NCBI GenBank assembly: GCA_047495785.1 | Contig: JBLDXI010000054.1 | Location: 3,534,001 to 3,598,000, forward strand | Source: Lepidodermella squamata | Lineage: Eukaryota; Animalia; Gastrotricha | Direction: 5' to 3' | DNA: 64,000 nucleotides | Shown: positions 1 through 64,000 of the stretch, piece by piece | How positions within the stretch are numbered: position 1 is the stretch's first letter | How the letters are laid out: each line of letters starts with the position of its first letter | Made by a program: the position numbers and the translations under genes | Notes under the pieces: generated by a model | Told to the model about the DNA's origin: nothing | Seen by the model: the letters and a program-made list of their open reading frames with translations, nothing else | Databases searched by the model: none

Positions 1-2044
1 GAATGGCGTAAGCAGTGAAATTTAAGAGCACGTGTGCCGTCAGGGTGACATAGTGCGTAAACAAGCGCATGGAAGGTTTCTTGATGTAGCCATTTTCCAA
101 AGGTTCAGAAAGATTCCAAGGTTCGAAGATCCATGAAAGAAGAATCCAGGGAATAATCTCGATCATTCTCAAACGTGATGGTTCCGTTGTGCGAAGGTAT
201 CCTTGGCACGATTGAAATATCAAATTCAAAGGAGAACCAGAAACCTGGAAATTCCATATTTTGGGGAATTTCGGAAATTAGTGCCGAAGCCTTAAATTTA
301 GCGCTGGAACAAATGGTCTAGGCACAACCATTTGTCAAGGCGAAAGAACACGGAAAGTCTCATAAAGAGGATTTACTGTGAGAAATCGTTCGACCAGGGT
401 GGCCACTTTCAATAAACATTGACAGCCTGGGAATTTGGATCACAGAATGTTACCAAATTGCAGCTTAAATTCCATTGTTTACATCGAATTTTTTTACAAT
501 GCCCCTGCTCGAAAAATAATCTAAGTTAGGTACCATGAAGCTCACCAACTAAGTTACTCCGGGTACTCGAAATTCGGCTATGGCTTTGGGGTTCGGAGAC
601 TTCGGGATCAGGTAAAATGGAACGGTAAAATGGAATGAAATGGCGTGGTGCACAAACTCAGATTGAAAACTAGCCCCAACCTAATGCCTTCATGATGTTG
701 CGAACCCTTGCGTTGCTGAAGAAATTGATTTGTTGCGGTGTTTTTTCCAGTTACAACGTGGTGTTTTGTGTTGCGGCAATGGTTTTATGCGGAGGAATTT
801 CGGCAAAATGAAACTTTATGATGTTCGCTTGCTCCAAACAGAGTGAGAAATTCCCATCATCAGATCGTATTTTCGTCATTTTTATCAATTTTTTTTTTAA
901 AAAAACCCGATTTTTGTCTGTTGTAACTTCCATTTTCAACCGGATACCGTAAGCAGACATGACCAAATCTACGCCGAATTTCAAATCATTTTATCTTAGC
1001 ATACAACCGCTATATTCTGGATATTTAGCGAACAAAGTGAATTAGGATCGATTTACGGTGTTTTCGGACTTAAAATGATTGATCATCTGGGAACGGTGGA
1101 CTTTGAAAGTTCTCGAAGTATGATTCAGCCGAATACCATGAGAAAACGGAAGGAGATAATCACATTCGGTGAAGCGCCGCAAATTTAGCATCAATCCCAT
1201 TGACATCAAAATTAATTCATCCGGTCCGCTGTCACTTATTGAACGCGCCGTCATTTGAAAGCGATGAATCCGGTGCAATAGGCGCTAAATAGTTGTATCT
1301 TGACACCTTAATTTCGCCGCGACCAAAGTGTCGCCGCCTTTGTGCGTGCACCGAGTCGAGTGGCGTCAAGTTGCGGAACAACAGTTGGCGCCACGCTGCA
1401 ACTGACGTCTAATTACTAACAAGTGAGAGCGGGCGCGGACACAGCTTAGCCACTCATTACCTCGCTACCGATCACGCACCACGGAAACGACAATGTAACA
1501 GTTGCTCGCTTTTGTTTCCAGTCTCATTTCCAGTCTCTAATTCGGCGTTGCGGGCGTCCGGCGAGGCGCTCGCGTTAACTCGTGAAATTCTAGCGCGCGC
1601 CGCGCCTGGGCGCCGTCATGCGAGCTAAATAGTTGTTTAATATAAATACACGCTCGATTTCAAAATCGCACATTCACGCGATCGTCAAATTTGCAGGCCA
1701 TGTCATCTACCAGACTTCATTATTATAGGCTCCATCGCGTGTCCATCTAACAGGCAAATCGGCTATCGTGGCTTGCCCAAAATAATCTAGGCATTTTCGG
1801 CTTTACAAATATCCAGGGCGCGCTCGCCCAGGGTTTTATTACAATAATTATTGCGCTCCCACTCCGTTTCGATTGTTTACGAGCGCGTTCGATTTTTTGT
1901 AACATTAGCGGCATCGTTTGGATCAGCAAAGAAGCGTTGATAGATAGTAACCAGACTCGCTTATACCGAGACACTACTATTGCCAGCCCAGTTTACTTTA
2001 CTTTTATTTTTCTGCCTTATTATAGAATATTGTTAATCTCGGCA

Positions 2045-3629
2045 ATGAAGTTTGTTGTTATCTTGTTGTTGTTCATCGCGTTGACGACCGCCACCCAGCG
2101 AGGTCAGCAGTCGTGGTGGGACTCGCTAGCTGCCGTGGCTAATTTCAAAATGGCTTTCGAACAAGCCGTTGAAGAGCAGCAAATTTTCGAAGAGTCGTAC
2201 TGCGACGAAATCTTCCAAACGCCAACTCAGCGCCGAATTTGCCGCGCTAACGTCGCTGCGGGTAACGCTGCCGGTCTAGTTTCGGCTCTCGACTCTGCTG
2301 TTCGGCTGGCGATCAGGGAATGCAAGGAACAGTTCAAGGCCGAGCGTTGGAATTGCCCCATCGAGTGGGACCCAACTCTGTGGACCGACGGCTTTTCGCC
2401 TGAATCGATCACATTTCTTCAAGAAGGTAATTCGATACTGATTTTCGCTAATTTTTCAATTAATATTAAATTCACTCTAGGTACAAAAGAGGCTACATTT
2501 TTGGTGGCCACCATCAGCGCCGCAATGACTCATACCATCGCCCACGCCTGCGCTATCGGCAATCTAACCGAATGTTCCTGTACCCAGGCCTCGCCTTCAT
2601 TTGTCGACAACTCGCTGGCTATGGCTGCGACTACGACCGTGGCTACAATTTTCTCGAAAAGCTCGCTGCTGTCTGGCATTCGTGAGTCGTCTACTACGTC
2701 AGTCGCCAACGCCTGGCAATGGGCCGGTTGCTCGGAAAACATCCAATTTGGCCAGTTCCTCAGCCGTAAACTGCTCGACCCGCCAGCGCTCGAACGCGTT
2801 CGCTCCGACCCTAGCGACCTGCCGGCGCTTGTCCAACTTCAAAACCTGCAATTCGGCCGTAAAATGCTGACATCGCAACTTCGCGTCAACTGCCGGTGTC
2901 ATGGCTTGTCGGCGAGTTGCAGCGTGAAGACCTGCTTCCGACAGCCCTCACCCTTCCGCCAGGTCGCTGTCTCACTCCGCGAGAAATACGAACGGGCTAT
3001 GCTGGCTAGCGAAAGGCCTGAGTTGAAAGCAGTCGCCGTCGTTGCCTCATCAGTCACCAAGCCACGCAAACAGAAGCCGACAACGACCGAGGCAGCTAAT
3101 CTCGAAGTTCAAGACGATACTGGTCTGATCCGGAATCGTTTGATTCGTCGCAAGGCGAAGGATGACAGCAAGCAGTCGATTACATCAGCGTCATCGAAAA
3201 GTATCATGGCTTTTCTCCGAAACGATGTCATCCTCCGAGACAATCTTATCCATTATAAAAAGTGAGTTTTTTTTTAATTTTTTATTCCTAATTCAATCTT
3301 TTCATCTTAGATCGCCGAACTTTTGCGAGCCTAGCCCTGAATGGCCTCACGGAACTCGCGGTCGAGAGTGCGCCAAGCCCAGCCAATCAGAAGCGCCCGT
3401 CAATTCGCTCGCGCAACGGCTAGGCATGTCAGCAGGCGAAATCGAAGCACCACTTAGCAACAGTACGACGACGTCTACATTAGCCTCTTGTGACGCTTTG
3501 TGTTGTGGTAGAGGTTACGAAACTAAATTAGTATACGTAGCCGAACCTTGCCGGTGTAAATTTCAGTGGTGCTGTGAAATTAAGTGTGAAACTTGCTGGA
3601 CAACAAAAGAAGTTCATACCTGTAAATAA
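2045..3629 (+). CDS. wnt9: Wnt family ligand, most similar to Wnt9 (3 exons: 2045-2426, 2481-3261, 3311-3629)
   Basis: Signal peptide MKFVVILLLFIALTTA. Wnt motifs ECKEQFKAERWNC, G|TKEATF, WQWAGCSEN, CRCHGLSASCSVKTC, SPNFC, CDALCCGRGY, CRCKFQWCCEIKCETC. GT-AG introns 2427-2480 and 3262-3310 keep the frame. Subfamily call rests on remembered Wnt9 similarity (QRRICR, CFRQPSPFRQV...KYE) and is less certain than the family call. Confidence 0.9.
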
Positions 3630-4153
3630 CCTTGTTTAGCTTGCCTTTTATTCTATGTCTCAAATCTCAAATTGTATTTTATAATAATCGACCTTATGTT
3701 ATGTACGATCGAAATATGATTTTTATAGCAAATCATGTGACAAAAAATTCTAAAAAAATATTTAGCATGTTATGAATCGCATGTGTTCCGATGCCCGATA
3801 ATTATGGTTGTTGAACTGTTGGAAACAAAAATATCGGTGAAACTGCTGCTATGAAACGAGAAAAAGCTCAGCCGAATGCAATGTCTGTAAAACTAACTGC
3901 ATGTTTTTATATGTGAATTTTGCACTAATATTTGTCATAACTTCTGCGCGCATTTTGAATGCTGAAAAATTATACGGTGAACAAATAAAACGATTGGAAT
4001 ATTACAAAAAAATGGCTTTATTTCTTCGATTCGATAATTAATAGCACGGGTGGTTTAATTGTATTACAAGCTATTAGTTGGCCTATGCGTTTTGAGATCA
4101 GTTGTTGTAAAAAATGTTCACGATAGTTGTACATCAAGCGAATTGGAAGAAAT

Positions 4154-4459
4154 TTATTTACCCAAATAGCGGGCTCGTTTCGAGATTTCAGTACAGCCGA
4201 TTTCTTCCCGCCTCTCGGCTGGGGTAGATTCGTCGAGGCAAAGTTCAAGCACCGAAATCCATTGCGAGACTTGATCGTCAAGGCTAGGGTCAGATCGCTT
4301 TCCAAGATACCGAGCTCGTTTGCCGAGATAGCGGGCTCGCTTGAAGGCCATCAACGGGTCGGATGCGAAGCTGTTGTCGCTCGAGCTGCTATCACCAGCA
4401 TAGGCTACAATGGCGAAAATCGCGCAAACCAGCAAAATCGCGAGAAGCTGAAATTTCAT
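4154..4459 (-). CDS. Neuropeptide precursor encoding 3x ARYLamide plus a C-x14-C spacer peptide
   Basis: Signal peptide; KR-ARYL-GKR-ARYL-GKR and terminal KR-ARYL-GK*, i.e. canonical dibasic cleavage and Gly amidation sites; single coding exon. Confidence 0.92.
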   Translation of the reverse strand: MKFQLLAILLVCAIFAIVAYAGDSSSSDNSFASDPLMAFKRARYLGKRARYLGKRSDPSLDDQVSQWISVLELCLDESTPAERREEIGCTEISKRARYLGK

Positions 4460-5811
4460 GTTTCAAATTGTAGCTAAAATTAGTTTCTAGGAAAATTGTA
4501 TATTAAGCAGAAATTATCGCAATGAAAAAGATTTATAGGGCCGGCCGATTCAATTATTCGAATTAAGCAATCGGAGTTCTGACTTGAATATGAATTATAC
4601 GCAACGCCTCCAGTCACGTTCGCATGCCATCGTGTTGACAAAGCCATTGCGATGGCAAACATATCAACGTCGGTGCCTGTCGCCCGATTGACATCGAGAG
4701 GATACTCAAAGTTTGATTGTCGGCTGATTTTGGCGCTTTTTTCTACCGCGCGGCTGTTTTTTCATCGCACCCACTTATTGGCCAGCGCGACGTGATTAGC
4801 ATCAAAACTACCGCGGGTTTCGATGACATTGACGCTGCGATAACAAAAAAAGAGCGGAGGGAGGGGGCGTGTACTTTATCAGAGACATGATTAATTTTGA
4901 ATTATTTTTATCGCAGCTAAAATAATCGACGGAAACGAAAAAATTATATGAGGGAGAGGCGGAAAAATTCCCGTTTCGCAGATTAAGCGTGAATATGCAA
5001 AAGTCACCTTTTGCTGGCCTACGCATGCGAAAAAATGGCTAAGGAAGTCTGGTATCTCAAGATAAATCGGCGGTTATTAAATTTATTTTCCACCAGGCTT
5101 TTTTTTGGCGACCAGACGGTAAATTCAATAAGCGATTGTGGGAGGCTTATGACGTATGACGGCGTAATTTTATCAATGGAAGCTATTGCGAAAAAGATTT
5201 CTGAGAATTTTTAAATTAAATAATTTTTTTTAAAATTTGATTCAAAATTCTGACGTCGCTACGCATAATGTAATAACACACTTTTCGGACTTGAATTGAC
5301 CTGTCTCCTGTGAGAATTCCCAATAAAAAATAGTTAATTAGCTGAAAAAGGGAGTAATCATTCTTGGAAAAATTGAAAAAATAATGGGACGCTTTTTTTC
5401 TAAGGTTTCATAATGTTTTCCGGACTGCTTGCACCCTATCAAACCTTTTTATTATGCTCCTCATATGACGGTTGTCAGCGATAAGTACCATAACATTGCT
5501 AGAATAGCAAGAACAGTTGAGGCCGACCGCTATAAGCGATCACTTTCTGCGGCCGTTTCGAGTTCGTAAAGGGATTGAAATCCCAGGTTTTACTATAAAT
5601 CTAACAGAGCTACACAATTATCGGCTCAAATAAATTGAGCTGCTTGCAAGAAAAACAACAAGTATATCAGGAAACACAAAAGCGGATAATGTTTTCTCGC
5701 TTATTTATTAACGCATCGTCGCCTCCGCCAGGTTAGCCGCATAAAATATAATACAAAATCACGATTTTATGTGCAATTTCGAGTTCAAAGGAAGAAGCCA
5801 TTCTGAGTTCG

Positions 5812-7167
5812 CTAGTTTTCGTTAAATTCCAAAACAGTATCGACGTAAGTTTTCGAGACAAAATCGACAATGCACAGGTTGATTGTCCCCGGCGAGAGGG
5901 AAGCGTTTGCTTTCTTGGCCTTCAGCCAACCGATGAAGTTGTCCCGCATTCCCAACGCTACATCGTCCTTGAGATTGCCAGCACCGGAAAATAACGACCC
6001 CGATATATCGCTAGCATCGCCCGAACCGACCCCTGAAAACAGTTTATCAGAGTGAAAAAGCATGGCTGAAAAATATTTTTCCAACCTTGATATTCGAGGA
6101 AAAATGATGTTCTGTCATCGACAGGGGTAGTGAAACGCTTGATTCCTTGGTCTAGGTAAGAGGAAACTGTTTGCCAGTTAGAAGAGCCAGCCCATAGCCA
6201 AACTATAGACGCACCTGAGAAAAAATAAGGCGATAAATAATGCGACTAAAATCCAAAAAATTACTCACCCGGTGGCCAGAAAACAGACGGTGGCCGGCGG
6301 CCGTATTGATTTTCTGGAACGTAGGGCGCAACGTCGAAAATGATGATTACATTGCCGATTCTAGGAGATCGAGACGCCAGCCAATCCAGTGAAATGCTCT
6401 CCAAACTGCGAGTTTCATTTCGATCGGTTTGATACGCCAGCAGAGTTCCATTGAAAATTTGCTTAACGCGGTCATTGATTTGTTGGTAAACGGCCCGATT
6501 GAAGTTGTAGACGTGGCGAAAATAGAGAATAATCACTTCGTCGGGATGCGACTTGGCAAAATCCGCAATAGGAATCATTTCCGTGGCGAAGGTCCTACCA
6601 TAAAGGCCTGAAAAATCTTGTATCTTTCCGTTCTAAATAATTTGTTTTTTAATTTTTACCATGAACAATTCGAATTCTACCAGTGGATTGTTGATAGCCC
6701 AATCGAATATCGAAATATCGTATCCCCATTTTGAGTTGGTCCTCCATGTCCAGATCCTGAGTTTTCGACCACCCGTACGAAATTGTCGACGACGTATTTC
6801 CAAGATTGGTTAAAGCCGAACTGACGAGACGCTGACCCTGCCTGTCCGTGTTAGCTTGCTGCGGATTTGTATTCGCGCTATTAGCCGAGTTGACCATATT
6901 TGCAATCATGTTGAAAACCGGAGCGGCCATTCGCGAAATTCCACCAAAAGTATCAACCCATTTCAGATCGCTTGAATCGCCGATTTCGCTATTTGGGTCT
7001 AAATTACTAGTGCCGCTATCGTGAGACCCGGGAATTGCGATTCGAGTGATTGGCCTAGATCTAGCTGGACCCTGCAAATCCCGCATCCAATTTTCATAGT
7101 CGATTTCAGCTCGGCTTAACGCAGCAAAAATGCTGCCAACAATTAGAGTAATCGACCAAAATCTCAT
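5812..7167 (-). CDS. plcxd: Secreted PI-PLC X domain-containing protein, copy A (exons 7167-6660, 6607-6269, 6214-6086, 6032-5812)
   Basis: PGSHDSGT, SKTQDL..QL..GIRYFDIR, IVH|GLYG, HPDEVIILYF, INLCIVDFV; three GT-AG introns of 52-54 nt restore the frame; hydrophobic N-terminal signal peptide. Confidence 0.88.
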
Positions 7168-7290
7168 AATAAAAGCCTAAATAGAAATTTATTTACAATT
7201 TATTCGAAAGCAATTGTGTAGTCTTAATCTATCCTACATTTTTAGTGAAAAATTAAGGGTTAAATTCAGAAAAAAAGTTTGATGTGACGT

Positions 7291-8441
7291 CTATTTTTTC
7301 CCTGGGAGAATGTTCAAGCTGAGTACAGCGTCGACGAAAGGTTTGTTGACAAAATCAGTCGGGCATAGGTTGATCACTCCTCTAGGCACGAATCCTTTCT
7401 TTCCCGTCAACCATTGCGTGAACCTAGCCGTAGTTCGATTGGCCATCGATGCCTCCAGGGTAGCTGATGGGTTGCTCAACAAATACCGAGAAACATCTTC
7501 ATTCGACGGCGTAGCAACTCCTTGAACTTCGAGGAAAAACGAATATCGATCATCAGGGTCCGAGTATGATTGAACTCTAGTATCGAGATATTCCATTATC
7601 GAGTCAGGGTTCGAATTGCCAGGCCACAACGAGACGATAGCTCCATTTCTCGGCCAATATCGCAATGGTTTCGAAGTGTTGGACTGAATTTCGTCGTAGA
7701 TAATGATAACATTGCCTTGCTTATCCCGGCTGACAGTAGACAGGGTAATATCCATTAGATCTCGAGGCGTTTTGTTCGGCCTTTCCGATCGGATGAGAGT
7801 GTTACCGAAAATTCCCTCGAGAGCATCCCCTAATCTCTGATGATAGCCATCATTGAACCGGTAGAATTCTTTGAGGTAGAGCACGATAACTTCATCAGGG
7901 TATCGTCTAGCAAAATCAGCGAGAACTCCGAATTCAACATCGATCGATCGGCCGTACAGACCATGGGCGATTCTGAATTGTTGGGTTGTCGATTGAAAAG
8001 CAATCCTTGCCTCGAAATAACGGATGCCAAGCGCTAGCTGATACGTCGTGTTCATACGTTGCGTTTTCGACCAGTTGTATGCGATTGTCTTCGGATCTAG
8101 CGAGACCTGTCGACGGGAGAATATCGACAGAACGCCGTTGATGGCGCCGCTGAACGGGCTGAGTTTGTTCACCCAATCGAACGAACCCTCATCGGCTACC
8201 TCGCTGTAGCTGTCCAGGTAATAGGTGAAGCTATTATGGGAACCTTGGAAACTTTCGAAATTAAAAGCAAATTAACGGATTTATCTATTTCACCCGGAAT
8301 AGCTAGTCGAGTAATTGGAAGAGACCGGACATCGTCTGAAGACTGTTTCATCCAATTGACGTAGTTTCGAGATTGACCGGCGACATTTTGGTAAGTAACC
8401 AGTGCCAATATCAGGATGAAAAGACTTCCTGATAGCTTCAT
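7291..8441 (-). CDS. plcxd: Secreted PI-PLC X domain-containing protein, copy B (2 exons, intron ~8244-8293)
   Basis: LPITRLAIP|GSHNS, SKTQ..QLALGIRYFEAR, IAHGLYG, YPDEVIVLYL, INLCPTDFV; signal peptide MKLSGSLFILILALVTYQNVAG; clear paralog of copy A. Confidence 0.88.
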
Positions 8442-8885
8442 AGTTTAAGTAATATTCGTTGTCTCGGATTTGCAGGTGAAATTTGGTTAGTAAATTACAG
8501 CATTTAGTTTTAAGAGCAAACACAGCCTCGAGCAACGTCAGTTGCGCCCACGTCGGGTGACAACACTCGCTCTCCACAGCACGTTTTTTCCCCTTCTGGC
8601 AAGCTTCGTTATATTTGCTAACCGCTTTTGAAACGTTAATTATCAACTTGTCGGTAATAAAAGACAGTTTACATTAGAATATCTTTTGTCGAAATCACGG
8701 CGTAAGCTTTGATGAAGTTCAAGTCGAGAATTTTCATTAGGTAATAAACCCCAGTGAAAATGCGTCGATTTTGGAATAATATGTGTTTTATTCTTATATA
8801 GCCTTTCAAAAATTTGGCGTACAAAAAAGCTCTTCGCTCGAATTGGGGTCATTTCAAAGCTTGTAACAAAGCGATTTTTTTATCT

Positions 8886-9512
8886 TTAGCCAACGTAGCG
8901 AGGTTGTCCGCGACCCTTTGACGCCGAATGTCCGCCAGCTCGGACCATTGGGTTGAAAAATTTGCAGCCACCTAGAAAAAAACAGAAAAGATCAGCGTCC
9001 TTATAATTGAGAAATTCCAACTAAATCCTGGATGTACTCATATTCGCTCATACTTAATCTGACCCTAAAATCCTGACTAATTGCCCAATATATCATTACT
9101 GAGGGCGTCAAAATCTCCGAGATTAATTAAGCTGGTTTAACCTTGAATTTTTCCTAAATCCCTGAATTTTTCACCTTAGATTTCTGAACTGAAGGAATGC
9201 TCAATTAAAACTTGTTTTAACCCAAGGTCTAAGGTAACATTGCTTTAAGGGCATATAATTCAACTGAATCTTACCTGTTCGACAAGGTATAACCTTGCCA
9301 TCTGTATAAAGCTGAGCCAAACCTCCGTCAGGTAAGCGAATCAGGTTAGGGTAAGGAATCGACTCTTCTTCCTCAACTGGGTTCATTTCCAAATCGTCCA
9401 TCTGATGTGATTCGAGGCTTCGTTTTAACCTGAACATTGCAGCTCCTTCCGCTGCTACAACAGCTACTACGGCGATAATGCCGACACAACATATTAGTTT
9501 ATCTGATCCCAT
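8886..9512 (-). CDS. Secreted peptide precursor (107 aa) ending ...CRTGGCKFFNPMVRAGGHSASKGRGQPRYVG* (PRYVamide); exons 9512-9275, 8971-8886
   Basis: Signal peptide, RLKR furin site and acidic spacer. Donor AG|GTAAG at 9275/9274 and acceptor TTTTCTAG|G at 8972/8971 join in phase 1, giving a C-terminal Gly before TAA. The second exon is not in the ORF track. Confidence 0.78.
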
Positions 9513-10138
9513 TTTAAGCTAATAAAAACTGTAAAAAAAATAATTTGTGCGATGAAGTGGGAAACGGGCGGGTACGTCTGGGGTGCGGAAACCCCTGCCC
9601 AGCATAGCGTGATAGCTAATCGATGCCAAAACAAAACAGAGGGTGGGAGTGGGAATTTTAAGACACAAAACTCGTGTTTGGCTTCTGAAAATAATGAGAC
9701 ACACACACGAAAGAAAAATTGCGGTCGTTATTTATTATCTGTTGAAGAATGCTATCGAAATCGCAAGGTTTTCGCTTTATTAAATCAAAATAATATGATT
9801 GGATTGAGATGGAAAAATAAGACTTAACAAAGTATATATTGTTATAATATGCTGCGAGTGCGTGATAAATCGCGCTCATACACCGCTTTCGCTCTCGGAC
9901 TAGTCGGGAAAAAAATGGCGCGGGCGGCAGGCCGATCGAAATCACATCGAGACGCGTTTTCAAATCCTAATATTATTATTAATTATTTCTCACGCGATAT
10001 GCTATAAATTAGTCATATAGTATGGCACAACACATGCAGATGAGAGAAGACACAAAAAAATCGCCATTTTTCGATGATTTGATGAACAAATACGTTGGAT
10101 ACAACGAAAACCGGATTCCACCACCGCACGACGCTTGC

Positions 10139-10441
10139 TTAGCCGAAGTATCGAGAATGCTTGTTGTGCATGCGGGCCGCCGTCTGGTGATCTTCCGCCG
10201 AATGGTCGTCGCAACCGGCCTTTTCGTGCAAGTCATGGCTGAATCGGAAATCTGAAAACAGGAATATTTTTTATGAATTTTTAATTCAGATTTTTTCCAA
10301 CACACCTTCGCAAAATTGGCGCAGTAATAGGGTTTCCATTGCTGCTTCATCGATGGGGTCAGCTCTTACGGTCAGCAGGAAAGCGAAAGCGAAAACCAGT
10401 ACGGCAAACATCACGCTCAGTTTCGAAAAGTTGGAAATCAT
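10139..10441 (-). CDS. Secreted peptide precursor (82 aa) ending ...HNKHSRYFG* (RYFamide); exons 10441-10306, 10251-10139
   Basis: Manual translation: MISNFSKLSVMFAVLVFAFAFLLTVRA-DPIDEAAMETLLLRQFCE|DFRFSHDLHEKAGCDDHSAEDHQTAARMHNKHSRYFG*. 54-nt GT-AG intron 10305-10252; signal peptide; C-x14-C as in the ARYL precursor. Absent from the ORF track. Confidence 0.82.
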
Positions 10442-11716
10442 GGCAATTTCCGGTTTTAAAATTGCGGATAAAATATGCTAGTATAAATCTACAGGTGAAA
10501 AGTAGAAATGAGAATTGCGTTTTGTTCGGAAAAGCAGTGATTATAAGCGTGATTTATTGGTGGTTTCTAGCGTCACAACCCCACGCGATTAAGATTGTAA
10601 TGAAAAAACAGGCTTAGCAAAAGGTCACAGAAGAACACAAGAAATAACAGCCTGGCATCATCTTCCTGGAAAGTGTTCCTTAAGCCCATTCTGTAATTGA
10701 AAAAGTTGCCACACTCTACCCAGGTGTAGGTGTAGATGCAAGCCTATCATCATTAGGGGCAAATAAAAGATGTGACATGGATTATGGAGAAGAGTCGCTG
10801 AATAATTAGCTAACCAAGAAAGGAAAATCGAAATTTTGTCGCAAGGACAAAAGTAGAGTGAAATCTGCGATTTGATGAAACAAAGAAACCCTGATGGCAA
10901 ATATGAGGAGTTCGACCCCAGAGTAAGAAACCCTTGCCGCCGCGTTTCCTATATATAAAAAACATACCCGCCTTGTTTTCTCAGCAGATAAAAGAAAATC
11001 GTAGGTTGGGCTTACAATATTTACCGTAAAAATGAATTCGGACTCTAATAGACGGCATATGAAATGAACAAAAAAATTAGCGGATGCGATTTAATCTGGG
11101 TTTTTATGGGAGAGTTATTTTTGGACACTCAACTAATTAGCTAAAACGGGGGCGTATTTTCAATATTTACCTACAGGTAACAAAAATTTGATTTTTTTGT
11201 TTACATTCTGTTGGTAGGCGCTCTCTAGGTGATGTTTATTTCCTAGGTCGCTTCTTGACATTTCATTAGTACTCTAAGTCCATTGTTTTTTAGGTGGAAA
11301 TTGAAAAATTATCTTCGGACTATATTGATTAACCTTCCTTCGGTTCGTTTTAAGAAAAAACTTCTGGAAAATAAGAAATAATAATGAATCATGGTTCCTA
11401 AATTAACCTAAATTTATTTGCAAAAAGTCTTTGCGAAGGGTCATTCCTAATACTACATATATAGAAATGATTCTTGGCTTATTCTTATTGATTTGGCTAA
11501 GATCCATTACGTAGGGGCAAATTTAATTCTTCAGGGCTGATAATAACTGATGCGAAATATGTCTTTTTTCAATATATATTAGTATTCCATTGATTCGCTT
11601 GGGTGGAGAAATAATGATAAATAAAAGGCAGCATACGCGTTTCGGACTTATCGGAAATCACGAGACTAAATGCCCGCGCATGTTTGTATAAGATATATCC
11701 GTCTCGCATTTACTTA

Positions 11717-12034
11717 TCAGAAGCCGCCTCTTGCCAACGCAAACCCCGTGTCTGGAATCATAATTTCAGTTTTTGAGTGGCGAAAAAGGCAGAAAACCAA
11801 AAAAAGAAGGACAGCGAGAACTGACGATATAACACACCCTGCGATGATGCCAAATCTGGTGAAGTTTATAATTTTATGAATAAAAAACAAGACGCGACTT
11901 GGCATTCCAGAAAATTAAAATGTTGGAAAGATCTGCGCATATTATGTGCGTCTGCTTTCTGAGATGCGATTTGCTGTTGTTGCCATTCATCACGATTCTG
12001 CCTGCGCAAATTCTGTCTTGGTGACATGATACAG
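11717..12034 (-). CDS. Possible 3' exons of an unknown single-pass membrane protein
   Basis: TM-like segment FGIIAGCVISSVLAVLLFLVFCLF followed by RHSK, preceded by acceptor CACCAG. A 43-nt candidate intron links it in frame to an upstream open stretch; 5' end not found. Confidence 0.3.
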
Positions 12035-13294
12035 CTAATAGTTAACATTCTTATTGCGATAACAGACATTTTTTCCCGTGATCAAAGTTCGCAGAGAACG
12101 AACTAAAGCTCGAGGAACACGCATCAAAGATGCGGAAACTCTCCGATTACCGAATTACCAGGGTTTGGAGATCAGTTTCCAGACAGAAGTTAAACTTCGT
12201 GACGGTAACATCTCCCAAGAAAAGATCGGAAAGCCGATAGGAATAGGTTCTTGCTGCCATATATGGATCGATAATTTAATATAGCTGACGATAGCAAAAC
12301 GGATTGGATCAGCTTGGTCACCCGCGCCGATTTGGGATCAGCTGACAGCTAATTAACCGATAATTTCCTAACAATATCCTGTCGCTATTTATAAAATCAC
12401 AGACACATTTTATACTCCACACTTTTTTGTACAACTTTACGGCTAATTTGCTTTGGAATAGGATTTCGACTCATTTTTCTTCATTTCGCGTGCCGACATT
12501 TGGGGTAAAAAAAGACCCCACGGGAATGAAATGACCCCTTGTTTTTTTCACATTTTTACACATTTCAGAGCGTCCTACTGATTACGATTTTGTAGGAAGC
12601 TCAATTGACCTTTTAGTTACCTGGCCATACCTGGATCACCTGGGGTCGCGCTTTTTTATTTTCCTCCGTCCTTTACGACGAACATGATGGAAGGAAAAAT
12701 TTCATCTGAACCTCATCCCTCGTGATTGGTTCTAGATAATTCAATATACAAGGGTCAATTTTACCTGCCTAAACTCACCTATAAATACTAACTTGCCGTG
12801 ACCTCATTTTGGGACATATAACTGGTAGGTAAATGGTATTTTACGCCTCAGTCACGCTTACAATGTTTATATCGGAACAAAGAACCGGTCTGCTGAGTCC
12901 AGTGCGCACTCTAGTCGGACATAATTTCGACACCTTTGGGCCCACGGCACACGCTCAAATTCCAGGACGGTATACGCGCTCAGGTTCCTTTTCCTGAAAC
13001 GCTCATGTCGCGCAAAATGTTGATATAAAGACCTCTCATTCATAAAGTGAAGCGTAAAAAACTTGGGTCGAGCGTACGCTGGCGCCACCGGTGGCTACCA
13101 GTACGCAGGGTTCAAGCTTGGCGGCATTGTTTCACGTGTATCATTGTTATATAAAAATCCCACTCATATTGCGTGGGTAAAATGTTTGTTGCCCCTACAA
13201 CAGAGAGCGTAAGGCCTTAATAAAATAGCAGCAGCGTTGTAATTTTTGTCTTTTATAATTCACAAAAATTGTTCTTGTTGAGCTTGAGTCATCC

Positions 13295-13681
13295 ATGGCT
13301 AGAATGCATAACCATCTCAACGGCCATGCGAAGCACATTGTGGCCGATCAGGAGCAGAATGAGATCACGTGGCGTGTTAACCTCAAGCGGCGGGGCCATA
13401 ACGAACCTGCCCGAAGCTGGCTGGACCCATCAGATACTGCCTTCCAACGGGCTTGGCACTCGTTCCAGGTCGAAACCGGCATTTGGATCATTTCGCCTTG
13501 GGAAAAAGTTATTTGTGGTAAATTTAGACGCGATTCATCAAAGCCAATAATATTATTGACTATTTTTCTTCGTTCAGTCATCGTGATTTTCGGCACGATT
13601 TTCCTTCTTGGCTATTACTCGGTCAAAGGCGTGCTTGATCTGTCGCATGCGCTGGTTTCGTCGGCTGTTAAATCATCATGA
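13295..13681 (+). CDS. sptssa: Serine palmitoyltransferase small subunit (SPTssA/B-like); intron 13518-13577
   Basis: AWHSFQVETGIWIISPWEKVIC|VIVIFGTIFLLGYYS resembles the ssSPT pattern (Y.L.T..YMLEPWER + TM helix); removing a 60-nt GT-AG intron joins motif and TM. Confidence 0.7.
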   Translation: MARMHNHLNGHAKHIVADQEQNEITWRVNLKRRGHNEPARSWLDPSDTAFQRAWHSFQVETGIWIISPWEKVICGKFRRDSSKPIILLTIFLRSVIVIFGTIFLLGYYSVKGVLDLSHALVSSAVKSS

Positions 13682-16600
13682 CACCCTGAAGTCGATTTTG
13701 CTCGATCATTTTAATTTCACTCAATTCAAAATAAATTATGCATTATTTATGCCTATATCGCAAAACTACAGCCAGTTGCTCAATTATCGATGGCGTGATA
13801 ATAATTCCAACATTAACGGCAGTAATAAGGATGGGGCGTCAAAACAGCAATGGCATACCAGCTAAACCACGATATATAAGTGTCCAGTGTCCAGTGTCCC
13901 GCATAAATTTGTTTTTCTGAAGCTTTGTATTTGGTTCAATTTTCAATGGTTCAATGAAGGCAATATTGAGTTGAAAATGACGAATGATTATCCGGCTCGA
14001 AGTCTTTGATTGCCCAGTTTTCAATACCTAGTTGACTTCAATTATTCGACACTGACTTGGCCAAAAATCGAACTTTGCCAACCCCCTGAATTTTCCCAAG
14101 CCTTGGATGAGCTTGAATTCGTGGCAGTTTCAACAAAAATCGAATAAAACACTTAAAATACAGATAATAGGAATAACGAGCTAACAGCCAAGTTTAGCGT
14201 TGAAGGAAAACCGGTTTTCTCGATAGACTCATAGCTCATTAGGGGGTTCGGAATCTAGTATAAAGGATGATGGTTAAATCGATTCTCCCTATAGGATTTG
14301 ACCATAGCTAGCAGATGGATGGCAATCCTCAACTAACCCTGTTGTCCAATCTTGAGGGCAAAATCGGCTCCGAGGTTCATTTCTTTCGGATAATATTCTA
14401 GTAACAGTTTCGGTTTTCGGATGCAATGAGGCATGTATCGGATAAAAAAGACATTGGCGGATGAACCCCTCGCCGAACCAAAGTGGCCAGTCGAATAATT
14501 ATCAATCATTCGATTTATCTATTTTCACGCGCCGAAATGTCTGCGTCATACAAAACTCAAGCATAATATCTAGGCGACTTGAAAAATCGTTAAAATAAAT
14601 TCAAATCGCAGCTTAGAAATGCATCGGTCTGAAAACAGCGAAACTGCAAGTTGGCAGGACAATCTGTTGCGGCGGAACAAGACTACGCCACCTGCTCAAA
14701 GATGGCTGCTGAAGCATTTGTACAGCTTTCAAATAGACAGCGCCGTCTACGTGCTTTCAGCTTGGGAAACTGGTGTAGTTTGTAAGTTATAACGAAACTC
14801 CTTCTTCGTATATTAGAAAATTTCGCATTTTTCTAGATTTCATAACTGCCGCAGTTTTGGCCTGGCTTGTCTACTTGGCGGCTTGGTGTTTCTCTTCAAT
14901 TTTTTGACGCCTCAGAATTTTTTCGCAGAAGAATTTCAATTAAAAATAAACTCATGGTGTCGCGAAATTCCCTTGTGTTCCGTAGAAAGATTGAGGAATT
15001 TTCAGTTGGTTATGTATTCCCTGCTGCTATCATGTATATGTATATCGAAAGAAAGGAGACTGATCATACTATAGGGGTATCGTAATGAGACCCCATGCCG
15101 TGAGAAAACTCACACCCTTAGCATATTTTATTCATATTAGCAAAACCTAGTTAACGCCGAATTCAACGAAACGCAAAAACATCGCCGAAAACTGACCAAG
15201 CCGGCGTAAAATCACGGAAATTATTATGAAATATTTGCAATTTTTTGCGTGTCACAAGTAAATATTTTCTTGTCCCCAGGTAAATATTGCTTCCTTTTTC
15301 ATCGATTCAAGACAATAGGTGAGAATTGCTATAAATACCTCAGTGCAAAGATAGGCCTTTTGTTTAATTTTTGCGTGTAAAATATATTCAATCTGGCCAT
15401 AAATAAAACGGGCCATATGCGCTATATTACCTCCCGCTCCGCCTCAAAATCGCGTAAATAACAATAGATACCATACCATATATGGCTTAAGCGTAAATTA
15501 TTCAACATGTTTGAAACTTTGCGAGCATCGTCGCTTCTACATCGTGCGATATATATAGTAGAAAATTGAAAAAAATTCAATATAACCACACCAGGTGGAC
15601 CATTGAAAAGTCGCGTGACTCTTTCGCTGAAATTAATCGAGCAATAGGCACCTGTAGCTTGTCATTCAACTTTTCGATTTTATTACACCTCATCATCACT
15701 AGCCGCTAAGTATTACAACGCGTTTCAGTAAAAATCTGGCCCAATGCTCATATTTGCGGGTACATAGCCGTCAGTTTTGGCAGGTATATGTATGAAAGCT
15801 AAAAACCGGGAAAAGCAAAGCGCAACTACGGTTGAAGCGCCACGCTAGAATAATTGCTGTAATAGCTGGCGAAAAATATCCAAGGTGTTATATATCACAC
15901 ATCATTTTGTAGAAATTAAAAACCGGTGCCATTGTAATAAGTAGCGCATTAACAGTTTTATCTGCCATTATTATAATATTAAAATTATTTTTGAACACAA
16001 TTTCTATTGTAAAAGTCTGATATCCTCTTTCTAATTAAAAAAAGCATCTTTTTTTACTAGAGAAATTGATATTTTGCTGTGTCTTTTCAATAGGGCTTTG
16101 TTATATGGAATTCCTTCCTGGTGTCTCATGAGTGAAGTCTTTATTTCAAGACATGAGACTGTTTTTCACTCTCCGTAGTTATTGTGAGAGCTAGAATCCT
16201 ATTTTTAGATGTTATTCCAACCACTTTCAGCGTTGAATTATTCCGATATAACAGGTGTAAGTTTCTCCGCGAATTACCTTTCACGATGAATTCGGTGCGT
16301 AGTAATATTTTTGTTTTTCTAAATTAATTTTCAACCCGCGTTGCGCGCGTCCTTTCGCGCCTCGCGCAACAACACGCATCTTGTTAACGGTGTTTCATCA
16401 ACGGAAGCTATAGGTATATGCCACCATATCACGAACTCTTCGCTCGCTATACTATAATATAACTCTTGTTATTTTTCCGTCGGCGACCGCCTTCTGCTTC
16501 GCCATTATTTTCGTTAGATTATTGCCCAAGCTATGATGTGATGTTGGTTTTATATAGGTATACACCTAGCCATCGCAGACAGGTAAATGGCGATGAGGAA

Positions 16601-16725
16601 TGCTTGTAATAATTTTTATTAAGGTAGTAGCTATAGGAGTGCACACGTTAGCACGCGAGTTAGACTCGACGTTTTTGACGCGCGATTATTATACCCACCA
16701 GCAGCAGGTATATTCGGGAACGCCT

Positions 16726-16744
16726 GTAGTAGTAGTAGTAGTAG
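16726..16744 (+). repeat. (GTA)n microsatellite
   Basis: gtagtagtagtagtagtag. Confidence 0.7.
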
Positions 16745-17567
16745 GTATAAGTATATGAAGTGTAATGCGACACAGAAATATAAGTGTCATGCTAACGATG
16801 ATGAGCTCGGTACACACTCACGTTCATTGACTCGCGACTATACAACTACACATTGGCACTGGCTGTGAAATTCCTACCTTTTACAGTGCCGTGTTAGATT
16901 GTTTATTATAATTATAATATGTTAAATACAACAAGACGCTCGTCGATAGCCATGCGATGAGATGGCACGATTTCAGCCACAAGAGGCGCAACCAACTCTC
17001 AATTTTTCGTGAAGCGTGTGCTTTGGTTAACCTACTATACACGAGTTAGAATTCGTCATCGCATGTGTTCAGATCTCTTTTGATGACGACAAACTACCCG
17101 GCTATTAACAGGTAGACACTCATAGAACTGAATGCTTTACTCATAACTAGGTAGAGGCATATTTCACGTATGAAACAACTTTTTCACCCCGTTCGCAGTT
17201 GTTACGTCAGGCTGGCCCTCAGGTGACCTCGCACTAGCCGGCTAAAATATCGGCACTACTTTTGTTGAAATTATATGCCCCGGAAGCATTCACAAGTTCG
17301 CAATATCATGCTGAACTGGCGCAAATAATTTTAGCGAATTTTCAAGCATCTCATACAAATTGTCCCGATTTTTCTATAATATAGAGGCTAATATTTTTTG
17401 TTATTGTTATTTTGTTATATGCCAATGTAAACATTATTTATATCACCTTGTAACACTTATAATGCGTCCATAATGACGTTTTAATTATACGAATAACTCA
17501 TTATCCTTGTAACTTGGATATATTTTTCCTTGCATCTCTAGGTGTTTTTGTAACTGTTTGAAAAAAA

Positions 17568-18332
17568 ATGGACGATGGAAGGCGGACAATGCTCAAAATT
17601 GTTTTAACGGGTGATTGCAAAGTTGGGAAAACGGCCTTAGCTCGCCGATACTCAGGCGAAGATTTCTCACCTACCTACCTGCCAACAATCAGCCCTAAAT
17701 ACTCTGTTAAAGAAGTTAAAACTCAAGGCCGACATGTTCTTCTACAGGTAAGAGTTGTTTCGCATTGAATTACCTAATTTTCGATTGATGGCTGCTCCTA
17801 GATTTGGGACATGTCTGGCCGCGAAGATTTTTTCGAATTTCTAGGCGTAAATTTCTTCCGTGATGCCGACTGCTGCGTTCTCGTCTATGATATAACCAAT
17901 AAATCATCTTTCGACTCCCTTAACAAATGGCTCAACGAATTTTTGATACAGGTTTGCCTTCATGCATTTCATCTTTTCTTCGATTTCAATGATTTTTATT
18001 TTCAGGCTAATTGTTTTAATATTTCGAATTTTCCTATCGTTGTTGTTGGGTCGAAGTCTGATCTTAGCGCGTCTCGGCAGGTGTCGCGTCAGCACGTCGA
18101 GCAGTGGTGCGCGGCGAAATGCAGCGCCGTTGGCCCGCTTCGAAATATCATCCACACGGAAATTTCGGCGAAAAATAACTCGGACGTAAAATCGCTCTTC
18201 TCAACTATCGCTAAACACTGCCTTATCATGGAAAGTGTTGGCCAGCCGACGTCGCCGACTAGTAATCACTCAACCGGGCAAAATATCAAGAAGAACCTTC
18301 AATTACTAGGCTGCTGTTGTAATTTGTTGTAG
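17568..18332 (+). CDS. Divergent Rab7/Rab9-like small GTPase (exons 17568-17747, 17802-17951, 18006-18332)
   Basis: KIVLTGDCKVGKT, YLPTI, LQ|IWDMSGRE, LGVNFFRDADCCVLVYDI (Rab7-like), FPIVVVGSKSD, EISAK, C-terminal CCCNLL prenylation motif; two 54-nt GT-AG introns. Confidence 0.88.
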
Positions 18333-18437
18333 ATTTTCTGTCATAAAAAAAGTTAGCCTTTTAAAAATAATAACCTCTTTAACACTTTCTTCTTCTTTAT
18401 ATATCATTTTTTTGGAAATTAAAAGCAACGAACGATT

Positions 18438-20954
18438 TTATCGGTGAGTAGTCGTTACGGTTAATGTTCGGCTAGCGTAGGTTGCTAAAGATGAGGAAAA
18501 TCCGGTGAATCTTCGTGATTCGCTGTTTCGCCCGAATCTGCTGCGTAAAACGGCCCAATTTGTGATTAAAATCGTAGAAATCGACGTGAGCAAAAGGATC
18601 AAGCAAACGGCGACTTGACCAGCTACATTTGCCGAATTTGTTATCAAATAAACGAAAATTATCGCGAAGAACAATACAACGTGATTCATCCCTGCCACGC
18701 AAATGTAACGAGCTTCGGCAATTTCAGCGACTAGCAAGCTCGATTTCAGGCTAAGAAGGTAACCAGCTCCAGGGATTAGTATGACAAGTTGAAGTAGGAC
18801 TAAGCCGAGAATCCAGTAGCTAACGAAATTACTCTCGCAAACGATGATTTGGGGGGTGACGTAGCTATCAGCCGACCAGTTGAAGTACCTTTTACCCTCA
18901 GGTGTGGTTAGATGGCTGCGAATAGGGTCGAGACACAGCCATACAATTAAGATGACGAAATTAGCGGCTAGTAGTCCAACCTTTGACGCTAGCACAAATT
19001 TGCTCTGCCACATTCTTTCGTGTAGATATTTCAGGTCGTTCTGCCTGTTTTGAACCGCCAATTGCTCCTGGTATCGACGATTCGCCGAGGCTAAACGTCT
19101 GCTTTCGTTGGGATTTTTCTTCCTCTGGGAACTTGCGAGTCGTTGCTCGCGGTGGACGCGGTGGAAGACGACGACTCGGAAGAATAAAACCCCGGTAATT
19201 AGCGAGCATCCCGTCGACCAAAATGCGTATCGAAGATAGCATGACACAGACCCCCAAACACTGGCCCAATTCTCAACCATACATACCGCGCTAAGGTTGA
19301 TCATCAAACATCCGATAGCTACTTGGATTTTGTTGATTTTCAACGACTTTTTAGCTTCGGGAGGCGGGGTTCTACCTCGAGGCTCTTCGCTGAGGCGGGC
19401 TATCGCAATATTGGGAACTGTTCGAAACGAAAACACTAAAACAACAACTTCAGCTATTTGAATTAGTATCGTGAGAGCTTCGATAACCCTCGACAGATAA
19501 CCTTTTCCTTCGTAGTCGAGGGTGAATTGCTCTCCAGGGCGGTCTTTAACAGGCATTTCCTGCCAGACGCATGCAGAACAAACTGTATCAATAACATAGC
19601 TGTTCAAATCTGACGTAGAAAGATTGCTAAATCGTGTAACTTTGCTGAAAAATTCGTAGGAAGACGTGGAATGCTGCCACCTTAAAACAGCCTGAGGCTC
19701 ATTGTCCATTTCCAGTCTCCTTGAGTATTGCTGCACTCCAGATCGGAGGCTGACGTATCTGATACCAGCAGCACTTGCGTTTACGTAACTAGCGATTAAT
19801 CTAGGCTGGGTTGTGTAGTTCGAAAGGGTTAGGTTGGCTTTATTCAACACCTTTTCCGCATTGTCTAGGGTTAAAATGGCCTGGAGCATGGCGTCATGGC
19901 ACGAGTGTTTCATCATCTGATCAGCTGATCGGGATGAACCGGTCATAGTATCGAAACGACGCTCGAATTCTTGCAAATCATAGCCTAGAGCTGTTTTCCC
20001 GTTATCATTCGGAGCGTTTTGAAATGCCCCAATCCAATAACTGATATTTAGCTGGTCTCTGATTGCTGCTACCGAACAACCAAGCGGTAAGGACGCGATG
20101 TCCGTAAATGGGTCGATAATTCCTCCGGTTTGGATGATAAAAGCGAATCTTGGCCCGGTTATGTTGAATAAGTAAGTCTGGCATAAGAAATCAATTATAA
20201 TTGACAGAGTTGTGGTCTGAAGAACTATGATTCGTAAATCACTTGCTTTCAGATCTGCCATAACGTCATCGCTTAGATCGATAAAGATCTTGCTAAATTC
20301 AACCTTTACTCCGGCATTTTCTGCGATGGTTTGGAAGTTCTTCGCATCTGTGTAGTCTCGAGCATTCGCTGCATATCCAAGAAGAGCAACACTTCCCCAT
20401 TTTCCAACTTGTTTTATGAACTTGACCATGGCGTAGAGGGTGAGAGCTGCAGGGACTTTAATCCGGTACAAATTAGGATAGCTGACCCGGTTTCCAGCGA
20501 CAGACGAGCCTAAACATCCCGAGCTAATCCCAATCATGTCGATGTGTTGGAAAAAAGTCGCGAGTTGCTTGCAACCGACTGATGATGATGGGGAAATTGT
20601 TATTGGAGATCTGATCTCGGCAGAGGTTGACACACCCGTCTCTCCTCGCGCGAATCTTATTGTTGAGCTGATAGCGTCTATTCCTTGAAAAGATTCGTCG
20701 GCGTATTCGATTCTTAGCTTGTAATTCGGTAGTATTTCAGGTGAATTGTTTGCAGCATCAACGGCGATTTGCATCGACGCTTGACATGAGCGGCCGTCGC
20801 GAAGCCCATTTCCTGTTCTCTGAATGAAAGCAAGTATCACCAAAGTGTCTCTAGGTTCCTTTAGAGCTTCGTTGAATGAATTGAAGAATAACAAGAAGAT
20901 CAAGCTGGAGTGGATAACTGGCTTGCCGACCTTATCATGATTGTAAGGTTGCAT
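18438..20954 (-). CDS. Class C GPCR, GABA-B receptor-like (Venus flytrap + 7TM), intronless, copy 1
   Basis: QIAVDAANNSPEILPNYKL and YPNLYRI flytrap motifs; seven hydrophobic segments including WLCLDP, IVCES and EARYI typical of the GABA-B-type 7TM. First ATG is at 20954 (the ORF-track start 20996 is TTG). Confidence 0.88.
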   Translation of the reverse strand: MQPYNHDKVGKPVIHSSLIFLLFFNSFNEALKEPRDTLVILAFIQRTGNGLRDGRSCQASMQIAVDAANNSPEILPNYKLRIEYADESFQGIDAISSTIRFARGETGVSTSAEIRSPITISPSSSVGCKQLATFFQHIDMIGISSGCLGSSVAGNRVSYPNLYRIKVPAALTLYAMVKFIKQVGKWGSVALLGYAANARDYTDAKNFQTIAENAGVKVEFSKIFIDLSDDVMADLKASDLRIIVLQTTTLSIIIDFLCQTYLFNITGPRFAFIIQTGGIIDPFTDIASLPLGCSVAAIRDQLNISYWIGAFQNAPNDNGKTALGYDLQEFERRFDTMTGSSRSADQMMKHSCHDAMLQAILTLDNAEKVLNKANLTLSNYTTQPRLIASYVNASAAGIRYVSLRSGVQQYSRRLEMDNEPQAVLRWQHSTSSYEFFSKVTRFSNLSTSDLNSYVIDTVCSACVWQEMPVKDRPGEQFTLDYEGKGYLSRVIEALTILIQIAEVVVLVFSFRTVPNIAIARLSEEPRGRTPPPEAKKSLKINKIQVAIGCLMINLSAVCMVENWASVWGSVSCYLRYAFWSTGCSLITGVLFFRVVVFHRVHREQRLASSQRKKNPNESRRLASANRRYQEQLAVQNRQNDLKYLHERMWQSKFVLASKVGLLAANFVILIVWLCLDPIRSHLTTPEGKRYFNWSADSYVTPQIIVCESNFVSYWILGLVLLQLVILIPGAGYLLSLKSSLLVAEIAEARYICVAGMNHVVLFFAIIFVYLITNSANVAGQVAVCLILLLTSISTILITNWAVLRSRFGRNSESRRFTGFSSSLATYASRTLTVTTTHR

Positions 20955-21766
20955 AGAAATGACAATGCAGCCAATTAAATTATCGAAAGATGCCAAATTG
21001 TCAAATGCTGTGCTCTTCGCGAATTATCTGTTCAATTAGGATGTATATTACTTGTCCTTCGAAGATGAGTCGATATACATCTGCATCGTGCATCCGGTGA
21101 AACGTTAGCTTACCCATTCCTTACAGTCATCAGCGCCTTTTACACCCCGCATCATATCCGCATGCAGTCACGTGGAAATTTGATCCTGGCAATACCTTGA
21201 CGAAGGGGTAAAAGTAAAAATGGGGCGTTTTTAGATGGGCGGATCTTACTTTGAAATCTACCCGTAATTCATTTGGAAAATTAAGCATTTATCCCTGCTT
21301 AAAATAACTTCCTGTTTCGTTCCACAGATGGGTGATTGAGTGCCTCCGCCATATAGGTACAAACTCTTTTAACGTACATTCAAGCTCTGATGTCAGATCG
21401 ATAAAACTAGACTTAGACACAATGTCGTTCACTATAGAAATTTCGAAAATCAGCCAAATATTATTGACACTGTAGAATTTGAGGTAGGACCAGGGGAGAG
21501 ACCCGAGGGTTCTCCGATGAGTTCATTGTTTACATTGCTTATGTTCACCTTGAAACTCACATAAACAAGCCAAAATCAGACTTTTTCGGCCGAACTATCG
21601 ATATTCGTCATCAGCTCATAGAGGGCTTTCGAATGACACCGAATTTGGCTGGGTTCAAGTTTACCTGTGTCCGAATTTAGGGACTCTCAACTGTCCGAAA
21701 TTAGAGCTGTTTCCTCTAAAGCTTCTCAAATTTTATTTTCGCTTGAAACTGGTGTGTACTTTAAAA

Positions 21767-24259
21767 TCACCGATTATTAACTGTCATCGTTGTTCTCGTT
21801 GTGTAATTTGTCGAAACTGAATAGAACTGAGTCGCCCTTCTCGCTGTTTCTGGCCGGCCGTAGCGCTTCCTCAGCGTTGACCAGTTCGTGATCAAACTCG
21901 ACGTAGCAGACAGCGCAAGTAACACCAGGCTAACAGTAACTTGGCCACCCATTGTCGACGGATTTGTGATGAGATAAATGAAAATGATCGCAAAAAATAA
22001 CACAACGTGATTAACACCGGCAACGCAAATGTAGCGTGCCTCTGATATTTCAGCAATCACCATGCTGTTCCTAAGGCTGAAAAGGTACCCGGTCCCAGGC
22101 AGAAGAACGACAAATTGAAGTAAGACGAGACCGAGAATCCAGTAGTTTTTAAACCGACTCTCACAGACTATCATTTGAGGCGTCACGTAACTATCATCAG
22201 ACCAATTGAAATATCGCCTGTCTTCAAGCGTTAACATATTACTCCGAATAGGATCAACGCATAGCCAAACGATTAAGAGGGTTATATTGGCAGTTATTAA
22301 CAGCGTTTTCCCTATGGCGACGAATTCACTTCGCCATATTTTGGTATGGATATAGGCTAAATCAGCTGTCCTGTTTTGAGCAGCTATTTGTTCTTGGTAC
22401 TTTTTTAGAGTAGACATTCTGCTACTAGTCGGCTTTTTCCTCCGTTCCGAACTTGCCATTCGTTGCTCGCGGTGGAGGCGATGAAAGATGACTACTCGAA
22501 AGACCACGACACCGGTGATAAATGACGATCCAGAGGACCAAAATGCGTATCGAAGGAAGCACGAGATCGTACCACCTAGGCCATACGCATTTTCAACCAT
22601 GCAAACCGCGCTGAGGTTCAGCAAGAGACATCCTATCCCAATTAAGACTCTGTTCAATTTCAGCGTCGCAATCGATTCAGGCGGAGGCGTGTTGCCGTTA
22701 TTAGCCGGTCTAATATTAGACGACGGCTCCAGGCTAATTCTTCGGAATTCTTTCCACATCAATGAGATAATGAAAATTTGAAATAACTGGGTTGCAATTG
22801 CTAAAATCTCAACAATTCTCGACCCGTAACTTTTTTCGTCAGATTCAAGTAAATAGTACTCATCAGGTCTCTCTTTTGGAGGGTTGCCATTGGCTGTGTT
22901 CCAAGAAATAATCCCTTCAGGCTGAATGAGGTAACTCCTCAAATCCACTGAGCTAAAATTGCTGAGGCGTGTCACTCGGCAGAAAAATTCGTAACTTGCC
23001 CGATCACGGTTCCACCTTAAAACAGCTTGAGGCTCATCGTCCATCTCCAATCTCGGCGAATATCGCTGTAGGCCTACCCGAAGACTGAGGTACCTAATCG
23101 CAGCAGCACTAGCATTCACCGCATTAGCTATCAGTTCCGGCTCATCTTTATAGTTGGATAAACTTTGATTCATTTGGAACAGAGCCTTCTCAGCGTTATG
23201 CAGCGTTAAAATTGATTGAAGCATTGCATCGTGACACTGATGCTTCATCATTTCATCAGCTGTTTGCGTAGATCCGATGATGGCATCCAGACGTCTCTCA
23301 AATTCAGGCAAGTCATATCCCAAAGCTGTATTTCCGTTGTTGTATTCAGCGAGCTGAAATTCCCCAACCCAATAGCTGATATTTAGCTGATCCTTGACTA
23401 TTTGCAACGTGCACTCTTCCGGCAAGTCTTCAATGTCGAAGAAGGGATCGATAATTCCAGAGCTTGGAAAGATAAAAGCGTACCAAGAGCCGAACATGCC
23501 CTGAAAATAAGCTTTGCAAAGGAAGTCGACTATCACGGAGCGACTTGTTGTTTGAACTACTACGATTCGTAAATCACTAGCTCGTAGGGATTCCATTAAA
23601 GCGGCGTTGACTTCGAGAAAAATTTGGCTATAGTTCACGTTAATTCCTTCAGCTTCAGCAAGTTCTTTGAAGCTTTTGGTGTCAGTGTAGTCCCTTACAT
23701 TACCCGCGTAACCAAGTAATGCGACCGTTCGCCATTTTCCAATAATTTTGATAAAATCCACTATGACGTAAATTGTTAGGGAGGATGGGGCTCGAATTCG
23801 GTACATATTAGGATATGCAACCCTGTTAGCCTCAACGCCGGACCCTACGCAACCAGGGCTGATTCCAACCATGTTCAAATGATGGGAAAACTGCGCCATG
23901 TGTCTGCAACCTAAAGATGAAGCTGGGGCGACCAACAAAGGGGATTTAATTCCTGGCAGCTGATTGTCGTTGTCTCCGCGACCAAATCGAACTGAGGTTT
24001 CGATAGCGTCAATTCCCATATGGGCTTCATCGATGAATTTAGGAACCAGGAGATGGTTGGGCAGAATATCTGTTGAATTATTAGCAGCGTCAATGGCAAT
24101 CTGCATCGAAGCTCGGCACGCCGTGCCATCGCGAAGACCATTGCCTTTTTGCTGAATAAACGCCAGGATTACGAGATTTGTCCCATTTTTAACAGCGGCG
24201 CTCAAATAGGGGAAACTATGAACCAACAGCAAGAATATAGCTGAACTTCGCAGATGCAT
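21767..24259 (-). CDS. Class C GPCR, GABA-B receptor-like, intronless, copy 2
   Basis: Signal peptide; QIAIDAANNSTDILPNH, YPNMYRI, 7TM with WLCVDP/IVCES/EARYICV; colinear paralog of 18438-20954. Confidence 0.9.
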   Translation of the reverse strand: MHLRSSAIFLLLVHSFPYLSAAVKNGTNLVILAFIQQKGNGLRDGTACRASMQIAIDAANNSTDILPNHLLVPKFIDEAHMGIDAIETSVRFGRGDNDNQLPGIKSPLLVAPASSLGCRHMAQFSHHLNMVGISPGCVGSGVEANRVAYPNMYRIRAPSSLTIYVIVDFIKIIGKWRTVALLGYAGNVRDYTDTKSFKELAEAEGINVNYSQIFLEVNAALMESLRASDLRIVVVQTTSRSVIVDFLCKAYFQGMFGSWYAFIFPSSGIIDPFFDIEDLPEECTLQIVKDQLNISYWVGEFQLAEYNNGNTALGYDLPEFERRLDAIIGSTQTADEMMKHQCHDAMLQSILTLHNAEKALFQMNQSLSNYKDEPELIANAVNASAAAIRYLSLRVGLQRYSPRLEMDDEPQAVLRWNRDRASYEFFCRVTRLSNFSSVDLRSYLIQPEGIISWNTANGNPPKERPDEYYLLESDEKSYGSRIVEILAIATQLFQIFIISLMWKEFRRISLEPSSNIRPANNGNTPPPESIATLKLNRVLIGIGCLLLNLSAVCMVENAYGLGGTISCFLRYAFWSSGSSFITGVVVFRVVIFHRLHREQRMASSERRKKPTSSRMSTLKKYQEQIAAQNRTADLAYIHTKIWRSEFVAIGKTLLITANITLLIVWLCVDPIRSNMLTLEDRRYFNWSDDSYVTPQMIVCESRFKNYWILGLVLLQFVVLLPGTGYLFSLRNSMVIAEISEARYICVAGVNHVVLFFAIIFIYLITNPSTMGGQVTVSLVLLALSATSSLITNWSTLRKRYGRPETARRATQFYSVSTNYTTRTTMTVNNR

Positions 24260-25641
24260 ATCAGGTGATAAATGATCAACGCATCTCAGTCGTGTCGCTT
24301 TTAGCGAACAATCTTAGTCACGTTACTTAGGCAAAAGCTCGATTTCTGCATCCGGGGCGTGATCAAACGCATTTGTTGGCTGCAAACAGCTGAACTTATC
24401 AAATTACTCAATTTTTTGGGTAATCTTTGGCTTTTACTGATTGATTACAATCGCAGTTGAGGGTTGAAAGTAGCTACATAAAACTGAGCTAATTTGGACA
24501 TGAAATCCACGGCGATTCACGGAGTCAAACTGCGAGAATATGCAATAAATTATTAATCGCTAATAATTTAATTCAGCCCTTCTTTGTTTCAAATTCTCCA
24601 ATGCGAGCTCGAATTGGCCTTGAAATCAAATGAAGTGAACAAATAATAATAACTCCATCCTGATTAGACGATTTTTTTAATTTTATTTTTGTTCAGTCAT
24701 TCCTTTCCATTTATTTTTGCACAAATTTCTAAAACATCTTGAAGGTAAAACTTGCAAGATTCTCAATGAAGTTAAAATTGTCAACACAATGTGATACAGC
24801 AAAATGCCTTGTATATGCCCGCAGTCGCCGCCAAGTTCCGGACCCTGAACATTTCCGGTGCCCATAATTGTTTCAGCTAAAAGCAAGAAATGACGTCGTA
24901 ACTGTTAATTCAAGCCTAAAATTCACCCAGAGAAAACCGGAATTCCATCAAGACGTGGCGGCGACTGCGTCAGAGAGGTGTCAAGTCGAATTAATCATGG
25001 CATCTGCTCCGCGAATAACATTATTAACATCGACAAAACACGCAAAAATAATAGATAAAATAACAATAAAAAGGCCTGTTGTTGGGCTCAAGAAGACGAC
25101 AAGAATTCGATGATGATTGAAGGTTTTTAAATCGATGAATTCCAGCTGACCATTAAAATGTGAAAATGGGGGGTTTGGTGAAATTTATGAAATCTTGACA
25201 TTTTGATATTAAATTAAATTTTAATACATTTTAATTTTAATTTGATTTTAATTTTAATAGCGCTGAAAGAGATGCTGAGAAGTAGGTTGCAAATTTTACC
25301 AGAAATTACTTTCTGACTTTCTGAAAATTGGAATTTTATATGAGTAGTTTAAAATTTACCTCAAAATTCATTTAAAATGAGATTTTTTTCAATTTGTCCA
25401 TAATTTTTAGAGGTATTCTAAGGCAAAGAATCTCCCTCAAAATTCTCCTAAAATCTCCAGTCACCTAAAACGATAAGACTTGGCGTCTCTTCAGAAGGAT
25501 GGGAGGTTGGGAGAATTCAAAATTTACTTTCAAAATTGTTGGAAAATTCGCCACTTTTCACTTGCTAACGGCCAGCTCTTATCACCCCAGCATCATCAAA
25601 CTTTTATTTACATTATTCGGGCTATTATTCTCTCGCTTTCA

Positions 25642-28600
25642 TTAGATGAAAGTGATCTCCTCGGCGGCGAGCGGTAGGCACGTTTTTCGAACAATGTCAT
25701 TGCCGTGAACGGGGCTGAAACAGGCGACCGGGTGCACGGATGAGCCCGGCGGCAGGTCGGCGTCGGGCTCGCTGCTCCGCACGCCGCTCGTGCCGTCGCC
25801 CTCATCGCTGCCGGGGTTTAGCACGAAACTGCGATAGCCACTGCTGCTTTTCTTGTCGCGATTGAAATCAGGCGAGCACGTGCACAGCTCGGTTTGGCTG
25901 TTCGACATGTAGAGGCGGTGGTCGCGCCGCCGGCACTCGCCCATATCGCCCGGGTAGCTGTTGCTCGTGTTGCGGTTGATGAGCAGGTCAACGCCCGCGT
26001 CGTCGTCGCCGCCGCCCAGGTCGATGCCGTCGAGCGTGGCCGGCGGCGCGGGCGGCGGCGGCGACAGGAACAAATTGAGCCCAGCCGAGTTGCCGCGGTG
26101 CCGCCCGTAGCCGTAGTGCGAGTTGAAGCGCCGCCGCGGGTCGTTCCGCGCCTCGTAGTACGCCGCCGTCGATTCGTCTTGGCTCTGGTCGCCCGTCGAC
26201 GAATCGAGCGGCGCCCTCGAGGCACTGTGCGGTTGGGGAAATGCCGATAGCAAAATCGGTCTTGGCACCTGATGGGAATAACAGATGTTACACGGAAATT
26301 AGCATTTTTGTCCGTTAAAAAGTTGAACTATTAGAATAGAGGAAAATTTAGCCAAGAGTAAAGTTATTGCTTGACACCTCAATTTTCATAAGTTTCATGC
26401 ATGGAAAACGGGAATTTCTTAAATGATATTTCCAAGTAGAATGAATCATAGCCGATGTTTGATTTTTAAGCTTTCGAAGTCTGAACAAGGGTCATGAGCA
26501 GCTCTTATCATTAAATATCAGTTGCAAGCGCTCCAGTTCACAAAATAGGTTTACTTTAGTCTCTGAGCTCTCAAATTCAATTTACAGCCTATCAAAAGCC
26601 TAGCTGATATGTGTATTTTTAAAAAGCTATACGAGTTCGTTTATAGATTCATGACATCAGAAATCGGTAATCAAAAGTCAAGAAAGTTTTTTCCCATTTA
26701 TGCATTTGAAGGTGCAAGCTGGCATATGCAAATTTTTTAGAAATATCAAGGCATGATTCTTCGTTTGAAATCGTAAATCGGAATAGCGGGGAGATTTTGT
26801 CATGCTAGCGAGATGATGTGCCTTGAACCAAAAATTTTAAATTTTAACAGAAAAAACAGAAAAGTTATCATCCATTTTTTAATTAGATGCATCCATTTTT
26901 ACCTGGGCAGCAATTAATTTTTATCAGAAGGGAAGCTATCAACCGTTAAAAACCGTAAAAACAGGTCAATGACATTTTATCTCGTTGCCGTGAATTTTTT
27001 CTGGAATTATTTAGATATTCAGAGACTCCTTAAACGGGTGTCAAATGCACCAGGAAAATCAATTCTATAAAACAGGAAATTGCAGAAATATGCACATACA
27101 AAAGATAGATTCTACCAAGAGAGTGTCTAATAATCTATTAGAAATGGCCTATTATAACTAAATTATACCATTGGACAAAATGTTAGTCAATGAAATCCGC
27201 CTAGAACCCATCAGAGTCGTCACTAATATAACGCTGAAGTTGAATACGTTAATAGGTAATGTTAATAAATTTTATAATTAAATCGCAACTAACCTGATGT
27301 TCTTCCATTTGTGCAGGCGTGCGGAAGGTAGAAAAAGTTTGAGGTGGAGGAGTAGGTGAGTAAATAAGCCGCGTCGACGTGTTAGGCGAGACGTGAGGCG
27401 CCTGGGACAGCGCTGGCACCGGACTGCTCGTCAAACTAACGTGCGACCGCAAGCCGTCGTGGTGTTGCCGGTGCTGCCGATGTCGAGATCTCGGCGACCG
27501 GCCTGGTTCAGGCGTTCGAGGCTGTTTCACCCGAGAGCCGCTCGGCGTCGAGGCGATGGGCGGCATTTCGTTGCTTTTCGTTTTCAACAACGGCCTGCGA
27601 TCGGTTGCCGCCTTCGCGTCGACTGCTGGCTTCACTATTTCAGTGTTGGAAGCCGATGACGGCACGGTGGCTGGCGGGGGTGCGAGAAAAATGTTGGCCT
27701 CCCGACACCGTGTGGGTGCACGTTTTAAATTAGGACAGTTTGGTACCTGAGAGTGATAAATTAAAAAATTATTAAGAGCTGAATTTTTATGAAAATTACG
27801 CTCTAATAAACCGTTAAATAATTAAAGAAAATCAATTCGCTAACGGGCTTTGAAAATGCAGAAAATTAAAGAAGATGTGCTGAGTGTTAATTACGGGTGG
27901 CATGCATTGATCAATACTTTTTGCGGGCTTCAATATGATGCTAGGACTCGCGTATGGTGAGACAAATCGGTGTTGGGCTGTTTATACACATATTTTTATT
28001 ATATGGCGTAAATCGAATCGAATTTCTTCTATTTTGCAAATTCAATTTAATTATAAAAAAAATCAATTTTTGAGGTTTGTTTGATTCAGTACTTTGCCAA
28101 CCGTGTCATTTTTTTTATAAAATTTCGTTATTCAACACAACTCCAAAATTGACGGTAGAATTTGTAACAGAATTGCGGCAAAACACGATTTTTTTCATCA
28201 CTTGTGTGTAATAATTTTGCTGCCTAATTTTTTATAGGTCACGGCTTACTTTTGAGGTTGAGCAAGCAATAACGAGACAGCAGCCGCCAAGTGATGACAT
28301 GACGATGGCGATGAGAACGGCAACTGTGACTAGTATGCCCTGTGGAATGCTTTGTTGGTTCATGCCGATATTCTCGCCATCCTGCCACTTGGTAGCCGTG
28401 CTCGTCGTCGAGTTGCCGTCGTCACTGGTTTCGGCGTTCTCTTCACCGCCCGCGCCGTCACTGTTCCTAGCATCAGCATCGGCGCGGCTCGTACTTTGGC
28501 CGTAGTTGGCTTCGACCCAATCGCTGATGGGCTCGTAGTTGCCAGCAGCGGTTTTCTCGTCGAAGCCAATCGGCACTATATTGGTAGAATCAGCGTAGCC

Positions 28601-30456
28601 ATTTTCAGGCCGATTGGTACTGCCAGTAATCCTAGTTGTGAGCAATTTTCGCAGCGGTGTAGTTGCTGATTGAGGATTTTTAGCCCTTTGAAAAGTACAA
28701 AACAGAATAATAATCAAAGAATTCCATCGGTTTTTTAAATATAAGAATAATAAAGATTTGTGTCCGGGATGGAACGTTTTGACCTCAAAAACACGTTTTG
28801 ACCTATTTTTATAATGAATCATAGTCATAAATTGGGCTGGCGGGAAGTAGGTCACGGTTAACGATAGGCAAATTAAAGATAGCGCGTGGTTTTTTTGCCC
28901 TATGAAGTCGACTTCAGCTTAGAAAATAACCCTCATTGCGTACAAGTCAATTTTCATCATCACCTCTGAGTATTTTGTGAAGAGGAAGTTTGTCTGTAAA
29001 AACTAGTTGTCGTTGAGGTAGTCGGAGTAGTTGAACGTTCGATCTCCGGCATCGTAGTCGGCCAAAAAAATGGCACAGTTGGCGTGTCAACCGCCCGTTG
29101 CGTTACGTCAAAATTCGTCATCAACGACGCCGCACCCAACGGATTCACCGCCTTACAAACCAGCCTGACTTGATTCGCCATTGAATAGCCGTTTGAGACA
29201 GCGACAGCCGGACGATTGGCCACGGTCAAAAACGCCTGGGATACGATGACAATGGCACCTGGTGACGACGGTGCAGCGTAGGCACTCGGCGAGATGACAG
29301 TTGTTGAATTTTCGACGAGAGATAACGCCCAGTTGTACTCGTCCTCGGCGCGAGGGAAGTGCCAACTAACAGACGCCACCGGATTTCCGGCGGCTGAACA
29401 CCGAAATCGCGTCTGATTTTTCTCCCTCAGCTGTTCGACATCAATTCCTATCACGCTAGCTGGTGAGCAGGTAAAATCGCGCAGAGAGTCAATTAGTAAC
29501 CCGTTTCGTTGAGACGGTAGTACGCAGACCGGGACAGGCAGGCCGTGGCCACTCGCCGAGCCGAATTCGTCGACCGGATTCAAAGACCTGGTTCTGTTGA
29601 GGCGATTCACAAAAACCCGCGCCAGCCATTCAACAGCGCAATCACACACCCAAGGATTTTTCGCGACGTCGAATAACGAAATTGCGGTGAAAAACGGCTC
29701 GAATCTCGGGCTGAGACTCGTTATCTCATTCTCCGACGCGACCAAGCTCTCCAGAGACATAGCGAGGGGTAGAAAAACGTCTGGGCTTAGTGTCGTCAAT
29801 TTACATCGCCGCAGTCTCAAACTGCGTATCGTCGCGTTTTCAAACGCCTTTTCCGAAAAAATAATACCAGGATTGTCGTCGAGGAGTAAAGCTTCGAGAT
29901 TCGTTGCGAAAAAAGCCTGGGCGTCGATGATTATCCCGCCGCGGTTGTATGACAAATCGAGAATGGCAAGTCTAGGCATTTGAGCGAAAGTCATGCCGGT
30001 CACGCGTCGCACTGAGCAGTTTCGTAAACTGAGCGTTTTCAGCTGCTGCCATTCGGTGAAGTTCGCGTACGTTATCGCAGTGTTGAACACGTTGTCGTTC
30101 AGCCACATCGCATGTGGCAGCGAGGTGGTGTAATTTGTGCGCCGATTTTTTGTTGGCACTTGGCGCAATGACCGCGCCGTGCAGTTGATGTAGCCCCGCA
30201 TGCACGCACATTCCAACGGGCAGTTCAGGTCGATGCGGTCGAGGTCGAGGATAGAACGAGGGATTGTCGAAACACCGGCGGGCAAGGCTTGGGTTGTCAC
30301 GAAGTTCCGCCGTTTGCCGCCGCCTCCTCCTCCGCCTCCTCCCTGCTGCCCGCCTGGTTCTGCGGCGTGGCATACCACCGCGAGGCTGATGATGAGCAGC
30401 AAAATGAGCCGGATGAAATTAGCCGTGTTGAGGCTTGGAAGTTCGCGGACGGCCAT
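25642..30456 (-). CDS. LRR + Ig single-pass transmembrane receptor/adhesion protein (exons 30456-28964, 28685-28250, 27746-27294, 26268-25642)
   Basis: Signal peptide, LRRNT CPLECAC, LxxLxLxxN repeats, LRRCT NPWVCDC, Ig FRCSAAGNP...W...VCKAVNPLG, Thr-rich stalk, TM GILVTVAVLIAIVMSSLGGCCLVIAC, low-complexity tail ending EEITFI; splice phases 2,0,0 are consistent. Confidence 0.88.
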
Positions 30457-33400
30457 TGCTGGCTTGGGTTAAACCATGTTTTCACGTAAAGATCAACTCA
30501 GCATGTTTTCTCATATTTTAAATTAAATTTCTAAGAATCATATCAGAGCAACAGGAATAAATTGGTTTCTCAAAAAAATTGACCTCAAACATAGATTCAA
30601 TGGAATAACATGATCAATTTTCTACACATACCTAATTTCTATAGAATCGCAGCAGATAGTGAGGATCATGTTATCTAATTTGCTGACAAAGGTAGCGATG
30701 TATTATTTTTTCTCTATAAAACAATGCGCTGATATCTTTTAACATTCGATTGCGTAATAATTTAACGAAAAAAATAAAAAATTGCATCAAGTTAAAGGTC
30801 TGCCATATTTACTTTTCATCGCATTTTTTGCGACAACGGTAACTACGATATCGATTAGTTTCGGTGCTATTTGACTTGAGATTAAATAGTTTTCCGGCTG
30901 TCGACAGTTAGGTCGACAGCTAGGCGAAAAATAGCGCTGGTGACATTCTCGTAACGAAATTTCGGCAAAAAAATATAGTTGAGTGCGGAAATTCGCGCAC
31001 TCTTGAGTCGAGTTGAAAAAAAATCAACAAAACAAGTTATTCACAATAAGAAAAACGCAAATTAAGATGGAATTTTTCAATTCGCGAGATATTTGAGCAT
31101 CAAACATTGCGAATCTACAAAATGTTATGATGGATGAAAGCGTCCCGAATTTATCATATCGATACTGTCGAAAAAGCGTCCCATTTTGAATATTCAAAAA
31201 CAAGAGAAACAATAATAACGATATCATAATTATCCCCCGAGATGGTTAAGCGTGCATGCGTTTAATTAAGCGCAACCGGATATAGCGCAAAAATTAGCTC
31301 AAGAGGGACCGCGCTTGTACATCAACAATGATCCACAAAACGAGGCGATAGATGCGATGCCGGCGGGAAAAATTTCGCGCAGCCGAACAAGACGCGATGT
31401 TTTTGCAAGTTTTAATAATATCAGCCGCAAAACGGCTGGTTGTTGTAATAATCGTTTATTACTTATTCAAACTACAAAACGCGGTGATGATTGAGGGTTC
31501 CTCGTTTCCGTGCGCTGTCAGCGCGAACATCGCAATTAAAAATAATCGTAATTATAAAATTCTAGAGACAATATGTCGTCCGGGTCATTGCCGTATCAAC
31601 AAACATATATCTGCAGCTATCAATTTATCAATCGGCCCGTCGACTGACGATGTTATAACTACCAGTGTTTATGGCTTCCGCGGCGAGTTGCTGGCGTGAA
31701 TGACACTGATGCGTTCCGTTGTTTCATCAATTTTGATCGGCGTCGGCGATGCGAACAAGTGCGCGAGGTCACAAGCGGGCAAACGCACCGTGACAACTGC
31801 CATGTAAACATGTGAGAATCACAAATTTACATTTCGTTATTGATACCATCATCGAAAAGTTATATCATCTCGGAATGAGTCGTATTTTTCAGTGCATTCT
31901 CGCGCGCGCGCAGTAAATCGCCTAATACCTTGGATGACGATGGGATCAAATAAAACGAAAATAGAGTGAGAGGGATATAACGCCAACGCACCAGTGAGAA
32001 AAATGATTGTTTTTTTTCTCTGCGCCAAAAACTAGTTGGAGACAAATAAGGCGTATCAAATGACACGAAGCAAAAACAAAGTTCGTCATTGTTAGGGTCA
32101 TGTTTCGAGATGGAATTCAATTTGCAAAAAATAAACTACAGGCCCTTTATTTACTGTGGGCCACAAACAACGGCGTGTAGAATATGAAAGGTGATACGGC
32201 TATTGTCGTTGCTTTTACATAATATACCGTATAACGCAGGGCTGGTGAATTGCACTTATGGATTTATGATGGTTAGCGTGCGCGGAGTGGCGGTGTCTGA
32301 CACGATTATTACAGCTTAATTACCCACCCGTCAGGAGCGGGCAGGTCAAAAGTGCCGCTATTAGGAGTTTGGCGTTGTAATCGCCCACTGCGACGCTGCT
32401 TGCAGGCCGACATCAAAACGACGACAATCAGCAGTGGGTCATCGCGACACGAAACACGAATCCGCCCATCGACTTCGCATCAATTTCGCAGGCGAAGACG
32501 AAGAGGAGAGATAACGCAGAGCGGTGATGATGATTGAATTGCAGCCAGAATATTGGACGCGGGATGACGATATATTATGAAAAAACTAACCAACGCTCGC
32601 GGCTCAGTATCAATATCGCTATCAATCACTGCGGGTGCCGGCGAGTTGCGGATACATACAAAGCAATTTGTATCGAATAACGCGTTCTACAAAGATAAAT
32701 CTATGTGCTGCATAGCCATGTGATTTGGCTACTATTATTGACAAAGTACCAGCCAGCAGCTATTAGATGAACGCGCAAAATAAAGGCTTGAATAAATAAT
32801 ATTCGATTTCGGGACATCTATCGTCCAGAATGAAAAAAATACCACGTTTTTTCCCTGATGAATACAAAAAACTCCTCACACTTCGTAGCGCAGAGAAATC
32901 TGTGAATTAATTGCTGGCCAGTTTCGTTGACGCAATCTAAATACCTATGAATAGAAGGCATTGACAAGCAAATTGGGTCATTGGATTTTTGGGAGGTAGG
33001 AGGCCGTGTATATTCGAGTGCTGCGTAGGATACCGCCTCTTTACGTGAAACAATAATAGAAAAACACACGCCGAAAAATGCCTAGAAATAATAACAACAA
33101 CAATAAGTAGTAAAACAGGTGTATCTCTTACAACTGGGGATTATTATCTCTCTGCTCTATATTTTATAAATTGCTCGCGTGTAAAGAAGCCCCGTGGCTG
33201 CTGGTGTGCGCGTAAAAACGGATAAAAATACGAAAGAGCGCGCGTTGTTCGGCCGCTTCAGGTGACGCGCACTTCACTAGACTCATCATCATCATCCGCA
33301 CTTTTACAGGTATTAATAATGATGGATGCTGCAATATAGCATTAATATGATATTATTTTGCTATTATTTCAGTCTCGTGCGCCAACTTTATTGCCCACCA

Positions 33401-36205
33401 GTTTTGTAGCACTCAAGGTATATTAGCCACTGATGATGAGATTGTTTTCAATTAATAATGATATACCAATGCATTGTTATGAAGTTTACGCCACATAGCG
33501 TATGTCGACTCGTTGCTTTCTGATCGAAATGCATATAAAGCAAAACAATTGCTGAGGTTTATTGATCGCTGAAATACTTAACCGATTTCAGCTGCAGCCT
33601 TGCAATCATTGCTACATGAATGGTTAAAAAAACCGAAAGCAGTAAAAACGAAGAGAAAATAAAAAAGGTCTAGAAAAGTTCGTAGGGATACAATAAAAGT
33701 GCCAGAGTTGTTTCGAAATTTGAAGGTGTTGCGATCGGTAAAAACGAAGTACGTCTAATTAGAAAAAAATCCCATCATTGAATTATCGTTGTTTTTTACA
33801 ATATTTGAAAAGAAGGAAAAATTTTAAATAAAGATAATGGAACGCACAGATAATTTAGCATGATTAAATTAAGCCATTTGAATTTTTTTTGGGATGAAAA
33901 AGTCTGGAAATTATGGCATGTTCCGATATGTGGTGCATCGAAGCGTGTTCATTGCTATGATATCAGCGAAATATGTGATAAAAACGCACCCATCAAGACG
34001 TGAAAGCTATCACGAGCCTCTAGGCATGAGTGGTTTGGACGCAGCTAAACTCCTACTGTCAATGTTTGTTTTTAGCTTGAAAAATGAAATTCTTGTTTTC
34101 ATTGGGCGCGCAGAAGGTAGGAATTAGCCACACAGGTACGAATGGCGTCAAATAATTACTGTGTCAATCAAAGAGTTTTTACACCCTGTCAATAGAAATT
34201 TTGGTCTCTGATGAGATGGCCCATCATGAAGATGACGAATGCGCCGGAAAAAATACGGTCACTATAAGTCACCGCGATAGCAAAAAATTGGCGCGAAATT
34301 TTCTGAGCGCAAAAGTAACAATATTAGGCACCTAAATTGCCATGTTTTTATTGCGATTTACGAGCCGATAGCGACGCGTCGACGTGTGCGCTCAATGCTG
34401 AGAGAACCCGGTATTTAACATGGCGCCATACCGATTTTTTTAGAGAGCGCCATCAATGCACAGCGGCCTATTTGTTGCTCTATTATATACATACCCTACA
34501 CACCTATCTACTATTAATTTATTGAGCTGGGCCACTCGAGTGTCTGTTCGAGATTTCGCGCACAAATAGCCGCAACTTGGCTATGCGCATGTTATAAAAA
34601 GAAGAAACAAAAGCGCATAAATAATAATTATTATGACAGGACAGTGGTATGAAAATAATGAGCGACGATTCCCGGCCTCTGGCCGCCCCTTTTTACATGC
34701 TTGGTGTATAAGACAGATTTTTACTCTCATGAATACCTGTGTGTTATAGAGCAGAGACACGAAGCGCCGCAGAAAGGCACATCGGTATAGCCGGTGCAAA
34801 TTGGGTCATTAATCAATGGCAGCCAAGCGAGTATCATCTCCTTTTGCCAGCCTATGGCGCCTCAAAAGAAAGCAATTACCACCTGAGAGGCAAGATATGA
34901 TAACTATCGGCGATACCGATGCTTTTAAATATAGAGACAAGAGCGTTAAATTTAGGGAATTTACACGAAGTACAAACCTCTTGAAAGTACATGATAACAA
35001 TAATTACTTCTAGTGCTGGGTACTCGCAGAATATGTAAATCGGATGCAATAAGATCAAAGCATGCATCCGCGTATTTTCTATTAATATTAAAAAAATCAA
35101 TCTTTGTTATGTTTCAATTTTGATCGGTTGAAAATTCCATCGGTGCATTGAGATTTTTCGCTATTTTGCACAACAGGATATCGGCAGTTTTTCGGTATTT
35201 ACAAACAAGTATTTGATCAGACGAGATATCGCCGGAAATTGGTAAATATAATATATAATGTTGCCAACTGGTGGGCTGAGTTTGATGAGCCGATGTTATA
35301 AAACTCGATGATGTGGTAACAATAAAAAAAATAGCCGACATTTTGTTGTTTTACGAGCGCTGAAATTGTTCGCAGCAAAGTGGATGAGCAGACTATTTTA
35401 TGGTCCAACGAACGGCCTGCCGAAAGGTAGAATGTTTGTGTAAGATTATTTTTATTACATTAGCCCAGTCCGGTAAGAAGTCTCTCTTTTTCTGCCGCTC
35501 GATTATATCTAGAAAACCGTGTTCGCGGGCGGGGTAAAAGCAACACTCTGCTTTGTTGATGATGGGTAAATTACGGTTTGTAAATTGCCGAGCCGAGTTT
35601 AATACGCAGCCGATCACGCGCTATTTCAGCAGTTGCTTTCTGTACCATAACACTGATTTTCATCGCCCATTAAATAGCGCATGACTTTCGCCGATGTAAA
35701 AAGCAAACTGCTAACAATCACGCGTTGAAAATAAATCTTCCTCCTTAACATTTCTCGAGTTGTTGCTTGAACGTTTACCAATTTTCACATGTTTTTTACG
35801 TGACGAGGAGAAAAAAGACAAATTATTGAAGGTACAATCTGTTTTATTTTTTTCTTTCTTTCGGCCCTGAAAAAATTATCCCAATCAAATCCTTGACGGA
35901 ATACAGGCATCTTAGGCATCAATAATACTGGCGATACAAGATGCTCGCATCCGGTAGGGCGGCAAGCAAATTCTGGGCGTAGACTAAAGATTGTTGTAAT
36001 TACGAGAGTACTGAGATTCGATATTGGTAATAATAATGGCGATGTAAGAAAACGCGTTTGTAGATTATCTGTATTATTTTTTAGCGACGACAGTCAAAAA
36101 AAGATACGATTGAAATGCGAAGTGAAGAATAGCAAGTCATGTTGTCTTGCATTAGCGTTTTTAAATGAAAGATGTGACGTAAAATTAGGTCGGAGAACAT
36201 CGTGA

Positions 36206-37672
<1,467 letters not shown>

Positions 37673-37801
37673 GTTTGTGTGTGTTAGATAGAAGATAAAA
37701 TGTAAAAGATGAAATAAACTTTCTCTGTACTATACACAGCTATGCACAGTAAAACAGGCGAAAACGCGAACGCTAATGAAAAAGAAAAAACGGTATTAGG
37801 G

Positions 37802-37849
37802 TTTATATAGGCTACCTCATTTGCATATCGCTCATTAAAACCTAGCAAC
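37802..37849 (-). promoter_or_regulatory. Putative beta-tubulin proximal promoter: TATA box, octamer, RFX half-site
   Basis: TATATAAA (minus strand, 37802-37809), ATTTGCAT (37819-37826), CCTAGCAAC (37841-37849), located 130-180 nt upstream of the ATG. Confidence 0.45.
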
Positions 37850-38421
37850 GCCGAGCATGGGCGGGAAAAGCTATTTTTAGTAACATAACATTAAAGTGTG
37901 ACGAACAGTTGCTGCGCCGTTTGCATTGTTTACTTGGCGCGAAGTCGATCGCGCATTAAAGCTCGTGTGCTCGAGAGAGAGGGAGAAAACGAGGTCGACA
38001 AGAGAGAACATGGAATGTACGGTCTCGAGGGAGCGGCGCGTGCGCTCATAAACAGGAGCAGAAGGCATGACAACACTCATCGCGCAATATAATCCCGGTT
38101 CATCCATCGGCTTGTGGGCTTGTGTGTTATGATTAAGTCGAAAAGCCAAAGCAACGGCAATTCAAATGCCATCAAAGAAAGTGATACTTACGCAGCCGAC
38201 GTGACGACGCTTGCATTCATTATTAAACCAGCCGCCTCAAGAAATCGGAAAATCAAATTGCTATGAGCCGCGAAAACGCTAATGTGATGACGTCATGAAA
38301 TAAAAGACAATCATTCAGAGTTTTAAATTTTATTAGTCACGCAAAAATAATACCAATATTTTTATTAATTATGAGCATCTTCAATTATGTGTGTTTAAAA
38401 GAGCTATTATTTTTTGATGAT

Positions 38422-39730
38422 TTATACAGATGTTTGCGAGGTAATAACCGTCGACGCTGACGTTGTGGCAGCCGGTGCTGTTGCCGAGCGGTTCATGCGT
38501 CGGCGACTCCGCCGCTTGGCCAATATCGTCATCCAAGATGGTTGCTTGCCTTTAAAATCGATACTGTCACGTGTTAGCCAAAACACGAGGCAGGACAAGA
38601 AAACACACAGGACAAAAATGCTGATCAACATCGTCCAAATCCAGCCGCGAGACAAATTTTTATCGGCAGCTGAAACATCTTCTTCCGTGCCGAGCCAAAT
38701 GTGAGTGTAGTCTTTCCAGTTGGCCTTTGCCAACACGTCGACGGTCGAGTTGCCGTTACCCGCCCAAAATTGCGTCGGCGCCGATTTTTCCATCAGATTT
38801 TTAATAACAACAAAACCAGACCAAGAGCCGTTGCCTGGGTACTCGATCAAATGCGTCCATCGCGTAATGTTTCGGCGTGATTTTTGTTCGAAGCTTATCG
38901 CATCGCCAAACCAGCACGCCTGGCCGCGGTGGGCGTGTAAATTCCAGGTAACGTTGATAACACTTCGCGGGTTCGCTAGATTAATGCTCGAACCCAACCA
39001 GTGAGACCGGTAAATTCCGAGCCCGGCGTCCGAAATCACCTGACCCCGCCAGATGGAGACGATTTTGTGTGAGGTTTTCAGTCGAAAAATTAAGTGATGA
39101 AACGAGTAAGAAGAGCTGTCTGTGTACTCGCCGGGGAAAAGCTTGTTTAATGGCGCCATTTTTGCCCACTCATGATGAACTTCGATTTGGAGATCACTAG
39201 CAGACGATGAATTTCCTAAATCGAAAAGCGGTGCAGAAAATTCCGATACGTGTTTTATTTCCGAATGCCTGACGTTCGGGAGAGTAAAATTGGCTATAAA
39301 ATAAAGATTAATCATGTATGCAAATTACAAAATTATGGTTTAAATTACGCGAAACGATTGTGCCATTGTTGACGTTAGTTACGTGAAAATCTGGAAGCGT
39401 TTCATTTCCTTGCGTAAAATTCGACTTGGAGATTTCAACGTGAATGGCCTGAAGCGCCTGAAGCGCCTCAGGTACCAAAGCGGCTAGAAGAATCAAGTTC
39501 ATTTGGCTGTAGTCAGGCATAGGATGCGTGCAACCGTATTTTTCAGGCACAGTCGACGCGATGATTTCATTTCGCTGTTTTTCCGGCATCGCCTCGCTGA
39601 TTTTAAGCAGAGAGTCGTTTGTCTGAAGGTCGAATTCATTGTGCGACTGGTCACTGGAGACCGAAGATGAGCCGATAACAACGGTAATTAACAAACAGAT
39701 GTTGAAGAACACCATCGTTTTACGTTTCAT
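38422..39730 (-). CDS. Orphan type I membrane glycoprotein (2 exons; intron ~39294-39348)
   Basis: Signal peptide MVFFNICLLITVVIGSS, many N-x-S/T sites, TM WIWTMLISIFVLCVFLSCLVFWL, basic tail, C-terminus QTSV; a phase-1 GTAATT...TTATAG intron joins the two ORFs. Confidence 0.7.
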
Positions 39731-41012
39731 TATTATTTCATGATGGCACATTTTCATGTAAAAACAGACAATTATTGTGGGAATAAAAAACGACGATGCC
39801 CGCTGATAATTTCTATGTGTTTTCACTATTATTTTTCTTTACGTTGGGGCTTATGGCTGGTTGTAAAAATAATTCATTGACTTCTGTTGAATTTGGCACG
39901 CGAGCGTCTAGAGCACGTGTTTTTCTGGTGTGTAACCATCAGAGTTCAAGAATTAACCTAAAAATAGACCGATAATTAGGCGACAATGACGAAAGTGTAA
40001 CACGTCGCGCCTCCCAGTTTTTTTCTCTTGATTTTTTCCCCTAAAAGCCAGACAGAAAACGGACCCCATCCAATCAGCCAATGTGACCCCATCCTATCAG
40101 CCAGTGCCGCTATATTTACAACATCCAATTGGCCCAGACCAGGATTGTATTTCAAATACAAAAAAGACATTTTCCGTCCAAAAAATATGAAGGTACTATC
40201 AAAAAAATATTACACGAAGCCCCAAGGTAAAACTGTGGATTAGTCCAATATCTCAAAAACTGTCGATATTCCAAAAAATGTATGTAGAAGTGGGGCGTTT
40301 TTTTACCAGCGGAGAATTTTAAAGAACATCGATGCGAGAGGAGGTGTCTAAAATTAAATCGAAATTATTACACCAGAGAGCCAGAACAACAGGTCCGATT
40401 CTCCTTTCGCAGACGTTGAATTGATTAGTTTTATGATGGATGACATTTTTTAGGCCCTGTTAGATTCGCCTAAACCTGGAAGCCCATTATTAGAATGTCA
40501 GAGTCCTAGAGCTAATCGACTGTCAATTTCCGCAGCATTTTTTAATTTACGAAAGTTTTACACATTTTATAGATATAGCTTCCCCTAGAGTACTTCGTTT
40601 CCTGATACAAGTTCGGCAAGCTCGACGTCGGCTATAAGTTGCCTTTCATTACAATTAAAGCTCATTAAAATTGTTCGAACCTCGGCTTTTTGCCTGGTAG
40701 TTCAACAGTTGGGTTACTTGTTTAATTGTTCATGTTTTATCAACTGCTGCAACTTATAATTTAGGATCTCCTTTGCCTCGTTCTAAGGAGGCACCGCGTC
40801 ATCGACATTGCCGACAGGTGGACCGATGGAAATCTCGGCTATAACAGTGACTTCGTCCGGCTGTGTTACGCAACTTTTTCCAACATCATATTACCCAGCG
40901 CGTGCCGTCGCAAAAAACGCGTGCCGCCCAGAATTGCGCGGCGGCAAATGAAATTCAAAAAAATTTATTTCATTTAAATTGTTTCTTTTACGCGAATTAT
41001 ATCGATTTTCAA

Positions 41013-42322
41013 ATGTTTCAATTCGCCACTTTTGCCGCTTTGGCAACTGCCCTGGTCTTGCCACTGAGCGCCATCGACCCAAACGCCCTTTGCCGGGAGG
41101 TCGAGGAACGCCGCAACCACAAGGACGTCTACCCGAACCAAGAAGACTGTCACATCTACTACCAGGTTTGTTCATGCCCTATTCAATCAACCCAGCTAAA
41201 ACGCTCTATTCATTTCAGTGTTACTATTCGAGCAATACTGATGCCATCGGATTCGTTCGCCGTTGCAAAGATGGCCAATTTTTCGACGCGTCATCGCTCG
41301 GCTGCGTTCAAGAAGGCCCAGTCCCATGCACCCGTCTGCACGAACTGACCTCTGACCGCGCCCGCCTCACCGAAACCAGCTGCCGTGACACCTTCGGCAA
41401 CATTCTGTCGATCGTACCCGGCCACCGCGATCAGTTCAAACTGCACGAAATGACGCTGCCCTGCCCGAACGGCCGCCCCTTCGATCTCGACCTGTGCCAA
41501 TGCGATACGACTGATCTCGAAGCCGGCCCGAACCCGAAGAAGCAGTGCCAGTTGTGGATGCCTTTCGACGAAGATCTCCTCGACCACTCATACGAACGCT
41601 ACCTCACCTTCCCAACGGGTGACGCTGCTGTCGACCCGGTCAACTTCTTCAACGGCGAGGCTTCGTTGCGCGTCAACCATGGCCGTCTTCGCGTCCAGGG
41701 CCTCAAATCCCTGCCTCAGACCGAGAACGGCTTGCCGAGCTCTGCTTCGTGGTGCTTTTTCTTCCGGTTAGTTTTTGATAGATTAAATTATTTGAAAATG
41801 TGAATTTATTTATTAATTTAGTTGCGAGGGATCTCATTCGCACGATTGCCTGCACGAGGGCGGTATTCTGTCGAACAGCAAGGACCAGGCGCTCACCGAT
41901 TTCACGATCGTTGCCGCCGTTCGCCCGAACAACAAGCTGGACATCCGCCTCGGCACCGAGCCCCATCACACCTCGGTGACTGTTCCGATCAACTGGAAAC
42001 AGGCTGGCTGGAACCACGTCTGCGTTGTCCTCGAAGGTCAAGATCTCCGCGTTTACGTCAACTCGGTATGAATTCTTTATTAAGATGGATTTTTAATCGA
42101 AAACCTTTCGCAATATAGGAAATGGTTAAGACCCAGCAGTTGCAAGGTCACATGGCGACTAGCCACCAGCCCTACGTTATTGGCTCGGACCGTGCCTATG
42201 GCAACTTTATCGGTAACATCGACGATGTCCTCGCCTGCTCTCACGCGCTGACTGAAGATGAAATTCGAGCTCTGTACAACGGCGATCACGACGCCCTTCG
42301 CCGTGAGGGTCTTTTCCCTTAA
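41013..42322 (+). CDS. Secreted chitin-binding (peritrophin-A/CBM14-like) + Laminin G/ConA-like protein, Pif-like (4 exons)
   Basis: Signal peptide; YPNQEDCHIYYQ|C...RRCKDGQFFDASSLGC and CPNGRPFDLDLCQC chitin-binding-type modules; LWMPFDEDLLDHS, WNHVCVV...VYVN and FIGNIDDV...ALTEDEIRALY LamG3 motifs. Confidence 0.82.
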
Positions 42323-42623
42323 AATACTGTCATCTACAAACACTCTCCCCTTGCGTGAATATTATTTATTTTGACAGCTGAAATTTCAAACTATATGAAA
42401 TAATAAAATTTACAAAAGTCAGCCATGTATAATTAAATTATAGCTTTATTTTTCGTAAACATTGAGTGCATTTTGGAAAAATCAATTCGTGTCATGTTTA
42501 AATGGAAACAGATAAAATCGGTTTAAAACCGTCTCAATATAGATTAAAGCGATGGAAAATTGATAAAATTTAGAAAGTTCTGTCAACATAATATTTTGAA
42601 AGTCTAATATAATGTCGCGATGC

Positions 42624-43628
42624 TTAGCAATGAGCATTAATCCAATCGATAACGTCCTTCATAAATTGCTCTTTAACACCTTCCGGCTCACTGCGCAGCA
42701 CGTGATAGGCACCCTTGTACAGCTTGAAAGTTTTGTCTTTGCTGCCAGCCAGATCGAACAACTTCTGGCTGCCGGAAATCGGGCACAAATGGTCGCAATC
42801 GCCGTGGCAAACGAGTAACGGAACCGAGAGCGATTTCGCGTTTTCAAATACCGAAATTTGAGTATCCATCGAGGCCTTGCCAAACAGGGCATTAGCCATG
42901 CCGTGGTGGACCAGCGGATCGGCGTCGTAGCTTTCAACAACCGACTTGTCCCGAGAAACTGTTTTCGGGTCGACCTTTGAAATTGGTAGCAAATAGAACG
43001 GCCAATAAATTCCTAAATAATAGCCGAGAGTCACCTGTAGAAAAAAATCATCAATTTTCAAGTTTAAAATTTTGAAAATCGATAATTTACCACCCAGTTG
43101 GGGACATAATCAGGAATTGCGAGAAAAGCCGATTCCGTAATCAAACCATCGGTAAAATGCTGGACCTTCTCCAGTAATTTCAAAGAGATTAATCCACCCT
43201 AAAAAAATTCAAATCGAATTTCGGCTAATTTTCCTTAATTTTTCGAACTCACCATCGAGTGGCCATAAATGAACACCTTTTTACCCGGAAATTGCTTCAT
43301 GGTATCCTCGATATGTTGCTTGGCAGGAATTGTAAAAACGTCATAAGTAGGAACCCAGGCTCGATAGCCACTGCTTTTTCCATGCCCAACTAAAACATCA
43401 TTTTGTTCAATCAAAAAATTTTAAAATTAAAATCAAAATACCATGATCATGTCCGAAAACGTAAAAATTGCTGTCAGTCAACTTCTGAAAGACTTCGTCG
43501 TATCGGCCAATGTGTTCGCCATAACCGTGGCAAATAAATATTAGCGCTTTAGGGTCGTTTTTCGGCTTCAGGTGGCGGCAGAAAATTTTCTCGCCATTAT
43601 ACTCTTTGACTGTGTCTTCGAATTGCAT
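42624..43628 (-). CDS. mgll: Monoglyceride lipase-like alpha/beta hydrolase, copy 1 (multi-exon)
   Basis: CHGYGEH, DH|VGHGKS, GHSM|GG nucleophile, DPLVHHG, HGDCDHLC, GAYHVL. Confidence 0.9.
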
Positions 43629-43812
43629 GGTTATAAAAGTCGTCTAAAAGTCGAGACGAGAAAAAACTATTAAATTATGCATTGTATTTAAAGCAGCAGG
43701 TTTACGAATTATCATAATATTATAAAAAATAAAAAGCAACAAATGAGTACGAGTGCTTTGGTGGCAAGAATGTTTGGTGCTGAAAAAATTGGGCGGTTAT
43801 AAAAAAACAATG

Positions 43813-44819
43813 TCAACAGTGAGCATTAAGCCAGTCATGCAAATCCTTGACGAAATCGTCGCGTATGCCGACAGATTCACCGTGCAAAACGTGAAAGGCG
43901 CCTTTGAACTCTTTGAATTTTTTATCATCGCTCCCGAAAATTCCGAAAAGTTCCTTGCTCTTCGAAATCGGACACAGCCCGTCAAGTTCACCGTGAGCTA
44001 AAAATATCGGTAGTTTGAACTCGGCAGCCTTGCGGAAAACTTCGTCACGAGTGTCAAGAGAAGCTTTCAGAACGCAAGCTGGGATCATGCCGTGATAAAC
44101 CAAAGGGTCAGTTCGGTAGCTCGTACATAGCTCTTTGACATGAGACAGCAGGTCAGGGTCGACCTTAGAAACGGGCATCGATTGAGTCGCGCAGTGCGAC
44201 CCCAAAAACCGCCCGAAAGAAACCTTCAGCCAACAAAAATACCGAAGGCTTTTCATTATTGACTGAACTTACGACCCATCCGGGTATATTATCAGGGGAT
44301 CCGAGAAACGGGCCCTCTAACACGAGCCCGTCAACCAGCTTCGGTTGATCCACCAGCAATTTTAAAGACATTAATCCACCCTAAAATTTCCTAATTTATT
44401 TAAATTAATGGGAATAAATCCTGTTTTTACCATTGAGTGGCCGTATAGAAATAATTTCTTATTCGGAAAATTTTTCCTAGCCTCCTCAATATGCAGCTTG
44501 ACTGGAATGGTAACCATGTCGAAATTAGATATCCAGCCTTTTTTACCCGTGCTTTTACCATGACCAGCTTTATAAATTAAAGCCAATTACAGATATTCTC
44601 AATTTTTTTTTGTAAATTACCATGATCATGTCCGAATACGTAGTAGCCTTGGGAAGTCAAATCCTCGAAGACTTCATCGTACCTGCCAATGTGCTCACCA
44701 TAACCATGGCTCAGGAAAATCAGCGCTTTAGGTTCAGTGCCATTTTTCGGCTTCAAATGCCGACAGAAAATTTTCTCGCCATTCAACTCTTTGACTGAAT
44801 CCTCGAAATTCAAAGCCAT
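43813..44819 (-). CDS. mgll: Monoglyceride lipase-like, copy 2 (multi-exon)
   Basis: SHGYGEH, GHGKS, GHSM|GG, DPLVYHG, HGELDGLC, GAFHVL. Confidence 0.9.
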
Positions 44820-44945
44820 TTAATACTGTCTAAATCAATCGAAATTCGAATACATCAAGTACTCCAACTAAGTTTATTATAGCGTTAAAATAGAATTCAA
44901 GCACAGTGAAAAATAGAGTGAAAAAAACTAGATTCGGAGATCAAG

Positions 44946-45979
44946 TTAACAACGAGAATTAAGCCAGTCGATCACAATGCAATAAAGTTCCTCTTTGATG
45001 CCATCGGGCTCACAGCGCAGGGTATGATAACCCCCATTAAAAGTTTTGAAAATTTTGTCCTCGGCACCGACTAGATTGAAAAATTCTTGGCTCTTCGGTT
45101 TTGGGCAAATGCGATCTTTGTCACCGACTAGAATGAGAATTGGATTGCACAGGGTTTTCGCTGTATCAAACGCTTCCAAATGCGCTTCAGAAGCTGATTT
45201 CACCATTCGAAATCGCGGAAAACCACGCCCGGCTAATTCGTCCTTTTCAAGGCTTCGTATAACCTTTTTATCTCGGGTAGCCAGATTCCAACGAATTGAG
45301 CCCATGGGCAGGCTGTGTGTCAACGGGTTCGACCCCATAAACGAGCCGATTGAGATCTAACAAAAAACATCATTTTTTAAGCTCCTGTATTGCTAGTAGC
45401 ATCATTAGCATACCATCCAAGATGGGAATAAATCAGGAAACGCAAAAAACGGGCTCTCCAGTATTATGCCATGGATAAGTTGAGGATAACGCGCCGAAAG
45501 CAATACTGACGCTAGTCCACCCTAAAAAATCGATGAAACTAGATTCTATAGAAAAAAATTATATGGCATTTCTGACATACCAACGAGTGCCCATAGATAA
45601 AGACTTTCTTGCCCGGAAATTGTTCAGCTGTCTCTTTGATGTGCTCAACGGTCGGAGCGATGAGTACGTCGTAATTGGGTATCCAAAGTCTGTCACCACT
45701 GCTCTTGCCATGACCCACTGGCGAATTCAAAATTGATAATAAAAGTAGGATGTGGGACTATGAAATTAACTCACCGAAATCTTGTCCGAAAACGTAGTAG
45801 TTTTCAGCACGCAGTTGAGCGAATAATTCATCGTACCGTCCGATGTGTTCGCCAAAGCCGTGGCATATGCAGACCAGAGCCTTAGGGTCACTATTCATCG
45901 GCTTCACATGACGGCAAAATATCTGACTATTCGCGAGGTCTTTGGTGACGTGCAGCTCTACGACGTCCTCATCTCCCAT
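44946..45979 (-). CDS. mgll: Monoglyceride lipase-like, copy 3 (multi-exon, most divergent)
   Basis: CHGFGEH, GHGKSSG, GHSL|GG, VGDKDRIC, GGYHTL. Confidence 0.88.
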
Positions 45980-46858
45980 CTTGTCAAAACCCTAAATTTA
46001 GAGATAATTTATAAAATCAAGCGAAGTCTGATGTAAATGAAATTTCGAATTTCTAAAGGAATTCGCATAGGGATTCTGAACCCTGAAGATGAATCAGAAA
46101 GCAACAGAATGCCGTTAGCTTGATGCGAGAATTTGCCGTTCGTATGTGCTGTTGAATGATCTTTATCTGCCTAGCAAACAGTTGATGTTTTAGAAACGTC
46201 TCGCCAGTGCCGTCTTGTACAAGATGCAGCGACTTCCCAACTAGTTAAATATTGATTCAATCGAGTTTCTTAAAAATTCTAAGAAAACAAAAGGAAGCTT
46301 GCTATTAGACGAACTCCACAATTTTTATTACAATTAAGAACAAGAGGACAAATGTTGCAAATAGTAGCTCATCGAAATAAAAGCCAGCAAATTCAGAAAA
46401 TTTTCTTTCAATGCGTATATACAAACATTAGTTTCTGCATCTCGCTAAAAATGATATTATGTACGATCAAGTTATGACGTAAAACACGGCTTCTGGATCA
46501 AAAATAAGTTATTAATGATATTATAACGCTACTTCGCTTCTAAATCTGAAAGTTTGCGAGGGTAAGGGTTTTGACACGCATTAATTACGCATATTTCAAT
46601 CGACAAAGATTAAAGGAAGAGTTATTAAAAGTCACCGCGATGTCCTAGCTTTGCACATCACAATTCACAACACGTAATTTTCAACAAACAAATAGATAGG
46701 GTAGGGCTGAACAATATTGCCAAGGAATGAATGTTTCATGAAGCTCGAGGTTACACGTTTAAAAATTATGTACACCCATTTCGAAGCCAACGGTATGAGA
46801 AATCCGCGCAAGAATGAACTAATAGCCGACTAGGTTTCAGAAATCGAATTTATAGCTT

Positions 46859-47230
46859 TCAGAGAATGCCTTGGTATGCATCGTGAACGGCAGTAGTATT
46901 GACATTACTGTGATGAGATACCGGTGCAACAGTTGTGAAGTTCCAGTGAGTAGCATTGCCAGTTGCGTTACCTGCTTTGTTTTTCAACGACACAGGTTGA
47001 CAGGGGAATGCGAAAATGTACAACAGAGAAACTATCAACGCCACGGCTGACCAGATAATGGTATCACGAATGTGAGGTTGCTTCAACTTCGCAATGAAGC
47101 CTTTCTCTTTCAAGGCGGCAGCAGGTGTCTCCATTTCTAGAGTCTGCGGTTGCTTGCCATTCTCCAGTAGAGTTTGAGCAGCAGCTGCCTCTTCGGCTTG
47201 AGATGAAGGAGGAATAGTAGTAGTTGCCAT
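46859..47230 (-). CDS. Orphan small type II membrane glycoprotein (123 aa)
   Basis: ATG-started single-exon ORF; one TM (IIWSAVALIVSLLYIFAF) preceded by basic residues; C-terminal part has NAT, NAT, NFT and NTT sequons. Confidence 0.6.
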   Translation of the reverse strand: MATTTIPPSSQAEEAAAAQTLLENGKQPQTLEMETPAAALKEKGFIAKLKQPHIRDTIIWSAVALIVSLLYIFAFPCQPVSLKNKAGNATGNATHWNFTTVAPVSHHSNVNTTAVHDAYQGIL

Positions 47231-49171
47231 TAAATAAGTGCAATAACAGGTCTAGATGCAAAAATGTTGGAACATGATAAACAATCAGCTTCAGATAAAC
47301 ACTCACGAGTACAACTATCAGAAATTTACGCAGTTCAAACTAATTATATTGATAAATAAGGAAACGGACATCCATCATGACTTCTGACTCATGATAACGA
47401 ATTCCAAACATTTAAGTTAACTGACCGAACAAATAAGAATGTTTGGAATAAACATGTCAAAAATTGCCAAGATCAGGAAAAAAAGACGGCTAAAACCGTA
47501 GTCACTCAGCTGCTTCGCCTGCGCCCGATCAATTTGCCTATGTATCTTGTCATAAGTCCTAGGTCGTAACAATTATTAACTCATATACATCCCCGCAGCC
47601 ACCCTTAAGCTATTTGAGCACTCGAACAAACTTAAGATTGCTTGTTAAGAGGTAAGAGCAACAAGCAACAGGTACGATGTAAGGCTTCATCCTCTCCTGA
47701 AGCGACGATTTCCCATTCCTCAGCATCAAGTGCTACCTCGATATTAAGATATTGCTGCCCGACGCGGTACAGAGCAGCTCAGTGTAAGATTTCGAAGAGT
47801 GGGAAGTGGGAAGTGGATTTTCCGGCGAAGAAATTTACCATGAAAATGATGAAGCCTCAACGAGTCACAAGTCAGGTTTCCCAAGAAAATGCGGAATCCG
47901 GTCTAGTAAGCCACATTGCTCATTTCGCTTTTGTTAAGGTTTTCCTAAAAAATGCGATTTCCGGCGCAATGCTATTCCGGTCGTAAAATGACATCAGGAA
48001 TTGATTGAACTTTGAACTCATTCATCATTCATCATCATCACCTGACGAAAAGCGGGGAACCAGCAGCAAAAACTCAACGAAAAGGAAAGATGTCCCCGCA
48101 TATCCCCCTTTTATCCCGAAACCCATCTAAAAACAAAATTGTTTCAATTATATCTGATAGGCCAGCAAGTTAGATTGTCAAGACACATTCAACCATATTC
48201 ATCGTTTTGTGAAATAATAAATGTTAAGAACAAACAATTCAAACATGCCGCGTTTTTCATCAAAGCTGATTTTCAAGTTGATGTGAAAAGTCTTTTCCTC
48301 AGCCGTCTGAGCTGTCGTTTTTTAGCGGCGTTCAATGTTAAAGATTCCTGGCAACATCGAGTAAATCACGTTAGACTCGCGAGACTCACGAGACTCACTT
48401 ATACCTGTTTGCTTCCTTAGACACTTGAGCATCACAAGCGCCTCCCAGTGCTCCAAATACAGATTTTCTGTTTCGTTACCTGTCAGACATTTTCCAAACT
48501 TTTTCTTGCCTTTCATATCCCCGCAAAACATGGCGTAGCTACCATTTTTATCTCGTCAATTACATCGATTATTGGCGATTTCAATGTGAAGGTATCATTT
48601 TTATAAAAGTATAGGATGTAGATAGCCCCACAGCAATCGAGAAACGTGATATTTAGGAGACAAAGTGCTGGAGAACTCGTCTAGTCTTGTTACCCTATCA
48701 GCTGAACCCTTGAATCTTCGTATTTTAATAACTAATAACCACGATACCGGGTTTTTAGAGCCCTCCCAAAGAAGAAATGCAACGCAATCAACTGTCTATG
48801 ATCCCGAGTTGTGGTTGTAAGTGCCAAGTGCCTGTCTGCGACTATCTCGTATAAGTACATAAGTTCAATCCTTATATTCTTACCTTATTTACTCAAGCCC
48901 ACACGTGGCGTGTCTCCTGCACTATCATCCAGTTCATGGCTCAACGCTTGAATTCTTGATTCTTGATCCCTCCATTCTGTGCTCTGCTACCAAGCCAGCA
49001 AAGCACTCATTCTCTTGTGTTCATTTAATTGATGCGATGTCACACGAGTTACGAGTAGAAGTACTACCCAGTTTGTGTTTACCAATGCTATCGGCATATA
49101 ACTCATCTTCAATATTTCTAAATTTTCAATTTATTTATCTAGATTGTTGATACATCGTGGATAAATATTGA

Positions 49172-51349
49172 ATGGATGGTATACAGTTAAACATCACGAC
49201 AACTCGCTCGCTAAAGCGGAAATCTTCCAATTCTGGCGATATCCCTTCTGATAATAAAAATTTAAAAGCGACACCACCTGCAGACGATGTGAAAGCAGGC
49301 GAGAATAAACAGACCCAGGGCTATCCTTTCATCATTCCCGAAGACAGAAACGGCAGTGCGAATGTCGACACTCAAATTCAGGAACCTGAAAAGCGGCCTT
49401 ACTATCGTGAACCATTACGCATGAATCCCGTGATTGACGAGGGAGAAGTCATGGCATCAGCAAAGGAGACTCTTTTCACGCAAGACTCTTTCCAAGCTCT
49501 CAATCTACATCCATATCTAACTAAAAATGTGATTGAGAAACTCGGATTTACCCAAGTGACTCTTGTCCAAAAGTTGGGCATTCCCGTTGTGCAAAGAGGA
49601 GTTGACGTGCTTGTCAAATCGCAAACTGGCAGTGGCAAAACACTCGTATATGCGCTTCCGATTTTGAACAAACTGGGGTGTATGGAAAAACCTGTCTCAC
49701 GCAGTGATGGCGTTTATTGCCTCGTAATTTTGCCAACCCGAGAGCTGGCTGTTCAAAGTTACGATGTCTTCCACCGCTTGTGCCAAAGTTTCATTAAAAT
49801 AAACCCTGGCTGTCTATCGGGCGGTGAGAAGAAAAAGTCGGAAAAAGCTCGATTGCGAAAAGGCATCAATATTCTGGTCTCCACACCTGGTCGTTTGTTG
49901 GATCACTTGAAAACTAGCGCTAATCTGCCGCTATCGCTTTCTCATTTACAATACCTCGTCATCGACGAAGCTGATCGTCTATTAGAGGCTGGTTTCGAGA
50001 ATCAAGTTCACGAAATTTTGAGCATCATCAAAGAAGCAACAGCTGGTAATCCGTGGCAAACCATCCTGCTGTCTGCTACACTTTCACCGGCTGTCGAGCG
50101 GCTGGCGAGTTTATCGCTCCATAATCCGGAATTCATCGACATACAAGCACTTTCAGCCGCTTCATCTGCTGATCAAAATAACTTCTTTACCGAACCAATA
50201 ATGTCAGTTCCTGAACGTTTGAAACAATACTACGCTGTAACTCCGACAAAGTTGAAATTAGCAGCTTTAACTGCGTTTTTGCTCAGAAAGCGCAAGTTTA
50301 AAATCGTCATTTTCGCACCGACTCAGGACGTTGTCGAATTTTTGTTCTCGTTGTATGAAAACGTTCTCGAAAAACTGATCGAAAAGTTCCCTGCTTCGGC
50401 TGAAGTTACGTCGGAAAAGACTAAGCTGTTCAGGCTGCATGGGGAGATGGGTCAAAGGTTGGAGAAGCAATTTTTAAGCAGGATTTGTTTATTTTTATCT
50501 TTTTTTTCTAGTGAGCGATCGGACGTCTTCCGGCGATTTAGTCAATCTGAAAGTGGATTCCTGTTTTCGACCGATGTAGCCGCTCGTGGCTTGGATCTTC
50601 CGAACATCGCTTGGGTCGTCCAGTTTCAGGCCCCAGAGACACCTGCAGTTTACGTCCACAGGGCTGGTCGAACAGCCAGAGCAGGCCGACCCGGTTCTTC
50701 AGTTCTATTTATCATCCCAAACGAAACAGAATACGTCAAACTGATGCGGCAAGACTTCGGAATGGAGCTGAAATCGATCAGATTTTCATCAATAACCGCA
50801 GGGTTGGAGGGCAGAACGCCGGAGAAAAGCGACGATATCCGAGTTGTGTTCGAAGTGCAGCATTTGATCGACGATGCGGTCGCTGATGACAAAAAATTGC
50901 AAGAAATGGCGAGGAAGGCTTATATTTCCTTCGTTCGCTCCTACGCGACGTATCGCAATGAGATGCGATCGATTTTCAATGTCAGGAATGGTCTTCATTT
51001 CGGGCACATTGCCCGGGCTTTTGGGATGAAGGACGAGAGTCCAACGGAGATTAACAACATTTTACGGAGGAATAATACCTCGCAGCCGCGGCACGATTTC
51101 CGACCGAGAAATTCGTATAACAGCGAGCTGCAAAACTCGAATAACGACGCAACACCCGGTGGTTACCCGGCGTGGAAAGAGTCTTCTTTCGAAAAGCAGA
51201 GCAGTGGTTTTCAGGTCAGACCAGGTCCGAAAGTTGAGCATAATCGACCGAGAGCTGGCACCAAAGTTATCAATGGCGTTCGAGCTGGAGGAAGGAACGG
51301 TTATCAGGTCGCCATGCAGCGTTGCTCAGAATTTGCGAGCGGGTTATAA
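49172..51349 (+). CDS. ddx31: DEAD-box RNA helicase DDX31/Dbp7 (intron 50458-50511)
   Basis: SQTGSGKT, PTREL, GGEKKKSEKARLRKG (DDX31 signature), TPGRLLDH, DEAD, SAT, TDVAARGLD, HRAGRTAR, C-terminal SEFASGL. Confidence 0.95.
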   Translation: MDGIQLNITTTRSLKRKSSNSGDIPSDNKNLKATPPADDVKAGENKQTQGYPFIIPEDRNGSANVDTQIQEPEKRPYYREPLRMNPVIDEGEVMASAKETLFTQDSFQALNLHPYLTKNVIEKLGFTQVTLVQKLGIPVVQRGVDVLVKSQTGSGKTLVYALPILNKLGCMEKPVSRSDGVYCLVILPTRELAVQSYDVFHRLCQSFIKINPGCLSGGEKKKSEKARLRKGINILVSTPGRLLDHLKTSANLPLSLSHLQYLVIDEADRLLEAGFENQVHEILSIIKEATAGNPWQTILLSATLSPAVERLASLSLHNPEFIDIQALSAASSADQNNFFTEPIMSVPERLKQYYAVTPTKLKLAALTAFLLRKRKFKIVIFAPTQDVVEFLFSLYENVLEKLIEKFPASAEVTSEKTKLFRLHGEMGQRLEKQFLSRICLFLSFFSSERSDVFRRFSQSESGFLFSTDVAARGLDLPNIAWVVQFQAPETPAVYVHRAGRTARAGRPGSSVLFIIPNETEYVKLMRQDFGMELKSIRFSSITAGLEGRTPEKSDDIRVVFEVQHLIDDAVADDKKLQEMARKAYISFVRSYATYRNEMRSIFNVRNGLHFGHIARAFGMKDESPTEINNILRRNNTSQPRHDFRPRNSYNSELQNSNNDATPGGYPAWKESSFEKQSSGFQVRPGPKVEHNRPRAGTKVINGVRAGGRNGYQVAMQRCSEFASGL

Positions 51350-51484
51350 AATAAACTTCTTTCATTATAATCATGTGCAAACAGCTCAACGTTATTTGTT
51401 TTGGTTTCAGATGAAAAATTTAAGGTGGCTAATTTATTTTTATTTTTTGTAGATTTGTTTTTGTGATTTTTTTGAACAATATTA

Positions 51485-51826
51485 ATGGCGAATCAAGCTT
51501 TGTCGCGGCCTCCTTACGAGAAAATCAAGGCTAATGAGGAGGATCGAAAACTGATCGAACGCCTGCTGACCTCGAAGATTTCTATTAGTGACGCCCTTTC
51601 CGCTGCCGGTGTGAAAACTGCAGATGTTAAGACGATCCTGGCAAAATCGCAGGTAGAATTGTGCCAAGAACACCGCGACGCTGAGGCCCGGGTCAGCCGG
51701 TGCGGCCGCGCAGGTCGGCCGTCGTTGAAATACGCGGCGAGGCAAGATTCCGGACTGGCATGCACTTGCGGCGCAGTGCTCGGCTACTTTGAAGACCGGT
51801 ACCCGACTCACCTGTCCGATCAGTAA
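51485..51826 (+). CDS. Orphan small helical protein (113 aa), paralog of 52176-52574
   Basis: Clean ATG-TAA ORF with GC-rich coding-like composition in AT-rich flanks; shares LL...ISI..A / EL.Q...DA.ARV.R with the neighbouring ORF. Confidence 0.7.
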   Translation: MANQALSRPPYEKIKANEEDRKLIERLLTSKISISDALSAAGVKTADVKTILAKSQVELCQEHRDAEARVSRCGRAGRPSLKYAARQDSGLACTCGAVLGYFEDRYPTHLSDQ

Positions 51827-52175
51827 TTTAAATGGACTGAATGTTTTCTATCACATTGTTTTTATGCCTTTCATTGATGATAATTGTTGTTGTAAACAAA
51901 TCGAAAATAAACATTTTTTTGGCGAATCGAAAGTGTTTTTTCAGCCTTCAATTTTTTGAAAAAAATCGGCATCAAAAGCGAAAATTCCAGCATATACGTT
52001 TATTACAAATTTTGAAGATTTTTGTCATACAAAAAAGTCTCGAGAGAATCGATCAGAAAAGTCATTAGAACAAAGTAAATTATACAGATTTGAAATGCAG
52101 ATGATCAACAAGAACCAGAGTGCCTGGTTATCAGCAGTAACAAAGTATATAAAAAAAAACTTGATTTGCACATGA

Positions 52176-52574
52176 TTATAGGTTCATACGGTCGAGTTCG
52201 ACCAGCAGATCGATGAAAGCGCGGGTGAGCTTGAAATCAGCCACCGCCGCCAGGCGCTGTTGCGACGAATGCCGGCCGTTTTTCTCCGTTCTGATATAGC
52301 GCATCACCCGCGCTCTTGCATCGTAGCAGTCTTGTTTTAATTCGAACAGCATTTTCTTGCTGAAATCATCGAGGCGTGTTATCGCGGCAGCTTCCTCAAT
52401 CGAAATTTCTCCCGCCAGTAGTTTTCTAGCTGTCTGTTCGCGTATTGCCTCGTCATCATCTGCTTCAACATTTTTAGCCGATACGCTGCATTGGCTGGGT
52501 TTTATTATTGACCGAATGATCGAAAGAAAATACGATACAAGGTCTGGCGAAATACGACATTTGTCTACAAGCAA
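52176..52574 (-). CDS. Orphan small helical protein, paralog of 51485-51826 (5' end uncertain)
   Basis: RKLLAGEISIEEA...ELKQDCYDARARVMR; true start unclear (possible short first exon with ATG at 52630). Confidence 0.62.
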   Translation of the reverse strand: MLVDKCRISPDLVSYFLSIIRSIIKPSQCSVSAKNVEADDDEAIREQTARKLLAGEISIEEAAAITRLDDFSKKMLFELKQDCYDARARVMRYIRTEKNGRHSSQQRLAAVADFKLTRAFIDLLVELDRMNL

Positions 52575-54976
52575 TTTGATTCGGAAGAAATTACGTTACC
52601 ATTCAGAAGATGAAAAATCAAAAGGTTCATGATGTCAACAATAGCTAGCCGGTGAAACACAGGAGCCTCGGAATGTCGATTTGTGTTGTTAAAGATTTTG
52701 TGTGATCGACGTGGGAAAAAATTTGAAGGAACTAGCGTGTCGTTGTTTTGTTAATAAGCTCTTTAGGATCGCGTGCCTCCGAAATCGTTGCGTAATTTAA
52801 TTTGTTTTCATTGCTGCGCTTACAGCTCAGCGCTTTTAGTAAAAACCTTATGGGTCCTTTCCGAACTTTCCAAACGTCTTCAGATAAGCACATGCCTCCT
52901 TAACAATAGAGGCGAGATTTCCTTGCGACAACTTTATCTGTCGAAGTAGCAGATGTACTCGTTTTCAAAGGTTTACCTGCATGACTTCACTCTTGTTCAA
53001 TATTTACCTCGACTACCTCCTCCTCATTTCAATGATGTGCTTAGACAGTACCCTCAAAAATTCACCTTCAAAATTAGCATCCTCTAACAATAAAACAATG
53101 CACTTCCTTTGAATATGGGAATGAACGAAAATAAGGGTCAGTGCGCAGAGATAATGGGCCCAGAATCAGCAGATAGAATGGGCAAAGCACGACGGAGGAA
53201 CACGTGGGGGAATACTTTTAACACTCGAAATACTTGAATACTCGAATTCAAAATTATGTACCTAGGTAGGGCTAGAAACTTACAAGATTGCCCTTGTATA
53301 ATTCTTAAATGAGGGTGAAGATGCGCATATATTTCTGCTCACCTTCGACATTCATAACAAAAAATGCTTTTACAAGTTTTTTAAGTTTCAAGTTTTTGTT
53401 TTAAGTTTAAGATTCTGGTGCAGTGTACGAATAAAGAGGTGCCGTGTGCCGTACCACAGCTTGGGAGATCCAGGCAAGAAAACCTGATCATAAATTTGGG
53501 GACTACAAATACACCCCCAGCTCGAGGATCATACTTGGCTCCTGTTCTGGTGAATGCCATTCTATACCATATCATGATTCATGTCATGTCTGGATATACG
53601 ATCATCAATTTTACCCGCTATCGCAACTCTTGCCCTTATGAGAATGAGGGAATCTTCGAGTCAGGCTTTAATCCGGTTTTAATCCGGAAAAGAAAATCGT
53701 GTAAATACGACTCTTCTGCTGGTTAGGAAAACAAAACAAGTCAAAAGTCTTGAAGCCTCATTGCGGTTTATTTTAAAATATGACAAGTATTTCATCCATT
53801 TCTTGCGTAATCATCAATTGTTATCAAAGTGAATCAACAGCCGTGAAAAAACAAGGACAGCACAACAACGCGCGCCTCAGCCTTATTTTTCCCCTCATTT
53901 CAACAATTCAGCACTGATTATTGTACGTTCGGCGATCGATGCCCGGTATATTGTAGGAAAATCAAAGTCAACAAATTATTACAATATTAGTGTAGAAGCA
54001 ATTAAATCATAATAAAATCATCCGAATATGGCATAACTATAACGGGCTATATTATACTACATGCGGTAGTAAAGATTGAAGAAATCAGTAAAAACAAGGC
54101 ATTTAGTTGTTGCGTATCAAAAGAACCAGCTTCGCTCGAAGTTAAACCCCATATAGCTGACTCGCAAAATACTTCCTCTTGATAAAAAGGGAAGTTAAAC
54201 CGACGATTGTTTTGTGCTCTTTGAACAAACGTAGGAAAATGCGAAGCAATAATATTTACATGCAGTAGGATAGAATATCCAACTATAAAAAAATCACTCT
54301 AATATACCAAAAAATTAGCATCCTTTTTCATCTTCAAACAGTGAGCCAAAGCAAAACAAGTATTCCTGGCATTTTTTAACAACAATGGTGTTGATTTTTT
54401 TGCTATAATAATATTAATAATAACTGCAAAAATCGAAGAGCATTTAAGCTTGTAAACGCTGCTAATGAAAGTTGGAATTAGCGTGTTATTTATTCGAGTG
54501 TTAGCCTTTGAATGTTGACTTTTTTAGAATTGCTGTTGCCTATATTATTACACATAGGTAGAAAAAATCGGTAGTAAAGATCGAATCACAGATTTTCATC
54601 GCAAAAACAAAGACAGCGTGCGCATCAAACTACTACCGAAGGTGAAAAAAACGTCTAAGATGACGACGTCACAACACCATATCAGATGAATGAACAGGGA
54701 GTGTATCATTCGCCCATTTCAGAATGATAAATGAGGTTGATTCGAACAACTACCGTGAAGAAAACGCGCCGCCTTAATATATAATATTCAAGTGAAAAAT
54801 TTGTTCAGCAGTGAGTTCTATGTTTTGTTAAAACGGAAATGTATAATCAACAATTTTTATATTGCTAGCCACGGACCAAAAATTATGCGACTAATAACTA
54901 GACAACGCAAAGTAACAACAATTTCAGCGGCTGACATAGCACCGAATCTTGGAGGAGTAGTGGGACTTCAACTAGT

Positions 54977-62620
<7,644 letters not shown>

Positions 62621-64000
62621 CTTCAGTTATTTTCATGCAATTAATAACGGGAATGGTGCAATTTCAGCCAAAAAGTTTATCTGAATATCAGCAGCGATGC
62701 GATCGGTTGTAAATGCATGATTAAAACATAGCACTATAAAAATGATCCAAATTATTAGCCTGTTGTCGTTAGAACACCGATTAAAGATTATTAGGAACCG
62801 CGTCGATTTAACGCTAGGACGAGTCATGTTACCTGAGTATTTTATAGTTTCCTTCGACTTCTATATCGGGCGTAAAAGATCTATTTTGAATTCGACGTGT
62901 TTCGCACCGAGGTTACATTAACCAGGCAAAAACGAATGCAATGAACTTATTCGCAGGCTAGTGGAGTAATGAGTAACTAAAGCGGTAGTTTTCTATCTGA
63001 TATCTGATAGCTGTTCCCAATATAATAAGAAAAATACTTCATGGAGCACTTTGCCGACACTCATCTAAATTAAACGAGCAATAACTCGAGACAGAACAAT
63101 AACTGGCAACCGAGAAAGTATAACCGACACAGCCGACGAAGTCACATGGAACTGCCTCACCTGCCCTCAGTACTCAGTGCTCAAAAGTTAAGAGCTATTG
63201 GAGTGCAGAGTAAAGATTAGTACCATTAGTATGGGCAAATGATAAAAGTGGCCAAAGGTAAGCGTTATGGGTAAAAATATGTAGCAATATAGTTTGAAAC
63301 GTAAGATGTATCAAGTTGATAACATAACTGCACCTTATATCCTAAAACATGATATTTATATGGGATTTGGAATTCGGAGTTCTGAGTGCCTTCAATCTTC
63401 AATATCATGGCAAATATTCCGTAAAGATTCATTAGCCATCAGCTATTACACAGAGAGCAGAGCATCATAAACGCAAGAATAGCGCATGCCATAAAAAATG
63501 ACAAGAAATGCGACCTCCCAAGAGAATTCATATCGCAGTCATAGTCTTATAAACCCCAGAATGAGCCGCTACATTAGCTAGGCAGAGTCTCTTGGGAAAT
63601 GCGTGGGCCAAAAGAATCACGTAAAAAATTCAATTTTGAATTTTTGCGTTGGCACAACAGCAATCGGCCTTGATGCATATAATTAAGAACACCATAATAA
63701 TCATGAACAATATTTAAAAATTGCTTTACAAAATTTTTCCAAATTGTGGCGGGAAATTCATTGGCGGCAAGTTCATCTTCTCAGCTCAAACCTTTTGAAA
63801 AGTGTATCGACTGGTATCGCTTCCAGCTAGGTCCCTGACGGAGTGTATCGCGACTTTAATTGCGAGTTTCTGACACGCATACGCCCGCAGCCACCGCTTA
63901 AGGAGGTAGACTTGGATGGCCTACAGTGTCGAATTCGTAAAAAACGTTTTATCCGTAATGTAGTTTTCTAGCTTTTGTATACGATTGTGACAAGAGTCCC

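Follow-up and report, generated by a model that had tools for sequence, protein, structure and literature searches.

Gastrotrich neuropeptides are barely catalogued, and a 64-kb window of DNA from the microscopic gastrotrich Lepidodermella squamata (the whole stretch analysed here) raises the question of whether three small genes on its minus strand, referred to as g1, g2 and g3, are genuine and related precursors of amidated peptides and, if so, whether they belong to a family that has already been described. An initial annotation made from the sequence had suggested a tandemly duplicated and diverged family whose products would end in R-Y-hydrophobic-amide.

Three transcribed genes in a conserved block

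All three reading frames were found where the initial annotation had placed them: g1 (4459-4154) is a single exon encoding 101 aa, g2 (9512-9275 and 8971-8886) has two exons and encodes 107 aa, and g3 (10441-10306 and 10251-10139) has two exons and encodes 82 aa. The R-Y-[L/V/F]-G(K) termini ascribed to them are present, with ARYL-G-K in g1, PRYVG in g2 and SRYFG in g3, each before the stop codon. The signal peptide proposed for each gene also agrees with the hydropathy profile, in which the strongest 11-residue segment (3.05-3.49) is N-terminal and no other hydrophobic stretch follows. Both splice junctions for which an RNA-seq check had been suggested (9275/8971 in g2 and 10306/10251 in g3) were recovered in RNA-type contigs of two studies (runs X2 and X3) and were absent from the DNA run X1. 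For g1, transcript evidence spans 4380-4520, covering the 5′ UTR and the first 26 codons, and a cDNA 5′ end carrying the template-switch oligo lies at 4520. Transcription and splicing, as looked for in a neuropeptide precursor, were found as modelled. Across the entire 64-kb window, read in six frames, the motif RY[LVFIM]G[KR]0-2-stop occurs just three times, always inside g1, g2 and g3; in 500 shuffled versions of the 6.6-kb region it averaged 0.03 occurrences and never appeared more than once. Chance open reading frames are ruled out by the transcript junctions and the motif shuffles together.

The whole block recurs on a metagenome contig of a second animal in the same order, namely g3, g2, two PI-PLC-X genes, g1 and a convergent Wnt gene, and the order, strand and tails of the trio are shared with contigs L001 and L002 of this species. 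The orthologue of g1 is P0001 (L001:6834-7210). All three orthologues end in RY[F/L]G-stop and have Cys spacings of 14, 4 and 14, as in the window species, and hydropathy and small-residue cleavage contexts indicate a signal peptide without a transmembrane segment in all six proteins. The Wnt gene (1937..3629, plus strand), convergent on g1, serves as a synteny anchor common to L001-L003; interspecies identity is 49-55% for Wnt and 33-44% for the PI-PLC-X genes. The genes g1, g2 and g3 are real, transcribed genes whose order is kept in a second, distant species, and the peptide family is so far known from these two species. The trio had been described as a cluster, which is correct for the presence of the three genes but not for their contiguity, since two expressed PI-PLC-X genes separate g1 from g2. 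Both lie on the minus strand, encode secreted products and are syntenic; gene a (7291..8441) has one 50-nt intron and a weak match to Pfam PF00388, and gene b (5812..7167) has three introns of 52-54 nt. They are neighbours and stand outside the peptide family.

Precursor architecture and selection

The g1 precursor (4154..4459, minus strand) consists of a predicted signal peptide (residues 1 to about 21), an acidic spacer ending in DPLMAF, two KR-flanked ARYL-G units, a C-x14-C segment and a C-terminal KR-ARYL-GK, which makes three ARYL-G-K units with the last directly before the stop. The DPLMAF hexamer (4343..4360), just before the first KR, is identical in the second species and is a candidate non-amidated co-peptide. 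The first two units (4301..4336), predicted to yield ARYL-amide, read ARFL-G and ARYF-G in the orthologue, and the C-terminal unit occupies 4160..4174. Between them lies the Cys74-Cys89 pair (4193..4240), whose 14-residue spacing and C-L-D start, but not loop sequence, are kept in the orthologue. Basic sites and the Gly amide donor around the short conserved peptides are complete in both species, with conserved KR and G-KR sites. The peptide core is identical at 21 of 23 residues despite 16 silent codon changes, which argues for strong purifying selection. A promoter with the TATA-box 10-mer TATAAATCTT was found at 4520..4537, 78 nt before the ATG, and the same 10-mer recurs 80 nt before the ATG of the orthologue. 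AlphaFold gave a helical model of g1 at low confidence (pLDDT 57.5).

In g3, exon 1 (10306..10441) encodes a predicted signal peptide (residues 1 to about 27), a short acidic stretch and the first Cys; a 54-nt phase-1 GT-AG intron (10252..10305) follows, and exon 2 (10139..10251) supplies a His-rich loop closing a C-x14-C pair and then K-H-S-R-Y-F-G-stop, with the 3′ UTR ending at 9902 or 9721. Exon 2 shows 61% identity to the orthologous exon; the loop is identical at 15 of 21 residues and the tail at 7 of 8, with 6 same-residue codon changes. Exon 1 of g2 (9275..9512) encodes a signal peptide, a KR site, an acidic propeptide and the first Cys, and aligns with the second-species orthologue nowhere reliably. 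It is joined across a 303-nt phase-1 GT-AG intron (8972..9274) to exon 2 (8886..8971), which carries the second Cys, M-x-RAG, KG and the PRYVG-stop tail; an AATAAA signal lies at 8792 and poly(A) at 8769. The C-x14-C pattern proposed as a search motif for such precursors does not extend to g2, which has C-x4-C instead. Codon comparison between the two species shows purifying selection on the tails. The terminal Gly is present in g2 and g3, and the upstream basic residues are single in both species; since neither gene has a dibasic site ahead of its amidated tail, the products QPRYVa and HSRYFa named in the initial annotation should be regarded as possible ones.

Probable common origin and predicted products

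The phase-1 intron reported just after the first Cys of g2 and g3 has the stated phase in both, whereas its distance differs, being two codons past the Cys in g3 and three in g2. It also lies at Cys1+2 in the g1, g2 and g3 orthologues of the second species, so that four of the five intron-bearing genes share its position relative to the first Cys. The identical Cys spacing claimed for g1 and g3 holds (14 residues in both) and is kept in the second species. A Gly before the second Cys is likewise seen in the window genes, but it cannot serve as a family mark because in the second species it is kept solely in g3. Outside the tail, local similarity reached p < 0.05 in only one of 12 paralogue pairs, namely g1 and g3 of the window (p = 0.02), so that the argument for paralogy has to be built on linkage, the tail, Cys spacing and the position of the intron. 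Taken together, the orthologue tails, the Cys spacings and the phase-1 intron two codons past the first Cys support a common origin.

It could be argued that only g1 and g3 are paralogous and that g2 is unrelated, having a calcitonin/CGRP-like plan (a small N-terminal disulfide ring, about 30 residues and a C-terminal amide) and an RY-x-G end by coincidence. The C-x4-C ring of g2 is indeed present in both species with 22-25 residues between the second Cys and the C-terminal end, g2 resembles neither g1 nor g3 locally except in the tail, and its intron is one codon off in the window species. However, the intron of its orthologue is in phase 1 at exactly Cys1+2, and g2 adjoins g3 on the same strand and keeps RY-[V/L]-G-stop in both species. 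Peptides of the calcitonin/DH31 type carry a C-x5-C ring that directly follows a dibasic site, and they end in Pro-amide. With a C-x4-C ring, an RYV/RYL end and no Pfam match, g2 has neither the ring nor the Pro-amide of that type, which was rejected for it, and an independent origin of g2 appears very improbable.

The best explanation as a whole, to which we assign a probability of roughly 60%, is that the trio are local duplicates of one prepropeptide gene giving rise to RY-hydrophobic-amide neuropeptides. The duplications would be ancient, and the ancestral secreted precursor would have comprised a signal peptide, an acidic propeptide, a first Cys, a phase-1 intron and a final exon contributing the second Cys together with a C-terminal basic-x-x-R-Y-hydrophobic-Gly. 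The KR-ARY-x-G unit would have been repeated within g1 to give its additional copies, and the intron of g1 would have been lost in the window species. In the established prohormone pathway, signal peptidase acts first, PC1/PC2 then cut at KR or at single basic residues, carboxypeptidase E trims the products, and PAM uses the terminal Gly for amidation. From this route we infer that g1 would yield three tetrapeptide amides (ARYLa; ARFLa and ARYFa in the second species), a peptide ending in DPLMAF and a disulfide-linked spacer; g3 would yield a long, disulfide-looped, His-rich peptide ending in SRYFa, or its short tail; and g2 a peptide of roughly 30 residues with a six-residue disulfide ring and an RYVa/RYLa end, or its tail. 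The products would most likely be made by neurons and serve as neuropeptides or neurohormones whose R-Y-hydrophobic-amide end is read by one rhodopsin-type GPCR or by a few related ones; dose, stability and cell type would set g1, g2 and g3 apart.

Amidation and disulfide loops are also common among exocrine and defence peptides, and two secreted PI-PLC-X genes are retained inside the block in both species; the trio might accordingly be secreted non-neural peptides (of gland, gut, pheromone or defence type) that undergo the same processing and are co-located with phospholipase-like genes. This seems improbable, given that KR-bounded tetrapeptide amides are a typical neuropeptide plan, that the propeptides are acidic rather than cationic-amphipathic, and that near-perfect conservation, saturated silent sites and three fixed copies are easier to reconcile with a receptor ligand than with a venom or defence array, which would evolve fast. 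Under the neuropeptide reading, no new mechanism is revealed, as processing and signalling would use the standard prohormone route. The trio constitutes a new precursor family that is well supported and offers defined candidate ligands that are cheap to make. Its three paralogues combine one amidated end with three precursor plans (a multi-copy tetrapeptide, a long His-rich disulfide loop and a small disulfide ring), which would provide a compact natural example of how precursor architecture changes after duplication and why detectable similarity vanishes.

Relationship to known peptide families

Lineage-specific neuropeptide families are common, and the failure of the initial annotation to match the trio to a familiar family was borne out by Pfam, two protein collections and published spiralian precursor lists, none of which contained an assignable one. 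Pfam scans of all exons from both species gave no relevant match to the peptide genes. Protein searches (1.84 billion representatives and a 5.8-billion set) returned only the second species' own proteins, and the exact g1 sequence was absent from the protein collection searched; low-complexity precursors may escape such searches. A word-indexed search with the g1 alignment, the g3-orthologue reading frame and the PI-PLC-X neighbour can detect only proteins whose length is 0.55-1.75 times that of the query, and its blanks therefore weigh little. Scans of JGI metagenome contigs gave 113 pattern matches for the g1 core and 179 for the last exon of g3, of which 0 were confirmed. With ESM Atlas features, the named top matches of g1 were all neuropeptide precursor families (scores 0.85-0.89), which is a weak indication and does not converge on any single family, and the g3 orthologue returned no neighbours. 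No RY[LFV]G-amide precursor was found in a curated precursor list, no RY-x-G string in a planarian precursor supplement, and no precursor of this RY-hydrophobic-amide type in the published similarity-based surveys consulted, including two gastrotrich transcriptomes. The idea of a duplicated and diverged family of amidated-peptide precursors agrees with these results as well as with splicing, the syntenic trio, the intron position and purifying selection, and an undescribed, conserved neuropeptide-like family, representing a familiar kind of system, is supported.

Several families were set aside. Luqin/RYamide precursors (PMC7041311) are similarly small, with RY close to the amide and one Cys pair, but their peptide adjoins the signal peptide and ends in RFa, RYa or RWa, and the two Cys, spaced 10 apart, lie C-terminal to every peptide. 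All eight peptides compared carry an extra residue after R-[YF], their Cys are 14 or 4 apart and the peptide follows the Cys pair, and the distinction from luqin/RYamide drawn earlier is upheld, even though flatworm luqins are able to lose the adjoining-peptide and Cys-10 traits (PMC7041311). RGWamide/APGWamide precursors (PMC8557429) resemble the g1 orthologue in having several tetrapeptide amides followed by an intron-split Cys pair; they were rejected because the trio lacks GW-amide and the Cys of the g1 orthologue are 14 apart with a phase-1 intron, compared with 20-30 apart and phase 0 (PMC8557429). The iPTH/PXXXamide/QSGamide type, recognized by a long peptide after KR with an N-terminal SD and Pro at -4, was also rejected, as the SD motif is absent and Pro at -4 occurs solely in window g2, not in its orthologue. 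The DPLMAF hexamer of g1 recalls the buccalin/allatostatin-A core (Solemya LDPLMF-GGRLa, nemertean LDPMMF-SGGLa) and flatworm spp-15/npp-26 FDPIMFa/FDPIAF (PMC2953531); it is a single, non-amidated copy without a GGL-amide end, and this six-residue likeness may be due to chance.

The closest resemblance of g1 is to the trochozoan F[V/L/I]amides (Thiel et al. 2021, PMC8557429; De Oliveira et al. 2019, PMC6425005), which are KR-flanked, multi-copy amides with Arg, an aromatic and a hydrophobic residue, such as the short RRFLa, GRYFLa, RGYIa and PRYIa (PMC8557429) and scallop ARYFLa (PMC6425005). ARFLa, ARYFa and ARYLa each equal ARYFLa minus one residue, one g1-orthologue peptide ends in FLa outright, and Mesodasys, a gastrotrich, has NFLa/NYLa precursors. 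The trio might then be a derived gastrotrich branch of this family, with g1 as an FLamide precursor of shortened peptides, g2 and g3 as single-copy offshoots, and an FLamide-type receptor, which has been identified solely in annelids and brachiopods. In contrast, the trio precursors are short, with single-copy g2 and g3 and a terminal copy after C-x14-C or C-x4-C, and their peptides mostly end in R-Y-[L/F/V]-amide; the F[V/L/I]amide precursors listed in PMC8557429 contain numerous copies and either lack Cys or end in a domain with many of them, and C-x14-C followed by a terminal copy occurs in none. One of the eight peptides (ARFLa) fits F-[V/L/I]-amide exactly, four being Y-L/Y-V amides and three Y-F amides, so that Tyr rather than Phe is penultimate in 7/8 and a Phe-amide end occurs in 3/8. 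The F[V/L/I]amide family itself rests on a loose motif, and the protein-collection searches (1.84 billion representatives; 5.8-billion set) matched no FLamide precursor by sequence and gave nothing beyond the orthologue. Derivation of the whole trio from this family is rather unlikely; g1 itself could be an F[V/L/I]amide precursor in derived form.

In layout, the nearest system is RFLamide, an orphan peptide known from insects (PMC7179676), with a single R-F-L-amide at the very C terminus after one Cys pair and a loop containing an ALHEA stretch that by eye loosely resembles ALHIEAG/DLHEKAG of g3. It differs in having Cys 28 apart rather than 14 or 4, a 12-residue peptide after RKR and a precursor of 122-211 aa, and the trio's terminal peptides end in RYL, RYF or RYV. 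The trio could conceivably descend, as a spiralian survivor, from an old protostome system to which RFLamide (C-terminal R-aromatic-Leu-amide after a Cys pair) also belongs. Grouped in a single conserved cluster, its genes would then preserve the stages by which a single-copy, disulfide-looped hormone became a multi-copy, FLamide-type tetrapeptide precursor. We consider this improbable as well; if true, it would connect two orphan families and give a lead to their receptor. On the present comparison, g1, g2 and g3 appear to form a so far undescribed branch of the neuropeptide precursors, which are themselves an ordinary kind of gene. The nearest known systems, both of them leads recognized by eye, are the F[V/L/I]amides in the case of g1 and insect RFLamide in that of the layout.

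Gene models and transcription

The three small minus-strand genes in the window, referred to here as g1, g2 and g3, are real and expressed; they encode paralogous precursors of amidated peptides and form a conserved cluster that is undescribed as far as we have searched. The positions proposed in the initial annotation were reproduced: g1 consists of one 101-codon exon (4459-4154, -), g2 has two exons separated by a 303-nt intron (9512-9275 and 8971-8886, -), and g3 has two exons separated by a 54-nt intron (10441-10306 and 10251-10139, -). Each protein has a signal-like hydrophobic stretch at its N-terminus and none further along. The R-Y-hydrophobic-G-(K)-stop tail occurs three times in the six frames of the 64-kb window, always in these genes (mean of 0.03 in 500 shuffles of the cluster region). 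Two features of the initial description need amendment: g2 is separated from g1 by two secreted PI-PLC-X-domain genes (8441-7291 and 7167-5812, -; weak matches to Pfam PF00388), and the proposed Cys pair encloses a 14-residue loop in g1 and g3 but a C-x4-C ring in g2.

The stretch is present in four public sequencing runs, whose contigs were compared over 4380-10379, a range covering only the 5′-UTR and first 26 codons of g1. Both predicted junctions of g2 and g3 were confirmed by two runs from two studies (X2 and X3), whose contigs lack precisely these 303-nt and 54-nt introns, as well as four more GT-AG introns in the PI-PLC-X genes. X2 also contains a poly(A) at 8769, 18 nt beyond the AATAAA of g2 (8792-8787); shortly downstream of the g1 TATA box at 4537, it carries a template-switch oligo at 4520. 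The splicing, poly(A) and oligo show that the X2/X3 material is cDNA, though unregistered as RNA. A third run, X1, contains the entire stretch unspliced at a depth of 85 and may represent the source DNA; contig depth gives no expression ranking among genes.

Several other features were observed. The g3 3′-UTR extends to 9902 in one run but to 9721 (AATAAA at 9736) in another; the longer form leaves only about 200 nt ahead of the g2 ATG and includes a TATA-like site at 9838. The g2 contig match ends at 9520, beside an AG, which points to either an unobserved intron in the 5′-UTR or the trans-splicing of a leader. Low-depth opposite-strand joints in X2 (4980-5480 and 8996-9291) are most likely template-switch or amplification artefacts. 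Elsewhere in the window, a small ORF (13259-13681, +) weakly matches the small subunit family of serine palmitoyltransferase (PF11779, E 0.005), and a six-frame scan revealed, within 18441-24313 and 28235-30468 (-), two neighbouring long ORFs (861 and 848 codons) whose N-termini read alike, plus a 502-codon secreted-looking ORF.

Conservation in a second species

A full-library search with g1 returned a single match, the protein P0001 (E 3e-6), which is encoded on three environmental metagenome contigs (L001-L003) that are >99% alike and therefore represent one species, likely another compact-genome gastrotrich. In L001, g3, g2, the PI-PLC-X pair, g1 and a Wnt gene convergent on g1 (window 1937-3629, +; a long ORF with an apparent in-frame retained short intron) show the same order and orientation as in the window. 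In the L001 gene models, whose junctions were predicted from GT-AG and frame without read support, the precursors end in LSRYFG, GHRYLG and ARYFG ahead of the stop, and g1 carries ARFL-G, ARYF-G and ARYF-G.

The two species are distant, with identities of 49-55% for Wnt and 33-44% for the phospholipases. Of the 23 residues in the g1 core (DPLMAF through the second G-KR-S), 21 are the same in both species, 16 of these being encoded by different codons; g3 retains 7/8 tail residues (6 codons changed) and 15/21 loop residues. The g1 and g3 peptides are thus far better conserved than Wnt, with silent sites near saturation. The sequence between the Cys residues of the g1 spacer is not conserved, and g2 keeps its ring Cys, M-x-RAG, KG and RY-x-G. 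A TATA 10-mer of g1 is retained at -78 and -80.

The PI-PLC-X tandem pair (window 5812-8441, -; L001 3028-5790) is enclosed by the peptide genes in the window and in L001 alike, and no close homologue was found beyond these two species at E 1e-10; the first L001 copy has a hydrophobic, GPI-signal-like C-terminal tail that the window's copy lacks. In L001, KAP3 is the next gene after Wnt.

Relationship among the three genes

With the tail removed, local alignment of the paralogues detects almost no similarity. Nevertheless, in both species g1 and g3 share a C-x-D start and 14-residue loop. The second codon after the first Cys is interrupted by a phase-1 intron in all three L001 genes and in the window's g3. 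The phase-1 intron initially noted as shared by g2 and g3 does exist, at the third codon in the window's g2; the window's g1 has none. With about 300 possible positions per gene, we infer that such a match across three neighbours is very unlikely to be due to chance, although the landmark was picked afterwards. Intron position, common tail and linkage support an old local duplication, and with it the proposed duplicated, diverged family, firmly for g1 and g3, which also share Cys spacing, and less so for g2. The g1 intron, absent in the window (4230-4235, -), present in L001 (7054-7109, phase 1) and kept by both paralogues, is a clean single loss in the window's species.

Predicted peptides and known families

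In the standard prohormone route, removal of the signal peptide is followed by convertase cleavage at KR or at single basic residues, trimming by a carboxypeptidase, and conversion of the last Gly to an amide by PAM. By this route, the predicted products of g1 are three amidated tetrapeptides, a peptide ending in DPLMAF and a disulfide-linked spacer, and that of g2 is a ring-bearing peptide of ~30 residues, or its tail. g3, which has no dibasic site, would yield either a long disulfide-looped peptide ending in SRYF-amide or a short K-cleaved tail, the former being at least as likely because the His-rich loop is conserved. The L001 g2 orthologue has an additional N-terminal unit, RR-TGFLPAP-GKR (2224-2335), absent from the window's g2 and possibly a Pro-amide peptide. 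The peptide end common to all three genes suggests that the receptor is a rhodopsin-type GPCR, or a small set of related ones. The cluster would operate like an ordinary neuropeptide system, and in a phylum that has not been surveyed, novel families at the lineage level are to be expected.

The lack of a match to a known family, as initially stated, was borne out. No relevant Pfam family was found for the exons of the three genes in either species, and no g1 or g3 homologue beyond the second species was detected in protein collections, JGI metagenome contigs or the ESM Atlas. In the available portions of a curated nemertean/brachiopod/phoronid list and a mollusc-centred list (two gastrotrichs included), no precursor has amidated RY[LFV] tails. 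Language-model neighbours of g1 were all neuropeptide precursors, of mixed families and with scores below the reliable level. Luqin/RYamide membership, from which the initial annotation already set the cluster apart, is contradicted by tail, peptide position and Cys spacing, RGWamide/APGWamide by motif, Cys spacing and intron phase, and iPTH by motif.

Of note, the conserved trio combines one message with three precursor plans and is possibly linked to orphan families. By eye, DPLMAF of g1 resembles the buccalin core and flatworm spp-15, and insect RFLamide has a comparable layout, in which R-F-L-amide at the C-terminus comes after a Cys pair, although its loop is longer. The best lead, also by eye, is the F[V/L/I]amide family, which is loosely defined: its peptides GRYFLa of nemerteans (PMC8557429) and ARYFLa of scallop (PMC6425005) differ by one residue each from the cluster's ARFLa, ARYFa and ARYLa, although their precursors lack its Cys pair.
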